Source of the DNA: an uncultured Kiloniellales bacterium
Lineage (GTDB): Bacteria; Actinomycetota; Acidimicrobiia; Spongiisociales; UBA5794
Length of the DNA stretch: 64,000 nt
NCBI GenBank assembly: GCA_964195155.1
Contig: CAXMOP010000015.1
Location: 10,056-74,055 of the forward strand
Direction of reading: 5' to 3'
Shown: in pieces, positions 1 to 64,000 of the stretch
Numbering within the stretch: position 1 is the first letter of the stretch
How the letters are laid out: the number at the start of each line of letters is the position of its first letter
The notes under the pieces: model-generated
What the model was told of the DNA's origin: nothing
Seen by the model: only the letters and a program-made list of their open reading frames with translations
The model's database searches: none
Position numbers and translations under genes: made by a program

Positions 1-403
1 AACCCGAGCCCTTCGTAGAACTCCTTGGGGCTCCCCGGCCCCGGCACATACGACACGAACAGCCCGGCCGCGTCGGGACGCGTGCGCACGTAGTCGATCA
101 CCAGATCCATGGCTCGCTTCCCAAAGCCGAGGCCCTGTAGCGCTGGTCGATCATGAACCGCCATAGGTAGTAGCGCGGTCGATCATCGTCGTCGGACAAC
201 AACACGTAGCCGACTGGGTCGTCGTCGGCATAGATCGCCCGCGTCCAGGCCTTGGTGGTTACCGCATATTCGGCCATGGACACCGCGTTCGGTGCGACGA
301 AGGACACCTGGTCCGGAGCGACCGCCAGGTCGCAAATGGCGCGCACGTTGGCGCTGTCGATGTCGCGGAGGGTCACCTCGATGTCGGCGCTGAATTTGGC
401 CAT
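1..403 (-). pseudogene. GNAT family N-acetyltransferase, 3' end off-window, apparent 1-nt frameshift
   Basis: ORF 98..403 reads ...YYLWRFMIDQRY then RASALGSEPWIW*. Shifting one base near nt 137 gives QGLGFGKRAMDLVIDYVRTRPDAAGLFVSYVPGPGSPKEFYEGLGF running to nt 1 (GNAT motif A, Q-x-x-G-x-G). Confidence 0.55.
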
Positions 404-430
404 AGGCTGAGGCTATCTCGCCGCGGTCTT

Positions 431-985
431 CTACAGCCGCACCTCGTCGACCACCTCATAGCGGGCCCCTCCACCGCCAAGCAAGCTGCGAAACAGCGTG
501 ATCCGATCGACTTCCTGGCTGAGCGGGAATGACGACACCTGGTCAACGAGACTGCGGACGTCTTGCGGTGGCCGGATCCTGGACAGGGTGAGGTGCGGAT
601 GAAACGGCCGGTCCTCCGGTTCGAAACCGGCCGCCTGTGCGGCCTCCTCGCAGCGCCCTGCGAGTTCGGCAAGCTCCTCGGCACCGCGCCGCACGCCCAT
701 CCACAGGACGGTCGCACGAGCCGGTCGTGAGAACGCCCCGAGCGGACCGAATCCGAGCACGAACGGCAGCGTGAGCGCGTCTTCGTCGAGGAACGCAAGA
801 ACCCGGTCCCGATCGGGTTCCTCCGTTGCTCCGAGAAATCGCAGCGTGAGGTGCCAATTGGCCGGTGGAACGGGCTTGCCGGGGAGCGGCGCTGCCTTGG
901 CTTCGAGGAAGGCAGCGAGCCCGTGCCTGAGCTCGTCGGTCAGGGCCACTCCGAGGAACAAGCGGTCGGTCAGCGGCTCTCCCAC
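431..985 (-). CDS. thpR: RNA 2',3'-cyclic phosphodiesterase (2H phosphoesterase, ThpR/LigT family)
   Basis: 184-aa ORF with the two H-x-T/S-x motifs (HLTLRF, HLTLSR). Overlaps the cinA stop by 16 nt, so the start may be slightly downstream. Confidence 0.8.
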   Translation of the reverse strand: MGEPLTDRLFLGVALTDELRHGLAAFLEAKAAPLPGKPVPPANWHLTLRFLGATEEPDRDRVLAFLDEDALTLPFVLGFGPLGAFSRPARATVLWMGVRRGAEELAELAGRCEEAAQAAGFEPEDRPFHPHLTLSRIRPPQDVRSLVDQVSSFPLSQEVDRITLFRSLLGGGGARYEVVDEVRL

Positions 986-2214
986 TCAACACCTTCGAGC
1001 GACATCCGCAGCCAGTGCAAGGCCGCGGTCGCCGCATAGACCCGCACTCGCTCGCGGTCCCCCGGGAAGTGCAACGACCGGCTCTTGACCCCGTCGGGAG
1101 TGGCCACGGCGATGGCCATCGTCCCTTGGGGCTGTTCCAACGGATCCGGGCCGGCGGAGCCGGTAACACTCACGGCGACATCGACGCCAAGTGTGGGCCG
1201 GGCACCCTCGGCCATGGCGCGGGCAACCGGCTCGCTGACCACACCGTGTTCGGCGATGACCTGCATGTCGACGCCGAGCATCTCCACCTTCAAGTCGCTG
1301 GCATAGGACACAACCGAGCCGCGATACGCGGTACTGGCCCCGGGCACCGAAGTGATCCTCGCCGCAACCATGCCGCCGGTTGCCGACTCCGCGGTGCCGA
1401 GCGTCCAGCCCCGTTGCTCGAGGGCGCGAAGCACCACCACCTCGACGGTGTCATCGTCGGTCCCAAAAATGCGATCGCCCATCCTGCGACGAACTTCCGC
1501 CTCGATGGGCGCGATCATCGACGCCGCCTCGAGCTCGGAATCGGCCTTGGCGGTGATCCGAACCTTGATCTCACCGCTCGATGCCAAAAATGCGATCGTG
1601 GGGTTCGACGATGCGTCGTAAAGGTCGCCGAGAAGCTCTCCGATCGCCGACTCGGATTCTCCCCAGGATCGAAGCAGGCGGCTCGAAACCACGCCTTGGC
1701 CGCTACCGGCGATGGCCGGAAGCACGCTGTGGTCGAGCATCCGCAGCATCTCAGCCGGGACGCCGGGTAGCGCGTACACCGCGGCGCCGCTGATCTCCAT
1801 GGCGATGCCGGGCGCCGTGCCCTTCTGATTCTCGATAAATGAGGCGCCGTCGGGCCGCTCTGCCTGCTGCAGATTCGACTCCGGCATGTCGCGTCCCCGC
1901 TGGCGCCACCATTCGCGGAGCCGGTCGCCCTGGTCCGCGTCAAAGACCAGCGCCACGCCCGCCGCCTGTGCCAACGCCTCGCGGGTGAGGTCGTCCTTGG
2001 TCGGCCCGATGCCACCGGTCATGATCACCGCATCGGCGCGACCGCAGGCCTCCAGGATCGCGGCGGTCATGCGATCCACGTTGTCCCCCACCACGGTCTG
2101 GCGATAGTGATCGAGCCCGGATTCGGCAAGGCGCTCCCCGATGCGCGCCGCGTTGGAGTTGACGATCTGACCAAGCAGCAACTCGGTGCCGACCGCGATG
2201 ATCTCGACGCTCAT
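970..2214 (-). CDS. cinA: CinA family protein (MoCF-binding domain + nicotinamide-nucleotide amidohydrolase PncC domain)
   Basis: 414 aa. N-terminus IIAVGTELLLGQIVNSN...TGGIGPTKDDLT; C-terminal TAESATGGMVAARIT CinA_C motif. Confidence 0.9.
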   Translation of the reverse strand: MSVEIIAVGTELLLGQIVNSNAARIGERLAESGLDHYRQTVVGDNVDRMTAAILEACGRADAVIMTGGIGPTKDDLTREALAQAAGVALVFDADQGDRLREWWRQRGRDMPESNLQQAERPDGASFIENQKGTAPGIAMEISGAAVYALPGVPAEMLRMLDHSVLPAIAGSGQGVVSSRLLRSWGESESAIGELLGDLYDASSNPTIAFLASSGEIKVRITAKADSELEAASMIAPIEAEVRRRMGDRIFGTDDDTVEVVVLRALEQRGWTLGTAESATGGMVAARITSVPGASTAYRGSVVSYASDLKVEMLGVDMQVIAEHGVVSEPVARAMAEGARPTLGVDVAVSVTGSAGPDPLEQPQGTMAIAVATPDGVKSRSLHFPGDRERVRVYAATAALHWLRMSLEGVEWESR

Positions 2215-3536
2215 CCAACAACCGTCGCGGTGAGGTCGGTCCCGTAGCCGCCGGTCACTGTCGCGTTGAGCCAGTCACCGGGCTCCCCCCGGTCGAGGAG
2301 CACGACGCCGTCGATCTCCGGTGCCTCGCGGTAGGACCTGGCGACCGTCTGACCGTCTTCGATCTGGTCCACCACGACCTCGAGGGTGCGGCCGACCTGG
2401 GCGATGGTCTGGCCGGTGGTGATGTCGTCTTGGAGCGACTGCAGATAGCGGGTGCGCTCCGCCTTCTCGGCTTCAGGTACTTGGTTTTCCATGGTCGCCG
2501 CAGGCGTGCCGTCCTCTGCGGAGTATGGGAAGAAGCCCGCCCAGTCGAGCCGCGCCTCGTTGAGGAAGTCGGCCAGGTCTTCGACGTCGTCATCGGTCTC
2601 GCCGGGAAACCCGACAATAAAACTCGAGCGAAGTGCTGCCTCGGGAGACTTGAGGCGAATCGACTCGATCAGCCGCCGGTGGGTGTCGCCGGAGCCGGGT
2701 CGTTTCATCGCCCGCAGCAGACCGGCCGAACTGTGTTGCAGCGAGAGATCGAAGTAGTCGGCGATGCGTTCGTTGGAGATCATCTCTTCCACCAATGCCG
2801 GGCGGATCTCCCTCGGGTACAGGTAGAACAGACGCACCCGGCGCAGCCCTTCGACCGCAGCGACCGCACGCACCAGGCCTACGATCTCGCCCTCACCGGT
2901 GTCGCGTCCGTAGGCGGCCAGGTCCTGGGCGACGAGACCGATTTCGGTCACACCGCTCCCCACTAGCCCGGTCGTCTCCTCGACGATGCTCTCGGGGCTT
3001 CGCGATCGTTGCTTGCCACGGAATTGCGGGATAGCGCAGAACGTGCACAGCTTGTCGCAGCCTTCGGCAACCTTCAAATACGCCCACGGTGTGGCCGGGG
3101 TGGGGCGGCGGGTTTCATAGAGGATGTCCATATGGGAGCGGCGGGCGCTCCCGATGCTGAGCGGCGTCCAGCGGCGCAGGTCGTCCAGCCGATCCACGAG
3201 CTCGGGATACCGGTCGAGCCCGATGATGGCGTCGGCCTCGGGGAGGGCCTCGACGAGCTCGGACTCATAGCGTTGGGCCATGCAGCCAAGCACCACGAGG
3301 CTTGCGTCATCCCGTTTCTCCTCGGCCAGGTCGAGGATGGTGTCGACGGACTCCCGGCGCGCCGGCTCGATGAACGCGCACGTATTGACCATCACCACGT
3401 CTGCGGCCCCGGGCGACGCGGCATGCTGATACCCGGCTGCGTCGAGCATGCCGAGGATCTTGTCCGAATCGACCTCGTTCTTGGCACAGCCGAGCGTGGT
3501 CAGCCAAACCGATGGGGCTTCAATGGATGCAGTCAC
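2211..3536 (-). CDS. rimO: ribosomal protein S12 methylthiotransferase RimO (radical SAM, MiaB family)
   Basis: ORF 2211..3620. TLGCAKNEVDSD N-terminal domain and CDKLCTFCAIP CxxxCxxC cluster. In-frame GTG at 3536 preferred as start. 4-nt overlap with cinA. Confidence 0.85.
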   Translation of the reverse strand: MTASIEAPSVWLTTLGCAKNEVDSDKILGMLDAAGYQHAASPGAADVVMVNTCAFIEPARRESVDTILDLAEEKRDDASLVVLGCMAQRYESELVEALPEADAIIGLDRYPELVDRLDDLRRWTPLSIGSARRSHMDILYETRRPTPATPWAYLKVAEGCDKLCTFCAIPQFRGKQRSRSPESIVEETTGLVGSGVTEIGLVAQDLAAYGRDTGEGEIVGLVRAVAAVEGLRRVRLFYLYPREIRPALVEEMISNERIADYFDLSLQHSSAGLLRAMKRPGSGDTHRRLIESIRLKSPEAALRSSFIVGFPGETDDDVEDLADFLNEARLDWAGFFPYSAEDGTPAATMENQVPEAEKAERTRYLQSLQDDITTGQTIAQVGRTLEVVVDQIEDGQTVARSYREAPEIDGVVLLDRGEPGDWLNATVTGGYGTDLTATVVG

Positions 3537-3558
3537 CGCCGGGTAGCGTAGGAGTCGG

Positions 3559-3705
3559 TCAGACCTCTTCGATACCGTCCATGACGTCGCGCAGCGCGCC
3601 GAGGTGTTCGACCGCGGCAAGGTCTTGTGGGCGCCCGGCCGCTCGCTTCATCCGGATGAGGTCTTCGACATCGGCCACGAGTACCTCGTGGTCTCCCAGG
3701 CTCAT
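3559..3705 (-). pseudogene. possible remnant: C-terminal fragment of a nucleotidyltransferase-type protein (48-aa ORF, below ORF-track cutoff)
   Basis: ATG 3705 to TGA 3559 gives MSLGDHEVLVADVEDLIRMKRAAGRPQDLAAVEHLGALRDVMDGIEEV. The K-x-x-A-x-R-P-x-D-x-x-x-h-x-x-L tail resembles the C-terminus of ORF 55501..55932 (YKEIARRPKDIAHLQAL). No catalytic N-terminal part. Confidence 0.25.
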
Positions 3706-3735
3706 CGCCACCGCCGCTAGTCAATACCGAGTTCG

Positions 3736-4254
3736 CTATATCTGTCGGTAGGCGCCGCGAAAGTAGATCAGCGGGTCTTCGAGGGCGGCGATCGCGACAT
3801 GGTCGATGTCGGCGGTGATCAGCAGCGAATACCCGCTCTCGGCGGCGCTGGCACCGGAGCAGTAGGCCCGGTTGGGAACATCGGTAAGCGCCGGGCCCCA
3901 TTCCCCGTCCTCCACGGCCAGGCCGGCGAACAGGCCGCCCGGACTGGGGCGCTGTTCGGCGAAGACCTCGGAGATCGCTCGATGCTCGGACTCCAACACA
4001 TGCACGATGAACCTGCCGGTCCTCTCGATGACATCAACGAGGTCGGCGGTCGGAGCGGCCAGGAACTGCACCCGGCCCGGCTCGCCCTCGGCGACCACGA
4101 GCGACGACACGGTCATTCCCGCTCGATCCTCGTCGTCGCCCGCGGTGATGACAGTGACCGGCTCGGCCAACCGGCCGCGAAAGCGCCGTACCGGGTCGCG
4201 GTGCTCCATGGGCGTGGCGAACGGGTGCACGTCTTCATGGATCTCACCGGTCAT
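3736..4254 (-). CDS. flavin reductase-like FMN-binding domain protein
   Basis: 172-aa ORF with a typical flavin reductase domain pattern (FRGRLAEPVTVITA...GMTVSSLVV...). Protein-like composition. Confidence 0.75.
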   Translation of the reverse strand: MTGEIHEDVHPFATPMEHRDPVRRFRGRLAEPVTVITAGDDEDRAGMTVSSLVVAEGEPGRVQFLAAPTADLVDVIERTGRFIVHVLESEHRAISEVFAEQRPSPGGLFAGLAVEDGEWGPALTDVPNRAYCSGASAAESGYSLLITADIDHVAIAALEDPLIYFRGAYRQI

Positions 4255-4299
4255 GTGTTTCTCCTATGTCAAGCGAGCATGACACTGAAGCGAGCGTAA

Positions 4300-4323
4300 T
4301 GAGTCGCGAGTCGCGAGTCGCGA
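4300..4323 (+). repeat. heptanucleotide microsatellite (GAGTCGC) x3 plus partial unit
   Basis: Direct reading: GAGTCGCGAGTCGCGAGTCGCGAG. Lies in the divergent region between the flavin reductase and the acyl-CoA ligase. Confidence 0.9.
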
Positions 4324-4363
4324 GCCCGAGCCCGAATTGCTTTTCGTTCAGAGTGGGCGAGAC

Positions 4364-4438
4364 CACGCAGTCCGGCGGCGAGCAGTAACGAATCGCTTCT
4401 CGATAGAGAGGCTGCGATCACGCAGTCCGGCGGCGAGC
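4364..4438 (+). repeat. two identical 20-nt direct repeats (CACGCAGTCCGGCGGCGAGC) 55 nt apart upstream of the acyl-CoA ligase
   Basis: Copies at 4364..4383 and 4419..4438, read directly; 90-165 nt upstream of ATG 4529. Confidence 0.85.
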
Positions 4439-4528
4439 CCCCGCGAGCCGCCCAACAAGCATGGCCGGGAACGCCTCGACGGCGGGTCCGGTAGGGTCGC
4501 CGTGGCGACGCGAGCAAACGAGGATGCA

Positions 4529-6148
4529 ATGCCGCACATGCAGGACGACTTCCCGCTCTTGATGTCCACCCTCTACGACCACGGTGTCCGGCACTACCCC
4601 GATCAAGAGATCGTGTCGGTCGATCCCGACCTGGCGATCACGCGAACCACCTACGCCGAGACCGATCGGCGCGTCCGGCGCCTGGCCACTGCTTTCTCCG
4701 AATCGCTCGGCGTCGCCGCCGGCGATGCCGTCGGCACTTTCGCCTTCAACAACCACCGCCATCACGAGCTGTATTGGGCGACGGCCAACACCGGGGTGAT
4801 CTGCCACACGCTCAATCTCCGGCTCTTTCCGGAACAGCTGGTGTACGTCATCAACCACGGCGGGGACCGCGTGCTGTTCCTTGACGTCAATCTGGCGCCG
4901 CTGCTCGCGCCCATCATCGACGAGCTGAAGTTCGTTGAGCGCTATGTCGTGATGGGCGGCGATGCCGCGGACAGCGGGCTGCCCGACGCCATCTCCTATG
5001 AAGAGATGATCGACGGAGTCTCCGAGCACGGGGCATGGCCCGAGCTCGACGAGCGAAGCCCTTTCATGCTCTGCTATAGCTCGGGGACCACGGGGAACCC
5101 GAAGGGCGTCGCCTATACGCAGCGCTCCACCTATCTGCATACGATCTCGAACCTGGCCAACTTCCCGATCGCGGCGACCGACAACGTGCTGCCGGTCGTA
5201 CCGCAATTCCATGCCTCGGCGTGGGGCTATCCCTTCCAGGCGGTCACCATGGGTGCCAAGCTCACCTACCCGGGCCCCGACCTATCGCCGGAAGGGTTGG
5301 TGAAGCTGTTCGTCGACGAGAAGGTGACATTTTCTGCAGGCGTCCCGACGGTGTGGCTTGGTATCCAGCAATATCTTGCCGACCACCCGGAGATCGAGTT
5401 GCCCGACATGCGGGCCTTCCTCTGTGGAGGGTCGGCGGTGCCACGGGCGATGACCAAGTGGTACCAGGAGAATCGCGGCATCCGGGTCGTCCAGGGGTGG
5501 GGCATGACCGAGACCAACCCGATTGCCTCGGTATCGCTGCTCGCGCCGTGGATGGAGGATTGGGACTTTGAACAGCAACTCGACATCTTCGAGACCGCCG
5601 GGCGCATCGTCCCGGGCCTCCAGTACAAGATCGTTGACGAGGACGGCGAGGAGCTTCCCCACGACGGCGAGGCGTTCGGAGAGCTGCTGATCCGCGGGCC
5701 CTGGATTGCGGGCGAGTACTACAAAGATGATCGAACTCCGCAGTCGTTCGTCGACGGGTGGCTCCGCACCGGTGACGTGTGCAAGGTGACCCCCGAGGGC
5801 TACATCCGCATCACCGACCGCGCCAAGGATCTCATCAAGTCCGGCGGCGAGTGGATCTCGTCGATCGATCTGGAGAACGAGATCATGGCGCACCCGGAGG
5901 TGGCCGAGGCCACCGTTGTCGGCTTGAAGCACGTCAAGTGGCAGGAGCGGCCGGTCGCGTTCGTCGTGCGCATCGAAGGATCAACCGTCACCGCAGACGA
6001 CATCATCGCTTTTGTGACCGATCGAGTAGCGAAGTGGTGGATCCCCGACGAGATCGTCTTCGTCGACGAAATCCCAAAGACCGGCACCGGCAAGTTCGAC
6101 AAGAAGGTTGTCAGAGACCAGTACTCGGATCTGTTGATGGACGCGTAG
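4529..6148 (+). CDS. AMP-dependent acyl-CoA synthetase (long-chain-fatty-acid--CoA ligase-like)
   Basis: AMP-binding motif [19 protein letters not shown]-terminal [13 protein letters not shown] 4529 (MPHMQDD) follows a GAGGA Shine-Dalgarno sequence. The upstream part of ORF 4337.. has non-protein-like composition. Confidence 0.85.
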
Positions 6149-6242
6149 GACGGGACGCAAGACGCGAGACGCGATTTCGCTTTGACTCCCCCTCAGGTGT
6201 TCTGTCGCGGCGGGTTGCGACACTCGCCGGGTGTGCGGTTCG

Positions 6243-6267
6243 TTTCCTCCCCCGTTGGGGGAGGAAA
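6243..6267. terminator. perfect 11-bp stem / 3-nt loop hairpin between convergent genes (candidate bidirectional, tail-less terminator)
   Basis: TTTCCTCCCCC-GTT-GGGGGAGGAAA between the acyl-CoA ligase stop (6148) and the ftsK stop (6341). No U-tract beyond the stem. Confidence 0.45.
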
Positions 6268-6324
6268 GCAACCGACCGAAGGGAGGCTGACGGAGGGGCT
6301 ACCAGGCCTCGAAAGAGGGGAGGA

Positions 6325-6338
6325 ACGCGACTCGCGAC
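6325..6338 (-). repeat. heptanucleotide microsatellite (GAGTCGC on minus strand) x2
   Basis: CGCGACTCGCGACT on the plus strand, 2 nt after the ftsK stop codon. Confidence 0.85.
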
Positions 6339-6340
6339 TC

Positions 6341-8566
6341 CTACAGGACGGCGCTCAGCTCGTCTTCGGTGATCAGGACCGCCCGCGGCTTCGATCCCAC
6401 CGACGGCCCGACGATTCCCTTGTTCTCCATGATGTCCATCACCCGGCCCGCTCTGGCGAAACCGATGCGCAGCTTTCGTTGCAGCATCGAGGTCGAGCCG
6501 AGCTGACTGCGGACCACGAGTTCGATCGCCTCCCTGACGATCGCCGGGTCCTCACCCTCGAACTCCTCGTTGCTCGCCGCACGCTTCTGCGCCACTTCGA
6601 AGACCTCGGTGTCTGAATAGCGGGCCTGCTGCTGCTCCCTCACGAACTCGACGACCCCCTGCACCTCCGCCTCCGATACCCAGGCGCCCTGGACGCGCTC
6701 GGGCTTCGGCTCTCGCGCCGTAATCACCAGCATGTCGCCGAGACCGACCAGCTTGTCGGCGCCGCCCTGGTCGATGATCACGCGGGAGTCGGTCTGCGAT
6801 GCCACCGAGAACGCCAAACGAGAGGGCACGTTGGCCTTGATCACCCCGGTGATCACATTGACCGATGGCCGCTGGGTTGCGAGCACCAGGTGGATGCCGA
6901 CCGCCCGCGACATCTGGGCAATGCGCACGATCGAGTCTTCGACGATCCGCCCGGCCACCATCATCAGGTCGTTGAGCTCGTCGACCACCACCACGATGTA
7001 GGGGAACCGGTCGTAGCGATCCTCATCGAAGTCGCCGGCGTCGTACCGCTCGCGATAGGACTCGATGTCGCGCACGCCCGCCTCGGCCAGCAGGTCGTAG
7101 CGCCGATCCATCTCCCCTACCGCCCATTGCAGCGCATCGGCGGCCTTCTTGGGGTTGGTGATGACCCTGGTCAGGAGGTGTGGCGCATCGTTGTACTGGC
7201 CAAGCTCCACGCGCTTGGGGTCGACCAGGATCAAGCGGACCTCGTCCGGCCTGGCCCGCATCAGCAGCGATGTGATGATCGCGTTGATGCACGACGACTT
7301 CCCCGCACCCGTGGCGCCGGCGATGAGCAGATGGGGAAGCTCGGTGAGACGGATCATCCGCGACGTGCCGCTGACGTCCTTGCCGAGCGCGACCAGCATC
7401 GGGTCCCGGTCCTGGGCGGCCACCGGGCTCGCCAGGATGTCGCCGAGCGTCACGACCTGGCGCTTTCGATTGGGCACCTCGATGCCGATCGCCGAGCGGC
7501 CCGGGATGGGGGCGAGAATGCGCACGTCCGGTGAGGCCAGCGCGTAGGCGATGTCGTGGGCGAGGCTGGTGACGCGCGATACCTTGACCCCGGCCGCAAG
7601 CTCGATCTCGTAACGGGTGACCGTCGGTCCCGGCACGATGCGGGTCAGGCGGGCGTCGACACCGTGCTGGCGGAGCGAGTCCTCGAGCTCGGATGCGGTC
7701 TGCTCGAGGCCGCGCTTGTTCGCACCCACCGCACTGGTGGACCCCAGAAGCGACAGCGGGGGCAGGGCATACTCGCCGGATCGGCTTGGCGGCGCCGGTT
7801 GCTGTGGCCTGGACTTCTTGGGCGATGACTTCTCCGCCTTCGGGCCTTTCCGTGGTGCGGTCGGCTCCGGAGCGGGCGGTTCGGCGATCACCGGGTCCTG
7901 GTCGACGTGAATGGTCGGCTGTTCACGGGGCAAATCCAGACCCACCCACGAGCGGAAGCGGCGGAGCGAGGAGACGAGTGTGTGGCCAACGTCCCGAACC
8001 GTGGACCGGGTCAAGACCAGCGTGCCGGCGGCGATGACGGCGAACAAGACGATGAACGCCCCCCAGAATCCGATCAATCGTCGCAACGGGAAGGCGATGA
8101 GCGCCCCGGCGACCCCGCCGCTGTCCTGAACCTGATCGACGTTGCCGGCGAGTGCGACCGAACCGGTGAGGAGGTGGAACATTGCGAGAGTGCTGAAGAA
8201 CACCACGACCACACCGATCACGACCCGCCCTGCTTGGAGCCGTGGGAAGATCCCGACCAGGCTGATCCCGACGACTGCAAGGACGATGGGCACGGCGTAT
8301 GCCCAGGTTCCGAACAGGAACATGGCGGCGTCCGAGACCCCGGCACCAAGCGGTCCGGACAGCCCGAAGAACGACAGTGTCACCAACAGCGCGCCGACGA
8401 TCAACACCAAGCCCCAGACGTCGTCGGTCTGGCGCCCGAGGCGCTCCCGGATCCGTTCTCGGCTCTTCCGCAGCGCGTGGGCGAGCCTGGTCCGCATCGG
8501 GATCCGTTTCGATTTTCTAGTCCTACTCCGCCCCTTCGACCCGCGACCTTTGGTACGCGTAGCCAT
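6341..8566 (-). CDS. ftsK: DNA translocase FtsK/SpoIIIE
   Basis: N-terminal TM segments, Pro-rich linker, Walker A GATGAGKS, C-terminal gamma winged-helix (STSMLQRKLRIGFARAGRVMD). ORF extends to 8608; ATG 8566 (MATRTKG) preferred. Confidence 0.9.
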   Translation of the reverse strand: MATRTKGRGSKGRSRTRKSKRIPMRTRLAHALRKSRERIRERLGRQTDDVWGLVLIVGALLVTLSFFGLSGPLGAGVSDAAMFLFGTWAYAVPIVLAVVGISLVGIFPRLQAGRVVIGVVVVFFSTLAMFHLLTGSVALAGNVDQVQDSGGVAGALIAFPLRRLIGFWGAFIVLFAVIAAGTLVLTRSTVRDVGHTLVSSLRRFRSWVGLDLPREQPTIHVDQDPVIAEPPAPEPTAPRKGPKAEKSSPKKSRPQQPAPPSRSGEYALPPLSLLGSTSAVGANKRGLEQTASELEDSLRQHGVDARLTRIVPGPTVTRYEIELAAGVKVSRVTSLAHDIAYALASPDVRILAPIPGRSAIGIEVPNRKRQVVTLGDILASPVAAQDRDPMLVALGKDVSGTSRMIRLTELPHLLIAGATGAGKSSCINAIITSLLMRARPDEVRLILVDPKRVELGQYNDAPHLLTRVITNPKKAADALQWAVGEMDRRYDLLAEAGVRDIESYRERYDAGDFDEDRYDRFPYIVVVVDELNDLMMVAGRIVEDSIVRIAQMSRAVGIHLVLATQRPSVNVITGVIKANVPSRLAFSVASQTDSRVIIDQGGADKLVGLGDMLVITAREPKPERVQGAWVSEAEVQGVVEFVREQQQARYSDTEVFEVAQKRAASNEEFEGEDPAIVREAIELVVRSQLGSTSMLQRKLRIGFARAGRVMDIMENKGIVGPSVGSKPRAVLITEDELSAVL

Positions 8567-8723
8567 GGGGACGACACGATACAAGAGGTTGCCGTCCCTT
8601 CCAACCACCCTCCGCGCGATCTCAACCGCGCAGAGTTACACGCATGTAGTTCGCGGCGTTGTTTTCGCCATTCCGCGGGCCAACAGCGTCATAGGCACCC
8701 CTACCGGCCCTGGGCTGGCAGCG

Positions 8724-10352
8724 TTACAGCTCGATGATGACGGGGAAGACGACGGGGCGGCGCTTCATCGTGTTTTGCACCGCCTTGCGTGCCGAGTTGC
8801 GGACCCTGCGGTGCAGGGCGTCGTGGTCGATGGGCCGGTCGAGGGTGGAGATCCCCTGCTCGACCCTGGTTCGGATCGCCTTGTGCAGCTTGTCGGCATC
8901 CCCGGTGACCCCGTGACTGTCGATGTCGGGTCCGAAGATGATGTCTCCGGTTCGTTTGTCGACGCCCACGGTGACGAGCACCACACCGTCATCTGCCAGG
9001 TGTTGCCGATCGCGAATGACCCCGAAGTCGTCCTCGATCTCGGTCCCGTCCACATAGACATAGCCTGCAGACACGGCCTGGCGGTCGATACGCATTTTGC
9101 CGTTTTCGAGGACCACGACGTCGCCGTCCTCGCACACCTCGACGCGAGGGATTCCCAACTCCATGCCGAGGTCGGCATTGGCCGCGAGGTGCCGGTACTC
9201 GCCGTGGACCGGGATCAGCGCCTGGGGTTGCACGACGTTGTAGAAGGTCATGAGCTCGGTGGCCGCGGCATGGCCCGACACGTGGACCGGCGCGTTGCGA
9301 CCGTGGTGGACGGTGACTCCGGCCCGGGTGAGGTTGTTGATCACTCGCGATACCCGCTTCTCGTTACCGGGGATCGGGGTCGCCGAGATGATGACGCTGT
9401 CGTTGGGGTCGAGGGTCACCGAACGGTGCTCTCCCGCCGCCATCAGCGACAACGCGGCGAACGGCTCACCCTGGCTTCCTGTTGAGATCACGGCCGCCTT
9501 GTCGGGCTCGAGCTCCAGCAGCTCCTCCAGCTCGACGAGTCCCCCGGTGGGAATCGTCAGATGGCCGGATTCGACGGCGATCTCGTAGTTGCGCAGCATC
9601 GAGCGCCCGATGAAGGCAAACCGCCGACCATCTGCCACGACGGCATCGATCGCCTGTTGCACGCGGTGGAGGTGGCTGGCAAAACAAGCAATGATCACCC
9701 TGCCGGGCGCCTCTCGAACCAGGTCTTCCAGCTCGCTGCCGACGGTGCTCTCGGAAGGCACGAAGCCGGGCCGTTCGGCGTTGGTCGAATCGGCAAGCAG
9801 CAGCCGGACGCCCTGCCTGCCGAACCCGGCCAGCGTCTGCAGATCGGTGGTCCTGCCATCGATCGGCGTCGGGTCGAGCTTGAAGTCGCCGCTGTGGATC
9901 ACCAGGCCCTCCGGCGTGTCGAAGGCGATGCCGGTGGCGTCCGGAACGGAGTGAGTCACCGCAATGTGACTGAAGCGAAACGGCCCCTCCTCGACCCAGG
10001 TTCGCACCTCGACCGGCCGCAGGTCGGGCTCGACGCCCATTTCGCTCACTCTGGCCCTGGCCAGCTCGAGGGTGAGCGGGGTCCCGTATACCGGCACGTT
10101 GATCTCACGAAGTAGGTAACCGAGCGCGCCGATGTGATCCTCGTGGCCGTGGGTGAGGATCACGCACGACAGCGCCTCGGGGCGGCTCAAGATCGATGAC
10201 AGGTCGGGGAGCACGAGATCGACGCCGAGCATCTCCTCGTCGGGAAACATCAGGCCGACGTCGATCATCGCCACCCGGCCGTCGATCTCCATCGAGGCGC
10301 AGTTCCTGCCGATCTCCCCAAGGCCGCCGTGGAAGGCGATGCGGACGCTCAC
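8724..10352 (-). CDS. rnj: ribonuclease J (metallo-beta-lactamase/beta-CASP)
   Basis: 542 aa. HGHEDHIGAL motif, beta-CASP layout. Conserved dapA-rnj-ftsK neighbourhood. Confidence 0.9.
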   Translation of the reverse strand: MSVRIAFHGGLGEIGRNCASMEIDGRVAMIDVGLMFPDEEMLGVDLVLPDLSSILSRPEALSCVILTHGHEDHIGALGYLLREINVPVYGTPLTLELARARVSEMGVEPDLRPVEVRTWVEEGPFRFSHIAVTHSVPDATGIAFDTPEGLVIHSGDFKLDPTPIDGRTTDLQTLAGFGRQGVRLLLADSTNAERPGFVPSESTVGSELEDLVREAPGRVIIACFASHLHRVQQAIDAVVADGRRFAFIGRSMLRNYEIAVESGHLTIPTGGLVELEELLELEPDKAAVISTGSQGEPFAALSLMAAGEHRSVTLDPNDSVIISATPIPGNEKRVSRVINNLTRAGVTVHHGRNAPVHVSGHAAATELMTFYNVVQPQALIPVHGEYRHLAANADLGMELGIPRVEVCEDGDVVVLENGKMRIDRQAVSAGYVYVDGTEIEDDFGVIRDRQHLADDGVVLVTVGVDKRTGDIIFGPDIDSHGVTGDADKLHKAIRTRVEQGISTLDRPIDHDALHRRVRNSARKAVQNTMKRRPVVFPVIIEL

Positions 10353-11245
10353 AGGCCTTCCAGACCCACGAGAGCCTCACGCACGGTCGCCACCGTCTCC
10401 TCCGACGGCGGTACCAGCGGCAGCCGCGGCTCGCCGACGGCGTCCCAGGCCATCGACAGCCCCGCCTTGAGGGGCATCGGGCTCGGCTCGACAAACAGCG
10501 CGGTGAACAGTGGCATGAGTCCCTGATGCAGACGATCGGCCTCGTCGTCCTTGTCCGCCAGTGCCGCCTCCACCATCGCCCGGATCTGGGCTCCGGCGAG
10601 ATGGGCGGCCACCGAAACCACCCCGACGCCCCCGGCACGCACGATTTCGAGGGTCAGATCGTCCGACCCGGAGTAGACGGCGAACCCTTCCGGCAGCGCC
10701 GCGATCTGTGCGGTCGTCCAGGCGACGTCGTCGACGGCGTCCTTGACGGCAACGATGTTTGGATGGGCGGCGAGCCGCTGCAGCGTTTCGACTTCGATCA
10801 GCCGACAGGTTCGCCCGGGGATGTTGTACACCATGAGCGGCAGGTCTGTGGCGTCTGCGATCGCGGTCATGTGACGGAAGATGCCTTCCTGCGGCGGCTT
10901 CGAGTAGTACGGGGTCACCGCCATCACGGCGTGACAGCCGACCTCGGCGGCGCGCTCGGTGAGCTCGACCGACTCGCGCGTGTCGTAGGTGCCGGTGCCG
11001 GCGACCACGACCGCCCGATCACCGATGGCGTCGACCGCGGCGCGGTACAGCGCAACCTTCTCCACCGCGTTCAGGGTCGGCGACTCCCCGGTGGTGCCGC
11101 ACACGACGACGCCGTCGGAACCTTGGCCGACCAGGTGATCGGCGAGTCGGGTGAAGGTCCCGAAATCGACCGATCCGTCCTCGTGAAACGGCGTGATGAT
11201 GGCCGTGAGGACCGCGCCGAAGGGCGCTTCTGGTCGGTGCTCCAT
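10349..11245 (-). CDS. dapA: 4-hydroxy-tetrahydrodipicolinate synthase
   Basis: From MEHRPEAPFGAVLTAIITPF...GTTGESPTL...AVTPYYSKP...NIPGRT. The upstream part of ORF 10349..11725 is antisense to the thioredoxin gene. 4-nt overlap with rnj. Confidence 0.9.
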   Translation of the reverse strand: MEHRPEAPFGAVLTAIITPFHEDGSVDFGTFTRLADHLVGQGSDGVVVCGTTGESPTLNAVEKVALYRAAVDAIGDRAVVVAGTGTYDTRESVELTERAAEVGCHAVMAVTPYYSKPPQEGIFRHMTAIADATDLPLMVYNIPGRTCRLIEVETLQRLAAHPNIVAVKDAVDDVAWTTAQIAALPEGFAVYSGSDDLTLEIVRAGGVGVVSVAAHLAGAQIRAMVEAALADKDDEADRLHQGLMPLFTALFVEPSPMPLKAGLSMAWDAVGEPRLPLVPPSEETVATVREALVGLEGL

Positions 11246-11287
11246 AGCGGCGACGGTAGCAGGCAGGGTCGAAGTAACCTCGCCCCC

Positions 11288-12121
11288 ATGAGCGTTGGCA
11301 AGGATGTCGATACGGCTGCGTTTTCCCAGGATGTGCTGCAACGCAGCCGCGAACTTCCGGTCATCGTCGACTTCTGGGCGGAATGGTGCCAGCCGTGCAA
11401 GGTGCTGAGCCCCGCCCTGGAAAAAGTCACCGAGGACGGTGAAGGCGCCTTCGAGCTCGTCAAGGTCGACGTCGACGCCAACCAGGAGCTGGCACAGCAG
11501 TACGCCGTCCAGGGCATCCCCACCGTTATCGCCTTTCGCGACGGCGAAGAGGTCTCCCGATTCACCGGTGCCCTGCCCGAGGCCGCGGTCGTCGACTGGG
11601 TGGCGACGGTCATGCCGGACGATCTCGACCGGATGGTGGACGAGGCCCGCACCGCACGAATCGACGGTGACGACTCGACTGCCGAGCACCTGTACCGACA
11701 GGCCCTCGATGCGCGATCGGATCACAGCGAGGCCGGTACGAGCCTTGCGGCCATGCTCATCGACCGGGGCGAGACCGATGAAGCACTGATCGTGCTCGGC
11801 CGGCTGGTGCCCGACGCTGAGGTAGACCGGCTCCGGGCCGCGGCACGGGTCAGGGCCGGCTCCGGCCAGGACATCTCAGCGCTCAAAGCGCGTGTCGCAG
11901 CGGAGCCCGACAACGGCAGGGCTCGCCTCGAGCTGGCTCGCGCCCTCGCCGCCCAAGCCGAGTACGAGCCGGCGCTCGATCAGCTGCTGGCCGAGGTGCG
12001 GCGGAAGGGTGAGCTTTCCGACGAGGCGCGCCTCGCCATGCTCGACATCTTCGAGCTCGTCGGCGCCGAGCACCCGCTCACCACGACGTATCGCCGACAG
12101 CTGGCAAGCGCCCTCTACTAG
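11288..12121 (+). CDS. thioredoxin-domain protein with C-terminal TPR-like region (YbbN/CnoX-like)
   Basis: MSVGKDV...VIVDFWAEWCQPCK (CxxC), then a helical repeat tail. Stop TAG 12119..12121 lies in the MITE terminus. Confidence 0.85.
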   Translation: MSVGKDVDTAAFSQDVLQRSRELPVIVDFWAEWCQPCKVLSPALEKVTEDGEGAFELVKVDVDANQELAQQYAVQGIPTVIAFRDGEEVSRFTGALPEAAVVDWVATVMPDDLDRMVDEARTARIDGDDSTAEHLYRQALDARSDHSEAGTSLAAMLIDRGETDEALIVLGRLVPDAEVDRLRAAARVRAGSGQDISALKARVAAEPDNGRARLELARALAAQAEYEPALDQLLAEVRRKGELSDEARLAMLDIFELVGAEHPLTTTYRRQLASALY

Positions 12122-12232
12122 GACGGCGTTGATCAATGACGAGTGCCCTGCACCGGCGCTCACTTGTGTTGCGGTGACTCGGTTTCTCCAGTCAGCGACG
12201 GCACGCTGGAGGATTCCTGAGCACCCTCGTAG
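12118..12232 (+). mobile_element. MITE-like repeat, copy A (full length)
   Basis: cTA|GGACGGCGTTGATCAATGAC...GGTGACTCGGTTTCTCCAGTCAGCGACGGCACGCTGGAGGATTCCTGAGCACCCTCG|TAg. Aligns by eye to copies C, E and F. Confidence 0.8.
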
Positions 12233-12250
12233 GAGGATGCTGAGCAATCC
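12230..12250 (+). repeat. solo MITE terminus abutting copy A
   Basis: TAGGAGGATGCTGAGCAATCC is identical to the left terminus of copy C (29118..) and starts at the same TA that ends copy A. Confidence 0.7.
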
Positions 12251-12256
12251 GGCGCC

Positions 12257-13024
12257 CTACGAGGAGCCCAGCTCGAGAACGGCCTCGAGCCCCACGGTCA
12301 CGCCCGCATCCAACGTGGCGACGCCGCGCACCGCGGCAAGCACGCCGGGGATGAACACGCTGCGATCGGTGGAGGTATGGCGAATGCTGAGGGTCTCCCC
12401 GGCGCCGCCGAACATGACAATCTGGTCGGCAACGATGCCGGGAAGCCGAACGGCGTGGACCGGAACACCGGACACATCGGCGCCGCGTGCTCCCGGCACC
12501 AGCTCGGTCGATTCGGTCCGGCGATGCTGGTCGGCCGCCGCTGCGATCCGCTCTGCAGTGACCATTGCGGTACCGGAAGGAGCGTCGACTTTCTGATCGT
12601 GATGGAGCTCAATGACCTCGGCGGCGGCGAAGTGCGGCGCGGCGATCTCGGCGAGACGCAATGCCACGATTGCGCCGACGGCGAAGTTGGGGACGATCAG
12701 ACAGTTCGGCGGCCCGACGCTCCAGACCTCCGCTACCACGCTGATCCGCTCCGCATCGAACCCCGACGTTCCCACTACCGCATTCACCCCGAGCCGGTGC
12801 CACCGGTCGAGGTTGGCCATGACCACGTCGGGCACGGTGAATTCGACAACGACATCGGCCGATTGAACGGCGTCCGGATCGTCGCCGACCGTGTCGCCGG
12901 CGATCGTCGATCCGGCATGACCCGGGTCGTACAGCGGACCGAGCTCGAGGTCGTCGGCCTCGGCGATGGCCTCGGCGACCAGGACGCCCATGCGACCCCC
13001 GGCACCGGAGACCGCAACGATCAT
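12257..13024 (-). CDS. dapB: 4-hydroxy-tetrahydrodipicolinate reductase
   Basis: 255 aa. N-terminal VAVSGAGGRMG Rossmann motif, ELHHDQKVDAPSGTA motif. Confidence 0.9.
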   Translation of the reverse strand: MIVAVSGAGGRMGVLVAEAIAEADDLELGPLYDPGHAGSTIAGDTVGDDPDAVQSADVVVEFTVPDVVMANLDRWHRLGVNAVVGTSGFDAERISVVAEVWSVGPPNCLIVPNFAVGAIVALRLAEIAAPHFAAAEVIELHHDQKVDAPSGTAMVTAERIAAAADQHRRTESTELVPGARGADVSGVPVHAVRLPGIVADQIVMFGGAGETLSIRHTSTDRSVFIPGVLAAVRGVATLDAGVTVGLEAVLELGSS

Positions 13025-14271
13025 TTCACGAACTCTTCGAGATCCCCGACGTCGAATGGCCCCGTGGCGCCCAGGACATACGGTCCGCCGTAGGCGGCCC
13101 TGGCGACGTCGATCACGTCGGCATTGGTGACGGCGTCGACCTTTGCCACGATCTGGTCGACTGAGAAGTGCTCGAGGCGGGTGATCTCGTTGCGACCGAG
13201 TCGATTCATTCGCCCGTCGGCATCCTCGAGGGACAGGGCGAGCGCACCCTGCACGTGGCCGCGGGCTCGCTCCAGCTCGTCATCGGTAATGCCGGTGTCC
13301 ATGATCTTGTCGAACTCCGCCCGGACCAGCTTCAGCACCTCGGCGGTCTGGCCGGGAGTGGTGCCAACGTACACGGCGCTGGCCCCACTGTCGGCAAACG
13401 GGCTGCGAAATGCATGGACCGCGTAGGCGAGGCCGCGGCGCTCGCGGATCTCGCGGAACAGCCGGCTCGACATGCCGCCACCGAGGACGTGATCCGACAC
13501 GATGAGGGCAAACCGGCGCTCGTCGTCTCGTTTGAGGCCGGGGCCACCGAAGACGAGGTGCGCCTGTTCGGTGTCGCGGCGAACCACCCCGACCCCCATT
13601 TCGGTTTTGAGATCGGTAAGGGAACGATCGATGTCGCCGCCTTCCCAGGCGCCGAAGTGCTCGGCAACGAGCTCGACCAACGCCCCGTGGTCGACCCTGC
13701 CCGCAACGGCCACGGTCGCCGAGTTCGGCGTGTACCGACGGCTCCAGTAGCCGCTGATCGTCTCGCGCGTCATTGCAGTGATCGAGTCCTTGGTCCCCAG
13801 GATCGGCGGCGCCAGGGGATGGGTCCCCCACATGGTGGTGACGAACTGCTCGTGGGCGACATCGGTGGGGTCATCCTCGTTCATGTTGATCTCTTCAAGG
13901 ACCACCCCGCGTTCGAGGTCGATCTCTTCCTGGCGGAAGGCGGGGCGTTGCACCATCTCAGCAAGAATCTCCATCGTGGTCGTCAGGTCGGCGTCTCGGG
14001 CGCGTGCCCAGTAACAGGTGTACTCCTTGGAGGTGAACGCGTTGTTTCGCGCCCCCATCGAATCAAAGGCTTCCGAGATTCGCTGGGCCGACCACGCATC
14101 GGAGCCCTTGAAGAGCAGGTGCTCGAGAAAGTGACTGGCCCCCGCCTCGACGGGCGTCTCGTCCCGACTGCCGGTGTTCACCCAGATGCCAATGGCGAGC
14201 GATCGCAACGACGGCATGTCCTGGGAAATGATGCGGAGCCCGTTGGGCAGCGTGGTGATGTCGTAATGCAT
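13021..14271 (-). CDS. M16 family (pitrilysin-like) zinc peptidase
   Basis: HFLEHLLFKG inverted zincin motif (HxxEH). ATG 14271 (MHYDITTLPNGLRI) preferred over the longer ORF. 4-nt overlap with dapB. Confidence 0.85.
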   Translation of the reverse strand: MHYDITTLPNGLRIISQDMPSLRSLAIGIWVNTGSRDETPVEAGASHFLEHLLFKGSDAWSAQRISEAFDSMGARNNAFTSKEYTCYWARARDADLTTTMEILAEMVQRPAFRQEEIDLERGVVLEEINMNEDDPTDVAHEQFVTTMWGTHPLAPPILGTKDSITAMTRETISGYWSRRYTPNSATVAVAGRVDHGALVELVAEHFGAWEGGDIDRSLTDLKTEMGVGVVRRDTEQAHLVFGGPGLKRDDERRFALIVSDHVLGGGMSSRLFREIRERRGLAYAVHAFRSPFADSGASAVYVGTTPGQTAEVLKLVRAEFDKIMDTGITDDELERARGHVQGALALSLEDADGRMNRLGRNEITRLEHFSVDQIVAKVDAVTNADVIDVARAAYGGPYVLGATGPFDVGDLEEFVK

Positions 14272-14377
14272 AGTCGGCGATGTTAGGACGGCGCCGGGGT
14301 TGCTCCCCCACCGGCAGAGAGAGGCTTGCCGGGCGTCGGTGGCGGACGATCCTGTTCGCGTAGGCTGCCGCGCGGCA

Positions 14378-14480
14378 ATGACGAATCCTCCCTCCATCGT
14401 CACGGACCGTCTCATGTTGCGCCGGTGGCGGGCAAGCGATCGCGAGCCGTTTGTCGCGATGAAGGCGAATCCGTCGCCAC
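14378..14480 (+). pseudogene. N-terminal stub of a RimJ/RimL-type GNAT acetyltransferase
   Basis: MTNPPSIVTDRLMLRRWRASDREPFVAMKANP matches the usual start of these GNATs. Similarity is then lost and the ORF ends at 14539, running into the convergent methyltransferase. Confidence 0.4.
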
Positions 14481-14493
14481 CCGCTCTACCGGA

Positions 14494-15132
14494 TCAGGAA
14501 GGCCCCTGGCTCACCCCGATGAACAGAGCAACTCGGTAACTGAACTCGGTTTGCGGTGCCGATCCAACTCCGTCGAAGTAGAAGTCGAGGAGTCGCCAGG
14601 CGTCGGTGGCGTTTTCAAATGCAAACACCGTGTCGACAATCTCGACGCCAAAGCCGTGGCTCCTCCAGAACGCGGGCTCGGCGGAGATATCTTGCGGCGC
14701 CAGCGCACAGAACTCATCGTCGCCGGCATTGTCGACGATGACCAGCGGGCCACCCGGCTTGACCGCCCGGTGCAGCTCCTCGATGCCGGATGACGGGTCG
14801 AACGGGCCGCGGGAAAAGAAATAGGCCCACGTCGCATATGCCGCGTCGAGCGAGGCGTCTCGGAACGGCAACCTTTCCGCGTCGGCCTGGACCCAGGTGA
14901 GATGGCGGTTGGTGTCAACCATGCCCCTTGCCGGCTCGATGGCCACGATCCGCCGTGAGGGCCTGAGGAGCCGCTCGGCGGTGAAGCCGTCCCCGGCGCC
15001 AATGTCGGCGATCGTCCCGCCTGGGAGCAGACGATCGAGCCGCTCGATGACCAGGCCCGGCCGGTCCATGGCGGCTCGCTCGAGGGCGAAGAGGTCGGGA
15101 TGGTCGATGCCGTAGAAGGGGATGATCGCCAC
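14494..15132 (-). CDS. class I SAM-dependent methyltransferase
   Basis: 212 aa. Motif I IADIGAGDGFTA, post-I acidic residue, VKPGGPLVIVD. Confidence 0.8.
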   Translation of the reverse strand: MAIIPFYGIDHPDLFALERAAMDRPGLVIERLDRLLPGGTIADIGAGDGFTAERLLRPSRRIVAIEPARGMVDTNRHLTWVQADAERLPFRDASLDAAYATWAYFFSRGPFDPSSGIEELHRAVKPGGPLVIVDNAGDDEFCALAPQDISAEPAFWRSHGFGVEIVDTVFAFENATDAWRLLDFYFDGVGSAPQTEFSYRVALFIGVSQGPS

Positions 15133-15134
15133 GG

Positions 15135-15551
15135 TCAGTCCTCGAAGTCGGGGCGCTTGCGGAGCCGCTTCTGCTCCGAGCGCAGCCGTTTGGTCTTGAG
15201 TCTGCGCTGTTTGGCTCGGCGGCTTGGCCTGGTGGGTCGCCGCGGTGGCGGATCCGGGGCGAGGGCCGATTCGATGCGTTCACGAAGTCGCCGCTTGGCA
15301 ATCTGCCTATTGCGCCACTGGGACCGGGAATCGTCGACCGTGACCGAGATCACCGAGTCGGCGAGTCGATCGAGCAGGCGAACTCGAGACGCCTCGTCGA
15401 AGGCGTCCGAAGACGAGACATCGAAGCGGAGCACGACCTTGCTCGACGCCCGGTTGGCGTGTTGCCCACCGGGGCCACCGCTCGGCAGGAACGTCCAATC
15501 GAGCTCTCGAGCGGCAATCGTGGTGTCGTCGTTGATCCGCAGGTCGTCCAT
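15135..15551 (-). CDS. arfB: alternative ribosome-rescue factor ArfB (peptidyl-tRNA hydrolase, GGQ)
   Basis: 138 aa. SGGPGGQHANRASSKV GGQ motif and a basic C-terminal tail. Confidence 0.85.
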   Translation of the reverse strand: MDDLRINDDTTIAARELDWTFLPSGGPGGQHANRASSKVVLRFDVSSSDAFDEASRVRLLDRLADSVISVTVDDSRSQWRNRQIAKRRLRERIESALAPDPPPRRPTRPSRRAKQRRLKTKRLRSEQKRLRKRPDFED

Positions 15552-15650
15552 TCAGACAGTATTGCGTATCGAGTATCAGGTATTGAGACGCACCAGGTAG
15601 CAGGTGCCGACTACCGACGCGATTTGACAGCCTCGTACAATGGACCGTTC

Positions 15651-17918
15651 ATGCGCGCCCACGACGAATCCGTTCTCAGCGAGGTGCTCCCGCCAGAAGA
15701 TCGGGTGATCGAAGCGGTCGTTGCCCGCTATCAGCGTGTCGCGCCCGCAGTAACCCGCTTTGCGCGAACGATCTCCGGCAACGAGGACCTCAGGGTGCGG
15801 CTCGGCTCGCAGGCATCGGCGTCCGCCGACGAGATCGTCATCGACCCCGGGGTGTTCCAGGCCGCCTACAGCCGCGCCGCCCCGGTGACGCCGACCGAGG
15901 TGGCCCTGACTTCGGCGCTGCACGAGGCGATCCACCTGATCGCCACCGACTTCGACGAGCAGCGCCCCATCCCGGACTCGTGGATGGCGCACCGCGAGAG
16001 CCTCGACAGCGACGGTGCCGATGCCCCGCCCCTGGCCGAGTTGACCACATACGAATGGACCGAACCCGAACCGACCGACGCCGACGACCACGATCCATAC
16101 GTCCGCCAAGACCTCCCCACCGACGGCACCGTCTCCCTCCTCGATGCCTTGCACATGGTTGCGGGACCGGCCGCCGAGGCGATGTTCCTCTCCATCGAGG
16201 ATGCCAGACAGGAGCGGAAGCACCTTGCTCCGTTCCCGGGCGCCCGTTCGGTGTTGTCGGATCTGTACCGGGCCGCAGTTCCCGGCGGCCTGGCGAGCGC
16301 CAGACCATTGGGACAATTCGCCCTTGCCTGCTTTCTGATCGTTGGCGACTACCTCGACCGCGATGCATTGCAGCGCCGCGTCGAGCCCAACGTGGCACTT
16401 GCCATCGACGACGCCATGGCATTCCTCGGCCCTGTGCCCGATATCGAGGATCCGTGGACGGTCGGCGGCGTCGCCTTGCAGCTCATCGAGGTCGCCCGCA
16501 TGCACGGCATCCTCACCGAGGGTGCTGCTGCCGATTCTCCGCTCGGGCGCAGCGCCGGGCGCGAAGCGGACCAGGGCGCCATCGCCGAAGGCGTCGACGC
16601 GGTGCGGGTCATCACCCCACCATTGGTCGACAAGGACTCCTACGAGCAGACCAGAAAGGCAGCCCAGACGGTATCGGCCGAACACGGCAAGCACGGTGAG
16701 GCCGACCAGGCCGGCGACCCGGCAACGGATCAGTTGATGCGGGTCTCATCCAGCCCGACCGTCTACCTACCAACGGGCCAGGCGGGCAAGTTGCTCGTCA
16801 CCGACTTCCCGCGATCCTTTGAGCGCTTCGGGCCCCAGGGACGGCAGCTGCTCGAAGCCGCGGCCGCAGAGTGGGGTGTTGCCCAACGCCGGGTGTCCGG
16901 TGAGTTGTATCCCCTCTTCCTGGCCAATCAGCGGCGAGGGTTGCGCAGCGGTTTCGATGCCGGAGATCTATCTCCGTACACGCCGTTGCTCCTCGGGGCG
17001 GGACTGTACGAGCGCATGTTCGAGCGCCGCGATCTGCCAAACCGGCGCTCCTACGGGGTCAGCCTCCTGGTCGACGGCTCGGCGTCGATGCTGCAACCAC
17101 GCCAACTTCGCGCCGGGTGGAAGCGCCCCTGGGCCCTCGCGGCCGCCATCCTCGGCGCCTGGACGCTTGCCCGCCTCGCCGACGAGTTGCAGATCGAGTT
17201 CGAGGTCGCCATCTTCAACCGTGGCTTCGCCGCTGCTTCCGGCGACTCCGAGCGTTCCTTCATCGAGCGCCGATCGGCGGCCACCGGCGCCCTGCGGCGC
17301 ACACAGGGCGGCGCGGCGGAACGCCTCACCCGCACCGTGAACCACTATCTCGTCAAGCGCTTCGCCGATCGGTGGCGGGTCCACGAGGACGTGCTCGCCG
17401 GCCTGTTCTGGATGGCCGCCTCGCCCCAGGATGCCGTTCGCGAAACAAAACGCGACCCGTCGGCTGGCCCGCCGCTTTCGATGTTCGAGAAGGCGTCGAA
17501 CGTCGACGAGTTCAACCTCGCCCACGCCGCCGAGCGGCTCTCGGCGCGCAATGTGTCGCATCGCATCATCGTGGTGCTCGCCGACGGCATGACCCGCGGT
17601 TCGGTACAGGCACTGGCCGCGACATCGTCCTCGATCGATCGCGGCGGGACCACCGTGCTCGGCATCGGCATCGGCGACGACACGGTCCAAGCCGCATACG
17701 CCAGGAACGCCGTGGTGCAGCAACCCGATGCCCTCGCCGCCGCCATGGTCAACGGCGTGCGATCTGCGCTGTTCCGTTCGATCACCGAGGGCGGCGGCGG
17801 GACCTGGTGGACCGAGGCCACCCAACCCGTTGCCGAACGAGCCGTCACCGAACGAGCCGTCACCGAACAAGCGGTCACCGACCGAACAATCATCAGAGCA
17901 AGCCGAGGAGAACAATGA
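15651..17918 (+). CDS. HExxH motif + von Willebrand factor A domain protein (CobT/NorD-like; DUF2201-type architecture)
   Basis: ATG 15651 (MRAHDES). HEAIH at 15921..15935. MIDAS D-x-S-x-S (VDGSAS) at 17073..17087 and later LADG. Stop overlaps the ATPase start (ATGA). Confidence 0.75.
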   Translation: MRAHDESVLSEVLPPEDRVIEAVVARYQRVAPAVTRFARTISGNEDLRVRLGSQASASADEIVIDPGVFQAAYSRAAPVTPTEVALTSALHEAIHLIATDFDEQRPIPDSWMAHRESLDSDGADAPPLAELTTYEWTEPEPTDADDHDPYVRQDLPTDGTVSLLDALHMVAGPAAEAMFLSIEDARQERKHLAPFPGARSVLSDLYRAAVPGGLASARPLGQFALACFLIVGDYLDRDALQRRVEPNVALAIDDAMAFLGPVPDIEDPWTVGGVALQLIEVARMHGILTEGAAADSPLGRSAGREADQGAIAEGVDAVRVITPPLVDKDSYEQTRKAAQTVSAEHGKHGEADQAGDPATDQLMRVSSSPTVYLPTGQAGKLLVTDFPRSFERFGPQGRQLLEAAAAEWGVAQRRVSGELYPLFLANQRRGLRSGFDAGDLSPYTPLLLGAGLYERMFERRDLPNRRSYGVSLLVDGSASMLQPRQLRAGWKRPWALAAAILGAWTLARLADELQIEFEVAIFNRGFAAASGDSERSFIERRSAATGALRRTQGGAAERLTRTVNHYLVKRFADRWRVHEDVLAGLFWMAASPQDAVRETKRDPSAGPPLSMFEKASNVDEFNLAHAAERLSARNVSHRIIVVLADGMTRGSVQALAATSSSIDRGGTTVLGIGIGDDTVQAAYARNAVVQQPDALAAAMVNGVRSALFRSITEGGGGTWWTEATQPVAERAVTERAVTEQAVTDRTIIRASRGEQ
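17835..17879 (+). repeat. 15-bp tandem repeat x3 (GAACGAGCCGTCACC) at the 3' end of the vWA gene
   Basis: Encodes ERAVT-ERAVT-EQAVT; read directly. Confidence 0.85.
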
Positions 17919-18907
17919 CCGACATCGTCACCTTCGAGGATCCGAACGGGCTCGGGAAGCCGATCGAGCTCCCGGCGGCCACGATCCCCAAGGACGTCAC
18001 CGATTCCGAGCTCCGCCGTGGCCACATCCCCGAGCCCGACCCGTACTACGTCGATCTCGGCATGCTGTACCGGCTCGCCATGCTCGAACAGATCCGAGGG
18101 CGCCGCTTTGCGGGCATCCCGCTCCACCTCGCTCTTCGCGGGCACATGGGAACGGGAAAAGATCATGACCTCGAACAGTTCGCCGCAGTGCTGAAGCTCC
18201 CCTATTACCGCATACCGCTGACCGGCGAGGTGCGAGACATCACGCTGATCGGGTCGGTGAAACTCCACGGCGACGGCAAGGGTGGCACGGAGAGCCGCTG
18301 GGAGGATGGGGACATCACGCGGGCGTTGCGCGGCCCTGCCCTGGTCAATCTCTCCGAGCTGAATGCCGCAGGGGCCGAGACGTTGTTCGCCCTCCATGGC
18401 CTCCTCGACCGTCACCAGGCACTCGAGCTTCCGACCGGTGAAATGGTGCGACTTCGCAACGACGTCAGGGTGTTTGGCACCATGAACCCCACCGACCTTC
18501 GCGACTACGCAGGCACTCAAACCCTCAACAAGGCCTTTGCCGACCGCTGGATCATCTGGGAGAAGGACTTCCCCAGCGAGGATCAGCTCCAGGCGATGCT
18601 GCTGCGCCGTCACCCCGACATGCGCAAGGAACTGGTGGAGATGATTTCCAAACTCGCCGTCGAGATCAATGAGTCATTCGTCGCGGGCGACACCACGACC
18701 CGCGTCGAGACACCGATGAGCCTGCGGACCGTGCTCGACCGTCTCCCGGCCGGTCTCGAAATGTACGCCGAGGCCGAGGACCCGCTTCGCAGCGCCTGGG
18801 AGGAGATGGTGCTCCCCCACATCGATCCGTACGACCGTGACCACTACGAGACGGTGTGGGCAGCCGTCGTTCGCAAGGGTCCCGGCGGACTACCGTTTCC
18901 CGGCTGA
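17915..18907 (+). CDS. AAA+ ATPase, CobS/NorQ (AAA_5, MoxR-related) family, atypical Walker motifs
   Basis: ATG 17915 follows GAGGAG. GHMGTGKD (18140..18163), LVNLSELN (18341..18364), FGTMNP, NKAFADRW. Layout parallels CobS from memory. Confidence 0.75.
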   Translation: MTDIVTFEDPNGLGKPIELPAATIPKDVTDSELRRGHIPEPDPYYVDLGMLYRLAMLEQIRGRRFAGIPLHLALRGHMGTGKDHDLEQFAAVLKLPYYRIPLTGEVRDITLIGSVKLHGDGKGGTESRWEDGDITRALRGPALVNLSELNAAGAETLFALHGLLDRHQALELPTGEMVRLRNDVRVFGTMNPTDLRDYAGTQTLNKAFADRWIIWEKDFPSEDQLQAMLLRRHPDMRKELVEMISKLAVEINESFVAGDTTTRVETPMSLRTVLDRLPAGLEMYAEAEDPLRSAWEEMVLPHIDPYDRDHYETVWAAVVRKGPGGLPFPG

Positions 18908-19059
18908 CACTGCTGCCGATCCGTGACCCGTCACCTCGATAAAGGGGGAGCAATGATTTTGCCTCATGCTGCTGCGCCGCGGGCCGCTGCGGGCCCGGCT
19001 CAGCGGATAAGCTGCGATCCAGATGACACCAACCCGATCCCCGATCCGCTGAGGCACTA

Positions 19060-19545
19060 ATGCCAACATTCGACGTCGTCTCACAGGTGGACATGCAAGA
19101 GATCCGCAACGCGGTAGACCAGGCCATGCGCGAGATCCTGAATCGATACGACTTCAAGGGCACCGACACCAAGATCTGGTTCGATGACGACGGCATCTCG
19201 GTCGAGTCGGCCTCGGATCATCGTGTCGAGGCGGCCATCGACGTCCTCCAGACCAGGCTGGTGCGGCGGGAAGTCGCCCTCAAGTCGCTCAGCGGGGGTG
19301 AGGTCAAGCCGGCTGCGGGGGGCCGCTCCCGTGCCGAGTTCACCCTCAACCAGGGGATCCCCCAGGACGCAGCCAAGGAATTGTCCAAACACGTGCGCGA
19401 CCTCGGCCTCAAGGTGCAGGTACAGGTGCAGGGTGACCAGCTTCGAGTGCAGGCCAAGAAGCGAGACGACCTGCAGGCGGTGATCGCCGAGCTCAGATCC
19501 ATGGACTACCGCCTGCCGCTCCAATACGTCAATTTCCGGGACTAA
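19060..19545 (+). CDS. yajQ: YajQ family nucleotide/cyclic-di-GMP-binding protein (UPF0234)
   Basis: 161 aa. MPTFDVVSQVDMQEIRNAVDQA...RYDFKGT is the characteristic N-terminus. Confidence 0.85.
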   Translation: MPTFDVVSQVDMQEIRNAVDQAMREILNRYDFKGTDTKIWFDDDGISVESASDHRVEAAIDVLQTRLVRREVALKSLSGGEVKPAAGGRSRAEFTLNQGIPQDAAKELSKHVRDLGLKVQVQVQGDQLRVQAKKRDDLQAVIAELRSMDYRLPLQYVNFRD

Positions 19546-19549
19546 CCAG

Positions 19550-20623
19550 ATGCCCTACACCATGGGTGACCCCAAACTCGACGAACAGCTCAACACGCTG
19601 ATCTCTGATGTCGCGGGAACCGAACCGGATCTGGAGCAGGAACTGGTCCGGGAGCTCGTCGTCACCTCGCTGAAACTGCTCCGCGATGACACCGACCGTG
19701 GTGACCTCAAGCTGATGAACGCCGCGCTCAAAGAGATGCGCTACTCCTTCGCCATATTCCAGGGCTACCGGGACGTCAAAAAGGTCACGATGTACGGTTC
19801 GGCTCGTACCAAGCCGGACGACCCGAACTACCAGATCGCCGAACAGTTCGCCTCCCGCATGGTCGACCGACACGGATGGATGGTGGTCACCGGGGCCGGG
19901 CCCGGAATCATGGAGGCGGGGAATCTCGGCGCCGGCAGCGACGACTCCTTCGGTGTCAACATCCGCCTTCCCTTCGAAGCGGAGGCCAACCCGTATGTGC
20001 ACGAGAGCCGGTTGATCAACTACAAGTACTTCTTCACCCGGAAACTCATGTTCGTGAAGGAATCGGACGCCTTTGTGCTGTTCCCCGGAGGGTTCGGTAC
20101 CCAGGACGAGGCCTTCGAGCTCCTCACCTTGATCCAGACCGGCAAGTCCGACCTCCACCCGATCGTCATGCTCGAAGCACCCGACACGGGATACTGGGGA
20201 GCCTGGCGGCAGTTCGTCGACACGCTCGTCGCACAAGAGATGATCTCGCCCGACGACCTCCATCTCTTCGACATCACGAACGACATCGAGGTCGCCATCA
20301 ACGAGATCATCGACTTCTACGCCTGCTACCACTCGCAACGGTTCGTCGACGGCGACCTGATCCTCCGTCTGCTGCGCGAGCCAACCGACGAGCTGATCGC
20401 CTCGCTCAATGAGGAGTTCGCCGACATCATCAGCCATGGGGAGATCCACAAGATCGGCGCCACGACCGCCGAAGTCTCCTCCAACGACAACGTCGACCTG
20501 CCGAGGCTCCGCCTCAGCTTCGATCGCCGCCATTTCGGCAGACTCAGGCTGCTCGTCGATCGGCTCAACGAGGAGGCGGTCAGGCTCGGCCCGCCGATCA
20601 GTTCAAACACCAAACACCAGTAG
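19550..20623 (+). CDS. LOG family protein (TIGR00730 Rossmann fold), long form with N- and C-terminal extensions
   Basis: VVTGAGPGIMEAGN and PGGFGTQDEAFE motifs. 357 aa, which suggests a PpnN-like long form. Confidence 0.75.
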   Translation: MPYTMGDPKLDEQLNTLISDVAGTEPDLEQELVRELVVTSLKLLRDDTDRGDLKLMNAALKEMRYSFAIFQGYRDVKKVTMYGSARTKPDDPNYQIAEQFASRMVDRHGWMVVTGAGPGIMEAGNLGAGSDDSFGVNIRLPFEAEANPYVHESRLINYKYFFTRKLMFVKESDAFVLFPGGFGTQDEAFELLTLIQTGKSDLHPIVMLEAPDTGYWGAWRQFVDTLVAQEMISPDDLHLFDITNDIEVAINEIIDFYACYHSQRFVDGDLILRLLREPTDELIASLNEEFADIISHGEIHKIGATTAEVSSNDNVDLPRLRLSFDRRHFGRLRLLVDRLNEEAVRLGPPISSNTKHQ

Positions 20624-20634
20624 AATCACCCACC

Positions 20635-21417
20635 ATGAGGGAGATCCTTTCTGACTTGGTCGCGGAAGAACAGCACCTGGACCAGTTTCTCCAGAGCCTG
20701 AGCGACCGTCAATGGAAGAAAAATACGCCGGCGATCGGCTGGACCATCCAGGACCAGGTGAGCCACCTCGCCTACGTCGAGGGGGTCGCCGCCGAGGTGC
20801 TGGAGCAGGGTAAGAAGCGAATCGACGCCGAAGACATCGAGGATATCGACGAGTGGACCTCGATCGGCGTGGCGATCGGCCGACCACAGCGGCACCAGGA
20901 GGTCATCGAGTGGTGGCGACACGGCAGAGCCGACGTCGTCGATGCCTTGTCGAGGATGACCGCCGGAGACCGGGTGCCCTGGCTCTACGGGGACATGGGC
21001 GCCAAGAGCTTTGCGACGACGCGGCTCATGGAGACCTGGGCGCACGGGCTCGACATCAAGGTCGCCATCCTTGGGCGGATTCTTCCCATTCCCGAGGAGG
21101 ATTTGGAGGAGGAAGAGGAAGATCCGCTGGCCGACACCTCCCGTCTCCGTCACATCGCCTGGCTTGGACAGAAGAGCCTGCCGTTCTCATTCCGCCAGCT
21201 CGACGAGCAGTACCCCGATCAGGGCGTTCGCGTCGAGGTCATGGGGCCCAAGTACCAGGCATGGCGATTTGGGCCGGAGGACTCCGACCAGGTGATTCGC
21301 GGCATGGCCGGCGACTGGTGCCGCGTTGTGGTTCAGCGCCAGGATCCCGCAGACACGGGGCTCAAAGCGGTCGGTGAGCACGCCGAGCGGGCCCTTGAGA
21401 TCGCCAGGGCCTATTGA
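20635..21417 (+). CDS. DinB/mycothiol-maleylpyruvate-isomerase N-terminal domain protein (TIGR03084-like)
   Basis: 260 aa. N-terminal helical bundle with conserved His (DQVSHLAY), acidic insert EEDLEEEEED. Confidence 0.6.
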   Translation: MREILSDLVAEEQHLDQFLQSLSDRQWKKNTPAIGWTIQDQVSHLAYVEGVAAEVLEQGKKRIDAEDIEDIDEWTSIGVAIGRPQRHQEVIEWWRHGRADVVDALSRMTAGDRVPWLYGDMGAKSFATTRLMETWAHGLDIKVAILGRILPIPEEDLEEEEEDPLADTSRLRHIAWLGQKSLPFSFRQLDEQYPDQGVRVEVMGPKYQAWRFGPEDSDQVIRGMAGDWCRVVVQRQDPADTGLKAVGEHAERALEIARAY

Positions 21418-21424
21418 GCCGTGG

Positions 21425-21496
21425 GGTGACCCACCGAATGTCCCAGCGCTCGTCCCACCGCTTGTCCCAACGCTTGTCCCAAGGCTTGACCCACCG
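21425..21496 (+). repeat. 12-bp tandem repeat x6 (consensus CTTGTCCCAMCG)
   Basis: GGTGACCCACCG AATGTCCCAGCG CTCGTCCCACCG CTTGTCCCAACG CTTGTCCCAAGG CTTGACCCACCG, between stop 21417 and the btpA ATG 21507. Confidence 0.85.
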
Positions 21497-21506
21497 CCTC
21501 ATCGGG

Positions 21507-22247
21507 ATGGTCCACCTCGGACCGTTGCCCGGCGCCCCCAGATTTCGCGGACACCTGCAAGAGGTGATTGACGCCGCCGTTGGTGATGCCATGACGCTCG
21601 GCGATGCCGGGTTTGACGCCCTCATGGTGGAGAATCTCGGCGACGCACCGTTTTTTCCCGACGAGGTGCCACAAATCACCGTCGCCGCAATGACCAGAGC
21701 AGTCGATGCGATTGGTGCTGTCGGCTTGCCCACGGGCGTCAATGTTCTTCGCAACGATGCGCTGGCGGCGTTGTCGATCGCCGCGATCACCGCCGCTTCG
21801 TTCATCAGGGTGAACGTACTGACCGGGACGATGTTCACCGATCAGGGCCCGATCGTTGGGCGCGCCGCCGAGGTCGAGCGTTTCCGATCCTTGCACTGCC
21901 CGGACGTCGCCATCGTCGCCGACGTCTTCGTGAAGCACGCCACGCCTCCCGCCGGATTGACGCTGGAAGAAGCCACCCACGATCTGAGCACACGATCAGG
22001 TGCCGACGGGATCATCGTGTCCGGACCGGCCACCGGAGCGGCAGCCGACCTCGACGACTTGGCGCTGGTTGCCGACACCAAAAGCCTCCCCGTCTTCGTC
22101 GGGTCTGGCGTGACCGCGGCGTCCATCGGTGCAACCCTCAAGATCGCCGACGGCGTCATCGTGGGCAGCGCCACCAAACCCGACGGCAACGTAGACGCAC
22201 CGGTCGACGCTGATCTCGCTCGCGCGATCGTGGCCGCCGCCGGATGA
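21507..22247 (+). CDS. BtpA/SgcQ family protein
   Basis: MVHLGPLPGAPRF...DALMVENLGDAPF is typical BtpA. The ORF opens at TTG 21414, but that part is the 12-bp repeat. Confidence 0.75.
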   Translation: MVHLGPLPGAPRFRGHLQEVIDAAVGDAMTLGDAGFDALMVENLGDAPFFPDEVPQITVAAMTRAVDAIGAVGLPTGVNVLRNDALAALSIAAITAASFIRVNVLTGTMFTDQGPIVGRAAEVERFRSLHCPDVAIVADVFVKHATPPAGLTLEEATHDLSTRSGADGIIVSGPATGAAADLDDLALVADTKSLPVFVGSGVTAASIGATLKIADGVIVGSATKPDGNVDAPVDADLARAIVAAAG

Positions 22248-22279
22248 CCTCGGTCACGGCGCCGCCCTCTGGTGATGAC

Positions 22280-22342
22280 GGTGTTGAACAATGACGAGTG
22301 CCCTGAGCACCCGCTCACTTGAGTGTTGCGGTGACGAATCGG
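22280..22342 (+). mobile_element. MITE-like repeat, copy B (left half only)
   Basis: GGTGTTGAACAATGACGAGTGCCCTGAGCACCCGCTCACTTGAGTGTTGCGGTGACGAATCGG matches the left half of copies A and F, then diverges. Confidence 0.7.
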
Positions 22343-22382
22343 TGCGGATCACCTGGGTGTCGCCAGCGACCGCGAACCGTTG

Positions 22383-22937
22383 CTATGACGCCCGCTGGCG
22401 TCTCCGATAGGCGGCGACGTTCTCCCTGGTGGTGCAGGAGTCGGAGCAGTTGAGGCGGGAGCGATTGCGCGAAATGTCCACGAAGACGTCGTCGCATGTC
22501 GTAGATGCGCAGCGGCCGAATCGCTGAAACCCGCCTTCGATCAGCGCCGTGGTCAATCCCATGGCAGCCACCGCCCCCAGCCAGCGGGCCGCGCTGCCCC
22601 CCTCGGGTTCGTAGTGGAGATGAGGCCCTTCACCGTGGACACTCACCCTTGGGGTCGCCGAGACGTCCATGAGCACGGCGTTGAGCGACGATGCCGCCTC
22701 CTGCTCGTCGGCCGCGGTGAACACCACCCGCAGCCGGGAGCGGAGGGCACGAACCTCGTGGAGGTCGCTATCCGAGAGGCGCCGGTCACCGCCGAACCAA
22801 TCGCCGTCCCAAGCGTCGATGAAGGTCCCGATATCCTGCGGCGTCCGCAGCTGATCCTCGCCGCTCATCACGTCGATCGAGTTGATCAATGCCACGGCCA
22901 TCCGCACCGGCTCGTCGCTGTAGTGGGAGAAATCCAT
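22383..22937 (-). CDS. CGNR zinc-finger (ABATE domain) protein, putative regulator
   Basis: 184 aa. C-terminal C..C..FVDISRNRSRLNCSDSCTTRENVAAYRRR CGNR-type motif. Confidence 0.75.
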   Translation of the reverse strand: MDFSHYSDEPVRMAVALINSIDVMSGEDQLRTPQDIGTFIDAWDGDWFGGDRRLSDSDLHEVRALRSRLRVVFTAADEQEAASSLNAVLMDVSATPRVSVHGEGPHLHYEPEGGSAARWLGAVAAMGLTTALIEGGFQRFGRCASTTCDDVFVDISRNRSRLNCSDSCTTRENVAAYRRRQRAS

Positions 22938-23010
22938 GTGACTCGTTACGGGTCTCGGCGATTAGTGTAATGTATGTAATCAGTATAGCCCATTACCGAA
23001 GGCCCTGCCG

Positions 23011-24060
23011 ATGGCGACGACGACATCCGCCGAATCCACAGAACGTGAGCCAACCGGCTCAACCTCCAGGAATGGACTCGTCATTGGTGCCGCCCTCGTC
23101 GCCGTCTACTTCATCTGGGGATCGACCTACCTGGCGATCCGGTTTGGTCTCGAGGGGTTCCCCCCGTTCCTGTTGAGCGCAATCCGCTTCCTGATCGCAG
23201 GCGGCATCCTGTACACCGTTCTTCGTCTCCGCGGAACTCCTGCTCCCAGCCGGCGTCACTGGTGGAATGGCGCCAGGGTGGGGGCACTGATGCTGGCGGG
23301 AGGCGTTGGGCTCGTCACCATCGCCGAGGACTTCGGCGTGGGCTCCGGTGTGGCGGCTACCGCGGTGGCGATAATTCCCCTGTGGGCGGCCCTGGTGAGC
23401 GGGCTGTTCGGCAAGTGGCCGTTGCGCCTGGAATGGGTGGGTCTCGTCGTCGGGTTCGCCGGCGTTTTGGTGCTGGCCCGGGAAGGCGATTTCGCATCCA
23501 ACCCCCGCGGCTTGATCCTTCTGGTGATCGCCCCGATCCTGTGGTCGATTGGATCGGTGTGGGGATCACATCTTGATATGCCCCGGCCTGCCATGGCCAC
23601 CGCCACCCAGTTGCTGGCCGGCGGAGCCGTCTTGGCGCTGCTCGCCGGCCTGTTCGGTGAGCGGATCACCGAGAATCCGTCCGCCTCCGCCTGGCTCGCC
23701 CTCGGCTACCTGATCGTGTTCGGCTCGATCATCGCCTACACCGCCTACGTCTACCTGCTCCGCACCGTTCGTCCGGCGCTTGCCACCAGCTACGCCTATG
23801 TCAACCCGGTGGTGGCCGTGGCGCTCGGCGTGACCCTGGGCGCCGAGATTCTCACGGGTCCGGCCTTCATCGCTCTGCCCCTGATCCTGGCCGGCGTTGG
23901 GCTGGCCGCGGCAGCACCAGGGCGTTCCCGACGAGAGCGAGACCAACGGTCGCTCAGCAGTGCTCCTGATGAGGACGGCGGAAATATCTCCAAAGACATC
24001 GTGTCCTCTCCCAAGGAGTCATCTGACGCTGAGGCGTATTGCGCCGACGACGCCGCGTGA
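23011..24060 (+). CDS. EamA/DMT superfamily transporter
   Basis: 349 aa. About ten hydrophobic segments, two EamA-like halves (YFIWGSTYLAIR...). Start uncertain. Confidence 0.8.
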   Translation: MATTTSAESTEREPTGSTSRNGLVIGAALVAVYFIWGSTYLAIRFGLEGFPPFLLSAIRFLIAGGILYTVLRLRGTPAPSRRHWWNGARVGALMLAGGVGLVTIAEDFGVGSGVAATAVAIIPLWAALVSGLFGKWPLRLEWVGLVVGFAGVLVLAREGDFASNPRGLILLVIAPILWSIGSVWGSHLDMPRPAMATATQLLAGGAVLALLAGLFGERITENPSASAWLALGYLIVFGSIIAYTAYVYLLRTVRPALATSYAYVNPVVAVALGVTLGAEILTGPAFIALPLILAGVGLAAAAPGRSRRERDQRSLSSAPDEDGGNISKDIVSSPKESSDAEAYCADDAA

Positions 24061-24090
24061 GTTGGGAGTGACCCGGGCCCAACGGTCGCC

Positions 24091-24125
24091 GTCTTACCCA
24101 CAGAAGTGCGGGTAAGACGATTTTG
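24091..24125 (+). terminator. rho-independent terminator after the EamA gene
   Basis: GTCTTACCC-(10-nt loop)-GGGTAAGAC perfect 9-bp stem followed by GATTTTGTCATTT. Confidence 0.6.
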
Positions 24126-24211
24126 TCATTTACCAAAGCCTCAACCCATGATCGAGGCTTTCCCGAGATACCGTGTGGTTAAGCGGATCGCGGCCCTCAC
24201 CCACCGCCTGA

Positions 24212-24242
24212 CCCCTCCCCCCTAACCCCCCTCCCCCCCTAA
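24212..24242 (-). other. G-quadruplex-prone tract (G7-A-G6-TTA-G6-A-G4 on the minus strand; C-rich on the plus strand)
   Basis: Plus strand reads CCCCTCCCCCCTAACCCCCCTCCCCCCCTAA, 15-45 nt upstream of the annotated lhr start. Confidence 0.6.
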
Positions 24243-24256
24243 TACCAGCCCGCGGA

Positions 24257-27200
24257 ATGCGCGGGAACCGCGATCCCGGGATAGCCGTCACCCTCGGCCG
24301 GTACCCTGTCGTCGTGGACGCACTCGACGGCTTTTCCGACGCCACCAAGACGTGGTTCGCTTCGGCGTTCGTCGCGCCCACCGCGGCGCAGGTCGATGGC
24401 TGGCCGGCGATCGCATCGGGAAGCCACACCCTCATCCACGCCCCGACCGGCTCGGGAAAGACGCTCGCTGCGTTCCTCTGGGCACTCGACCGTCTCGGGC
24501 AGGAGCCCACGCCTCCCGAGCGCGAGCGCTGCCGCGTCCTCTATATCTCCCCGCTGAAAGCGCTGGCGCACGATATCGACCGCAACCTCCGAACTCCGCT
24601 CGCCGGTATCCGCCTCGCCGCTCAACGACTCGGCGTCGAGTCGCCGGAAATCTCGACCGGGATGCGCACCGGTGACACCCCCCAGCGCGACCGACAGGCA
24701 ATGCTCCGTCACCCGCCCGACATCCTGATCACCACGCCGGAGAGCCTGTACCTGATGCTCACCTCTCGGGCTCGCGAGATCCTCGCGTCGGTGCGTTGGG
24801 TGATCATCGATGAGATCCATTCGATCGCCGGATCCAAGCGCGGCACGCATCTGGCCATCAGCCTGGAGCGCCTGGCGGCGATCACCGATGTCGAGCCGCA
24901 GCGTATCGGCCTGTCGGCAACCCAGCGCCCCCTGGAGGACATCGCAGCGTTTCTCGGCGGCGGCATCCCCGATGGGGATCGCTGGACGCCGAGGCCGGTC
25001 AACATCGTGGACGCGCCCCGAGACAAGGCCCTCGATATCGAGATCGTGGTCCCGGTCGCCGACATGACCAAACCGGAGCTGACCGTGGCTCCCGATGGCG
25101 ACGACCCCGAAAACCCGGCGCGGCGATCGATCTGGCCCGCCGTGTATCCAAGATTGCTCGACCTGCTGGCAGAACATCGCTCGACGATCTTCTTCGTCAA
25201 CTCTCGCGGTCTGGCCGAACGGCTTGCCGCCGAATTGAACCGCCTCGCCGACGACGAAGTCGTCAGGTCCCACCATGGATCGGTGTCGCGCGAGCAGCGC
25301 ATCGAGATCGAGGACCGGCTCAAGAGCGGCGACCTGCGCGGTGTCGTTGCCACCTCGACACTCGAGCTGGGAATCGACATGGCAGCGGTCGACCTGGTGG
25401 TACTCGTCGAGTCGCCGTCCTCGGTAGCCAGCGGGCTCCAGCGCGTGGGCAGGGCCGGGCACCAGGTCGGAGCACCGTCGGTGGCGAAGGTCTTCCCCAA
25501 GCATCGTGGCGACCTGCTCGAGACGGCGGTGGTCGTCGAGCGGATGTATGCCGGGGCCATCGAGGAGACCTCGATACCGCAGAACCCCCTCGACGTCCTT
25601 GCCCAGCAGATCGTCGCCATCGCTGCGGACGCCACGGTTGCGGTCGACGATCTCTACGACCTGGTCAGGCGATCGATGCCGTACCGCGACCTGGGCCGGG
25701 GTGTCTTCGACTCGGTGCTCGACATGCTCGCCGGCCGCTATCCGTCGGACGAGTTTGCCGAGCTTCGCCCGCGCATCATTTGGGATCGTGTCGCCGGGAC
25801 CATCGAAGGCAGACGCAACGCGCGGATGCTTGCCGTCACCAATCCGGGGACCATTCCGGATCGCGGCCTTTACCGGGTCGTCCTGCCCGACGGGGGCCGC
25901 GTCGGCGAGCTCGACGAAGAGATGGTCTACGAGTCCCGACCCGGCGACACCATTGTGCTCGGCACCTCGTCGTGGCGTGTCGACGACATCACCCACGACC
26001 AGGTCGTCGTCTCCCCTGCCCCTGCCAGCTCCAATGCCCGGCTCCCCTTCTGGCACGGCGATGCCCCCGGCCGGCCGCTCGAACTGGGCCGGGCCGTCGG
26101 AGCATTCATCCGCACCATCGGGGGCATGGACCAACAAACCGCCATCAACACCCTCATCGAGCAGTACCGGCTCGATCCGTGGGCCGCCTCCAACCTCGCT
26201 GGTTTCATCGAGGAGGAGCGAGCGGCCACCGGTGTGCTGCCGACCGATCGCACGATTGTTGTCGAGCGCTTCCGAGATGAGATCGGCGACTGGCGCGTCG
26301 CCGTGCTGACGCCTTTCGGGGCAAGGGTTCATGCGCCGTGGGCGCTTGCCGCGCGCCACCGGTACCGGGAGCGTCACGGCACCGCGGTCGACATGATCTG
26401 GGCGGACGACGGCATCCTCTTCCGCTTCCCGGACGTCGACGAACCGCCCGACACCCAGGAGCTGCTCATTGAACCCGAGGAGATCGAGGAAACCCTGCTC
26501 GCCGAGGTCGCAGACTCGGCCTTGTTCGCCTCGCGGTTTCGAGAGGCCGCGGCGCGATCGCTGCTGCTGCCAAAGCGCCGGCCCGGGACGAGGACGCCGC
26601 TGTGGCAGCAGCGCAGAAGAGCGGCAAGCCTCCTCGAGGTGGCGAAGAAGCACGGGACCTTTCCCGTGGTGCTCGAGACCTACCGCGAGGTGTTGCAGGA
26701 CCATTTCGACCTTCCCGCGCTCAACGAGGTCCTCAGCGATGTGAGCCGCCGGCGCACTCGTGTGGCCCAGGTCGACCTGGCGGGGCCGAGCCCCTTCGCT
26801 TCGTCGCTCACCTTCGACTTCGTGGCCGCATTCATGTACGAGTACGACGCTCCGGTCGCCGAGCGACGGGCGATGGCCCTCACCCTCGATCGCAGCCTGC
26901 TGGCCGAACTGCTCGGCGAGCCCGCATTTCGGGATCTGCTCGACGCCGAGGTCATCGGCTCGGTCGAAGACGAGCTGCAGCACCGCTCGGACGAGCGTCG
27001 CGCGAGATCCCAGGACGGGCTGCACGATCTGCTCCGCGACCTCGGACCGCTCCCGGCCGGGGAGATCGCCGAGCGGACGACCAGCCCCGGTGACGCGGCG
27101 GCTTGGCTCGCATCGCTCGAGCAATCGGGCCGGATCATCGCAGTCACGATCTCCGGTGAACCGCGGTTCGCCGCCATCGAAGATGCCTCCCGGCTGCGCG

Positions 27201-28684
27201 ACGCGGTCGGCGTGGCGATCCCGCAGTCGGTCCCGCAGGCGTTCCTCGATCCAGTGTCGGACCCGACCGGCGATGTCGTTGCCCGCTACGCACGAACGCA
27301 CGGGCCATTCGCCGCTTCCGACGCCGCCGCCTCGGTTGGCCTCCCCATCGGTGTCGTCGACGAGGTCCTCCGCCGTCTCGAGGCCGAGAATCGGGTAGCC
27401 GGGGGCGCCTATCGCCCCGGCGGGCGGGAGCACGAATGGGTCGACGTCGAGGTCCTGCGCAGGATCAGAAGGCGCAGCCTTGCCGTGCTCCGCTCCGAGG
27501 TCGAGGCCGTCGAGCCGAGCGCCCTCGGCCGGTTCGTTCCGGCCTGGCAGCAGATCGGGCTCAGGCGATCGGGCGCAGACCACATCGACCAGATCGTCGG
27601 TCAGCTGCGCGGGGCAGCCGTGCCCGCCTCGATCCTCGAGTCCGACGTGCTCGCAGACCGCTCCGCTACCGCGGGCATCGACTCGCTGCTCGCCAGTGGC
27701 GATCTGGTCTGGGTGGGGAGAGGGCCTCTCGGCGCGCGCGATGGCCGGATCGCGCTCTATCCCCGCCAGCAGGTGCCGCTGCTGCTGAGCCAGGTGCCCG
27801 AAGAGCTCCCGGACGGTCCGCTCCACCAAGTGATCCGGACCCGGCTCGACGACCATGGTGCTTCCTTCTTCGCCGACCTCTACCAGGCTTCAGGCGGCGG
27901 CAACCCGGACGATGTTCTCGACGCACTGTGGGATCTCGTCTGGTCCGGCGAGGTCACCAATGACACCCTCGCCCCGGTGCGAGCGTTTGTATCGGGCCGT
28001 TCCCGGGCGCGAACGAATCGGCGCACGCCGCTCGCCTCCGCCGCACCACCGGCAGCCACGGGCCGTTGGTATCGAACCAGCGAGCTGGAGGGGGCGACAC
28101 CGTCCACCGAGGCCCGGGCCACCGCTCTCGCCGAAATGCTTCTCGATCGCCACGGCATCGTGACCAGGGGCCTTGCCCTCGCCGAAGGCATCGTTGGTGG
28201 GTTCTCGACGCTCTACCCGGTGTTCTCGGCGATGGAGGATGCAGGACGGGTCAGGCGCGGATACTTCATCGAAGGACTTGGCGGAGCGCAGTTCGGGCAC
28301 CCCGGCGCCATCGATCGTCTCCGATCGACCACCGATACCGGGATCATGGTGATGGCGGCGGCGGACCCTGCCAACCCGTACGGCGCCGCGATCGGCTGGC
28401 CCGACCACCACGCATCGCGGCCGGCGAGACGGGCCGGTGCTCACGTCGTGCTCAGCGACGGTGCACTGGTCGCCTACGTGGAGCGGGGTGGTCGCAGCGC
28501 CCTCGCCTTCACCGATGACCCGGCAACCTTCGCAACCGCCCTTGCCGCGGTGGCACCACGGCACCGCCGGATGACCCTCGAACGCATTGACGGCGACAGT
28601 GCGTCGGGATCGCGGTGGGGTGATCCCCTCGCTACCGAAGGCTTCGTCCGGGGCTACAAGGGATTGACGTTCGAGTCCCGGTGA
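24257..28684 (+). CDS. lhr: ATP-dependent helicase Lhr (large helicase-related, DEAD/DEAH)
   Basis: 1475 aa. HAPTGSGKT, VIIDEIHS, helicase C domain and a long Lhr-type C-terminal extension. Exact start uncertain (in-frame GTG codons slightly downstream). Confidence 0.9.
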   Translation: MRGNRDPGIAVTLGRYPVVVDALDGFSDATKTWFASAFVAPTAAQVDGWPAIASGSHTLIHAPTGSGKTLAAFLWALDRLGQEPTPPERERCRVLYISPLKALAHDIDRNLRTPLAGIRLAAQRLGVESPEISTGMRTGDTPQRDRQAMLRHPPDILITTPESLYLMLTSRAREILASVRWVIIDEIHSIAGSKRGTHLAISLERLAAITDVEPQRIGLSATQRPLEDIAAFLGGGIPDGDRWTPRPVNIVDAPRDKALDIEIVVPVADMTKPELTVAPDGDDPENPARRSIWPAVYPRLLDLLAEHRSTIFFVNSRGLAERLAAELNRLADDEVVRSHHGSVSREQRIEIEDRLKSGDLRGVVATSTLELGIDMAAVDLVVLVESPSSVASGLQRVGRAGHQVGAPSVAKVFPKHRGDLLETAVVVERMYAGAIEETSIPQNPLDVLAQQIVAIAADATVAVDDLYDLVRRSMPYRDLGRGVFDSVLDMLAGRYPSDEFAELRPRIIWDRVAGTIEGRRNARMLAVTNPGTIPDRGLYRVVLPDGGRVGELDEEMVYESRPGDTIVLGTSSWRVDDITHDQVVVSPAPASSNARLPFWHGDAPGRPLELGRAVGAFIRTIGGMDQQTAINTLIEQYRLDPWAASNLAGFIEEERAATGVLPTDRTIVVERFRDEIGDWRVAVLTPFGARVHAPWALAARHRYRERHGTAVDMIWADDGILFRFPDVDEPPDTQELLIEPEEIEETLLAEVADSALFASRFREAAARSLLLPKRRPGTRTPLWQQRRRAASLLEVAKKHGTFPVVLETYREVLQDHFDLPALNEVLSDVSRRRTRVAQVDLAGPSPFASSLTFDFVAAFMYEYDAPVAERRAMALTLDRSLLAELLGEPAFRDLLDAEVIGSVEDELQHRSDERRARSQDGLHDLLRDLGPLPAGEIAERTTSPGDAAAWLASLEQSGRIIAVTISGEPRFAAIEDASRLRDAVGVAIPQSVPQAFLDPVSDPTGDVVARYARTHGPFAASDAAASVGLPIGVVDEVLRRLEAENRVAGGAYRPGGREHEWVDVEVLRRIRRRSLAVLRSEVEAVEPSALGRFVPAWQQIGLRRSGADHIDQIVGQLRGAAVPASILESDVLADRSATAGIDSLLASGDLVWVGRGPLGARDGRIALYPRQQVPLLLSQVPEELPDGPLHQVIRTRLDDHGASFFADLYQASGGGNPDDVLDALWDLVWSGEVTNDTLAPVRAFVSGRSRARTNRRTPLASAAPPAATGRWYRTSELEGATPSTEARATALAEMLLDRHGIVTRGLALAEGIVGGFSTLYPVFSAMEDAGRVRRGYFIEGLGGAQFGHPGAIDRLRSTTDTGIMVMAAADPANPYGAAIGWPDHHASRPARRAGAHVVLSDGALVAYVERGGRSALAFTDDPATFATALAAVAPRHRRMTLERIDGDSASGSRWGDPLATEGFVRGYKGLTFESR

Positions 28685-28709
28685 TTCCTCTGGCAGGTAC
28701 GCTGGTGGG

Positions 28710-29120
28710 GTGGACGATGACCGGACCCTGTCTGTTGATGAGGCTCTCTCGGAAATCGCCGCGATCACCGAACAGCTCGACGCCATGGGACCCGGAGATC
28801 CGGGTCGGAGCGGGCTCATCGCCCGCCGAGATGAACTGCGCCGATCGGCCCGGGACGCCTCCGCAGCCTCACGCCCTGAGGACACGCTCCGCTACGAGCT
28901 CGACCAGGCGCATCGCGGTCTCTCCGACCTCGAGGCCAGAGCCCTCGAACGGTCCAAGTCGGAGAGACGTACGTTCCGTTGGATCAACGACCCGAATTCC
29001 GAATCGAACCGCATCAACCAGATGCTGGAGGATCAGGATCAGGCAGCACGACTCCAGCTCGAACGGCGAATCGGAGAGATCGAGGCCCAGCTCGGAGAGT
29101 ACGGCGCGACCGGCAACTAG
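28710..29120 (+). CDS. hypothetical coiled-coil protein
   Basis: 136 aa from GTG. Charged heptad-like composition, unlike the R/S/P-rich overlapping frame. Stop TAG 29118..29120 lies in the MITE C junction. Confidence 0.55.
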   Translation: MDDDRTLSVDEALSEIAAITEQLDAMGPGDPGRSGLIARRDELRRSARDASAASRPEDTLRYELDQAHRGLSDLEARALERSKSERRTFRWINDPNSESNRINQMLEDQDQAARLQLERRIGEIEAQLGEYGATGN

Positions 29121-29229
29121 GAGGATGCTGAGCAATCCTCCGGCGGGCCGATGCGCCGGGAGCATCCGAGTCACAACACGCGAGCGAGCGGCGGCCCATG
29201 GCAATTGTCATTGTTCAGCATCCTCCTAG
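29117..29229 (-). mobile_element. MITE-like repeat, copy C (full length, inverted relative to A/E/F; best TIRs)
   Basis: C-TA|GGAGGATGCTGAGCAAT...ATTGTTCAGCATCCTCC|TA-G. The 20-nt termini including TA match 19/20. Confidence 0.85.
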
Positions 29230-29256
29230 GCGCGACACCTGCCGTGGCACCCGCTG

Positions 29257-30453
29257 ATGGCGATACCCAGTTTGCACATCCGTCCCGGCCACCCCGACTT
29301 CCTCGACCTGCCGTGGCAGCTGCCGATCGACGAGTGGCAGGGCGGCCGCCTCGTCGACATGCCCACCGGTGTGCATCGCCATCCGATCGTGTTCGCGGCG
29401 TACAACGACGCCATCTACGCCATCAAAGAGCTGAATGCCGGGCTGGCCGAGCACGAATTCGAGACCCTGCGCACTCTCGAGGGCCGTACCGCGCGCAGCG
29501 CCAAACCGGCCGGCCTGGTCAAGCGTCCGTGGCTCGACCCGAGTGAGGAGGGAGCCGGAGCGGTCATCACCCGGTATGTCGACTACGCGTTCCCTTACCG
29601 CGAGCTGATATCAGGTGCCGGCTTCGGGGGACGCCGGGACCAGATGCTCGACGCATTCGCTGGCCTCCTGGTCGAGCTGCACCTCGCCGGGTGCTTCTGG
29701 GGTGACTGCTCACTGTCGAATGTGCTGTACCGCTTCGACGCCGGTGCCATCGAGACGATCATGGTCGACGCCGAGACCGCCAGCCTGTACGACTCGATCA
29801 GCGATGGACGCCGTCGCCACGACCTGGAGATCATGGAGGAGAACCTGGCCGGCGGCATGGCCGATATCGCGGCGGCCGCCGGCGAGGGTCTCGACCAGGC
29901 CGACCTCGAGATCGGCATCGACATCACCAAACGCTACGAGGGTCTCTGGGAGGAGCTCAATGATGACCTCGTGATCGCGCCCAGCGAGCGCTACCTCATC
30001 CGCCGGCGAATCGAGCGGCTGAACGATCTCGGGTTCGCCGTCGACGACATCGACGTCGTCCCCGACGGCACCGACAATCGAGTGCGGATCAGCGTGTGGG
30101 TTGGCGGACGGGCCTTCCACGCCAACCGGCTGCGCGAGCTCACCAGCATCGAGGCCTCGGAGAACCAGGCGAGGCACATCCTCTCCGACCTCGCCCGCCA
30201 CGAAGCCCGCCACGGCCGATTCGACTCGCCTGCCGGCAAGACCGTCACGATCATGCAATGGCGTGCCGAACGGTTTGAGCCATTCACCCAGCGAATCTCC
30301 GAACTCCGACCAGGATTCAACCCCGTGCAGGGCTACACCGACTTCCTCAACTACCGCTACCAGCGGGCGGTCGAGGCCGGCCACGATGTCGAAAGTCAAG
30401 CGACGTTTGACGCCTGGCTCCACGCCGGCATGCCCGGGTTCCAACCCCAGTGA
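29257..30453 (+). CDS. DUF4032-type protein with kinase-like N-terminal region
   Basis: 398 aa. HIRPGHPDFLDLPW start and CFWGDCSLSNVLY...VDAET pattern recalled from actinobacterial DUF4032 proteins; family assignment from memory only. Confidence 0.6.
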   Translation: MAIPSLHIRPGHPDFLDLPWQLPIDEWQGGRLVDMPTGVHRHPIVFAAYNDAIYAIKELNAGLAEHEFETLRTLEGRTARSAKPAGLVKRPWLDPSEEGAGAVITRYVDYAFPYRELISGAGFGGRRDQMLDAFAGLLVELHLAGCFWGDCSLSNVLYRFDAGAIETIMVDAETASLYDSISDGRRRHDLEIMEENLAGGMADIAAAAGEGLDQADLEIGIDITKRYEGLWEELNDDLVIAPSERYLIRRRIERLNDLGFAVDDIDVVPDGTDNRVRISVWVGGRAFHANRLRELTSIEASENQARHILSDLARHEARHGRFDSPAGKTVTIMQWRAERFEPFTQRISELRPGFNPVQGYTDFLNYRYQRAVEAGHDVESQATFDAWLHAGMPGFQPQ

Positions 30454-30476
30454 TGGCCGCTGGATCGACCCAAATC

Positions 30477-30530
30477 CGCGTACCCAGGGTTCCCAGCGTC
30501 ATATAGCCGCTCCAGAACCCTGGGTACGCG
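30477..30530 (+). repeat. conserved hairpin repeat, copy 1 (16-bp perfect stem)
   Basis: CGCGTACCCAGGGTTC-CCAGCGTCATATAGCCGCTCCA-GAACCCTGGGTACGCG. Homologous to 58780..58824. Confidence 0.8.
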
Positions 30531-30536
30531 TCCTGG

Positions 30537-30581
30537 TGAGTTTGCGCCGGCACGCTGGAGGATTGTTCAACACCGTCCTAG
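30537..30581 (+). mobile_element. MITE-like repeat, copy D (right part)
   Basis: GTGAGTTTGCGCCGGCACGCTGGAGGATTGTTCAACACCGTCC|TAG. The terminus TAG is the stop of the minus-strand SDR gene. Confidence 0.7.
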
Positions 30582-31351
30582 AACGAGAGGCCGGCCGACG
30601 GCGCAGCCCCAAGCGCTCCCCCGTCGACGGGCAGGACCACCCCCGTGATCCATGCTGCGGCATCCGAGGCGAGGAAAGCAATGGCATTCGCCACGTCGGC
30701 CGGCTCGCCGATGCGCTGCAGTGGATGCGCGGCCGCAACTTGTTCCTCGACGCCATCCCAGAGCAGGGCGGAGAGCCGGGTTCGAACCACCGACGGCGCG
30801 ACCGCGTTCACCCGCACCCCGGGCGCCATCTCGAGAGCGAGTTGATAGGTGAGGTAGATGAGGGCAGCCTTTGACGTGTTGTAGGCACCGAAGGCCGCAC
30901 TGGGACGCACCCCGCCGACCGAGGCAACGTTGACGATTGCGCCGCCGTGTTCCTTCATCGACTGGTTCCACACCTCACGCGACCAGACGACCGGGCCTCG
31001 CTGGTTGACCGCCCACGTCTTGTCGAGCGCCCCGAGGTCGACGTCGGACAGCATCCCGGGGGCGGGGTTGGTGCCGGCGTTGTTGACCAGGATGTCCACC
31101 TTCCCGAACCGCTCGACCGTCTGCTCAACCGCGCTCGAGGCCGCGTCATCGTCGTCGGCGCGCGCCTCGAGCAGCAGCAGCCGATCGCTCGCGTCCAAGC
31201 GCGCCGCGGCTTCATCGAGGTTCGGCTGCTTCCGAGAGGTGATGGCCACCCCGGCGGCTCCGGATCCGAGCAGCAGTCGGGCGGTGGCCTCACCGATGCC
31301 GCGGGTTCCTCCGGTGATGAGCGCTACCGAGCCTTCAAACCTGATGTCCAT
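30578..31351 (-). CDS. SDR family oxidoreductase (FabG-like)
   Basis: 257 aa. TGGTRGIG cofactor motif, NNAG, Y-x-x-x-K (YNTSKAA). Confidence 0.85.
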   Translation of the reverse strand: MDIRFEGSVALITGGTRGIGEATARLLLGSGAAGVAITSRKQPNLDEAAARLDASDRLLLLEARADDDDAASSAVEQTVERFGKVDILVNNAGTNPAPGMLSDVDLGALDKTWAVNQRGPVVWSREVWNQSMKEHGGAIVNVASVGGVRPSAAFGAYNTSKAALIYLTYQLALEMAPGVRVNAVAPSVVRTRLSALLWDGVEEQVAAAHPLQRIGEPADVANAIAFLASDAAAWITGVVLPVDGGALGAAPSAGLSF

Positions 31352-31449
31352 CCGACCTCCTCAGGCGGCGAGCGTACTGCGAGCCGCCTCGGGACACTGC
31401 CCCGCTGCCGCCGGGAGAGGACACTGCCGGCCGCTCCAGCCGCTCGGGG

Positions 31450-31944
31450 TCAATGGCGGCGTACTCCTCCGTACTTCATCCTGGTGTCCTCCATCCTCGA
31501 AACTATTGCCTCGGCACCGTCGTCGATGGCGGCATCGATGATCTCGCCGAGGAACACGTCGTGGGTACCGACGTCGATCGCGTCGTGCAATCGGCACTCG
31601 AACCAGGCGATGGCGTCCTCGAAGATCGGCACACCGGTCGTTCCATCCCGCACCGCGTAGCCGTTCAGCGCCGCGCCGTCGTACTCGGCGGGCTTCGAGA
31701 ATCTCCGGAAGATCGAGGTGTCGGCGCGATCACACAGGTTGACGCTGAACGAACCACCTTCTCGGATCAACCGGTTGGTGACCGCCGTTGAATCCACCGA
31801 GATGGCCACCAGCACCGGCTCCATGGACACCTGGGTGACCCACGAGGTGGTCATGCCGTTCCGTTCGTCCCCGGCTCGTGAGCCCACGAGGCACAGCACA
31901 TTCGGAATCGCCCACATCACCTTGTTCACCGTGGCCGCATCCAT
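31450..31944 (-). CDS. flavin reductase family protein
   Basis: From MDAATVNKVMWAIPNVLCLVGS...NGMTTSWVTQVS. The upstream part of ORF ..32172 is not protein-like. Confidence 0.75.
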   Translation of the reverse strand: MDAATVNKVMWAIPNVLCLVGSRAGDERNGMTTSWVTQVSMEPVLVAISVDSTAVTNRLIREGGSFSVNLCDRADTSIFRRFSKPAEYDGAALNGYAVRDGTTGVPIFEDAIAWFECRLHDAIDVGTHDVFLGEIIDAAIDDGAEAIVSRMEDTRMKYGGVRRH

Positions 31945-32091
31945 GCCCGCGAGCGTACCGCGACCGCGCCCTCGTGCCGGCCGCAAGATCCGCAGGCTGT
32001 GCCGACCGGCTCGCAGATCTCTCGGGGCGCTTTGAGAGCACTCCGCGTCGCCACCATGCCGGCGGCCGATACCTGCCAGTAGGATGCCCTG

Positions 32092-32562
32092 ATGCACGTG
32101 CTGATCGCGACGACCGGCGTGCTCAGCCCTGAGCCGGTGGTCGACTTCACGAGGCAGCTTCTGGGCCAGCATGGCCGGGTCACGGTCATCACGGTCATTG
32201 AGGTGCCCCGGGACTTCCTCGACGACCTCGAGGAAGGGCGGGCATCGGATGACGACGCGGTCAACTCCTATATCGAGGAGCGCGGCCGCCGCCTCGTGGA
32301 ATCAGTGACGCAGAGGCTGGAGGGAGCCCAGATCCCTTATGAGGTGGTGATGCTCGAAGGGACCGATCCGGCGGCGACGATCTCGGCTGCCGCGGGAGAC
32401 CTCGACGCCGACATCGTCGTGGTGGGGGCCACCCGCCCGATCTTCAATCAGGACGCCTGGGAGAGCGTGTCGGCCAGAGTCATGCTGGAGAGCGGCAAGC
32501 CCGTCCTGGTGATCCCCGGCCTACCCGACAAGCCGGACGAAGCCCGGGCGGCCATCACATGA
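32092..32562 (+). CDS. universal stress protein (UspA family)
   Basis: 156 aa. C-terminal DIVVVGAT...SVSARVMLESGKPVLVIP USP nucleotide-binding pattern. Confidence 0.8.
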   Translation: MHVLIATTGVLSPEPVVDFTRQLLGQHGRVTVITVIEVPRDFLDDLEEGRASDDDAVNSYIEERGRRLVESVTQRLEGAQIPYEVVMLEGTDPAATISAAAGDLDADIVVVGATRPIFNQDAWESVSARVMLESGKPVLVIPGLPDKPDEARAAIT

Positions 32563-33449
32563 CCTGGGATGCGCTGCGCACACCCGAAGAGCGATTCACC
32601 GCCCTCGACGGGTACCCGTACGCGCCGCACTACACCGAAATCGAAGGACTTCGCATCCACTTCCTTGATGAGGGGGAAGGCCCTCCCGTCGTGCTCTTCC
32701 ACGGCGAACCAACGTGGAGCTATCTGTACCGCAAACTGATCGGGCCGATCGTCGAGGCCGGGTATCGGGTCATCGCCCCGGACTATCCGGGCTTTGGCAA
32801 GTCGGACAAGCCGACCGATCCCGACTTCTACAGCTACGACCGGCACGTCGACTTCATGGACCGGCTCATCGAGGTACTCGATCTCACCCAGGCCACTGCG
32901 GTGGTTCACGATTGGGGTGGTCCGATCGGCCTGCGCCTGGCGACGGAGCACCCCGATCGTTTCGCTCGCATCGTGATCCTCAATACCGCACTGTTCTCGG
33001 GACGGGCCCCCGTGAGCGAAGGGTTCATGGCGTGGCGATCGTTTGTCGAAAGGACACCCGACCTGCCGGTTGGCTTCATCATGTCTCGCACCGCGGTCAC
33101 GGACTGGCCCGAGTCGGTCTTTGCCGGCTACGAAGCGCCGTTCCCCGACCAGGAGTACAAGATCGGAGCCCATCAATTCCCGCTGATCGTACCCCTCGAC
33201 TCGGAAACCAAGGGTGCCGCCGAGATGGCTGCGGTCAAAGACGCGCTCGCCCTATGGGACCGCCCGGCGGCGGTGATCTTCTCCACCGAGGACCCGGTGT
33301 TCCCCCCGCGGGTCGGCGAGCGCTTCGCCGACCGGATCCCCGGGGCCGAAGACGTCGTGCTCGTCGACGGCGCCGGTCATTTTCTACAAGAGGACCAGGG
33401 CGAGGCGGTGGCCGGCCACATCGTCGACTTCCTGCAGCGGAATCCTTAG
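32559..33449 (+). CDS. haloalkane dehalogenase-like alpha/beta hydrolase (HLD-I type)
   Basis: HGEPTWSYLYRKLI and VVHDWGGPIGL nucleophile elbow resemble DhlA-type enzymes. 4-nt overlap with usp. Stop TAG lies in the MITE E junction. Confidence 0.8.
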   Translation: MTWDALRTPEERFTALDGYPYAPHYTEIEGLRIHFLDEGEGPPVVLFHGEPTWSYLYRKLIGPIVEAGYRVIAPDYPGFGKSDKPTDPDFYSYDRHVDFMDRLIEVLDLTQATAVVHDWGGPIGLRLATEHPDRFARIVILNTALFSGRAPVSEGFMAWRSFVERTPDLPVGFIMSRTAVTDWPESVFAGYEAPFPDQEYKIGAHQFPLIVPLDSETKGAAEMAAVKDALALWDRPAAVIFSTEDPVFPPRVGERFADRIPGAEDVVLVDGAGHFLQEDQGEAVAGHIVDFLQRNP

Positions 33450-33560
33450 GAGGGTGCTGAACAATGACGAGTGCTGAGTGCCGTCGCTCGATTCAGGCGA
33501 GCGGTGATTCAGTTTCTCCCGACAGCGACGGCCCGGGAGGATCGCTCAACATCCTCCTAG
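33446..33560 (+). mobile_element. MITE-like repeat, copy E (full length)
   Basis: tTA|GGAGGGTGCTGAACAATGAC...GGGAGGATCGCTCAACATCCTCC|TAg. Both junction TAGs are stop codons of the two convergent flanking genes. Confidence 0.85.
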
Positions 33561-34009
33561 GACCCGGGAACATCGAGGACGAGGATCTTTCCACAGAATC
33601 CTTCGACCGAATCGCTTGCCGCAATCTCGACGACTTCCTCTCCCCCAGGAATTCTCACACCCGAGAGCGTTCTCGTGAACGGCTGTTCGGTGACGTGGGG
33701 GTGGGCGAGCTCCCGGCTGTCCAGCACCAAGCCGCCTGGAGTCCTGACGATCCATCGATCGGCGTACTTCTCCCATCCGGTGTCCGCCGAGGAGACCGTG
33801 GCGGTCACCCGGTAGGAGGAAGAACCGGTGCTGACGACTTCTGCGGAAATGACATTGGCGCAGCCGTCGGTCGTCCTCGGAGGCTCGGACGACGATGAAC
33901 AAGAGGCCGCTATACCGATCAACACCAGCGCGGCGAGCGAACTGCGTGCCGGCCGAGAAACACTCTCGTCGAGATCAGGTCTCAACACGATGGGAATAGA
34001 CCTCGCCAC
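33557..34009 (-). CDS. putative lipoprotein
   Basis: Signal-like SSLAALVLIGIAASC with lipobox Cys. In-frame GTG starts at 34009 or 33988; the ATG at 34081 would overlap the RDD gene heavily. Confidence 0.55.
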   Translation of the reverse strand: MARSIPIVLRPDLDESVSRPARSSLAALVLIGIAASCSSSSEPPRTTDGCANVISAEVVSTGSSSYRVTATVSSADTGWEKYADRWIVRTPGGLVLDSRELAHPHVTEQPFTRTLSGVRIPGGEEVVEIAASDSVEGFCGKILVLDVPGS

Positions 34010-34475
34010 GGGGCCGACGCTGGAAGTCGTAGACGACCCAGGTGCCGGCCAGCTCGTCGTGCCAGGCTCTGCGCTCCTCATCGAAGAGAACCCAGATGTA
34101 TCCCAGGAAGAAGACGATCGCCGACAGGCCGTAGCCGACGAAGCGAATCAGCGACCGCGCGATCGTCGGCGGGTTGCCGTCGGCGCGCACGACCCGGAGT
34201 CCAAGGAACCATTTGCCGATCGTCGCCCCAGTCAACGCCCATGATCCGATGTAATACACGCTGATGATGAACGGCACCGCGATGAGAAAGCTGCCGCCCA
34301 GGTCGAAATCTCTCGGCAGGAAGGTCTCGAACAGGACCTCGACCTGCTTCACGACCCAACTCAGTGCCGCGATGAGAATGACGAGCAGGACGGCGTCGAT
34401 CGAGAACGCGACGAACCGTGAGATGAACCCAGCGACGCGGCCTTCTAACTCGTTGTAGTCGCCGCTACCGCTCAT
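33975..34475 (-). CDS. RDD family membrane protein
   Basis: 166 aa. Three hydrophobic segments and R..D..D spacing (LGLRVVRADG...WHDELAG). Confidence 0.7.
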   Translation of the reverse strand: MSGSGDYNELEGRVAGFISRFVAFSIDAVLLVILIAALSWVVKQVEVLFETFLPRDFDLGGSFLIAVPFIISVYYIGSWALTGATIGKWFLGLRVVRADGNPPTIARSLIRFVGYGLSAIVFFLGYIWVLFDEERRAWHDELAGTWVVYDFQRRPRGEVYSHRVET

Positions 34476-35215
34476 TCGTCTACCTCTGCGGGCCTCGGCG
34501 GCAGGCCCCGAGGCGATCGGCGCAGAATCCGACGAATGGCTGAATCGGTGAGGTTGTCCGCCGCCGCCCCCGTTTCACGAACCTCCTGGATCGCGGAATC
34601 GGTGATACCGAACGCCTGGTCCCGGATCATCTCTTCCAACGCGTCGCTCTCCGCGACGTTGTCGAGTACTCCATCGATCGTGGTGTCGACGAGGCCCTCG
34701 ACGAGTACCTTGCCGTGGCTGACCTCGGCACGCCCGATCTGAGTGAGCCGATCGCTCTCGGCGTCGACGAGCCCGAGAACGGCGTCGACCGGCTTCGATA
34801 TCAGCCAGCCGATGGGACTCCCGGCGGTCAAACGCCAGCCGTAATCGACCACGCCACGCACAACGCCGGTGTTCACGCCAACCGAGGTGGCCATTCGCTC
34901 GAATCGATCAGGAAGATCCGCGGCGAACCCAAAGACGACCTCGCCGGGAACGTGTTGCTGGGGAACGCGCTCCACGACCGACGGAGAATCCTCGGGATCG
35001 CCGACCGGCGCCGCATTGGCAGCCTCCTGGGCGCGATCAGCGATGACGCCGACCACACCCGCCGCCAGGCGAACCACCGATGAGTACGCGGAGCCCCAAC
35101 CTGCAACGAGATCGGCTGCCCCACCCTCCACCGGCGTCAGTCTGGCGATTTCGGGTGCCGCTTCGGTGGCGGTCTCAGCGTTGTCGTCGGCAGCCCGGAG
35201 GGCCTTGTCTGCCAT
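34472..35215 (-). CDS. hypothetical protein
   Basis: 247 aa from ATG 35215 (MADKALRAADDNAE). Protein-like composition. 4-nt overlap with the RDD gene. Confidence 0.55.
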   Translation of the reverse strand: MADKALRAADDNAETATEAAPEIARLTPVEGGAADLVAGWGSAYSSVVRLAAGVVGVIADRAQEAANAAPVGDPEDSPSVVERVPQQHVPGEVVFGFAADLPDRFERMATSVGVNTGVVRGVVDYGWRLTAGSPIGWLISKPVDAVLGLVDAESDRLTQIGRAEVSHGKVLVEGLVDTTIDGVLDNVAESDALEEMIRDQAFGITDSAIQEVRETGAAADNLTDSAIRRILRRSPRGLPPRPAEVDE

Positions 35216-35243
35216 GGACAAACGATAGCCGTCGCCTGCGCCG

Positions 35244-35822
35244 TCACCCCCCGCGACAATGCAGGTCGGCCGCCTCGCCGCTGTCTGCAAGGGCGCTCTC
35301 CAAAGCGGCACACGCGGCGTCAACCCGGTGCCGGGTGTCGTTGAAGGTGGACCCACCGATCGTCTCGTCGATTTCCTGGAACGAGGAGGCATCGGCAAGA
35401 GACCCGACCATGGCGCCGATGCCGGCAATCGAGAGCTCGAGGGCCGTCACGAACTCCTCGTGTGCGCGCCGTAACGGGTCGGGGGGGTCGAGCGCCGCGA
35501 CGTCATCGGCGTACCGCTTCACCGCATCGGCGACGGAGGCAAACATCGCGGCGCTCCGTCGTGCCGTCTCGGCGAGCACGGCCGCCTCGAGCTGATCGGC
35601 TGCGATGGTTCTGACCAGATCGTCGACGCTGCGCTCGAGATCGTAGAGATGAGAGACCCGGACGTTCTCTGCCTCAGAGACATAGGCAGCGGAACGCTCC
35701 GTCAATAGGTCGCGGTATTGGGTTGGAGTCAGGGTCGCCTGACCACAGCCGGAAAGAACCAGCAGGACCGCGATCGCGACCGCCTGGCGCATGGCCGAAT
35801 GGCTCCGCTTCGACCAGAACAT
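35244..35822 (-). CDS. putative lipoprotein (helical)
   Basis: MFWSKRSHSAMRQAVAIAVLLVLSGCGQ signal peptide with lipobox LSGC. Confidence 0.65.
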   Translation of the reverse strand: MFWSKRSHSAMRQAVAIAVLLVLSGCGQATLTPTQYRDLLTERSAAYVSEAENVRVSHLYDLERSVDDLVRTIAADQLEAAVLAETARRSAAMFASVADAVKRYADDVAALDPPDPLRRAHEEFVTALELSIAGIGAMVGSLADASSFQEIDETIGGSTFNDTRHRVDAACAALESALADSGEAADLHCRGG

Positions 35823-35824
35823 GG

Positions 35825-36529
35825 TTAGGACTCGAGCAGGGTCGACAACGGCACGAACGAGTCGATGATCGCCTGACACACCGCATCAGGAATCGACGCC
35901 CTGCAGAACATCTCGTAGCGGAGACCACCTTCGGTCCATCCGAGGTTGACCCCGTCGGGCACGAGGATGGGAACGATGTCGCTGCGGCCCGCCCCGGCGT
36001 CTCCTGGAGCAGCGCCCACCCGAAGGACACCAAGCTGACCCTCGGTGACCGTGTATGGCTCGACCGACCACAGCCCGAACGCGACCGACGTATTGCCGTC
36101 AAGCTCGCTGGTGGCGCGGTCGAACACCAATTGACTGGTGATCCATTGGACGTCTTCGGGCACCAGTCCGGGAAAGCGAACGGTCGGCAGCGCGCCGGCG
36201 ATCTCGTGGCGGCTTGCCTGGACGAACCGGCTTCCGATCTGACGCGCCCATACCGCCTGCACGATCCGGGTCGGTCCGATAATCGCGGCGTCGCCGAGAT
36301 CGTCGTTGGACCACAGGAGGTCGCTGGTTCCCACCAGCCCCTCATTCGCTACCTCGAACACCACCCTGGCCTCTGTGGTAGTCGTGGCAGGCACGCCCTC
36401 CTGCACCCACTCGCTCGACCGATCGCCAAGACCGTCGAGCGGTCCACTCTCCCCGCAAGCTGCGACAACGAGCAAGAGCACGGCGATGCCGCCCACCCTG
36501 CTCACAACGGTCATTGCGTTCCCGGTCAC
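35825..36529 (-). CDS. putative lipoprotein
   Basis: MTGNAMTVVSRVGGIAVLLLVVAACGE signal peptide with lipobox VAAC. Ends 2 nt before the next lipoprotein start. Confidence 0.65.
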   Translation of the reverse strand: MTGNAMTVVSRVGGIAVLLLVVAACGESGPLDGLGDRSSEWVQEGVPATTTTEARVVFEVANEGLVGTSDLLWSNDDLGDAAIIGPTRIVQAVWARQIGSRFVQASRHEIAGALPTVRFPGLVPEDVQWITSQLVFDRATSELDGNTSVAFGLWSVEPYTVTEGQLGVLRVGAAPGDAGAGRSDIVPILVPDGVNLGWTEGGLRYEMFCRASIPDAVCQAIIDSFVPLSTLLES

Positions 36530-36609
36530 GGTGGGAGTTTGCCACTGAGCGGCCGATACTGAAGGACTCGCAAGACGCTACGTCGCAGGTGAACACAGAA
36601 ACTCCTGCT

Positions 36610-36637
36610 CGCGACTCGCGACTCGCGACTCGCGACT
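36610..36637 (-). repeat. heptanucleotide microsatellite (CGCGACT x4 on plus = GAGTCGC-type on minus)
   Basis: Four perfect units read directly, 15 nt upstream of the lplA-like ATG and 81 nt upstream of the lipoprotein operon start. Confidence 0.9.
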
Positions 36638-36652
36638 CGGTAGTCTGTCGGC

Positions 36653-37405
36653 ATGCCCGAGCGGACCATACGCGTTGTCCGCGATGGGTTCCCGCATCAG
36701 ATGGCGCTCGACACCGCGGTATCTCGCGTACTGCTGTCGGAGGCCTCACTTCCTGGAGCAGGCGAAACGCTTCGCCTCTCCATTCCGGGCCGGGCGGTGG
36801 CATTCGGAAAGCACGACACGTTGTCGCCCGGATTCGCCAAGGCCGTGGTGGCGGCACGAAATGCCGGATTCGAACCGTTCCTGCGCCTCGCAGGCGGTCG
36901 CGCCGCCGCCTTCCACGAGGGGACGGTGGCGATCGCGTGGACGATCCCAGCTGAGCGCCCGATCGATGGGATCCGCGAGCGTTTCGCCGCCGCCTCCGAC
37001 CTGGTCGTAGATACGCTCGCCGCGCTTGGAGTCGCCGCCGCTGTCGGAGCGGTCCCTGGTGAGTATTGCCCGGGCGAGTACAGCGTCCATACCGGACCGG
37101 CCAAGGTGGCGGGAGTCGGCCAGCGCCTCACCAAGTCGGCGGCGATGATCGGCGGCGTCGTCGTCGTCGAGGGTGGGGATCTGGTCCGCGACGCCCTGGT
37201 GCCGGTGTACGACGCGCTCGGGCTCGAGTGGATCCCCAGCACAGCGGGAGCGTTGTCCGATACCGTCCCCGGCATCCAGCCCCACGAGGTAGTGCAAGCG
37301 ATGATCGATCAGCTTGGTAATCGGGGGGCGGTTGAGACGGCTTCCTTGTCCGGCGAGGTCATCAAGACCGCCCAGGTGATGAGGACCGAGTTCGACGCGC
37401 GATAG
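36653..37405 (+). CDS. lipoate-protein ligase / biotin-lipoate A/B ligase family protein
   Basis: 250 aa. GRAVAFGKHD...LRLAGGRAAAFHEGT...GEYS...KVAGVGQR pattern of the BPL/LPL catalytic domain. Confidence 0.7.
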   Translation: MPERTIRVVRDGFPHQMALDTAVSRVLLSEASLPGAGETLRLSIPGRAVAFGKHDTLSPGFAKAVVAARNAGFEPFLRLAGGRAAAFHEGTVAIAWTIPAERPIDGIRERFAAASDLVVDTLAALGVAAAVGAVPGEYCPGEYSVHTGPAKVAGVGQRLTKSAAMIGGVVVVEGGDLVRDALVPVYDALGLEWIPSTAGALSDTVPGIQPHEVVQAMIDQLGNRGAVETASLSGEVIKTAQVMRTEFDAR

Positions 37406-37443
37406 CGCTTGCCCATCGCTGCTCAACCGCCGAGACTCCCGGC

Positions 37444-37875
37444 ATGCGGATCAGCGTCATCAACGGACCAAACCTCAACCTGCTCGGCACCCGCCAGCCG
37501 GAGATCTACGGCGATTGGAGTCTCGACCGGCTCGACAAGGCCTGCCGGGATTGGGCGGCCGAGGTCGGCGCCACCGTCGACACCTACCAGTCCAATCACG
37601 AGGGCGACCTGATCGACCGGCTCCACGAGGCTCGGCGGAGCGCCGAAGGCGTCGTCATCAATCCCGGGGCACTCACCCACTACTCGTACGCCATTCGCGA
37701 CGCCATCGTTGCGATCGAGCTTCCCACCGTGGAAGTCCACCTTTCCAACATCAAGGAACGAGAAGCGTGGCGCCGTGACTCGGTCGTCGAAGCAGTGTGC
37801 GTGGCGACCTTCGCCGGTCGCGGGGTCGACGGATACCGGGACGCCATCTTGCACCTCGCCGCCGCCGCCGAATAG
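37444..37875 (+). CDS. aroQ: type II 3-dehydroquinate dehydratase
   Basis: MRISVINGPNLNLLGTRQPEIYG...QSNHEG...INPGALTHYS. Stop TAG 37873..37875 lies in the MITE F terminus. Confidence 0.92.
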   Translation: MRISVINGPNLNLLGTRQPEIYGDWSLDRLDKACRDWAAEVGATVDTYQSNHEGDLIDRLHEARRSAEGVVINPGALTHYSYAIRDAIVAIELPTVEVHLSNIKEREAWRRDSVVEAVCVATFAGRGVDGYRDAILHLAAAAE

Positions 37876-37987
37876 AACGGTGTTGAACAATGACGCTGCC
37901 CTGAGCCGCCGCTCGCTTGAGTGTTGCGGTGACTCGGTTTCTCCAGTCAGCGCCGGCACGCTGGAGGATTGCTCAACACCCTTCTAG
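37872..37987 (+). mobile_element. MITE-like repeat, copy F (full length)
   Basis: aTA|GAACGGTGTTGAACAATGAC...GGTGACTCGGTTTCTCCAGTCAGCGCCGGCACGCTGGAGGATTGCTCAACACCCTTC|TAg. Confidence 0.85.
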
Positions 37988-37992
37988 TGGAC

Positions 37993-39201
37993 TCAGCCAA
38001 CGAGCTCTTGCAGTCGGGAGAGTCCCTCCACGAGCTCGTCGTCTGCGAGGGCGAATGAGAACCGGGCGTATCCCGGGGCGCCGAACGCCTCGCCGGGTAC
38101 CACGGCGATCTTGATTTCGTCCAGCAGCAAGCCAGCAAGGTCCATCGTCGTTGCAGCCGAGCGGCCGGCAACGTCGACACCGAGAAGGCCGGAGAGGTTT
38201 GGAAAGGTGTAGAAGGCACCGTCCGGCATCTCACATTTGATGCCCGGTACGGCGTTCAGCATTTCGACCATAGTTTGGCGACGCCGGTCAAACGCCTCAC
38301 GCATGGCGTTCGGGGCATCATCGGGCCCGGTCAACGCCGCAAGCGCGGCGGCCTGGGCCACGTTGGACACGTTCGAGGACAGATGGCTCTGAACCCGCGT
38401 CGCTGCTTCGGCGACCGACGTTGGCCCAATCAGCCACCCGACGCGCCATCCCGTCATCGCATAGGTCTTGGACACACCGCTGATGACCACCGAGCGCGCC
38501 CCGAGCTCGGGGACGACCGCAGGCAACGAGTGAAAGGTGGCGTCGCCGTAGATGAGCCGGTAATAGATCTCATCGGTCACCACCCAGATGCCCGCATCTG
38601 CGGCCCATCGGCCGATCGCTTCCATCCGATCTCTCGGATAAACCGCTCCGGTGGGGTTGGAAGGCGATACGAACAGCAACGCACGGGTCCGCTCGTTCGT
38701 CGCCGCCTCCAACTGATCGACGGTCACCTCGAAGCCCGACTCGTCGCTCGTGTCCACATACACCGGGACCCCGCTCGCCAACTCGATCGAGGCTGGGTAC
38801 GTCACCCAGTACGGGGCGGGGATCAGGACCTCGTCACCGGGGTCGAGCAACAGTTGGAAGGCCGTGAACACGGCCTGTTTCGCCCCGTTGGTCACGACCA
38901 CCTGGGAGGCGTCGACATCCAGGCCGTAGTCGCGATGGGAAGCCGCGATCGCTTCCCTGAGATCGGGAAACCCCGGCGTTGCCGAGTAGTGATGCATCGC
39001 CGGATCCCTCGCGGCGGCAATGGCCGCATCGACGATATAGCCGGGGGTGGAAAAATCGGGCTCGCCCGCCCCGAAGCTGATGACCGGCTCCCCGGCGGCG
39101 CGAAGCCTTTTTGCCTCGGCGGCGATTGCCAGGGTCGCGGACGGTTCGATGCCGGCGGCGCGCTGCGAGATCGGAGGATGCCCCGGCGGCATCGAAGTCA
39201 T
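37993..39201 (-). CDS. pyridoxal-phosphate-dependent aminotransferase, class I (aspartate aminotransferase-like)
   Basis: 402 aa. SFGAGEPDF, NPTG, SGVSKTYAMTGWRVG PLP-lysine motif. Confidence 0.85.
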   Translation of the reverse strand: MTSMPPGHPPISQRAAGIEPSATLAIAAEAKRLRAAGEPVISFGAGEPDFSTPGYIVDAAIAAARDPAMHHYSATPGFPDLREAIAASHRDYGLDVDASQVVVTNGAKQAVFTAFQLLLDPGDEVLIPAPYWVTYPASIELASGVPVYVDTSDESGFEVTVDQLEAATNERTRALLFVSPSNPTGAVYPRDRMEAIGRWAADAGIWVVTDEIYYRLIYGDATFHSLPAVVPELGARSVVISGVSKTYAMTGWRVGWLIGPTSVAEAATRVQSHLSSNVSNVAQAAALAALTGPDDAPNAMREAFDRRRQTMVEMLNAVPGIKCEMPDGAFYTFPNLSGLLGVDVAGRSAATTMDLAGLLLDEIKIAVVPGEAFGAPGYARFSFALADDELVEGLSRLQELVG

Positions 39202-39281
39202 GGGCGGGCAGCGCTTCGGCGCGATCCTGGCTGTCGTGGTATCACTATTCTCCCACTCTCCCGGCCCAGCACGATAGGCAC

Positions 39282-40403
39282 ATGAGCGATATCGACTCGA
39301 CCTCCCTACCCGATCACCTCCTCCCGAGCGACGGGCGGTTTGGCTCCGGGCCCGCGTTGATCCGCGGCGATGCCGTAGCGAGGCTCGCCGACGTGGCCGA
39401 TCACTACCTCGGGACCAGCCACCGGCGAGAAGGGGTCAAACGCGTGGTTCGCGACATCAGGATGGGAGTCGCATCCCTCTACGGGCTCCCGGACGGCCAC
39501 GAGGTCGCGCTCGGCGTCGGCGGCGCCACCATGTTCTGGGAAGTCGCCGCCCATTCGCTCATCGAGCACAAGAGCCAGCACCTGTCCATCGGCGAGTTCT
39601 CCGCGAAGTTCGCCGCCGTGGTCGCCGGTATGAGTCACCTCGAGAAGCCGACGATCATTACCGCTCCCGCCGGCTCCGCCGCCGCTCCGATGTCGGACCC
39701 CGAGATCGACGCCTTTGCCCTGATCCACAACGAGACCTCGACCGGAGTGATAGCACCGCTGTCTCGCCCGCAGCCCGGTGCACTCGTTCTAGTAGACGGA
39801 ACCTCGGCAGCGGGCGCGGTGCCGGTCGAGCCCGCCGTCTTCGACGTGTACTACTTCTCGCCGCAGAAGGCGTTCGGCTCGGAGGGCGGTCTCTGGCTGG
39901 CACTTTGCTCACCGGATGCGGCGAGCCGGGCCGAGCGGCTCGCCACCGAGCGCACCATCTCGCCGATGTCTTCGCTCCAGGTTGCCCTGGAAAACTCCAG
40001 ACAGGACCAGACCTACAACACGCCGGCGCTCGCCACCCTCTTTCTGCTCGCCGACCAGATCTCCTGGATCGACGCCAACGGCGGGCTGGCGTGGGCGGAG
40101 GCGCGCAGTCGCGCCTCGGCTTCGATCGTCTACCAATGGGCGGAGAGCTCCCCGTACGCGACACCGTTCGTGACGGAGCCCGATCTCCGCAGCCCGACCG
40201 TGGTGACGGTGGACCTCGATGAGGCGGTCTCTGCGGAGGCGGTCGCCGCGGTGCTGCGCGCCAATGGGATCGTTGACGTGCTCGGGTATCGAAAGATCGG
40301 ACACAACCAGCTCCGGATCGCCACCTTTCCCGGCATCGAGCCTTCCGACGTCGAGCGCCTGGTGGCGGCAATCGAATTCGTCGTGGCGCGGGAGTCGAGC
40401 TAG
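39282..40403 (+). CDS. serC: phosphoserine aminotransferase (actinobacterial type)
   Basis: From MSDIDSTSLPDHLLPSDGRFGSGPA...HNETSTGV...YYFSPQKAFGSEGG. The upstream part of ORF 39111.. is antisense to the aminotransferase. Confidence 0.8.
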   Translation: MSDIDSTSLPDHLLPSDGRFGSGPALIRGDAVARLADVADHYLGTSHRREGVKRVVRDIRMGVASLYGLPDGHEVALGVGGATMFWEVAAHSLIEHKSQHLSIGEFSAKFAAVVAGMSHLEKPTIITAPAGSAAAPMSDPEIDAFALIHNETSTGVIAPLSRPQPGALVLVDGTSAAGAVPVEPAVFDVYYFSPQKAFGSEGGLWLALCSPDAASRAERLATERTISPMSSLQVALENSRQDQTYNTPALATLFLLADQISWIDANGGLAWAEARSRASASIVYQWAESSPYATPFVTEPDLRSPTVVTVDLDEAVSAEAVAAVLRANGIVDVLGYRKIGHNQLRIATFPGIEPSDVERLVAAIEFVVARESS

Positions 40404-40405
40404 CC

Positions 40406-41920
40406 GTGGAAACCCGGCCTTTTCCCGAGTATGACGACCATGATGCAGTCGGGCTCGCCGCGCTGGTCGCGGAGGGCGCGGTTCATCCCAGCGAGCTCGT
40501 CGAGGCCGCGGTTCAGCGGATCGAAGCTGCCAACCCGGCGGTGAACGCCGTTGTTCGCGGTCGCTTCGACGCCGCCCGACAAGACGCCGCGGGCGCAACG
40601 CAGACGGGGCCCTTTGCCGGGGTGCCGACCTTGATCAAGGATCTCGTCGCCGAGGAAGGTGAGGCGGTCAGCTATGGGTGCGTCTTTTTTCGTGATTTCG
40701 TAGCCGAGGTGACCGGCGAGTTTCGTCGCAGGATCGACGAGGCCGGGTTCATCGACCTGGGCAGGACGAACACTCCTGAGTTCGGGTTACTTCCGACCAC
40801 CGAGCCTTCGCTGCATGGTCCCACGAGAAACCCGTGGGACCTCAGCAGGTCGGCAGGTGGCTCCAGCGGCGGCGCCGCGGCTGCGGTGGCCGCAGGGATG
40901 GTTCCGCTTGCGCAGGGAAGCGACGGCGGCGGATCGATACGAATCCCGGCATCGGCGTGCGGATTGTTCGGTTTGAAGGCATCGAGGGGCCGTCTTCCCC
41001 GGCATCCGCCCTTTCCGAGCGACTCGTTCTCGGTTGACGGATCGTTGACACGGACGGTGCGCGATACCGCTGCGTTCCTCGACGCCGTCCACGGTGCGAC
41101 TCCGGGCGAGCAGTACCGGGCGCCGGCCCCGTCCCGGCCCTTCGCCGATGCCGTCGGATCCGAGCCCGGGCCGCTCCGCGTCGCCTACTCGGTGCGGGAC
41201 TTTCGGGGCAGGCGGGTCCATCCCGACTGCGAGGCCGCGGTCATGGAGACGGTGGAAATCCTGGCCGGTCTCGGTCACGACGTCACCGAAGCTGCGCCGG
41301 CGATCGACGGCGCCGCGGCAAGCGACGCATTTCTCTTGTTCTGGGAGGCGATGACAGCACACGCCATCTCCCTGGTACTCGACGGGCGGGAGGCACTCGA
41401 TCGGCGCGTTCGTGGGATCCGCCGGCTCGCCGGTGACTATCGCACGATGAAGCTGATCAGCCGCGTCGTCGAGCGCGAAGCCGCGGCGCCGGCATTTGAG
41501 CCGTTCACGCTCGAGCTGGTGAGCCGCTCGGGGCGGCGAGCACCCAGAGACCTGTTGAGCGCGGAGATCACGCTGCAAACGATCGCCCATCAGACCGGTC
41601 GCTTTTTGGACGGCTACGACGTCTTCCTCACTCCGGTCCTCGGTTCCCCTCCCCTGGAGATCGGCGCCATCGACCAGACACTGCCCTGGCCCGAGCTGGT
41701 CGAGCTGCTGACCAGCTACGTTGCCTTCACCCCCCTCGCCAACTTCGCCGGCCTGCCCGCAATGTCGGTTCCCCTGTACTGGACCAATGGTGGCCTGCCG
41801 GTCGGCTCGCACTTCCTCGGACGATTCGGAGCGGAGGACACGCTGCTGAGCCTCGCCGGTCAGCTCGAGGCAGCGAAACCCTGGGTGGACAAGAAGCCCC
41901 CCGTCTTGGCGGAGGTATAG
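40406..41920 (+). CDS. amidase (amidase-signature family)
   Basis: GGSSGGAAAAVAAGMVPLAQGSDGGGSIRIPAS signature. GTG start 3 nt after the serC stop. Confidence 0.85.
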   Translation: METRPFPEYDDHDAVGLAALVAEGAVHPSELVEAAVQRIEAANPAVNAVVRGRFDAARQDAAGATQTGPFAGVPTLIKDLVAEEGEAVSYGCVFFRDFVAEVTGEFRRRIDEAGFIDLGRTNTPEFGLLPTTEPSLHGPTRNPWDLSRSAGGSSGGAAAAVAAGMVPLAQGSDGGGSIRIPASACGLFGLKASRGRLPRHPPFPSDSFSVDGSLTRTVRDTAAFLDAVHGATPGEQYRAPAPSRPFADAVGSEPGPLRVAYSVRDFRGRRVHPDCEAAVMETVEILAGLGHDVTEAAPAIDGAAASDAFLLFWEAMTAHAISLVLDGREALDRRVRGIRRLAGDYRTMKLISRVVEREAAAPAFEPFTLELVSRSGRRAPRDLLSAEITLQTIAHQTGRFLDGYDVFLTPVLGSPPLEIGAIDQTLPWPELVELLTSYVAFTPLANFAGLPAMSVPLYWTNGGLPVGSHFLGRFGAEDTLLSLAGQLEAAKPWVDKKPPVLAEV

Positions 41921-42397
41921 GTGCACGAGCTCCCCGAGGCCACCGAGCGGGTGGTGCGCGCCGCAGAGGGTCTCGGCCTGACCATTCAGCCAATCGTGTT
42001 TCCCGAGGGAACCAAGACCTCGGCAGAAGCAGCCGCCGCGGTCGGGGCCGACCTGGCCCAGATCGCCAAGTCGCTGGTGTTCATCGTCGATACCGATCCG
42101 GTGCTGGTCTTGATGTCGGGAGATCACCGGGTGGACACGGAGCGGCTGGCGGCCACCCTGGATGCAGACGATGCCCGTCGCGCAACCCTCGAGGAGTGCC
42201 GGGATGCCACCGGCTATGCCGCCGGCGGCACACCCGCCTTTGGCCACCCCCGCTCGATGGTCGTCGTGGCCGACCGTTCACTCATGCGCAATGAGGATGT
42301 CTGGTCGGCCGCCGGCACCCCGACAACGGTTTACCCGATCAAGCTCAGCGATCTCGTGCGGGCTGCTGGTGCACGATGGGTCGATGTTGCGGAATGA
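41921..42397 (+). CDS. YbaK/EbsC family aminoacyl-tRNA deacylase domain protein
   Basis: 158 aa. ...IAKSLVF...VLVLMSGDHRVD...GYAAGGTPAFGHP pattern. GTG start directly follows the amidase stop. Confidence 0.7.
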   Translation: MHELPEATERVVRAAEGLGLTIQPIVFPEGTKTSAEAAAAVGADLAQIAKSLVFIVDTDPVLVLMSGDHRVDTERLAATLDADDARRATLEECRDATGYAAGGTPAFGHPRSMVVVADRSLMRNEDVWSAAGTPTTVYPIKLSDLVRAAGARWVDVAE

Positions 42398-42400
42398 GAT

Positions 42401-42420
42401 GCGAGTCGCGAGTCGCGAGA
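42401..42420 (+). repeat. heptanucleotide microsatellite (GCGAGTC x2 plus GCGAGA)
   Basis: Begins 3 nt after the ybaK-like stop codon, in the sense orientation. Confidence 0.85.
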
Positions 42421-42484
42421 CAAGGGTTTCGCTCTGTTCGTCCTCCCGACTCGAGAACCGGCGATTGACCGGTAGTGTCGCCCC

Positions 42485-42985
42485 GTGCGCCGGCTGATTC
42501 TCTTTCGCCACGGTAAGTCCGACTGGGACGCCGAATACGCCGAGGACCATGGGCGCCCGCTGAACGAGCGCGGCGAGCGAGCGGCAGCGACCATGGGGGC
42601 GTTGCTTCGCGAGATGGGTGAGGCACCCGACCGCATCGTCTCCTCGACCGCAGTCCGGGCCGAGTCGACCGTAGAGATTGCCCGGCTGTCGGGCGGATGG
42701 TCTGCACCGCTCGAGCTGAGCGGCGACCTGTACGGGACATCACCCGCCGGCGCCCTCTCCGTTGCTGCGCGATACGGAAGAGACGCCGACCGCCTGATGC
42801 TCGTCGGCCACGAACCGACCTGGTCGATGCTGGTCACCCACTTGACCGGCGGGCGTGTCGACATGCGCACCGGCTCGATGGTCGGCATCGATCTCGCATT
42901 GGGCGACTGGGCAGAAGCCGTCGATGCGGGGGGAACCGTCGCCTATGCCGTGCATCCCAAGCTATTCGCGGATTGGGCGCCATGA
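42485..42985 (+). CDS. histidine phosphatase family protein (SixA-like)
   Basis: RLILFRHGKS RHG motif, 166 aa, GTG start. Confidence 0.75.
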   Translation: MRRLILFRHGKSDWDAEYAEDHGRPLNERGERAAATMGALLREMGEAPDRIVSSTAVRAESTVEIARLSGGWSAPLELSGDLYGTSPAGALSVAARYGRDADRLMLVGHEPTWSMLVTHLTGGRVDMRTGSMVGIDLALGDWAEAVDAGGTVAYAVHPKLFADWAP

Positions 42986-44016
42986 TCGACCTGCGATCCG
43001 ACACGGTCACCAAGCCAAACGAGGCGATGCGAGCGGCAATGGCGAGCGCTGCGGTCGGAGACGATGTCTTCGGCGACGATCCGACCGTGAATGCCCTCGA
43101 GCGCACCGTCGCCGAACTACTGGGCAAACAAGACGCGGTATATGTGCCTTCGGGAACGATGGCGAACCAGGTTGCGCTTCGCTCCCAGACGACACCCGGC
43201 GATCGGGTGGTCATGGAGGCGCTCGCACACATCCGCCACCACGAGAGCGGTGCCGCGGCGGCGCTGTCCGGCGTGACCATTGCGCCCATCCCCGGCCGGC
43301 ACGGGGTGTTCAGTGCCGAGCAACTGATCGCAGCCGCTCCCCCAGCGCCGAAGGACTTGCCGATCAGCCTCTATGACCCGGTGACTCTGGTCACGGTGGA
43401 GAACACCCACAACGAGGCCGGGGGAACCATCTGGCCGCTTCCGACGACGCAGGCCGTTGTTGGTGCGGCCAAGGACCTCGGCATCGCTGCCCACCTCGAC
43501 GGCGCCCGTTTGTGGAACGCCACAGCAGCTACCGGGATCCCCGAAGCCGACTACGCCGACGGATTCGACACGGTCGGCGTCTGTTTCTCGAAGGGTCTGG
43601 GTGCACCCGTTGGGTCGGCCGTCGCCGGTTCGGGGAACGTCATCGACCGTGCCCGTCGCTACAAGAAGATGTACGGCGGTGGTTTTCGCCAGGCGGGCAT
43701 CATCGCCGCGGGTGCGCTGTACGCGCTCGAGCATCACCGGGAGCGCCTCGTCGAGGACCACGACAACGCCCGCCGCTTCGCCGAATCCCTCGCCGATCAT
43801 CCCGGGACTGAAGTCGACCTGGCCTCTGTGCAGACCAACATCGTGTTCTTTGCGGTGAGCCATCCGTCCGACGTCGTCGATCGCTGCGCCGTGGACGGTG
43901 TTGCCATGCTGACGGCGGACCCGAAACGAATCAGAGCGGTGTTCCACCTCGACGTGTCGCACGATGACACCAGCCGCGCCATCGATGTGGTGACGCGCAT
44001 AACGGCCTCGTCGTAG
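42982..44016 (+). CDS. ltaE: low-specificity L-threonine aldolase (beta-eliminating lyase family)
   Basis: MIDLRSDTVTKPNEAMRAAM...DDVFGDDPTVN...PSGTMANQ. ATGA overlap with the preceding gene. Confidence 0.85.
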   Translation: MIDLRSDTVTKPNEAMRAAMASAAVGDDVFGDDPTVNALERTVAELLGKQDAVYVPSGTMANQVALRSQTTPGDRVVMEALAHIRHHESGAAAALSGVTIAPIPGRHGVFSAEQLIAAAPPAPKDLPISLYDPVTLVTVENTHNEAGGTIWPLPTTQAVVGAAKDLGIAAHLDGARLWNATAATGIPEADYADGFDTVGVCFSKGLGAPVGSAVAGSGNVIDRARRYKKMYGGGFRQAGIIAAGALYALEHHRERLVEDHDNARRFAESLADHPGTEVDLASVQTNIVFFAVSHPSDVVDRCAVDGVAMLTADPKRIRAVFHLDVSHDDTSRAIDVVTRITASS

Positions 44017-44034
44017 GGCCGGCGCTAGCCGATC

Positions 44035-44733
44035 GTGCCGGAGGACCGTCCAACCCTGTCTGATCGATACGAGATCGAAGCTGCCGGTCAGGGGATTCGG
44101 GCCGCGGATCTGTCGCGCGTTGACCGGCAACGGATCGCCGAGCAGTGGCTCGCAGAACAGTATTCCGGCTTCGAGCTGCTCGGCGCTGCCAGCGGCGAGC
44201 CCATCGCGATCACGACCTACGACGACGATTGGCCCCGGGTCTTCACCGTGTGGGAAGGTCGGCTCTCGAGGGCCTTGGGCGCAATAGCGCCGCGAATCGA
44301 GCACGTCGGCTCGACCGCAGTGCCGGGGTTGGCAGCGAAACCGGTCGTCGACATTCAAGTGGCCGTGAGGGTGCTCGAGGACGAAGCGGCGTATATCCCC
44401 GCCATCGAGTCGACGGGCGTTCCCCTGCGCTCACGACACGACGAGGATCGATATTTTCGTGCCCCGCCGGACGCGCCCCGCGTTGTGCAGATCCACGTGT
44501 GCGAGGCCGGTGGGGCATGGCAGCGCAACCACCTGCTGTTCCGTGACTATCTCCGCGCCGATGCCGATACGCGGCGCGCCTATGAGGAGCTCAAGTGGGA
44601 TCTCGCCGAGCGCTACCGCGACGACCGGATGGCCTACACCGAGGGCAAGACTCCGTTTATCCGGGCAGCCATACAACGAGCCGAAGTATGGGCCGAAGCG
44701 ACCGGTTGGACGGTAGGAGCTCGCGCCTCGTAA
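44035..44733 (+). CDS. GrpB family protein (UPF0157)
   Basis: YDDDWPRVF...IEHVGSTAVPGLAAKPVVDIQV...DYLRADADTRRAYEELK. The N-terminal ~55 aa extension makes the start uncertain. Confidence 0.7.
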   Translation: MPEDRPTLSDRYEIEAAGQGIRAADLSRVDRQRIAEQWLAEQYSGFELLGAASGEPIAITTYDDDWPRVFTVWEGRLSRALGAIAPRIEHVGSTAVPGLAAKPVVDIQVAVRVLEDEAAYIPAIESTGVPLRSRHDEDRYFRAPPDAPRVVQIHVCEAGGAWQRNHLLFRDYLRADADTRRAYEELKWDLAERYRDDRMAYTEGKTPFIRAAIQRAEVWAEATGWTVGARAS

Positions 44734-44738
44734 CTCGC

Positions 44739-46457
44739 TCAGCCGAAAGCCACGACCAGGACTGCGACCACGCCCAGCAGGATCGCGAAGCCCCCCAGGC
44801 CAATGATGAAGGACTTGGGGATGTCCTCGGTGCCGTTCTCCTCCAGAATGGAATCGAGCATCCCGAGTACGTCTCTGGCTCGCATACCGAGCGCGGAAGA
44901 GCCAAGGCCGAAGCTGGGCAGGCTGGGTCGCCACCCGGTGATGCCCTTGAGACGTGACGTCTTTGCCGTCACCACTAATTCCTCGCGGTCGGCAGCGTCG
45001 GAGGCCACGTCCGCAGGATCGCCGGCATCGGCGTCGCTGGCTCCGGCTTCTTCTGGTTGGTCGTCGTTGTACGACCAACCAGGCTCGTCCTCCGCCTGCT
45101 CACGATCGGCGTCGTCGTAGTACGACCAGCCGCGTTCGTCCTCGGCGGCAGGCTCGCCGGCACCGAACGCCGGCACTTCCGCCGCGGTCACGGCATCCTC
45201 CGTGAACAGGCCCGACCCATATCCACCGACTTTCGCGGCGTCGTCCGGTGCGGCGTCGTCCGCTGCGGCGTCGTCGGGTACGGAGCCCTCGCGGCCATCC
45301 TCGAGGTGAAACTCGCTCGCCTGATCCGCGGGTGCTTCACCAGCGGAGACTTCGGCAACAGCGACCGGCTCGCCCGGCATGGCTGCGGCCTCTTGCTCCT
45401 CGGCGTAGAAGCCGTCCCAGAAGTCCTTTGCTTGACCGGATCGGGGAGCCGCTGCGGGGGGCTGTGGGTCGGTACCTGGCGCGGCTTCGAGTGGGAAGGC
45501 CAACGCCGGGTCTATTGGCTGGGCACCAGGTGGGGTGGGTGCAGCCACGGGGCCGTCGCCACCGGCCGGCCCGGTGCTCTGCTCCAGCTGGATCTCCACC
45601 GCCGCCGCCGGCGCTGCTGCAATTGGTGCCACCGCGGCAGCGGCCTGGGGCGCAACCGACTCCACGGCCGGAGTCGGTGGCACGGTCGATGCCGCTACCG
45701 GTAGCGGTGCGGCCGTTGGAGGCGGCGCGGATGCAGCGGGCGCGGGGCTTGTCGGAGGAGCCGACGACACGGTTCCCGATACCACCCCGGGGGTCTCAGG
45801 CGTCGTCGCCGGGGAGGCAGCCGGCCCGGGTGGGATGGCCGCCACCGAGGGTGCGACGGCGGGCTGTGCGGCAACCGGTGCCGCGATCTCGGTGGGAGGG
45901 GTCGTTGGAGCGGGCTGTGGCGCGGCGGGTGGGGGCGTCGACGGAGAAGGCGAAGGCGCTGCCGGAGTCGGAGGCACGGCCGCGGCGGCCGGAGCAGCCG
46001 GGACCGCCGGTGGGGCAGCGGGTGGCTCAGGCGACGCCGGAACGGCCGCGATGGGAGCAGCGGGGACGGGTGCAGCCGGAACCGTCGGGGCGGCGGAAGG
46101 AGCGGTTGGCGGCATCGGGGCCGCGGCCAGTTCATCGACCGCGGTGGTCGCCGGGGCCGGCGCGGTGCCGGCGCCTGGCATACCGGAGAGAATGGCGAAC
46201 TCCAGTGGAGAATCAGGGTTGAACAACACGACCTCGCGCCCGAGAGTGAGGTGGAATGTTCCGTCCGCCTCGCGCCGGAGCTTCAGGTCGGTGCGATTCC
46301 AACGCCCGAGCTCGGTACCTCCGGCAGTAAGGACCAGGGTCTGCGCATCGAGCATGATCGTCGAGGGCAACCCGTTCTCGATTGACCCGGGGATCCTGAC
46401 CTCCCCGGTGAACGTCGTCGTCATCCCATCTCCATCTGGTGGGTCAACGTCCTCCAT
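44739..46457 (-). CDS. Pro/Ala-rich tail-anchored membrane protein, unknown function
   Basis: 572 aa. ~90-aa structured N-terminus, >200 aa P/A/T low complexity, acidic region, single C-terminal TM (IIGLGGFAILLGVVAVLVVAFG). Start may be ATG 46424. Confidence 0.6.
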   Translation of the reverse strand: MEDVDPPDGDGMTTTFTGEVRIPGSIENGLPSTIMLDAQTLVLTAGGTELGRWNRTDLKLRREADGTFHLTLGREVVLFNPDSPLEFAILSGMPGAGTAPAPATTAVDELAAAPMPPTAPSAAPTVPAAPVPAAPIAAVPASPEPPAAPPAVPAAPAAAAVPPTPAAPSPSPSTPPPAAPQPAPTTPPTEIAAPVAAQPAVAPSVAAIPPGPAASPATTPETPGVVSGTVSSAPPTSPAPAASAPPPTAAPLPVAASTVPPTPAVESVAPQAAAAVAPIAAAPAAAVEIQLEQSTGPAGGDGPVAAPTPPGAQPIDPALAFPLEAAPGTDPQPPAAAPRSGQAKDFWDGFYAEEQEAAAMPGEPVAVAEVSAGEAPADQASEFHLEDGREGSVPDDAAADDAAPDDAAKVGGYGSGLFTEDAVTAAEVPAFGAGEPAAEDERGWSYYDDADREQAEDEPGWSYNDDQPEEAGASDADAGDPADVASDAADREELVVTAKTSRLKGITGWRPSLPSFGLGSSALGMRARDVLGMLDSILEENGTEDIPKSFIIGLGGFAILLGVVAVLVVAFG

Positions 46458-46490
46458 CGGCAGGCTGGGCCCTCCACCTGAGCACGGGAA

Positions 46491-49400
46491 TTATCGAAAA
46501 TCACGAGAGCGGATTCCTTCCAGGGGCCATTCGGTAAAGCGTCGGGCCACCAGGTTGGTGACCCCGTCCTCATGCTCCAGAATCCCTTCTATGACAACCC
46601 CTACGGCCTTGCGAGCTACTTCGTAATGTGCCTCCCACACCTGGGGAAGAATCACGACGTTGAGCAGGCCGGTCTCGTCCTCCAGGTTGATAAAGCGAAC
46701 ACCCTTCGCGGTTGATGGACGCTGACGGTGGGTGATGATGCCACCGGCCTTGATCCTCGTGTTATGTCGGGGTGAGGACAACACGTCGGCGATGAGGACA
46801 CAACCCATGTCATCGAGCATCTCTCGAACAAAGACAACCGGGTGCGTCGTTGATATACCGGTCGACCACAGATCGGCCTGCATCTCCTCCGCCGGAGCGA
46901 TGTTGGGGAGCGGGGGGCGTGCCCCACCATGGTCGAGGGCGAGCCGGTCGGGTCCTTGCTCGGCGAGGGTGCCGGCACTCCAGACGCCCTGGCGGCGTCC
47001 CAAACCGATCGGGGCGAGCGCACCGGAGGCGGCCAACCCCTCATAGGCGTCGAGCGGCAGCCCGGTGCGTTGGGCGAGGTCCTCAGGGGTCGCAAAGGCG
47101 CCGGCGGTCATCCTCGCCGCCTCGATGCGGGTGATCTCGGCATCCCCCAGGTTGCGCACGTAGCGCAGCCCGATCCGAAGGGCAACGGCAGGGCGCAGTG
47201 GGTCGTCGACCGGGCCCCTCCCCCGCCGCCACAGCCCGTCCAAGTAAGCCGACGTGTCGTCCGGGTCGGCGTCGAACGGCTCCACGGTGCAGTCGAACGC
47301 GGAGGCGTTGACATCGGGGGGGAGGACGACCACGCCGTGGTGCTGAGCATCCTGGACCAGCGAGTTCGGCGAGTAGAAGCCCATCGGCTGAGCATTGAGC
47401 AGCCCACAGAAGAACTCCGCCGGCCAGTGGTACTTCAACCAGGAGGTCGCATAGACGATGTAGGCGAACGACACCGAATGCGACTCGGGGAAGCCGAATG
47501 AGGCAAAACCCTGGAGCTTCTCCCAGATCTCGTCGGCGGCGGCGCCGGTGACACCGTTGGCCTCCATACCGTCGTACACCTCGCTGCGCAGCCGATCCAT
47601 GGCCTCGGACGATCGCTTGTGGGTCATCGCCTGGCGCAGCCGGTCGGACTGCCCTGGGGTGAACCCGGCGCAGATGCGGGCCAGTTCCATCAGCTGCTCC
47701 TGGAACACCGGGATCCCCAGTGTCTTTTTCAGGATGGGTTCGGTCAATGGATGCGGATACCGGACCGGGTCCAGCCCGTTGCGGCGGCGCAGGAACGGGT
47801 GGACCGAGTGGCCCTGGATGGGTCCGGGCCGGATCAGCGCCACCTCGATGGCAAGGTCGTAGAAGGTCCTTGGCTTCATCTTCGGCAGGGTGGCCATCTG
47901 GGCACGCGACTCGACCTGGAACACGCCGACGGTGTCGGCGCGGGTCAACATGTCGTAGACGATGGGCTCCTGGGGAATCGTCGCCAGGTCGATGTCGATC
48001 CCGTGAACGTCGGCGATCGTGTCCACGGACATGTGCATGGCGTTGAGCGCACCGAGGGCGAGCAGGTCGAACTTGACGATGCCCATCGTCGCACAGTCGT
48101 CCTTGTCCCATTGCAGCACCGTGCGATCCTCCATGCGGCCCCACTCCAGCGGCACCACCTCCCACAGCGGTCGGCGGGCGACGACCATCCCGCCTGAGTG
48201 AATGCCGAGATGCCTGGGAAAGCCGTCGAGGCGCTGACAGACGTCGTAGATCAGCTCGGTGGTCAAACCGGCCGGCAGGTCGACGACCTCGGGAATCGCT
48301 TGCGGGCTGCGGGAATCGAGGTACTTGGTCAATCCATTGACCTGGGCCTGGGTCAGCCCGAATGCCTTGCCGACGTCCTGGAGCACCGAGCGGGCCCGGT
48401 AGGTGATCACGTTGGACACCATGGCGGCGCGCTCCCGCCCGTATCTCCGGTAGCAGTACTGGATGACCTCCTCGCGGCGCTCGGCCTCGAAGTCGATGTC
48501 GATGTCGGGGGGCCGGCCTCGTTCCTCTGAGAGGAAACGCTCGAATGGAAGGTGCAGGCGGATCGGATCGACCCGGGTCAGGCCCAGGCAGCGGCACACC
48601 GCAGAGTCCGCGCCGGAGCCGCGGACCTGGCAGTAGATGTCTCGGGAGCGGGCGTAGTTGACGATGTCCCACGCCACCAGGAAGAACCCGGAGAACCCGA
48701 GCTCGAAGATCACGCTCAACTCGTGCTCGAGACGAGCCTCGGCCTTGGGATCGATGCCGTTGCGGTCGCCCGGGTACACATCACCTGCACCCTCGAAGAC
48801 GAGATGGCGCAGATACTCGTTCTCGTCGTTGAAAGCGCCCGGCATCGGGAAGTCGGGAAGCTGGGGTGTGAGCAGGTCGAGGTCGAAGGCAAGCGCTTCC
48901 CCCAATTCGGCGGCGCGCTCGACCGCACCCGGATACCGGGCGAACCGCTCCGCCATCTCGTCCGCGCTGCGCAGATAGGCAAGGTCGCTTGCGGAGCGGA
49001 AACCATCGGCCACCTCGAGATCGCGCCGACCACCAACGGCGGCGAGAACGTCGCCGAGGACCGCGTCGCTGCGGTCGGCGTAGTGCACGTTGTTGGTCGC
49101 CACCGTTGGCAGACCGAGTCGGGCGGCGACCTCGGCGAGAAGGTCGTTTCGGGCGTCGTCGTCCGGAAGGCCGTGGTGGGTCAGCTCGATGAAGAGCCGG
49201 CCGGGGAAGACCTCACCGAGGCGCGATGCCGCCGCCATCGCCCCGGCGAGATCGCCGGCCTGTGCTGCCCGGGGCACCGCCCCCTTGCGGCAGCCGGTGA
49301 GGGCATAGAGGTTGCCCCGCCGCGACGCCTCGGCCAGGTCCTCGTAGCGGTACTCGGGAGCGTCCTTCTTGCCCCGGAACTGGCCGCTCGTGATAAAGCG

Positions 49401-49883
49401 ACTGATGGCGGTATATCCGACGGGGTCGGGGGCGAGCAAAACGAGATGATCGGTGGGTGGCAGGTCGATGGGCTTGGTCCCATGCATCCGCCGGATCCGC
49501 CCCCGGCGGGACCGCGCTTCGTCCCCCCCGCCGCCAGGCGGGGGGGACGCGGGTTTGCTCGGCAAACCCGCAGGGGGGGCTTCCTTGTCCCCGCCAGGCG
49601 GGGGGGACGCGGGTTTGCTCGGCAAACCCGCAGGGGGGGCTTCCTCGCGACTCGCGACTCGCGACTCGCGACTCATCCCCACCTCCGTCCCGTACACGAT
49701 GGGCATGGCGAAGATCTGCGCCGCCTGATGCACCTTGACCACACCGCGGAACCCGTCATGATCGGTGACGCCGAATGCGGTGTAACCGAGCTCGGCAGCA
49801 CGCTCGACGAGGCGGATCGGGTGAGATGCCCCATCGAGGAAGCTGAAGTTGGTATGGGCGTGGAGCTCCGCGTACCGTGCCAC
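46491..49883 (-). CDS. dnaE2: error-prone DNA polymerase DnaE2 (pol III alpha family, ImuC)
   Basis: GTG start. PHP N-terminus YAELHAHTNFSFLDGAS, PDIDIDF, GIHSGG, ends ...SRDFR like mycobacterial DnaE2 (recalled). LexA box 14 nt upstream. Carries an in-frame repeat insertion. Confidence 0.9.
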   Translation of the reverse strand: MARYAELHAHTNFSFLDGASHPIRLVERAAELGYTAFGVTDHDGFRGVVKVHQAAQIFAMPIVYGTEVGMSRESRVASREEAPPAGLPSKPASPPPGGDKEAPPAGLPSKPASPPPGGGGDEARSRRGRIRRMHGTKPIDLPPTDHLVLLAPDPVGYTAISRFITSGQFRGKKDAPEYRYEDLAEASRRGNLYALTGCRKGAVPRAAQAGDLAGAMAAASRLGEVFPGRLFIELTHHGLPDDDARNDLLAEVAARLGLPTVATNNVHYADRSDAVLGDVLAAVGGRRDLEVADGFRSASDLAYLRSADEMAERFARYPGAVERAAELGEALAFDLDLLTPQLPDFPMPGAFNDENEYLRHLVFEGAGDVYPGDRNGIDPKAEARLEHELSVIFELGFSGFFLVAWDIVNYARSRDIYCQVRGSGADSAVCRCLGLTRVDPIRLHLPFERFLSEERGRPPDIDIDFEAERREEVIQYCYRRYGRERAAMVSNVITYRARSVLQDVGKAFGLTQAQVNGLTKYLDSRSPQAIPEVVDLPAGLTTELIYDVCQRLDGFPRHLGIHSGGMVVARRPLWEVVPLEWGRMEDRTVLQWDKDDCATMGIVKFDLLALGALNAMHMSVDTIADVHGIDIDLATIPQEPIVYDMLTRADTVGVFQVESRAQMATLPKMKPRTFYDLAIEVALIRPGPIQGHSVHPFLRRRNGLDPVRYPHPLTEPILKKTLGIPVFQEQLMELARICAGFTPGQSDRLRQAMTHKRSSEAMDRLRSEVYDGMEANGVTGAAADEIWEKLQGFASFGFPESHSVSFAYIVYATSWLKYHWPAEFFCGLLNAQPMGFYSPNSLVQDAQHHGVVVLPPDVNASAFDCTVEPFDADPDDTSAYLDGLWRRGRGPVDDPLRPAVALRIGLRYVRNLGDAEITRIEAARMTAGAFATPEDLAQRTGLPLDAYEGLAASGALAPIGLGRRQGVWSAGTLAEQGPDRLALDHGGARPPLPNIAPAEEMQADLWSTGISTTHPVVFVREMLDDMGCVLIADVLSSPRHNTRIKAGGIITHRQRPSTAKGVRFINLEDETGLLNVVILPQVWEAHYEVARKAVGVVIEGILEHEDGVTNLVARRFTEWPLEGIRSRDFR
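49531..49673 (-). repeat. repeat module inside dnaE2: two 60-bp direct repeats (55 nt identical) plus (CGCGACT)x4
   Basis: 49531..49585 equals 49591..49645. Each unit contains the hairpin GCGGGTTTG-CTCGG-CAAACCCGC. Heptamers at 49646..49673. Translated as SRESRVASRE-(EAPPAGLPSKPASPPPGGxx)x2. Confidence 0.9.
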
Positions 49884-49896
49884 TCGACCACGCTAA

Positions 49897-49912
49897 TCGA
49901 ACATATGTTCGA
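49897..49912. promoter_or_regulatory. LexA (SOS) box TCGAACATATGTTCGA
   Basis: Perfect palindrome matching the actinobacterial consensus TCGAAC-N4-GTTCGA. Abuts a TAGCGT -10-like hexamer 6 nt from the dnaE2 GTG. Confidence 0.85.
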
Positions 49913-49942
49913 TCGCCAGTGCAAGTACGCTCCGGGGCCGCG

Positions 49943-50161
49943 ATGCTCTACGACGAAGACCCAGATGAGCCCGGCCCGGAAGAGATCGCGCGCCTTCAGC
50001 GCAGAACCTTCGTCCGTCGGATGATCGTCATCGTCGTGGTGATCGCCATGATTGCGACACTGCTGGTTCCGATCATCGTTCGCGTGGTGAGAGCCCCATC
50101 CGAACCCGATGGCATCCTGGCGGTTCAAACACTGATCGCGTCGCGTAGGATAAAACTATGA
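49943..50161 (+). CDS. small single-pass membrane protein (72 aa)
   Basis: MLYDEDPDEPGPEEIARLQRRTFVRRMIVIVVVIAMIATLLVPIIVRVV... ATGA overlap with the ACT gene. Divergent from dnaE2 across the LexA box. Confidence 0.55.
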   Translation: MLYDEDPDEPGPEEIARLQRRTFVRRMIVIVVVIAMIATLLVPIIVRVVRAPSEPDGILAVQTLIASRRIKL

Positions 50162-50535
50162 AGGAATTCTCGGTCACCCTCGCCAACAAGCCGGGACAGC
50201 TCGCCACCCTCGCCGGCCAGCTCGCCGACGCCGGAGTCCACATCGAGTCGCTGGCGGCAATCGGCGCCAACGGAGAGACCCTGGTGCGCTTCATGCCCGA
50301 CGACGCCGACGCCGCACGACGAATCCTGACCGGGGCGGGCGTCGTGTTCGAAGAGCGGCCGATCCTCGACACGTTCCTTCCCGACGAGCCCGGAGCGCTT
50401 GCCGCGGTCGCCAAGCGCCTCGCAGACGCCGGGGTCAACATCGACTCGATCTACCTACTCCACTCCAATGCCGAGGGGCTGCATTTCGCGGTCACAGTCG
50501 ACGACCCCGAACTGGCCCAAGCGGAGCTGGACTGA
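50158..50535 (+). CDS. ACT domain-containing protein (tandem ACT)
   Basis: 125 aa. Two copies of the KPGQLATLAGQLADAGVHIES / EPGALAAVAKRLADAGVNIDS ACT pattern. Confidence 0.75.
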   Translation: MKEFSVTLANKPGQLATLAGQLADAGVHIESLAAIGANGETLVRFMPDDADAARRILTGAGVVFEERPILDTFLPDEPGALAAVAKRLADAGVNIDSIYLLHSNAEGLHFAVTVDDPELAQAELD

Positions 50536-50620
50536 AGCAGTCGTCAGTCCTCAGCCTTCAGTCCTCAGCCAGAAGCGCCACGAGCTACCTGCCAACTGAA
50601 GACTGTTGACTGACGACTTC
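50534..50620. repeat. long imperfect hairpin built from inverted heptamer-periodic arrays (NNCAGTC ... GACTGNN)
   Basis: Left arm GAAGCAGTCGTCAGTCCTCAGCCTTCAGT versus reverse complement of right arm GAAGTCGTCAGTCAACAGTCTTCAGT. Fills the gap between two convergent stop codons. Confidence 0.75.
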
Positions 50621-50621
50621 C

Positions 50622-51596
50622 TCAAACCATATCGACGGCGCTGATCGCCCATGCCACTTCGTCCTTCGGGTCCTCGACCGCCAGGTAGAGCGACCAGCCC
50701 CCCACCTGATCCCCGGGATCCCATAGATACCAGTTGAGCTCATCGAACTCGCTGAGTGCATCGGGATCCTCCGGCAGCTCGTCATAGCCAAGAAGCTGGG
50801 CGACGGCCCACCACGCCAGCGCCCTCGCTCGGGGCGTTCCCCGCCGGCTCGCGTAGGCGCCGCCACTCGACGCAGCCCACACCATGGCCACCATTGCCTC
50901 CTGCGGAGAGACTTCGGCGATCCGCGCCCGATGCAGCCCCATGGTGCGAATTGCCGAACGGGCGTCGCCGGATACGTGCACTGCGTCGGCGTGGCCGCTG
51001 CTCTCGTCCCACCACGGCTTCACCAGCTCGAGGAGTGCGTCGACGCCGGTGTCCTCGGCAAGCTGGTCCCCCGCCCTCCCGAGGTCCTCCCACGCCAGAG
51101 GCGTTCGCTCTCCCTCGGGAAAGTCGACACCATCGGAGCGATACACGGCCACCGGATAGGACGGCTCCCACCGGCGCGGCGTCGGTTCGATCTCGAGGAT
51201 CCTGCCGTCGATCTGGCCGGCATCGACCTCATCGCCGCGGATCGCCCGCTCGTGCGCCACCATTGCCCGTACCGTCGGGGTTTCCAGAAGCGGTGACAGC
51301 TCCTCCCAGGTGTGGGTCGACGCCGCCACCTCCCAAAGCGGTCCGGGCCCGTATCTGCCCTTTCCGTCGCCGATCACTGCCGCCGCCCGATCGGCAGGAG
51401 CGTCGAGGGCAAGACGGTATTCGGCGTACTCGGCCGGCCCCCACACCTGCTTACCGCGTTCAACCGCCTCACGGCACCGATCGCGGGTCTCCTCAATCCC
51501 ATCCCAGTCGCGGCTGGTTGCCAACCCGTCGATGAAGCGCACCAGCCCGTCGAGATCGCTCGACTCGATCAGCGTGCTCAGTGTCTCCTCGTTCAT
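50622..51596 (-). CDS. hypothetical protein
   Basis: 324 aa, protein-like composition. 4-nt overlap with the upstream phosphotransferase gene. Confidence 0.6.
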   Translation of the reverse strand: MNEETLSTLIESSDLDGLVRFIDGLATSRDWDGIEETRDRCREAVERGKQVWGPAEYAEYRLALDAPADRAAAVIGDGKGRYGPGPLWEVAASTHTWEELSPLLETPTVRAMVAHERAIRGDEVDAGQIDGRILEIEPTPRRWEPSYPVAVYRSDGVDFPEGERTPLAWEDLGRAGDQLAEDTGVDALLELVKPWWDESSGHADAVHVSGDARSAIRTMGLHRARIAEVSPQEAMVAMVWAASSGGAYASRRGTPRARALAWWAVAQLLGYDELPEDPDALSEFDELNWYLWDPGDQVGGWSLYLAVEDPKDEVAWAISAVDMV

Positions 51597-52483
51597 TGCG
51601 GCGAACCGTAGGAGGCCCGAACCGCATCACTGAGGATGCGATCGAAACGAGCCCGGGTCTCAGCAGCGGGACGCCCGTCCCAGGTCCAAACCTCCACCGC
51701 CGGTAATCCGAGCCAATACGGGAGAAAGTCGATCGCGTCGACGACGTCCCACGCCGGGTGCCAGGCTCCGCCTTCCCCGAGCTCCAAATATTCGTCAAGC
51801 ACCGCCTCGGCCTCATCGAGACCATGATCCATAGCCAGATTCACCCGAAGGTGGGCAAGGTCGATCGCCAGCGGGCCAATGCAGCCGGACAGCCAGTCGA
51901 GCACGCCGGTGAGCTCCCCCTCGAGCCACAGCAGGTTCCCACCGCGGTAATCGCGGTGGATGAAGCCGGTGGCCGTGGCGGGCGGCGACGTCGCGATCGC
52001 AAAGGCCTCGTTCCAGATGCCCGGATCGCCCGCCCAGCTCGGCGCTGCGAGCTCGAAGCCTTCGTTGTAGCGCTCATAGGGCCATGTGATGCCCCCAGGG
52101 TCCACCCGGTGGATATCGGCAATGTTCTGCGCCATTGCGCCAACCCAGCCATCCGGGAGCTCGGTCGTTCCCTCGACCCAGGTCATGAGCACTGTGGGAA
52201 TCCCCGCCGCTTCACCCACACCGTCGACGGCGACGAGTCGCGGCGCCGGGACCGGAGTTGGTTCCAGCAGATCGAGCATCGCCGCTTCGTGATCGGCACG
52301 GTCCGGTCGCTCATCGAGGAAGTCCTGCTGATCGAACACCTTGGCAACGAGAATGCGACCGTTGGCGAGATCGAGCCGATGGACCGAAGCCGTGGTCGCA
52401 CCGTCGAGCTTGGTCGCCGAGAGAACGGGAGACCCAGTCTGCGCCTCAATCCAGGCGCACGTCTGTGTCGTAAGCTCGGACAT
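51593..52483 (-). CDS. aminoglycoside/choline-kinase-type phosphotransferase family protein
   Basis: From MSELTTQ. FIHRDYRGGNLLW (HxDxxxxN) and VLDWLSGCIGPLAIDLA (DxxD) catalytic motifs. Confidence 0.8.
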   Translation of the reverse strand: MSELTTQTCAWIEAQTGSPVLSATKLDGATTASVHRLDLANGRILVAKVFDQQDFLDERPDRADHEAAMLDLLEPTPVPAPRLVAVDGVGEAAGIPTVLMTWVEGTTELPDGWVGAMAQNIADIHRVDPGGITWPYERYNEGFELAAPSWAGDPGIWNEAFAIATSPPATATGFIHRDYRGGNLLWLEGELTGVLDWLSGCIGPLAIDLAHLRVNLAMDHGLDEAEAVLDEYLELGEGGAWHPAWDVVDAIDFLPYWLGLPAVEVWTWDGRPAAETRARFDRILSDAVRASYGSPQ

Positions 52484-52515
52484 CTGCGCGGTCACACTAC
52501 GCGCCGAATCAGTGC

Positions 52516-54339
52516 TCAACGCTGCTTGTGCCGTTTCCGCTCGGACTCGGCGAGATGTCGCTTGCGGACTCTGATCGCCCCGGGCGTCACCTCGACGAGC
52601 TCGTCCCCCGCGATCCACTCGATGGCAAGCTCAAGCGTCATCAGCCGCGCAGTCTTCAGCTTGATGGCCTCATCGGTCGAATGCGTTCGGATGTTGGTCA
52701 TCTGTTTTGCCTTGGTTGCATTGACCTGCATGTCCTCAGGGCGCGATGCCTCGCCGATGATCATCCCCTCATACACGTCGACGCCGGGACCAATGAATAA
52801 CTCGCCCCGCTTCTGCAGGTTGTCCAGGGCAAAGCCAGTCGACGCGCCGATCCGATCGGCAACCATCGCACCCCCTTGACGATGGGGCAGGTCGCCGACC
52901 CACGGCATCCATCCTTCGTGGTGCTGGTGGACCAACGCCGTTCCTCTCGTCGCCGTCATCAACAGCGAGCGGAACCCGATCAGGCCCCTGGCGGGCGCGG
53001 TGACGGTGACGATGGTTCGCCCGGTGTCACCGGGGCGCAGGTCGATGACCTTGCCCTTGCGCGGCGCAACCGCCTGGGTCACCGTCCCGACGTGCTCGTC
53101 CGGAACATCGACGACCGCTCGCTCCACCGGCTCATGGGGGGCGCCGTCGACCTCACGGATAATGACCTCCGGCCTTGATACTTGTAGCTCGAACCCCTCC
53201 CGTCGCATCGACTCGATGAGCACTGCCAGCTGAAGCTCACCGCGGCCTGCGACTTCGATGACCTCCGGGGTTGCGGTGGATCCCACGCGAATCGATACGT
53301 TGCCCAGTACCTCTCGATCGAGTCGCTCCCGAATCTGGCGCGATGTCACGAACCGTCCTTCCCGACCGGAGAGTGGCGACGTGCTGACGCCGAACGTCAT
53401 CCGCAGAACGGGCTCATCTACCTCGAGTCGCGGCAGCGGCTTCGGGTCGGTGGCATCGGCAAGGGTGTCCCCGATCTCCACCTCGGGGAATCCGGCCACC
53501 ACGAATAGATCCCCGGCCACCCGTTCGGCAACCTCGACCCGATCGAGGTTCTCGAAACCGAGAAGATTCGTGAGGCGGCGCAACAGCGGAGGCTCCTCCT
53601 CATTTGAGTGGCACAACGCAACCTGATCGCCGGCTCGGAGCGTTCCCTCGACGACGCGACCGATGGCAAGGCGTCCGAGGTACTCGGAGACATCCAGGTT
53701 GGTGACGAGCGCCTGCAGCGGAGCATTGGCGTCGCCCGTGGGGCCGGGAATGGTCTCGATGATCGCCTGGAACAGAGCACCGAGGTCGGCATCGGGGTCC
53801 GGGATCCCGGTTCCGCCCATCGAGCGACCCTCCCGGGCGATCGTGGAGATGATCGGGAACTCGATGTGGTGATCCTCGGCATCGAGGTCGAAGAACAGTT
53901 GATACACGTCGTCGGCGACCACATCGATCCGTGCCTCGGGGCGGTCGACCTTGTTGATCACGACAACGGCTGGCAGCCCCCGGGCCAGCGCTTTTGACAG
54001 CACGTATCGGGTCTGCGGCATGGGTCCTTCGGCGGCGTCGACCAGCAGCAAAACACCGTCGACCATGGTGAGCGCCCGCTCTACCTCACCGCCGAAGTCG
54101 GCGTGGCCCGGCGTGTCGACAAGATTGATCTTGGTGCCCTGCCACTCAACCGAGGCCGCCTTGGCGAGGATCGTGATCCCCCGCTCGCGTTCCTGGTCGT
54201 CCGAGTCCATGATGCGATCGACCCGCTTCTCATGTGCGGCGAACACACCTGCCGCTCTCAGCATGGCATCGACGAGCGTGGTCTTGCCGTGGTCCACGTG
54301 GGCGATCAAAGCAATGTTGCGAAGGCGAGCGTCGGACAT
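52516..54339 (-). CDS. typA: translational GTPase TypA/BipA
   Basis: 607 aa. NIALIAHVDHGKTTL, DTPGHADF, NKVD, EF-G-like domains. Confidence 0.93.
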   Translation of the reverse strand: MSDARLRNIALIAHVDHGKTTLVDAMLRAAGVFAAHEKRVDRIMDSDDQERERGITILAKAASVEWQGTKINLVDTPGHADFGGEVERALTMVDGVLLLVDAAEGPMPQTRYVLSKALARGLPAVVVINKVDRPEARIDVVADDVYQLFFDLDAEDHHIEFPIISTIAREGRSMGGTGIPDPDADLGALFQAIIETIPGPTGDANAPLQALVTNLDVSEYLGRLAIGRVVEGTLRAGDQVALCHSNEEEPPLLRRLTNLLGFENLDRVEVAERVAGDLFVVAGFPEVEIGDTLADATDPKPLPRLEVDEPVLRMTFGVSTSPLSGREGRFVTSRQIRERLDREVLGNVSIRVGSTATPEVIEVAGRGELQLAVLIESMRREGFELQVSRPEVIIREVDGAPHEPVERAVVDVPDEHVGTVTQAVAPRKGKVIDLRPGDTGRTIVTVTAPARGLIGFRSLLMTATRGTALVHQHHEGWMPWVGDLPHRQGGAMVADRIGASTGFALDNLQKRGELFIGPGVDVYEGMIIGEASRPEDMQVNATKAKQMTNIRTHSTDEAIKLKTARLMTLELAIEWIAGDELVEVTPGAIRVRKRHLAESERKRHKQR

Positions 54340-54416
54340 GAGAAGCGAAGGGTATCGGAGCAGTGTCCTGAATCATCGCCACCCCTAACCTCCTGCAACC
54401 CCTCTGGAAGGCGCGC

Positions 54417-55508
54417 GTGGGCATCCGTTGTGGCATCGTCGGTCTCCCAAACGTCGGCAAGTCGACGCTGTTCAACGCCCTGACGGGCGGGGAGATCTCC
54501 GCCGAGAACTATCCATTCACCACGATCGAGCCGAACATCGGCATCGCCGTCGTGCCCGACCGTCGGCTGCCCCGCATCGCCGAGATCGCCAATCCCCCCT
54601 CGGTCGTGCCGTCGACCATCGAGTTTGTCGACATCGCCGGGCTCGTCGAGGGGGCGTCACAGGGTGAGGGTCTCGGCAACCAGTTTCTCCACCACATTCG
54701 TGAGACCGATGCCATCGCCCAGGTGGTCCGCTGTTTTGACGACCCCGAGGTGGTGCACGTTGCTGGGAGAATCGATCCGGTTGCCGATCTGGAGACGATC
54801 GACACCGAGTTGGCTATCGCCGACCTGGAAGGCGTCGAGCGCGGCATCGCCAAGGCCGGGCGCAAGGCGCGGGCGGGGGACCGAGACGCCGCACAGCGTC
54901 TCGCCGTCCTGGAGAAAGTGGAGAAACACCTCGCTACGGGTCGTTCGGTGCGGTCGCTCGAGCTCACCGATGCCGAACGCCCGATCGTGCGGAACCAGTT
55001 CTTTCTCACCGCCAAGCCGGTCATGTACATCGCCAACGTCGACGAGAACGGGCTCGCGGAGAACCCGTACGTCGATGCAGTACGCGACTACGCCGCCCAC
55101 GAAGGTGCCGACGTCGTGGTGGTCGCCGGTGATCTCGAGGCCGAACTCGCCTCCCTCGATCCCGATGACCGGCTCGAGCTGCTCGGCGAGTATGGGCTGG
55201 ACGAGGCTGGGCTCAACAAGGTGGTCAGGGCGGCGTATCACCTGCTCGACATCCGCACCTTCTTCACCGTTGGACCAAAGGAAGCCCGGGCGTGGACCGT
55301 CCGTGCCGGGGCCACCGCCGCCCAAGCGGCCGGTGAGATTCATACCGATTTCGAGCGCGGTTTCATTCGGGCCGAGGTTGCATCTTTCGATGACTTCGCT
55401 GCGTTCGGCGGGGAACAGGGAACCAAGGATGCCGGCAGGTGGCGGCTCGAAGGCCGCGACTACGAGGTTCAGGAAGGCGACCTCATGCTGTTCCGGTTCA
55501 ATGTCTGA
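54417..55508 (+). CDS. ychF: redox-regulated ribosome-binding ATPase YchF
   Basis: GTG start. GIVGLPNVGKSTLFNALT, C-terminal TGS-like ...GDLMLFRFNV. Confidence 0.93.
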   Translation: MGIRCGIVGLPNVGKSTLFNALTGGEISAENYPFTTIEPNIGIAVVPDRRLPRIAEIANPPSVVPSTIEFVDIAGLVEGASQGEGLGNQFLHHIRETDAIAQVVRCFDDPEVVHVAGRIDPVADLETIDTELAIADLEGVERGIAKAGRKARAGDRDAAQRLAVLEKVEKHLATGRSVRSLELTDAERPIVRNQFFLTAKPVMYIANVDENGLAENPYVDAVRDYAAHEGADVVVVAGDLEAELASLDPDDRLELLGEYGLDEAGLNKVVRAAYHLLDIRTFFTVGPKEARAWTVRAGATAAQAAGEIHTDFERGFIRAEVASFDDFAAFGGEQGTKDAGRWRLEGRDYEVQEGDLMLFRFNV

Positions 55509-55932
55509 CCTGTTCGACCTGCTTCGCTCGCTCGAGCTCCTGGTCGCCGATTACGCCGTGTTCGGCAGCGGACCCCTGATCATCAGAGGAGTCATCGAAC
55601 CGGCCAATGACCTCGACGTGATCAGCCGGGGTGCGGCCTGGGCTCGGGCCGTCGAAATGGGCACCCTGGTCGAGGAGCGCGGCGTCACCATTGCCAGCCT
55701 CTTCGACGGTGCCATCACGATCGGCACCGAATGGGCAATCGGCGACTTTGACGTCGACGCGCTGATCGACACCGCCGAGATGATCGAAGAGCTGCCGTTC
55801 GTTCGGCTCGAGCACGTGGTGGAGTACAAGGAGATCGCCCGCCGCCCAAAGGACATTGCACACTTGCAGGCACTCCAGGACTACCTCAGGACCCGGCCCG
55901 CTCCGCCAGATAATGCCGGATCATCGAGCTGA
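55501..55932 (+). CDS. nucleotidyltransferase-fold (Pol-beta superfamily) protein
   Basis: 143 aa. FGSGPLIIRGVIEPANDLDVI fits G-S-x(n)-D-x-D. 8-nt overlap with ychF. The 3' 47 nt overlap convergent udk. Confidence 0.55.
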   Translation: MSDLFDLLRSLELLVADYAVFGSGPLIIRGVIEPANDLDVISRGAAWARAVEMGTLVEERGVTIASLFDGAITIGTEWAIGDFDVDALIDTAEMIEELPFVRLEHVVEYKEIARRPKDIAHLQALQDYLRTRPAPPDNAGSSS

Positions 55933-56545
55933 CCGTTCCAACGGCGCTCGGGTTGTAGCCCTCAGGCACGATGATGTCGGCAAAGCGCTTCGACGGCTCG
56001 ACAAACTGGATGTGCATCGGCCGAACCGTCGCCTCGTACTGCTCGAGCACCGAATCCACGGTCCGCTGCCGCTCGACGACGTCGCGGCGGAGCCGGCGCA
56101 GCAGCCGTAGATCGGCGTCCGTGTCCACATAAACCCGGAGATCCATCAGATCCCGCAAGGCCGGCTCGGCCAACACCAGGATTCCCTCGACCAGGATCAC
56201 CGACTCGGGATCCACCGCAACCGTTTCGTTTGAACGCGTGTGGGTGGAGAAGTTGTAGACCGGCCGCTCGACCGACTCACCGGATCGGAGACGCTTCAAG
56301 TGCTCGGCGAGCAGCGCGGTCTCCAGAGAGTCCGGGTGGTCGTAATTGATCATCGCACGCTCGTCGATGGATAGTGCGCTCTGATCCTGGTAGTAGGCAT
56401 CGTGGGGCACCAGGGCGACGTGTTCTCGTCCGACGATCTCGACCACGCTGGTGACGATCGTGGTTTTGCCGGATCCGGAACCACCGGCGACTCCGATGAT
56501 CAATGGTTGATCGCGGTGATCCGGCCAGTTGGCAGCGGCGTCCAT
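55886..56545 (-). CDS. udk: uridine kinase
   Basis: 219 aa. IIGVAGGSGSGKTT P-loop, YDHPDS, typical Udk length. Confidence 0.88.
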   Translation of the reverse strand: MDAAANWPDHRDQPLIIGVAGGSGSGKTTIVTSVVEIVGREHVALVPHDAYYQDQSALSIDERAMINYDHPDSLETALLAEHLKRLRSGESVERPVYNFSTHTRSNETVAVDPESVILVEGILVLAEPALRDLMDLRVYVDTDADLRLLRRLRRDVVERQRTVDSVLEQYEATVRPMHIQFVEPSKRFADIIVPEGYNPSAVGTVSSMIRHYLAERAGS

Positions 56546-56579
56546 GCCGCAAGGCTAGATACCCCAGGGGTGCATCTTG

Positions 56580-57236
56580 TCAAGCGGCTTTGGTTTCGAG
56601 GGGGGTTTGGCGGTGTGCCCAGGCGGTGTCTTCGTTGTAGGTGGCTCCGTGTCGGAGGCAGCCGTGGAGGATGCCGACGAGTCGGTTGCCGAGGGCGCGG
56701 AGGGCTTGGTGGTGGAGGTCTCCTTTGGTTCTGCGCTGGTCGTAGAAGGCTCGGCATCCGGGGCTTTGGGTGAGGGAGCAGAACGCCCATTGGTCGATGG
56801 CGGCGGCGAGGCGCCGGTTGCGGATGTGGCGGGCCAACACCTTGACTGCTTCGGCTAGGTCGCTGTCACCAGCGAGGGGTCGATGGTTATGCCGGTCGGT
56901 ACGGACCAGATCTGCCAACACTTTGGCGTCACCGGCATCAGACTTAGCACCCGCCAGATTGTGCCGGTCCCGGTAACGCGACACCGCCACCGGATTGATC
57001 CCATACACCTGATACCCCGCCGCCACCAACGGTTCGACCCACAACCCCAGGTCGGTCTCGATCCCGACCACCACCTCACCCGGTTCATCAACAACCCCCG
57101 CCACCAGATCGTGGAACCCCCGAATCCCTTCCAGGCCTTCAGGGAGCCGCCGACTCGTCAACCGGCTCCCCGCCTCATCCATCACATGGACCGTTCTTGC
57201 GTAGCCAGGAGCGATATATGGCCGTCTGCTACGCAA
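56580..57236 (-). mobile_element. IS110-family transposase remnant (N-terminally truncated, large internal in-frame deletion)
   Basis: VVVGIETDLGLW...YGINPVAVSRYRDRH..GAKSDAGDAKVLADLVRTDRHNH (DEDD domain) is joined directly to the C-terminal tail ...FYDQRRTKGDLHHQALRALGNRLVGILHGCL. 218 aa versus roughly 350-400 expected. Confidence 0.75.
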
Positions 57237-57244
57237 GAACGGTC
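57189..57244. repeat. perfect 17-bp inverted repeat (GACCGTTCTTGCGTAGC / GCTACGCAAGAACGGTC) spanning the 5' truncation point of the IS110 remnant
   Basis: Arms 57189..57205 and 57228..57244, 22-nt spacer; read directly. Confidence 0.85.
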
Positions 57245-57340
57245 AGTGCCCCGTCCATTCCGGCGGTCGCTTGCGTGGTGCGGTGACTCGGTTTCTCCAG
57301 TCAGCGCCGTCACGCTGGAGGACTGCTCAACACCCTCCTG
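57245..57340 (+). mobile_element. MITE-like repeat, copy G (degenerate left end)
   Basis: ...GCTTGCGTGGTGCGGTGACTCGGTTTCTCCAGTCAGCGCCGTCACGCTGGAGGACTGCTCAACACCCTCC. Left TIR missing, right junction is TGG rather than TAG. Confidence 0.7.
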
Positions 57341-57356
57341 GGGAGCTGGCGGCCAC

Positions 57357-58121
57357 TCAGCCTGAACGAAGCGTGATGTCCCCCGACATCGTCTTGACCT
57401 TCAGTGTTGCGTGCTTGGTCGGCTCATCCTCGCTTGGCGTGACGTTGTTTCGCAGTGATCCCGACATCGTGGCTATGTCGGCTTCGATCGACATCCCGGG
57501 TGCGAGCCCGAGCGCGATGTCGCCGGACATCGAATGCGCGGTGACGGCGGGTCCGCTGAAGAGTCCGATGGTGATGTCTCCGCTTGCACTCTTGGCGGTG
57601 GTTCGGCCGCCGACCCCGTCGACAGAGATATCTCCCGATGCCGTGGTCACGGTGAGATCGCTGGAAACCGTATCGATGCGAAGGTCTCCCGAGGCGGAGG
57701 CGCCCTGGAAGTCACCGTCGACGTCGCCGATGAATACGTCACCGCTGGCGGTCTTGATCTTCGCCCTTTTTGAGACGTCGCCGAGCCGCACGTCGCCCGA
57801 CGCCGTGGCGACAAAGAGCTCGCCGATGTCGACCGAGCCCATGATGTCGCCGCTGACGGCTTTGATATCGACGTCGGACCCTGCAGGCAACGAGACGGCG
57901 ATTCGAACCTTGGGCGAGGACCAGCGGCGCGTGTCTCTTCGTTGAATCGAAACCAGGTCGCCGACCTGGGTGATGTCGAAGAGGTCGAGGCCCTGCTCCT
58001 TGCCCTCGAGGACAACATCAATGCGCCCGGGCTCCCCCTCGTTGAGCAGGATGTCCGAGGAGGACACGACCACGAGGAGCTGCCCATGGTCGCCGATTTC
58101 GAAACTCTCCTCGCGCTTCAT
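57357..58121 (-). CDS. DUF4097-type beta-strand repeat protein (putative adhesin-like/LiaG-like)
   Basis: 254 aa with reiterated SGD(I/V)x(V/I/L) strands (ASGDVRLG, ASGDVFIG, ASGDLRID, ASGDISVD, ASGDITIG, MSGDIALG, MSGDITLR). Confidence 0.75.
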   Translation of the reverse strand: MKREESFEIGDHGQLLVVVSSSDILLNEGEPGRIDVVLEGKEQGLDLFDITQVGDLVSIQRRDTRRWSSPKVRIAVSLPAGSDVDIKAVSGDIMGSVDIGELFVATASGDVRLGDVSKRAKIKTASGDVFIGDVDGDFQGASASGDLRIDTVSSDLTVTTASGDISVDGVGGRTTAKSASGDITIGLFSGPAVTAHSMSGDIALGLAPGMSIEADIATMSGSLRNNVTPSEDEPTKHATLKVKTMSGDITLRSG

Positions 58122-58561
58122 GTCTCGATGGTGCCGCTGAAGCGCCGACCGCTGGAATGATGGTGCGTCCTGCTCGTCAGCGTCTTGACAACGAAGGAGT
58201 TCACCGAGTCTCCTGACTCGTTGGCGACCTCCTCGAGGATGCCCTTGAGCTTGTCAGATAGCCGCAGGGTGATCCGGGCCTCCAGCTCGTCGGTGTCGAC
58301 GGTGATCGGATCGTCGTTGTCCTCGACGGTGAGAACGGGCGTTCCTTCTTGGAGGCGAACCGACACGCCTTTGCGCGGGAGCTGAGCATCGACCTCTTCG
58401 GCGGCCTGCTCCGCCAAGCGCAACGCGGCGCGCTCGAGGGCCGGCTGGAGGGCACCGATCATGACCTCGCCGGCCCGGACCATGGCTTCGTCGTCTCCGG
58501 CGAGCCGCAGCTGTGCGCTGAGCGCTTCTTCAACCTCGGCAACGATGGCAGTGACGTCCAC
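58118..58561 (-). CDS. hypothetical protein with C-terminal ribbon-helix-helix-like segment
   Basis: 147 aa, GTG start. ARITLRLSDKLKGILEEVANESGDSVNSFVVKTL resembles an Arc/CopG/HicB-type RHH. 4-nt overlap with the DUF4097 gene. Confidence 0.6.
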   Translation of the reverse strand: MDVTAIVAEVEEALSAQLRLAGDDEAMVRAGEVMIGALQPALERAALRLAEQAAEEVDAQLPRKGVSVRLQEGTPVLTVEDNDDPITVDTDELEARITLRLSDKLKGILEEVANESGDSVNSFVVKTLTSRTHHHSSGRRFSGTIET

Positions 58562-58565
58562 GGTG

Positions 58566-58682
58566 TTACCTCGTGTGACGGCGGAGCCTGCGCAGCGTGA
58601 ACTCCCTGCGCCGATCGTCCTCGGTTCCGTGGTTGATCTCCTGGATTGCTCGCATGGCCTCTGGGCTGTTGTAGTACAACAT
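58566..58682 (-). CDS. small ORF (38 aa), first gene of the DUF4097 operon
   Basis: AGAGGT Shine-Dalgarno sequence 4 nt before ATG 58682. MLYYNSPEAMRAIQEINHGTEDDRRREFTLRRLRRHTR. TAA ends 4 nt before the next GTG. Below the ORF-track size cutoff. Confidence 0.4.
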   Translation of the reverse strand: MLYYNSPEAMRAIQEINHGTEDDRRREFTLRRLRRHTR

Positions 58683-58714
58683 GGTTACCTCTATCGATGT
58701 CCGGGTGATGCCGG

Positions 58715-58737
58715 GATGACATTACCATGATGTCATC
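58715..58737. promoter_or_regulatory. palindromic candidate operator GATGACAT-N7-ATGTCATC in an AT-rich divergent promoter region
   Basis: Read directly. An additional half-site-like AATGTCAC lies at ~58740. Sits between the small-ORF operon and the thi leader. Confidence 0.45.
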
Positions 58738-58779
58738 ATAATGTCACCCTGTCAAGAGGCAATTCCGACCACAGCCGCA

Positions 58780-58824
58780 AACCCAGGCAACGCAGCGTCA
58801 TATAGGCGCTCCCCAGCCTGGGTT
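58780..58824 (+). repeat. conserved hairpin repeat, copy 2
   Basis: AACCCAGGC-AACGCAGCGTCATATAGGCGCTCCCCA-GCCTGGGTT. Same core CAGCGTCATATAG(C/G)CGCTCC as 30477..30530. Confidence 0.75.
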
Positions 58825-58844
58825 CGCGCCGGGGGGCGTTATCA

Positions 58845-58958
58845 TGGTGGGGACCACCCCGGGGAGCTCGTATATCGAGCTGAGAGGGCGGCCTTGCAGC
58901 GAGAAAGCATGGCCACCGACCCGCGGAACCTGATCTGGGTAATCCCAGCGGAGGAAGC
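58845..58958 (+). promoter_or_regulatory. TPP (THI-box) riboswitch
   Basis: GGGGAGC...GCTGAGAG...ACCCGCGGAACCTGATCTGGGTAATCCCAGCGGAGGAAG matches the conserved CUGAGA and ACCUGAUCUGG.UAAU.CCAGCG elements. The 3' GGAGGAAG doubles as the Shine-Dalgarno sequence of thiN. Confidence 0.85.
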
Positions 58959-58960
58959 GC

Positions 58961-59608
58961 GTGGACGATCTACGAGCCATCGTCTTGACGGACGGAGATC
59001 CCGTCGCGCCTCCGATCCCGCTGCCCAGCGATGCGATGGTGATCGCCGCCGACGGTGGATTGCGCCTCTCCTCCATCCTCGGACTCCGAGTCGATGTCGT
59101 CGTTGGTGACATGGATTCGGTGTCGCCGGCGGATCTGGCTGCGGCCGAGCAGGCCGGCGCCCGCATCGAGCGACACCCTATCGACAAGGACGCCACCGAT
59201 CTCGAGCTGGCCCTCGACGCCGCCATCACCGGTGGCGCGATCGAAATCACCGTCGTCGGCGGCGCCGGTGGACGCCTCGATCACCTGCTCGCCAATGCCC
59301 AACTGCTGGCCGGAGACCGGTACGCCGCCATCCAGCTGCGCTGGTGGACCGGAGCCGAGATCGTCGTGGTCTGCGACCACATGCGACCGGCCGTGATCAA
59401 GGGAACCCCAGGCGAGCTCGTGTCGCTGGTCCCGGTCGGCGGAAGCGCCGGTGGCGTCGTCACCACCGGACTTCGGTGGGGACTCGAGGGCGAAGATCTC
59501 GGCTTTGGTTCAACGCGGGGCGTCAGCAACGAGCTGAGCGACGACCGGGCAACCGTTTCACTCACAGAGGGAAGGCTTCTCGTGATTCAGGAACGAGCAA
59601 CGCCGTGA
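58961..59608 (+). CDS. thiN: thiamine diphosphokinase
   Basis: GTG start. VVGDMDSVS and KDATDLELAL motifs, C-terminal B1-binding domain. 215 aa. Confidence 0.8.
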   Translation: MDDLRAIVLTDGDPVAPPIPLPSDAMVIAADGGLRLSSILGLRVDVVVGDMDSVSPADLAAAEQAGARIERHPIDKDATDLELALDAAITGGAIEITVVGGAGGRLDHLLANAQLLAGDRYAAIQLRWWTGAEIVVVCDHMRPAVIKGTPGELVSLVPVGGSAGGVVTTGLRWGLEGEDLGFGSTRGVSNELSDDRATVSLTEGRLLVIQERATP

Positions 59609-60633
59609 ACCGCCCAACCGCCCTCTTCGCCGCCGCCGCTCTGCTGCTCGCCGCGTGCACGGATGCCGGGCCCTCCGACGTGACGCTGATGACCCACGAC
59701 TCGTTCCTGATTTCCGAGGAGGTACTTGCCGAGTTCACCGAGGACACCGGGATCACCGTCACCGTGGTTCGAGCGGGCGACGGCGGATCGATGGTCAACC
59801 GCGCCATCCTGACCAAGGACAATCCGATTGCCGACGTCATGTATGGGGTTGACAACACCTTCCTGTCCCGGGCCCTTGGCGAGGACCTCTTCATTCCGTA
59901 TCGGCCCGAACTGATCGACAGCGTCCCCATCGGGCTGCGCACGGAGGGCGATCTGGTGACCCCGATCGACTTCGCCGACGTGTGCCTCAACACCGACATC
60001 GCCCGTCTCGCCGCGCGCGACGTCCCGGCACCGGCCACCTTGCGCGATTTGGTCGATCCCGCATACGCCGGCCTGCTCGTCGTGCAGGATCCATCGACGT
60101 CGACGCCTGGCCTCGCCTTCCTGCTCGCCACGATCGAGACCTTCGGCGAAGGAGGCGAATACTCCTGGCACGACTTCTGGGCTGATCTGGTTGCCAACGA
60201 CGTCCGCATCACCTCCGGATGGGAAGAGGCCTACAACCTCGAATTCTCCGGAGGATCCGGCGCCGGCACCCGACCGATCGTCGTCTCCTATGCCTCGTCG
60301 CCGCCCGCAGAGGTGTTCTTCGGCGAGCTCGACGAGGCTCCGACCGAGGTGGTCACTCAGGGCTGCTTCCGCCAGATCGAATATGCCGGCATCCTCGCCG
60401 GCACCGAGAACCAGGCCAACGCCGAACGGCTCATGGACTTCCTGTTGACGCCCCGATTCCAGGAGGACATCCCGCTCAACATGTTCGTCTTCCCGGCCAA
60501 TGAAGATGCGGCGCTCCCCGAGGTGTTCGTCCAGCACACCACGCTGCCGGATCAGCCGATCACCATGGCCCCGGACCGGATCGAGGAGAATCGCGAGCGC
60601 TGGATCACGGAGTGGGCAGCGATCGTGCGATGA
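59605..60633 (+). CDS. thiB: thiamine ABC transporter substrate-binding lipoprotein
   Basis: GTGA overlap with thiN. Signal VNRPTALFAAAALLLAACTD with lipobox. Periplasmic-binding-protein fold pattern. Substrate assignment by riboswitch context. Confidence 0.7.
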   Translation: MNRPTALFAAAALLLAACTDAGPSDVTLMTHDSFLISEEVLAEFTEDTGITVTVVRAGDGGSMVNRAILTKDNPIADVMYGVDNTFLSRALGEDLFIPYRPELIDSVPIGLRTEGDLVTPIDFADVCLNTDIARLAARDVPAPATLRDLVDPAYAGLLVVQDPSTSTPGLAFLLATIETFGEGGEYSWHDFWADLVANDVRITSGWEEAYNLEFSGGSGAGTRPIVVSYASSPPAEVFFGELDEAPTEVVTQGCFRQIEYAGILAGTENQANAERLMDFLLTPRFQEDIPLNMFVFPANEDAALPEVFVQHTTLPDQPITMAPDRIEENRERWITEWAAIVR

Positions 60634-62231
60634 GGTGGCGCACTGCCGCCGCAATCGCCCTCCCCGTCGCCTTCCTCGGATACTTCTTCGTTTATCCCCT
60701 CGTCTCCATCCTGCTCACCGGCCTCGACCCCGGCAACGCCGGTTCTGCTTTCTCTGCGGTCCTGACCGATCCGGTCTTGCGCTCGGTGGCGTGGTTCACG
60801 CTCTGGCAGGCGGTGGTATCGACGGTGCTGACCTTCGTCGTCGGCTTGCCGGCCGCCTACGTGTTCGCCCGGTTTGCGTTTCCCGGAAGAGGGTTGTTTC
60901 GGGCGTTGACGCTCGTCCCCTTTGTCCTGCCGACGCTGGCGGTCGCCACCGCGATGTTGTCCTTGTGGGGGGCGAGCAGCCCGCTTGGGATCGACCTGCG
61001 GGGCACGGTGTGGATCATCCTCATCGCGCATGTCTTCTACAACCTCGCCATCGTCATCCGCGGTGTCGGAAGCTTCTGGGAGCAGATCGATCCCAGGATC
61101 GAACAGGCCGCCCAGACGCTCGGAGCGAGCCGTATCCGTACCTTCATCGAGGTCACGCTCCCGCTGCTGCGCCCCGCCATCTGGTCCGCCGCCGCGCTGG
61201 TGTTCTTGTTCACGTTCACGTCGTTCGGCGTGGTCCTCGTGCTCGGGGATCTCTCCCACACCACGATCGAAGTCGAGATCTGGCGCCAAACCGCGGCTTT
61301 TGCCAGGCTCGATATTGCCGCAGCCCTAGCCATCTTTCAGCTCGTCGCGGTCACTGCGATCCTCCTCGCCTACGGTAGGTTCACGCGGGCCCGGAGCGTG
61401 GAACTGCCATACCGGGCGCCGGGAGAAACGGTGAGGCGGCCGCGCCGCGGCGGCGAGCGCTGGTTCGTCGGCGTCACTCTGGCGACGCTCGCCGTCATCG
61501 TGATTATCCCGATTGCGGTGCTGATCGGACGATCGCTCAGCACCGACAACGGCATCGGGCTCGAGAACTACGCCAACCTGTTCACCAGCCGCGGACTGCT
61601 CGGCCTCTCCGCTTCCGGGGCGATCGGCAATACGATGGGCTTTGCGGCCGTCGCGGTGCTGATCGCCATGGTCATAGGGAGCCTGGCCGCGGTATCGATC
61701 GCCTACGAGCGCGGCTGGGTCGGTCGCCTCTTCGATACCACGCTGATGCTGCCGCTCGGAGCCTCGGCGGTCATGATCGGATTCGGGTTCCTGGTTGCCC
61801 TCGATGAGCCATTTGACCTGAGGACTTCACTGGCGCTGATCCCGATCGCCCACTCCCTCGTTGCCATACCGTTCGTCGTGCGCAGCGTGGTGCCAGCGAT
61901 GCGCTCGGTGCAGCATCGCCTGCGCGAAGCGGCGGCGACCCTTGGAGCTTCTCCCGCCCAGGCTTGGCGGGCGATCGATCTGCCGATCATCGGGAGGGCG
62001 ATCGCGGTGGGGGCGGCATTCGCGTTCGCCATATCGGTCGGCGAGTTCGGTGCCACCGCCTTCATCGTCAGACCCGAGTCCACGACCATGCCGGTGGCCA
62101 TCTTCCGGCTCCTGGGCCGTCCGGGGACGTTCGGCGAGGCGATGGCGCTCTCGGTGCTGCTGGCCGGGCTCACGGCGCTGGCTGCCCTTTTGATCGAGCG
62201 GGTTCGCGGTGCGGCAAGCGGGGATTTCTGA
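60630..62231 (+). CDS. thiP: thiamine/iron-type ABC transporter permease (fused two-domain)
   Basis: ~533 aa with two six-helix halves, each carrying an EAA-like loop (QAAQTLGASRIRTF, EAAATLGASPAQAW). ATGA overlap with thiB. Confidence 0.75.
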   Translation: MRWRTAAAIALPVAFLGYFFVYPLVSILLTGLDPGNAGSAFSAVLTDPVLRSVAWFTLWQAVVSTVLTFVVGLPAAYVFARFAFPGRGLFRALTLVPFVLPTLAVATAMLSLWGASSPLGIDLRGTVWIILIAHVFYNLAIVIRGVGSFWEQIDPRIEQAAQTLGASRIRTFIEVTLPLLRPAIWSAAALVFLFTFTSFGVVLVLGDLSHTTIEVEIWRQTAAFARLDIAAALAIFQLVAVTAILLAYGRFTRARSVELPYRAPGETVRRPRRGGERWFVGVTLATLAVIVIIPIAVLIGRSLSTDNGIGLENYANLFTSRGLLGLSASGAIGNTMGFAAVAVLIAMVIGSLAAVSIAYERGWVGRLFDTTLMLPLGASAVMIGFGFLVALDEPFDLRTSLALIPIAHSLVAIPFVVRSVVPAMRSVQHRLREAAATLGASPAQAWRAIDLPIIGRAIAVGAAFAFAISVGEFGATAFIVRPESTTMPVAIFRLLGRPGTFGEAMALSVLLAGLTALAALLIERVRGAASGDF

Positions 62232-63142
62232 TGCTCGACGTCAGCGCAGTATCGATTCGATTCGGTGAAGTCACCGCCCTCGACGGCGTGAACCTGATTG
62301 TCGAGGACCGATCCGTAGTCTCGCTGATGGGTCCTTCGGGATCAGGCAAGTCCACGCTATTGCGAGTCATCTCAGGGCTCGAGCACCCCGATTCAGGCGA
62401 CGTGCGCTGGGACGGCTCCTCGGTACTCGACATCCCGACACACCGGCGCGAGTTCGGCATGATGTTCCAGGACTACGCCCTGTTTCCTCACCGCACGGTC
62501 GCCCAGAACGTCTCGTTCGGGTTGCGAATGCAGCGGCTTCCCGCCGACGAAATTGCCATTCGTAGAGAAGGGGCTCTCGATCTCGTCGGCCTCACCGACT
62601 ACGGACCTCGCTCGGTCGCAACCCTCTCGGGCGGAGAACAGCAGCGGGTTGCCCTGGCCAGGACACTGGCCCCAGAGCCGCGGCTCGTTCTGCTCGACGA
62701 GCCGCTCGGCGCCCTCGATCGAGCCTTGCGGGAGCGCCTCGTTGCGGACATGCGCGACATCTTTGAGTCGATCGGTGTGACCGCCCTCTACGTGACCCAC
62801 GACCGTGACGAGGCCTTCGCCATCGCCGACAAGGTCGCCGTCATCGACGGTGGCCGGATCATTGCGGAGGGAACGCCCGAGGAACTCTGGCACCGGTCCT
62901 CGACCGACCGCATCGGCGAGCTAATCGGATTGAACAACCGGCTGAAGGGCGCAGTCGAGGTGTCGACCAACGAGCCGACCAACGGCACCGTGCGTCGGTC
63001 GAGCTTTCGAAGCGGTCGCTACCAAGTCGAAGTTGATCTGGACGCCGGCTCGAGTGTCGTTGCAGTCTCGGATCAGCGCCTGGAAGCGGGAACCCGCGTC
63101 GGGATCACGTCGGAGCGGTCACCACTGAAGACTGAAGACTGA
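62231..63142 (+). CDS. thiQ: ABC transporter ATP-binding protein (ThiQ/FbpC-like with C-terminal extension)
   Basis: GPSGSGKST, LSGGEQQRVALAR, LLDEP. The stop lies inside the heptamer array. Confidence 0.8.
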   Translation: MLDVSAVSIRFGEVTALDGVNLIVEDRSVVSLMGPSGSGKSTLLRVISGLEHPDSGDVRWDGSSVLDIPTHRREFGMMFQDYALFPHRTVAQNVSFGLRMQRLPADEIAIRREGALDLVGLTDYGPRSVATLSGGEQQRVALARTLAPEPRLVLLDEPLGALDRALRERLVADMRDIFESIGVTALYVTHDRDEAFAIADKVAVIDGGRIIAEGTPEELWHRSSTDRIGELIGLNNRLKGAVEVSTNEPTNGTVRRSSFRSGRYQVEVDLDAGSSVVAVSDQRLEAGTRVGITSERSPLKTED

Positions 63143-63154
63143 AGACTGGCGACT
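63124..63154 (+). repeat. heptanucleotide microsatellite (ACTGAAG x3, then ACTGGCG ACT)
   Basis: Read directly. Contains the thiQ TGA (63140..63142). Confidence 0.9.
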
Positions 63155-63158
63155 TCGT

Positions 63159-63716
63159 TCAGTCGATCAGCTCGGCGGTGAACACCACCTGGCCAAATTC
63201 GGCCTGGAGGTTGACGATCGTGTACCGCGCCAACTCTCGTGCCCTGAACACCTGGTGGTTTGGCGCCTCAATGTCGAAAGTGGCGGTGGCGTCCCCGACG
63301 AAGAGGACTTCGTAGCCGAGGTCGTTGGCCATGCGGGCCGAGGTCTCACAGGACACGTTGGATTGGATGCCACAGATGGCAACGCCCTTGACGCCCTGTT
63401 CCTGCAGCCAGCCGTGAAGGTCGGGCTTGCCGAGGAATGCCGAGTGCGTCGACTTCACCACCAGCAGATCGGGCTTACCGCTGACCTCGTCCTTGAAGGC
63501 GTTGCCCTCGTTCCCGGCACCAAGCGGGGACATGTCGTCGTGTGAATCGTGGCGCACGAACACGATGGGCCATTTGTGGGAACGCCAGGCCTCGATCAGC
63601 TTGGCAACGTTGGCCTCGCACTCAGGGTTGTTGCGGGGGCCATAGAACGAATCGTCGTCAAAACCCTTTTGCATGTCGATGACGATGAGAGCGGTGCTCC
63701 CGTTCCAATCCGGCAC
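63159..63716 (-). CDS. cysteine hydrolase / isochorismatase family protein
   Basis: 185 aa. ALIVIDMQKGF, ...VVKSTHSAF..., AICGIQSNVSCETSA catalytic Cys pattern. Confidence 0.8.
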   Translation of the reverse strand: MPDWNGSTALIVIDMQKGFDDDSFYGPRNNPECEANVAKLIEAWRSHKWPIVFVRHDSHDDMSPLGAGNEGNAFKDEVSGKPDLLVVKSTHSAFLGKPDLHGWLQEQGVKGVAICGIQSNVSCETSARMANDLGYEVLFVGDATATFDIEAPNHQVFRARELARYTIVNLQAEFGQVVFTAELID

Positions 63717-63748
63717 TTCGCGTCCTCTCTTACTGCAGCTTGGCTGCG

Positions 63749-64000
63749 CTATGAAAACAACAGCGGGCCGAGCTTGGCGAACTCGTCGCGGGACGAGTAC
63801 GGCACGATGTAATCCTCCTCAACACGGATGTCATCGACGTGTTCGGCGACGTCCTCAATAGAAATCGGGCCTTCTTTTTCGGGATGTTTGAAGTATCCCA
63901 CGGTCAATCCGGTGAAGATCCGGCTCACCGAGCCGGCTCCGATCGACCAAACATCTCCGCTGAGCTCACAATCCTCGGAAACCAGATAGGCAACGGCCGG
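63749..64000 (-). CDS. SDR-type oxidoreductase, C-terminal part only (5' end off-window)
   Basis: My own translation of the minus strand: PAVAYLVSEDCELSGDVWSIGAGSVSRIFTGLTVGYFKHPEKEGPISIEDVAEHVDDIRVEEDYIVPYSSRDEFAKLGPLLFS*. Not in the ORF track because it has no start in the window. Confidence 0.5.
   Translation of the reverse strand, partial: PAVAYLVSEDCELSGDVWSIGAGSVSRIFTGLTVGYFKHPEKEGPISIEDVAEHVDDIRVEEDYIVPYSSRDEFAKLGPLLFS

Follow-up and report, generated by a model that had tools for sequence, protein, structure and literature searches.

A MITE family whose junctions coincide with stop codons in the genome of an uncultured Acidimicrobiia bacterium

Copies of the element in the window

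The window analyzed here, a 64-kb stretch of DNA with a G+C content of 65.7%, carries eight copies or fragments of a short MITE, four of them full length (A, C, E and F) and four incomplete. Copy A is full length and occupies positions 12119-12231 on the plus strand, TA to TA inclusive; its right-hand TA adjoins a lone terminal inverted repeat (TIR), GGAGGATGCTGAGCAATCC (12232-12251, minus strand), which is the remnant of a second copy and stands 6 nt ahead of the dapB stop codon (CTA at 12257-12259). Fragment B (22277-22335, plus strand) is a left half that lies between the convergent BtpA and ABATE/CGNR genes and has no contact with any stop codon. Copy C (29118-29228, minus strand) is inverted and full length, with an empty orthologous site in the related contig L017, and fragment D (30541-30580, plus strand) is a right end only, an unrelated hairpin repeat standing in place of its lost left part. 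Copies E (33447-33559) and F (37873-37986) are both full length on the plus strand; both junctions of copy E and the left junction of copy F are stop codons. Copy G (57245-57341, plus strand) is without its left ~24 nt, which comprise the TIR, and its right end is mutated to CCTGG.

The element is a non-coding imperfect palindrome of 104-116 nt with an internal hairpin domain, bounded by TIRs of ~20 nt (GGAGGGTGCTGAACAAT...ATTGCTCAGCACCCTCC), and the aligned window copies give the consensus (C)TAGGAGGGTGYTGAACAATGACGAGTGCC...GGTGACTCGGTTTCTCCAGTCAGCG.CGGCACGCTGGAGGATTGCTCAACACCCTCCTAG. The left-TIR pattern GGAGGGTGYTGAACAATGAC, with up to three mismatches allowed, has five matches in the window against 0.01 expected from shuffled sequences, and a right-end pattern has five against 0.00 expected. 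A first-pass annotation made from the sequence alone had described a MITE-like family with ~20-nt TIRs and had listed seven copies or fragments; the family is supported by these pattern counts and by a profile search, and all seven pieces stand where they had been placed, give or take a few bases. With an nhmmer profile of the four full copies, all seven listed pieces are found again at E-values from 5.6e-34 to 1.3e-06, and there is a weak match (E 0.066) to the lone TIR (12232-12250), the one further piece that the tally of seven had missed. The placement of five of the seven between convergent genes was correct.

Stop codons at the element junctions

Six stop codons in the window are formed at element junctions. 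The thioredoxin-TPR gene (10196-12121) ends in a TAG (12119-12121) that consists of the left TA of copy A and the following G, and the conserved ORF136 (28710-29120) ends in a TAG (29118-29120) composed in the same way of TA and G at a junction of copy C. The stop of the SDR gene (30578-31351, minus strand), which reads CTA at 30578-30580, is made of the C and the TA at the end of fragment D. Copy E supplies the TAG of an alpha/beta hydrolase gene at its left junction (33447-33449) and the CTA of a 174-aa ORF on the minus strand at its right junction (33557-33559), and the TAG of aroQ (37873-37875) is the left junction of copy F. ORF136 has no Pfam match and is called as a conserved gene of 134-136 aa in syntenic relatives. 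All six coincidences had been pointed out in the first-pass annotation and proved correct against the ORF list and Pfam, which bears out its proposal that TA plus the element's terminal G makes the TAG stop of adjacent genes; the stop at 33447-33449 is at the junction as described, and the gene to which it belongs, named there a dehalogenase, reads as an alpha/beta hydrolase by Pfam. The outer base on the gene side is C at four of the six stop junctions, the exceptions being T at copy E and A at copy F.

The tetranucleotide CTAG is ~13-fold depleted in the window (15 occurrences vs 203 expected from base composition), and TTAA occurs once vs 55 expected. MITE junctions account for six of the 15 CTAGs. 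Five of the other nine were read by eye, outside any systematic classification: the one at 40400 is a gene stop, those at 44025 and 56555 are intergenic, and those at 2963 and 61326 seem to fall within coding sequence of the opposite strand. A filtered set of ~52 window genes, from which the filter had dropped aroQ and the 174-aa ORF, uses TGA as a stop 31 times, TAG 17 times and TAA four times. With the 174-aa ORF added, there are five stops in CTAG, and an element sits at four of them (small counts); the sole free one, at 40400, is in a 2-nt gap within an operon. The depletion of CTAG and the occupancy of its stops fit the earlier suggestion that CTAG stops are the main tolerable CTAG targets.

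Empty and filled sites in relatives

The DUF4032 gene between copies C and D has homologues at 90, 80 and 76% protein identity, and these gave access to syntenic contigs of relatives. At site C the closest of them, L017 (90%), is empty and reads GCACC-TA-GGCGCGACAC; the filled site in the window reads GCAAC-TA-(GGAGG...CCTCC)-TA-GGCGCGACAC. This exact pair indicates that the insertion duplicated TA within CTAG and that the TAG was already the stop of ORF136, and it confirms the earlier reading of the flanks of copy C as C-TA, element, TA-G. At site D, L017 has a full-length orthologous copy where the window retains the right end only, and the site is empty in L013 (the 80% relative), where it reads CAC-CTAG-GGC with the SDR stop inside CTAG, and in L015 (the 76% relative). 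Over 20 kb of synteny, L015 has zero copies; at the four sites its genes are 27, 5, 7 and -4 nt apart, CTAG holds the stops at sites C, E and F, and at site F aroQ and the convergent aminotransferase gene use one CTAG for both stops. In a fourth relative, L143 (83%, reached via the aminotransferase), the hydrolase gene and its convergent neighbor at site E likewise use one CTAG for both stops, within AGCTAGCC. The pair at site C is the single base-exact empty/filled pair, the remaining ones coming from more diverged relatives. The first-pass annotation had named in advance, as evidence that would speak against it, empty sites at which the flanking genes ended elsewhere with unrelated stops; the empty sites in L017, L013, L015 and L143 have the ancestral stop as TAG within CTAG.

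The element is thus mobile, and its presence or absence is polymorphic among these relatives. Within the species no presence/absence difference was found at sites E and F, where all sampled strains carry the copies. Copy F was found in each of the six loci displayed from the same species, one of which (L006) is cut inside the copy; it has three variable sites in 115, and the flanking genes have nine in 2390.

Distribution of the family

The aroQ and hydrolase proteins of the window have identical matches only in metagenome assemblies and in the MAG GCA_964194755.1. When one genome for each prokaryotic species was scanned with a strict two-anchor pattern, the element turned up in two places only: 'Acidimicrobiia bacterium BMS9Abin07', which has five copies, and a Kiloniellaceae-binned contig from the same project as that MAG, which is probably misbinned. 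Viral contigs gave no match to the element, and plasmids gave matches at chance level only. A metagenome scan with a 19-nt TIR returned at least 117 stretches. A profile search of ~1.06 Mb, comprising the window, the strain and relative loci and the contigs fetched via the TIR pattern, gave at least 168 matches, 140 of them full length among the matches listed, and de-duplication by flank left 128 copies among these. Two size classes are apparent, of 104-106 nt and 114-116 nt, and the window copies belong to the longer one. As one part of the explanation set out below, which we hold to be likely as a whole, the family is taken to be specific to a narrow clade of uncultured Acidimicrobiia.

At least one end is the stop of a long ORF in ~38% of the 128 metagenome copies among the matches listed, by a heuristic call that can admit shadow ORFs. 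The 115-nt class has a stop-forming end in 74% of its copies and the 105-nt class in 27%, and the copies that form a stop at one end do so without orientation bias (18 left, 24 right), again among the matches listed. The association of the element with stop codons is real and strong in the window genome and is not universal for the family; as a family trait, the link drawn in the first-pass annotation was overstated. It is best explained by target preference together with removal of disruptive insertions.

A candidate small peptide, starting from an SD-like AGGAGG and an ATG in the left TIR, was rejected on the ground that its frame is not kept between or within the size classes; the small ORF is not conserved, and 13 of 31 long-class and eight of 97 short-class copies among the matches listed have its end at the terminal TAG.

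Target site and its duplication

CTAG is palindromic, so a CTAG site cannot by itself separate a 2-bp from a 4-bp duplication. Among the matches listed, 92 copies have TA at both ends. In these the inner bases are G on the left and C on the right almost without exception, and the outer bases vary: C on the left in 74%, G on the right in 86% and both in 61%. The constancy of the inner bases and the variability of the outer ones imply that G and C are the element's own and that only TA is duplicated. Of the copies listed with a non-CTAG junction, 35 of 36 have unequal 4-mers at their two ends, which led us to reject a 4-bp CTAG or YTAR duplication of the IS5/IS701 type. The target is NTAN with CTAG preferred, and TA is duplicated; the tabulation of flanks that had been called for to check the first-pass annotation bears out both the TA duplication and the CTAG preference. 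The metagenome scan pattern required TAG at one end, which inflates the frequency of TA there and leaves the outer bases and the opposite end unaffected. Among the matches listed, ~25% of the copies have no intact TA on the left and 13% have none on the right, which is more than the decay inside the TIR; ungapped calling of the ends could be off in some of these copies.

Hairpin structure

Three of the four full copies fold into long hairpins that are far stronger than those of shuffled sequences (z -3.3 to -5.3), and copy A shows no gain over shuffles (z -0.94). RNAalifold returned no consensus for a mixed alignment of 125 copies among the matches listed, because the two size classes differ in the center. 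An explicit count was made on the same alignment for a structure of a TIR helix and a central helix. In this count 87.7% of cells are paired, the 20-pair TIR helix alone having 91.8% of its cells paired, and 167 cells carry a double change, as compared with 33-64 when the partner is slid by one to three columns (125 copies among the matches listed in each case). In the central helix 13 of 17 pairs have compensatory changes among the matches listed, for example CG at 85 against GC at 30 and UA at 82 against CG at 34, and rare variants with an unrelated central sequence still close by a covarying GGCC-type stem. These compensatory changes in the alignment show the predicted hairpin to be conserved. 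What is counted is sequences rather than events, and differences between sub-lineages contribute much of the signal; the result shows the hairpin to be kept by the propagating (master) copies, which is not to say that every copy is under constraint.

The first-pass annotation had also proposed that the elements act as terminator-like hairpins. This role is unsupported: in the region 28-39 kb seven terminator-like sites were counted vs 4.4 +/- 2.2 in shuffles, so that hairpin-plus-T-run signals are not above background, and within the MITEs there is one weak internal site in copy E and none at the element ends. A search of the window against Rfam at gathering thresholds matched a TPP riboswitch elsewhere and nothing on a MITE, and an E-value search of 28.9-38.1 kb found nothing on the copies; a mir-769 match at 30466-30539 was discarded as a chance hairpin match.

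An IS110-family element at the MITE ends

Copy G abuts a hairpin and the remnant of an IS110-family element (56546-57236, minus strand). The latter is decayed; what it keeps of its transposase is the DEDD domain at the N terminus and the C-terminal end; ORF 56580-57236 on the minus strand has the IS110 DEDD domain by Pfam. Compared with an intact relative at locus L035, the window element has lost ~590 nt internally, together with its left end and the first ~12 codons, and it retains its right end, ...GGGGTATCTA/G (the slash marks the boundary). Several loci yielded intact relatives, which encode 406 aa. In three independent places the IS110 element starts exactly past the right-hand TA of a MITE, as ...CCCTCCTA/ATGGGGGTCC...GTCTA/G; the MITE is intact at L035 and is an old, diverged, full-length copy at L146 and at L147. 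An IS110 clade of 71% identity has the flank ...AGGCTA/ instead of CCCTCCTA. The IS110 element targets MITE ends, a target-site relationship that is of interest for mobile-element biology. Copy G has been called degenerate; it is present, and it is not simply degenerate, its left ~24 nt being gone at the hairpin/IS110 junction. The lost TIR is precisely the one that would have faced the IS110 element; copy G is therefore truncated, by a deletion across the IS110-MITE junction.

Abutting MITEs have a single TA in common, both at the MITE-MITE junction in the window (12230-12231) and at several MITE-MITE junctions in metagenomes. Such sharing is expected if an insertion recreates the CTAG target at both ends. 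Many metagenome junctions of the MITE with a second element likewise share one TA.

Mobilization and alternative explanations

The window has no cognate transposase, in agreement with the first-pass annotation, and the sole transposase-like gene found in it is the IS110 remnant. In ~1 Mb of related contigs, all pairs of TIRs 0.5-3 kb apart proved to belong to two separate MITEs with ordinary genes in between, no transposase-like ORFs were found in the non-MITE interiors that go with orphan TIRs, and clustering of ORFs yielded no multicopy transposase ORF. The orphan TIRs are truncated copies or chance hits; those with non-MITE interiors, some of which lie in low-GC contigs, are probably chance 19-mers. 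The IS630 group makes a 2-bp duplication at CTAG according to Table 1 of PMC2577343, which cites Tenzen and Ohtsubo 1991. The first-pass annotation had read the flanks as the established signature of IS630/Tc1-mariner elements; the TA duplication and the CTAG preference stand, and membership is not established, no cognate transposase having been found in the window, the ~1 Mb of contigs or the plasmids. Duplication of a 2-bp TA is not known to be confined to IS630. IS630-type mobilization is probable and is the best-supported assignment, and with no transposase partner found it is one that we infer.

It is proposed that the family consists of non-autonomous cut-and-paste DNA transposons. A trans-acting transposase, most probably of the IS630/Tc1-mariner type, would insert the element into a TA and duplicate it, a TA inside CTAG being the preferred target. 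Because the element has G...C termini, each junction would read N-TA-G inward on its own strand, and a TAG or TAA stop whose TA is the target would be rebuilt as TAG. The rebuilding would work for a gene on either side, including a convergent pair that shares one CTAG; TGA stops would never be hit. Since CTAG is so strongly depleted in this tightly packed genome and the spacers between genes measure a few bases, TAG stops should make up a large share of the sites that are both hit and tolerated. The association would then be a consequence of target choice and purifying selection, with no recognition of genes by the element. We consider this explanation, a trans-mobilized MITE with a TA/CTAG target and a selection filter, likely to be right as a whole; the transposase family and selection as the filter are the parts that we infer, and the mobility of the element, its duplication of TA, its preference for CTAG, the ancestral TAG stops and the conserved hairpin are shown by the sequence comparisons.

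The mobilizing enzyme might instead come from another DDE family able to make 2-bp TA duplications, and the IS427/ISL2-type groups of the IS5 family are one candidate. Such an origin is suggested by the failure to find an IS630-type transposase near any copy, and by the likeness of the MITE TIR GGAGGGTGCTGAACAAT to the start of the TIR of an ISKpn26-like IS5 element (GGAAGGTGCGAACAAG, taken from an annotated E. coli copy), the two being alike at 14 of 17 positions with one gap. However, this resemblance is short and was noticed after the fact; the IS5 target does contain TA (YTAR), but unlike the MITE IS5 makes a 4-bp duplication, which the unequal 4-mers rejected. No IS5-family transposase was found either, and for IS630 the combination of TA duplication and CTAG preference is documented in the table of PMC2577343. 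A non-IS630 DDE enzyme therefore seems quite improbable to us. A REPIN-like doublet mobilized by a RAYT (HUH/Y1) transposase rather than a DDE enzyme would share with the element its long hairpin and its intergenic 3'-end location, and a similar size and a G/CTAG-like head tetranucleotide are REP/REPIN features. Yet the TA duplication at the empty/filled pair is precise, the arms are true TIRs and not themselves palindromic REP units, half-elements are rare, and a partial scan of the ORFs met no RAYT-like gene; we give this origin almost no credence.

A different question is whether the copies have been co-opted as functional hairpins, serving as terminators, insulators or stabilizers of mRNA 3' ends, with function keeping them where they are. 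The strong predicted hairpins of three full copies, the stem kept by compensatory changes within and between subfamilies, the location of five of seven window copies between convergent genes and the presence of copies E and F in all sampled strains of the species are what such a role would lead one to expect. On the other hand, the hairpin is not followed by a T/U tract, and terminator-like sites do not exceed the number in shuffles; the fold of copy A is no stronger than that of shuffled sequence; the variable sites of copy F have the look of little per-copy constraint; element-free relatives get by with gaps of 5-27 nt or overlapping genes; and the covariation may mirror the transposition needs of master copies. 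We regard co-option as doubtful. The most far-reaching possibility, which goes well beyond the trans-mobilized MITE preferred here and which we would count as an outside chance, is that TA target and G...C termini are a selected design that uses stop codons as safe harbors, that the hairpin serves the host as an insulator or 3'-end structure, and that the IS110 element and the second element form a layered ecosystem with the MITE. If this were true, the design would permit entry into TAG and TAA stops, including a shared CTAG, without any change in protein; the IS110 element landing at the MITE end and a second CTAG-specific element stacked on the same junctions would amount to a layered ecosystem on the genome's rarest tetranucleotide.

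Relation to known elements

In anatomy and behavior the family is like the IS630-type MITEs RUP, Nezha and Correia. RUP of Streptococcus pneumoniae and Nezha of cyanobacteria are MITEs mobilized by IS630/ISY100, which are bacterial Tc1-mariner elements. The present family has in common with MITEs of this type the TA duplication, a non-coding hairpin of ~100 nt and many intergenic copies, but its TIR sequence was matched to no known IS630 member and its host is an uncultured Acidimicrobiia clade. In addition, its G...C termini rebuild TAG on both sides, for which we found no description in the case of RUP or Nezha. For the IS630/ISY100 group, the account in PMC2170065 has the transposase bind the TIRs and need only TA.

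The Correia element (NEMIS/CREE) of Neisseria is a hairpin MITE of ~100-150 bp with a TA duplication that lies near gene ends and has no known autonomous partner, and its ends give rise to promoters, IHF sites and targets of RNase III. Both families have ends that create sequence signals for neighboring genes; in contrast to Correia, the by-product of the MITE is a regenerated stop codon, and there is no sequence similarity between the two. RU-1/ERIC-type enterobacterial repeats and Coxiella MITEs alter gene 3' ends, as far as described in PMC2759123 and PMC5896051, and resemble the MITE as small palindromic mobile repeats at or inside gene ends that provide frame and stop signals. What those accounts describe, however, are occasional intragenic insertions that add peptide tails, whereas the junction of the MITE is the exact stop and adds no residues at the sites examined.

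In the literature searched, no paper linked Acidimicrobiia with MITEs. What is new is the sequence family, its host clade, and how unusually cleanly stop codons are regenerated, even where overlapping convergent stops are split; no new mechanism is required. The window provides a base-exact example of a TA-duplicating transposon that lies flush against genes or splits overlapping convergent stops and leaves the coding sequence unaltered, and the copies lend themselves, as a natural data set, to the study of target choice of the IS630 type in a genome starved of CTAG. For annotators it is of use that an intergenic repeat starting at a TAG stop is not part of the gene, and repeats of this MITE also break metagenome assemblies.

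Elements at MITE termini

At three independent loci in compared contigs outside the window (L035, L146 and L147), the TA at the right end of a MITE copy is the exact insertion point of an IS110-family element (L035 3111-4603; L146 and L147, both from 656), the ends of which are ATGGGGGTCCAC...GGGGTGTCTA, and the specific target of this IS110 clade appears to be the MITE terminus. The window holds a decayed copy of this element (56546-57245, minus strand), which adjoins the left-truncated MITE copy G. Matches to the Rfam family Ms_AS-4 (RF02464; 80-85 bits) lie antisense within the IS110 transposase genes of L035 (4177-4258), L146 (1722-1803) and L152 (1068-1149), on the minus strand in each case; the equivalent stretch is deleted from the IS110 remnant of the window.

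MITE ends are also adjoined by a second non-autonomous element of ~332-347 nt, which is found in related metagenome contigs (e.g., L038 7167-7513, L040 1931-2277, L077 934-1265 and L114 4881-5212), is absent from the whole window, and has the ends TA|GTGTCC(C/T)G(A/T)(G/A)TC. Among the matches listed from these contigs, about two thirds of 46 ends directly adjoin a MITE end, and the others are flanked almost throughout by CTAG, the exceptions being two with TGG. The lone TIR at 12232-12251 (minus strand), which adjoins the full MITE copy A and has the TA in common with it, is the leftover of a second MITE inserted into copy A's junction, and the list of copies in the first-pass annotation is to be amended by this TIR, which it had left out.

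MITE fragment D has had its left part replaced by a second small hairpin repeat (30474-30535), whose stem is CGC..ACCCAGG and whose loop, GCGTCATATAG(C/G)CGCTCC, is conserved. Another copy (58776-58835) lies just upstream of a TPP riboswitch (RF00059; 58850-58973, plus strand, 61.4 bits), and a doubtful third (57189-57245) possibly separates the IS110 remnant from copy G. No copy of this repeat was found in related contigs.

A typical 115-nt copy of the Acidimicrobiia MITE is present in L008 (CAXMOL010000007.1), a contig binned in an alphaproteobacterial Kiloniellaceae MAG. Since L008 and the window-like MAG come from one common project, this Kiloniellaceae assignment is probably a binning error.

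Sequence composition and short repeats

TA-centred palindromes are extremely depleted across the window (CTAG, 15 vs 203 expected; TTAA, 1 vs 55 expected), TTAG and CTAA occur 5 and 9 times vs ~105 expected, and GATC (673) and TCGA (812) are 3-4-fold above expectation. In two element-free relatives, convergent genes overlap by exactly 4 nt (L015 18072-18075 and L143 9388-9391), so that one CTAG provides both stop codons of the pair.

Perfect heptamer arrays (GAGTCGC/CTCGCGA) of 3-5 units, in both orientations, occur at four places in the window (4301-4324, 36608-36639, 42389-42419 and 49644-49674), two of which directly precede start codons (4337 and 36653); further heptamer arrays are found nearby at 50538-50568 and 63124-63148. 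A perfect 60-nt tandem duplication (49531-49645, 1.9 copies), which includes an internal hairpin, CGCGGGTTTGCTCGGCAAACCCGC, as well as G7 runs, leads directly into the heptamer array at 49644-49674.

Follow-up and report, generated by a model that had tools for sequence, protein, structure and literature searches.

Tandem repeats and palindromes in a PHP-domain loop of dnaE2 from an uncultured member of the Acidimicrobiia

The dnaE2 gene and its repeat-bearing loop

The window analysed here, a stretch of 64,000 nucleotides (64 kb) from an uncultured bacterium of the Acidimicrobiia, carries a dnaE2 gene whose open reading frame is uninterrupted, as an earlier note on this DNA had claimed, and which is preceded by a palindromic box:

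46491-49883, minus strand: dnaE2, error-prone C-family polymerase of the ImuC type; GTG start, 1130 aa, continuous ORF
49897-49912, no strand: LexA (SOS) box TCGAACATATGTTCGA, 14 nt 5' of the dnaE2 start

Pfam matches along the product (PHP at residues 6-237, DNA_pol3_alpha at 356-609, finger at 613-777, HHH_6 at 850-965 and a weak OB match at 1048-1116) follow the order PHP - Pol III alpha - finger - HHH - OB of a C-family polymerase, and the nearest database proteins carry the name 'error-prone DNA polymerase'. Among the neighbours, those annotated are a membrane ORF of small size, a protein with an ACT domain, an unassigned 324-aa protein and BipA. The box is the single perfect match within the 64-kb window to TCGAAC-N4-GTTCGA, which we take to be the actinobacterial LexA consensus; it also lies 5' of a divergent small ORF at 49943, and the same box stands at the equivalent place in related loci (cited here by L numbers: L001-L004, L018, L081-L083, L085-L088, L090 and L091). 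From its sequence and position, dnaE2 is probably under SOS control through the binding of LexA to this box. In actinobacteria both damage-induced mutagenesis and the evolution of drug resistance are driven by DnaE2.

The repeats that the earlier note had reported within dnaE2 are real and lie where it had placed them. Together with the elements that it did not list, they are arranged as follows:

49488-49679, minus strand: variable loop-coding segment, 192 nt, 64 codons (GMSRES...RRGRIRR), obtained by anchored extraction between the conserved segments ..IVYGTEV and MHGTK..
49644-49674, minus strand: heptamer array (AGTCGCG on the coding strand), about 4.3-4.4 copies; 30 nt read as SRESRVASRE
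49531-49645, minus strand: two tandem 60-nt units (Tandem Repeats Finder period 60, 1.9 copies, 100% matches)
49609-49631, no strand: hairpin core (stem of 10 bp, loop of 3 nt) of the unit that is read first
49549-49571, no strand: hairpin core (stem of 10 bp, loop of 3 nt) of the unit that is read second
49520-49549, no strand: terminal hairpin closing the repeat block, perfect 13 bp, CGTC7GCC-loop4-GGCG7ACG
49523-49639, no strand: five 7-nt runs of C or G (49523-29, 49540-46, 49573-79, 49600-06 and 49633-39)

The heptamer tandem, which begins at nucleotide 211 of the coding sequence, is returned by Tandem Repeats Finder as CTCGCGA x4.4 with 100% matches, and within the 60-bp direct repeats the stretches 49531-49585 and 49591-49645, of 55 nt each, are identical. 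On the coding strand each unit has the form GAA-GCCCCCCC-TGCG-(10-bp hairpin)-GCGT-CCCCCCC-GCCTGGCGG.. and is read as EAPPAGLPSKPASPPPGG.., so that the translation proposed previously, SRESRVASRE followed by two copies of this peptide, is correct. The hairpin noted in each unit is also there, although its stem is not of 9 bp: it is a perfect 10-bp stem with a 3-nt loop (GCGGGTTTGC-TCG-GCAAACCCGC). Two features were absent from the earlier note, namely the 13-bp terminal hairpin with arms CGTCCCCCCCGCC and GGCGGGGGGGACG, an equivalent of which (a C7/G7 hairpin of 11-13 bp) is found in L011, L082, L083, L087 and L088, and the concentration of C or G runs of at least 7 nt, five of the window's eight falling between 49523 and 49639.

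The placement of the repeats in a loop of the PHP domain is borne out by an AlphaFold2 model, in which residues 72-143 are without secondary structure (pLDDT 43-58) and this disordered segment is flanked by strands 62-71 and 144-151 (PHP beta3 and beta4). Escherichia coli Pol III alpha aligns to residues 3-64 and 145-348 of the protein with ~15 residues separating the two blocks, which makes the dnaE2 segment an insert of ~60 aa by that comparison (residues 68-144 against about 15). Similarly, residues 363-428 of PolC (9qpc) align to residues 5-70 and its residues 641-780 to residues 146-283, the latter with a weak E-value; since these alignments stop and resume around the dnaE2 loop, the ~210-aa insert of PolC sits at the same loop. 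The proofreading exonuclease (Exo) domain of PolC is known to be inserted within its PHP domain (PMC3919608), and the whole of it lies in this loop. In both polymerases, then, a large insertion is accepted between the strand that ends in a conserved Glu and the one that bears a conserved His, but the PolC insert is folded, conserved and catalytic whereas that of dnaE2 is low in complexity, predicted to be disordered and hypervariable.

Variation of the loop among relatives

The comparison with orthologues that had been proposed as a check reveals a loop of hypervariable length, in which near-identical strains are one 60-nt unit apart and close relatives 21 nt. Across 107 loops taken from the 120 closest DnaE2 proteins, the length ranges from 28 to 84 aa with a median of 40, which the 64-aa loop of the window exceeds by only ~24 aa, and conservation is restricted to the ends. 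Loops of relatives are built from differing heptamers together with zero to three of the 60-nt units, in either orientation and in either frame, and the majority of the 107 are without a repeat; a 7-aa periodicity is present in nine, compared with none or one for periods of 5, 6, 8 and 9. The heptamer itself differs among the window, L002, L004, L009, L011, L018/L087, L082, L086, L091, L093 and L094, the last of which has a 21-nt super-period with 96% matches. The colonisation of the loop that the earlier note had envisaged was not a one-time event: across an entire clade of Acidimicrobiia, dnaE2 carries a hypervariable loop of repeats at this position.

Close pairs illustrate how the loops differ. 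L018 has three units and L087 two, with flanks that are 99.5-100% identical; L083 has one and L088 two (flanks 97.5% identical); L082 has ten heptamers and no unit, against 3.4 heptamers and one unit in L086 (flanks ~97% identical); and P0128 and P0261, which belong to one 90% cluster, are 7 aa apart, corresponding to three heptamers (21 nt). The dnaE2 of L090 is 88-90% identical to that of the window at the nucleotide level, yet contains an unrelated in-frame loop of 246 nt. The unit is reverse-complemented in L002, with an inverted repeat of 39 nt, and in L081; L002 also reads it in another frame, and the compensatory changes seen in the stem alter two amino acids each. On these comparisons the protein sequence of the loop is evidently not what is kept. 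The units are similar to in-frame bacterial minisatellites (VNTRs) in having a length that is a multiple of 3 (60 nt) and a copy number that differs among close strains, but they differ in being internally palindromic, with a C7-flanked hairpin that is kept across species, and in being combined with a second repeat whose length is no multiple of 3.

Tandem repeats and homopolymers are places at which misassembly typically occurs, and an artefact was considered. Three further assemblies (ENA, NCBI and JGI) encode an 1130-aa protein that is the same but for 1-2 substitutions and in which the repeat numbers are unchanged, so that four assemblies including that of the window agree on one product, and the same architecture recurs across many independent contigs of related species; we attach next to no probability to the repeats being a product of assembly.

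Many database proteins of 996-999 aa start at MHG, directly past the loop; they were considered as possible off alleles, and those that were checked (L090, L091 and L092) are not off. L091 and L092 are both in frame at the DNA level, so that their MHG starts reflect the choice of a gene caller or a contig edge, and the L090 gene is cut by a scaffold gap, with the copy of the loop 5' of the gap in frame. Many truncated N-terminal fragments on long contigs were also considered; they end in frameshift-like garbage distant from the loop and thus say nothing about it. Annotators should beware that many database entries begin dnaE2 at an internal Met just past the loop.

Distribution of the heptamers and the 60-nt unit

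The earlier note's statement that the heptamer also occurs at intergenic loci of the window is confirmed at four positions, to which a related array may be added:

4301-4324, no strand: heptamer GAGTCGC x3.4, intergenic, between divergent genes
6154-6174, no strand: related array GACGCGA x3, abutting the stop of a plus-strand gene at the opposite end of the intergenic region that holds the next array
6326-6340, no strand: heptamer CGCGACT x2.1, immediately beside the stop codon of the gene 6341-8608 (minus strand)
36608-36639, no strand: heptamer x4.6, 14 nt 5' of the ATG at 36653
42401-42419, no strand: heptamer x2.7, beginning 4 nt past the stop codon at 42397

The heptamer dimer has 10 matches in the 64-kb window against 0.2 expected, and there are five perfect period-7 arrays of at least 2.5 copies, compared with none of periods 8-12. 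Four arrays adjoin start or stop codons, and over the 64 kb surveyed the heptamer has the character of a genome-specific motif. The description of the heptamer as an intergenic repeat type of this genome is thus upheld in the window and also in the relative L093, whose dnaE2 loop has two heptamers of its own that are found again in the adjacent convergent intergenic region; in L094, too, heptamers are a habit of the genome. Within the 64-kb window dnaE2 is the sole coding host of heptamer arrays, a circumstance that a neutral-repeat reading does not explain. The heptamers include the restriction or nicking sites GAGTC, GAGAC and GGATC; nickase-driven synthesis of repeats is known in vitro, but the interpretation given here does not draw on it.

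Heptameric repeats located near start or stop codons have been described in other bacteria (PMC4692102), and PMC4679880, which summarizes Mrazek 2007, describes bacterial heptameric repeats as favouring intergenic DNA, near start codons. The arrays described here resemble the heptanucleotide SSRs (the long SSRs of Mrazek 2007; TAACTGA in Beggiatoaceae and cyanobacteria, GGGNATC in Xanthomonas and Nostoc) in being perfect tandems of 2-5 copies of one genome-specific motif that recurs at many places, for the most part intergenic and close to start or stop codons, and only now and then at tolerant positions within ORFs (PMC4679880, PMC4692102). They differ in motif, which is GAGTCGC here with GAGTC/GACTC-core relatives in sister genomes, in their host, one of the Acidimicrobiia, and in the repeated colonization of one coding site, the dnaE2 loop, by different heptamers in different species.

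The 60-nt unit is distributed otherwise. Neither it nor its hairpin has a further copy in the 64-kb window, and when its conserved flanks were scanned against 241 million metagenome records, all five real loci proved to be the same dnaE2 loop in related Acidimicrobiia (the other two matches, one unrelated AT-rich sequence seen twice, were left out); viral contigs gave 0 matches. The unit is therefore not dispersed, and the earlier note's description of it as a REP-like or intergenic-type module is not sustained. A phage or mobile origin of the unit was rejected on the lack of viral matches, and the unrelated L090 insert matches neither the window nor the fetched loci.

There are nevertheless features that would suit a small mobile palindromic element, of the REP, MITE or Rickettsia-palindromic-element type, that entered the loop in frame. 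The insert is a palindromic one that keeps the ORF in frame and lies where the fold is tolerant, its perfect 10-bp and 13-bp stems are able to form stem-loops as in REP or BIME sequences, both orientations of the unit occur at the same site in different species, and its occurrence is patchy across close relatives. Rickettsia palindromic elements provide a precedent for in-frame palindromic insertion, being hairpin DNA of tens to ~150 bp that is translated in frame where the fold allows (PMC10969869). Those elements are, however, dispersed over dozens of unrelated genes, whereas the 60-nt unit is found in one dnaE2 loop and multiplies in tandem, not by dispersal: the window and the metagenome scan contain none of the dispersed copies expected of REP or BIME sequences, and the window, metagenomes and viral contigs none of the occurrences in several genes expected of MITEs or Rickettsia elements. 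No target-site duplication or flanking transposase was seen at the locus, the tandem changes in copy number fit slippage and not transposition, and the L090 insert is without a match as described above. The C7...G7 ends can be read as short inverted termini, and the closing hairpin accounts for them as well. We regard a mobile element as a very unlikely source of the insert.

Reading frame, nucleic-acid structure and interpretation

The heptamer arithmetic of the earlier note, by which a repeat that is not a multiple of 3 would put dnaE2 at risk of frameshift, is right. In simulations, one heptamer gained or lost truncates the product at about 220-230 aa and any single step does so at 218-233 aa, while the removal of three heptamers or of one unit keeps the frame. 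None of the three frames has a stop codon inside the loop, so that paired compensating shifts are possible. All of the loci checked are in frame except L018 and L081, and the differences between close relatives are multiples of 3, being of 60 nt or 21 nt.

These properties recall contingency loci, at which slippage in the heptamers or in the five C7/G7 runs, or partial deletions of the unit, would toggle dnaE2 off and on, and with it the capacity of lineages for SOS mutagenesis. Six slippage-prone tracts lie within 155 nt, a single heptamer gained or lost, or a 1-nt change in any of the runs, suffices for truncation, and dnaE2 is restored by a further shift at any point of the loop because no frame has a stop there. 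In L018 a third unit with a 5-nt deletion breaks the frame; L018 and the in-frame L087 overlap over 5.3 kb at 99.2-99.9% identity, and this overlap is devoid of any other indel. L081 is likewise out of frame. In M. tuberculosis, glpK undergoes reversible frameshifts in a 7-C run. Repeat-mediated phase variation, heptanucleotide repeats included, is established in Haemophilus, and dnaE2 shares with contingency loci such as those of Haemophilus influenzae the presence within an ORF of homopolymers and of a repeat that is no multiple of 3, such that a single step destroys the frame (PMC2651432). It differs in that the arrays are short, with just 4.4 copies of the heptamer, that the fixed differences keep the frame, that every locus checked apart from L018 and L081 is in frame, and that the gene encodes a DNA polymerase and not a surface or restriction-modification function. 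Repeat numbers are moreover identical in the four assemblies of the window's population, and although consensus assemblies cannot reveal minority variants, this constancy suggests that repeat turnover is slower than at classical hypermutable loci. L018 and L081 are on contigs named contig_N, a form of name that hints at long-read assembly, which is error-prone at repeats and homopolymers. A frameshift switch of dnaE2 is thus arithmetically possible but unsupported, and we regard a contingency locus as quite unlikely.

A programmed -1 ribosomal frameshift of the dnaX type was also considered, for which one expects a slippery heptamer X XXY YYZ, a spacer of 5-9 nt, a structured region further downstream and a product that is of use once the frame has shifted. 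The sequence C CCC CCU is in register and is followed by a hairpin, but the spacer is of 0-1 nt and either shifted frame yields only a truncated product of 223-233 aa; this candidate was rejected.

The loop is nonetheless unusual as nucleic acid. Its RNA folds at -137.6 kcal/mol (z = -6.5; z = -7.3 for DNA) and no shuffled sequence folds equally well. In the core stem all 50 stem cells are paired across five units from four species, and the 3-nt loop is different every time; two stem positions covary (G-C to A-U and C-G to U-A) with all four combinations seen, and compensatory changes preserve the stem in L011, L085 and L091. The unit flanks GCCCCCCCTGCG ... GCGTCCCCCCC are 100% identical between the window and L087, in which the surrounding DNA is just 73-75% identical. 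Identical flanks and a perfect, covarying stem suggest that a nucleic-acid structure is maintained; a purely neutral model would not lead one to expect this, although within palindromes template switching can copy one arm onto the other without selection.

One reading of this structure is that the hairpins and C7/G7 tracts form a selected nucleic-acid element that throttles dnaE2 expression through mRNA or DNA structure ~210-400 nt into the coding region, with the translated loop as its passenger; the routes proposed are pausing of RNA polymerase or the ribosome, targeting by an RNase, or a G-quadruplex on the template strand with its four G7 runs. The stability of the fold and the full pairing of the stem with its two covarying positions would be in keeping with such an element, as would stem changes that are non-synonymous on both arms, the conservation, between two core classes and across genes of 73-75% identity, of the C7 flanks and of the C7/G7 hairpin that closes the block, and the retention of strong palindromes in loops that lack the unit (of 25 nt in L001, an 11-bp hairpin in L011 and C5-6/G5-6 hairpins in L090). 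The element is patchy, however, being missing from the nearest relative L090 and from L093 and L094, with most of the 107 loops repeat-free, and for this reason is not a conserved dnaE2 regulator. The covariation comes from five sequences, with 6 of 500 shuffles reaching the observed score, arm-to-arm template switching can keep palindromes perfect, and the spacing of the G7 runs, at 19-26 nt, is long for a quadruplex. Rfam returned no credible family for the loop (a single match at 24 bits against a threshold of 43), neither an intrinsic terminator nor an internal promoter was found in it, and it has no U tract. We therefore consider throttling by this structure to be unlikely.

The two functional readings can be combined in the proposal that the dnaE2 of this clade became the genome's one coding host of hypermutable repeats because the repeats are useful: the heptamer array, the C7/G7 runs and the 60-nt units would together form a reversible frameshift switch, and the conserved hairpins a brake on expression. 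This strikes us as rather improbable; if true, populations would always be mixtures of cells with and without inducible mutagenesis, a mutator gated by mutation of its own gene.

We think it probable, with some reserve, that the block is lineage-specific, fast-evolving repeat DNA, driven by slippage and filtered by frame, that is tolerated in a permissive PHP loop of a LexA-regulated DnaE2. It is composed of three layers: a heptanucleotide array of a type that this genome also has intergenically beside gene ends; one to three tandem 60-nt units (C7-TGCG, 10-bp hairpin, GCGT-C7), found in dnaE2 alone; and a closing C7/G7 hairpin. What separates strains and species is whole repeats and whole units, differences that probably arise through slippage during replication, template switching mediated by hairpins, and unequal recombination among the repeats. 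The sole strong filter would be the reading frame of the polymerase, such that survivors are expected to be 60-nt steps, 21-nt steps (three heptamers) and paired compensating shifts, the product being a longer, Pro/Gly/Ser/Ala-rich disordered loop that probably has no sequence-specific role. Frameshifted, inactive mutants must arise often as a by-product, and a cellular use for them is unsupported.

In summary, genome-specific heptamers, known from cyanobacteria, Xanthomonas and sulfur bacteria, exist in uncultured Acidimicrobiia too and can enter a coding region. A PHP-domain loop that tolerates almost any sequence is useful for the engineering of tags and for an understanding of how PolC gained its exonuclease. 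If the repeats gate or throttle dnaE2, they would represent a new mode of regulating the supply of mutations; if they do not, this locus would be a clean natural case of selection for frame shaping the turnover of repeats, with its 60-nt and 21-nt steps and three open frames.

The dnaE2 gene and the loop in its PHP domain

The repeats described in the earlier note do lie within a continuous dnaE2 ORF, as heptamers and two 60-nt units in a 192-nt segment. The gene and its surroundings include the following features.

46491-49883, minus strand: dnaE2, a continuous ORF of 1130 aa with a GTG start
49488-49679, minus (coding) strand: loop-coding segment, 192 nt between ...IVYGTEV and MHGTK...
49897-49912: perfect match to TCGAACATATGTTCGA, 14 nt upstream of the dnaE2 GTG start
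49943-50161, plus strand: ORF of 72 aa, with a single predicted membrane helix and no Pfam match
50158-50535, plus strand: gene for a 125-aa ACT-domain protein, its start overlapping the 72-aa ORF by ATGA

DnaE2 has the full C-family polymerase series of domains (PHP, Pol III alpha, finger, HHH and a weak OB), and the TCGAACATATGTTCGA site upstream, the actinobacterial LexA box, is the sole such site within the 64-kb window; the same box was also found upstream of dnaE2 in every close relative read. Together, the box and the domain order make the gene an SOS-type dnaE2, whose nearest public sequences are from uncultured Acidimicrobiia. The 72-aa ORF and the ACT-domain gene are divergent from dnaE2 with the LexA box in between, and for this reason the pair may also be under SOS control; four of the loci fetched from relatives (L081, L090, L093 and L094) share this arrangement. 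Many public gene calls for this dnaE2 (database proteins P0130, P0131, P0208, P0217, P0224, P0244, P0249, P0253, P0262 and P0266) are of 996-999 aa, begin at the internal Met of MHGxK and lose the first 130-odd residues; a broken frame was rejected in the three checked, L091 and L092 being in frame and L090 interrupted by a gap in its scaffold.

On the coding strand the loop segment runs GGGATG, (AGTCGCG)x4.3, two 60-nt units, GGCGGGGGGGACG... and RRGRIRR. The unit, GAA-GCCCCCCC-TGCG-GGTTTGC-CGA-GCAAACC-CGCGT-CCCCCCC-GCCTGGCGG.., contains a perfect 10-bp hairpin flanked by two C7 tracts, and in the closing hairpin of the loop the final C7 tract and the G7 tract after it form a perfect 13-bp stem. 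Five of the window's eight C or G runs of at least 7 nt fall in 117 nt of this module, and the 201-nt loop region has a computed RNA fold of -137.6 kcal/mol (z = -6.5; for DNA, z = -7.3). The idea that such a module is an assembly artefact is almost certainly wrong, given that the 1130-aa protein is found again, differing by 1-2 substitutions, in three other assemblies (ENA, NCBI and JGI).

An AlphaFold2 model from 33 aligned sequences has strands at residues 62-71 and 144-151, with residues 72-143 lacking secondary structure (pLDDT 43-58), and thus places the insert in a predicted unstructured loop, in keeping with the loop location proposed in the earlier note. Pol III alpha of E. coli and Thermus aligned on both sides of the loop with about 15 residues between. 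PolC residues 363-428 align to query 5-70 and residues 641-780 to query 146-283 (the second colinear, with a weak E-value), the ~210 residues between these blocks sitting at the position of the variable loop; the PHP domain of PolC carries the exonuclease as an insertion (PMC3919608). The PolC insert and the short gap in Pol III alpha therefore mark the loop as a site already known to be permissive in this fold. Residues H8, H10, D17, H42, E67, H146, C198, H237 and D242 are typical of a PHP metal site and do not vary among the Acidimicrobiia DnaE2 proteins aligned; the loop projects from between E67 and H146, on the barrel face bearing these putative metal-site residues.

Distribution and turnover of the 60-nt unit

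The unit flanks GCCCCCCCTGCG-N18-GCGTCCCCCCC enclose one of two cores: a hairpin core in the window, in L011 with two units, in L085 and in L091, and a non-palindromic core, TCGTCGCTTCGCTCCTCC, in L018, L083, L086, L087 and L088. A metagenome-wide contig scan for the flanks returned seven loci, five of them dnaE2 at the same loop; the other two were rejected as units, being one unrelated AT-rich sequence met twice. No unit was found in viral contigs in the scan, nor a second copy, away from the loop, in the 64-kb window. The description of the module as REP-like and intergenic in type therefore holds for the heptamer, which forms intergenic arrays, but not for the unit, which is confined to dnaE2 in the window, metagenome and viral scans. 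Rickettsia palindromic elements are like the loop in that palindromic DNA is translated in frame (PMC10969869), but the unit fails to show the dispersal that defines them, and a mobile element is a very improbable source.

The unit is reverse-complemented in L081, and in L002, where it forms a 39-nt inverted pair, it is translated in another frame; the unit is inherited as DNA and not as a peptide. The stem has the following variants.

Window: GCGGGTTTGC/GCAAACCCGC
L011: GCGGGTTCGC/GCGAACCCGC
L085: GCGGATTCGC/GCGAATCCGC
L091: GCGGATTTGC/GCAAATCCGC

Two stem pairs covary, with all four combinations seen; stem cells are paired in 50 of 50 cases, the 3-nt loop differs each time, and each compensation alters two amino acids (AGLPSKPA, AGSQGEPA, ADSRSESA and ADLLRKSA). 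Judged from these sequences, the hairpin stem is maintained through compensatory changes. A neutral explanation does not account for the compensated stem, and counting against it are the C7 flanks, which are conserved exactly although the genes around them share only 73-75% identity; both would suit a structural nucleic-acid element made of the hairpins and C7-G7 tracts, a reading that we nevertheless regard as rather unlikely. Strong palindromes are also present in loops without the unit, or upstream of it: an imperfect palindrome of 25 nt, with GCCCGTATACGGGC at its centre, lies in the loop at L001 3216-3265, and L011 37-61 is an 11-bp perfect hairpin, CCGTTGCGCCC/GGGCGCAACGG.

Copy number differs even among strains that are nearly identical. 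L018 has three units and L087 two, with flanks 99.5-100% identical; L083 has one and L088 two (97.5% identity); L082 and L086, ~97% identical, differ in heptamer number and in the presence of the unit; and two DnaE2 proteins of one 90% cluster (P0128 and P0261) differ by 7 aa, equivalent to three heptamers. The nearest other species (L090, 88-90% nt identity over dnaE2) has an unrelated in-frame loop of 246 nt, for which no match was found in the window or the fetched loci. This loop (L090 1079-1324) has its own C5-6/G5-6 hairpins, CTCCCCCTCAGGGGGA and CTCCCCCCTGAGGGGGGAG, and directly after it the scaffold is interrupted by a gap whose edge is duplicated. The 107 loops compared span 28-84 aa (median 40) with conservation at the ends only, and turnover of the loop is drastic.

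Heptamer arrays in the loop and at gene ends

Loops were cut at identical anchors from 18 Acidimicrobiia genomes, 5 metagenome contigs and 9 contigs found via proteins. Across these relatives heptamer arrays concentrate in the loop, a hot spot whose motif differs by lineage.

L004: TCGCCGG x4.4
L002: GACAGGA-like x4.9
L018 and L087: GAGATCC/GAGACTC x10.7; L082: x10
L086: CTCGAGA x3.4
L091: CAGTCRT x4.4
L093: AGTCGAG x4.6 and CAGGACT x5.1
L094: 21-nt super-period

Of 107 loops, taken from the closest 120 full-length proteins, nine have a 7-aa periodicity, and 0-1 have periods of 5, 6, 8 and 9. As had been noted earlier, the window's heptamer recurs at four intergenic loci, in tandem arrays at 4301, 6326, 36608 and 42401, each a few bases from a start or stop codon; perfect period-7 arrays are in excess, with five in the window and none for periods 8-12. 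Arrays at gene ends include the following.

6149-6340: convergent intergenic region, arrays abutting both stops, GACGCGA-like x3 (6154-6174) and CGCGACT x2.1 (6326-6340)
50538-50568: CAGTCCT x4.4, beginning 3 nt past the stop of the ACT-domain gene
63124-63148: ACTGAAG x3.6, a differing motif, separated by 10 nt from the stop codon of a minus-strand gene (63159-63716)

The first region has a C5/G5 hairpin, CCTCCCCCGTTGGGGGAGG, in its middle, and shares its ingredients with the dnaE2 loop. In L093 the convergent intergenic region 9218-9281, syntenic with that following the window's ACT-domain gene, is nearly all AGTCGAG x3.3 and GGACTCC x2.7, one array abutting each stop codon, roughly inverted and of the same two motif types as the L093 loop (AGTCGAG and GGACTC-type); such pairs could act as terminator-like hairpins. 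Inverted GTATTAC x2.4 and GTAATAC x3 arrays lie in intergenic DNA directly downstream of a DUF998 gene (L094 7653-7716 and L095 1000-1063), with one further GTATTAC array upstream of that gene in L094, where (GACCGAC)x3 also lies directly upstream of the dnaE2 start region (8374-8394).

Other repeats were seen in the window. A C-rich imperfect repeat, CCCCTCCCCCCTAACCCCCCTCCCCCCCTAA, with three C runs of at least 6 nt, is intergenic at 24207-24242, directly upstream of a 1476-aa ORF (24257-28684). Two copies of a ~20-nt direct repeat, CACGCAGTCCGGCGGCGAGC, lie ~60 nt apart (4352-4440), a short way downstream of the array at 4301-4324; the gene there has a putative start at 4337 (position uncertain). 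Tandem repeats with multiple-of-3 units, at 17833-17885 (15 nt x3.5), 21430-21497 (12/24 nt x4.9) and 45235-45283 (15 nt x3.3), are within or at the ends of ORFs in a rough gene map.

Genome-specific heptameric repeats that prefer intergenic DNA near start and stop codons have been described for TAACTGA in Beggiatoaceae and cyanobacteria (PMC4679880), in a paper whose summary of Mrazek 2007 has heptamer repeats as abundant, Actinobacteria included; GGGNATC heptamers in Xanthomonas and Nostoc have similar placement (PMC4692102). The arrays near gene ends here match these published descriptions.

Reading frame and origin of the loop

The earlier note proposed that slippage could switch dnaE2 off and on, and its arithmetic was reproduced by simulation: DnaE2 ends early, at 218-233 aa, when one or two heptamers are gained or lost, or when any of the five runs changes by 1 nt. 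Loss of three heptamers or of one unit keeps the frame, and the loop is free of stops in all three frames, so that two shifts can cancel. Repeat numbers are identical in the four assemblies from the window's population, although consensus assemblies hide minority variants, and all loci checked are in frame bar L018 and L081, with fixed differences in multiples of three. The third unit of L018 has a 5-nt deletion; the contig names of both out-of-frame loci point to long-read assemblies, and the L018 allele could be real, since its 5.3-kb overlap with L087 is free of other indels. No positive evidence of switching was found in the population assemblies or the relatives' loci. The sequence features that a contingency locus requires are present in the loop, demonstrated variation is not, and a switch is distinctly unlikely. 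Conservation of the C7 flanks, the compensated stem and the choice of dnaE2 as coding host are left unexplained by the reading favoured below, and keep both the switch and the structural element alive.

The most likely explanation, and probably the correct one, is that slippage-prone repeat DNA, filtered for frame, occupies a permissive loop. Genomic-type heptamer arrays, palindromic 60-nt units in tandem and hairpins formed by C/G runs would accumulate and turn over in this disordered segment, with selection mainly on frame. The location of the loop, its disorder prediction, the limitation of the unit to dnaE2, the differences in copy number, the preservation of frame and the lack of peptide conservation are all observed; slippage, template switching and unequal recombination, together with neutrality of the peptide, are what we infer from them. 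A literature search aimed more broadly than Acidimicrobiia dnaE2 found no published description of a hypervariable repeat loop in dnaE2. The loop behaves as a combination of an in-frame minisatellite and a heptameric simple repeat and, on the sequences compared, is a gene-specific, clade-wide hypervariable repeat loop.
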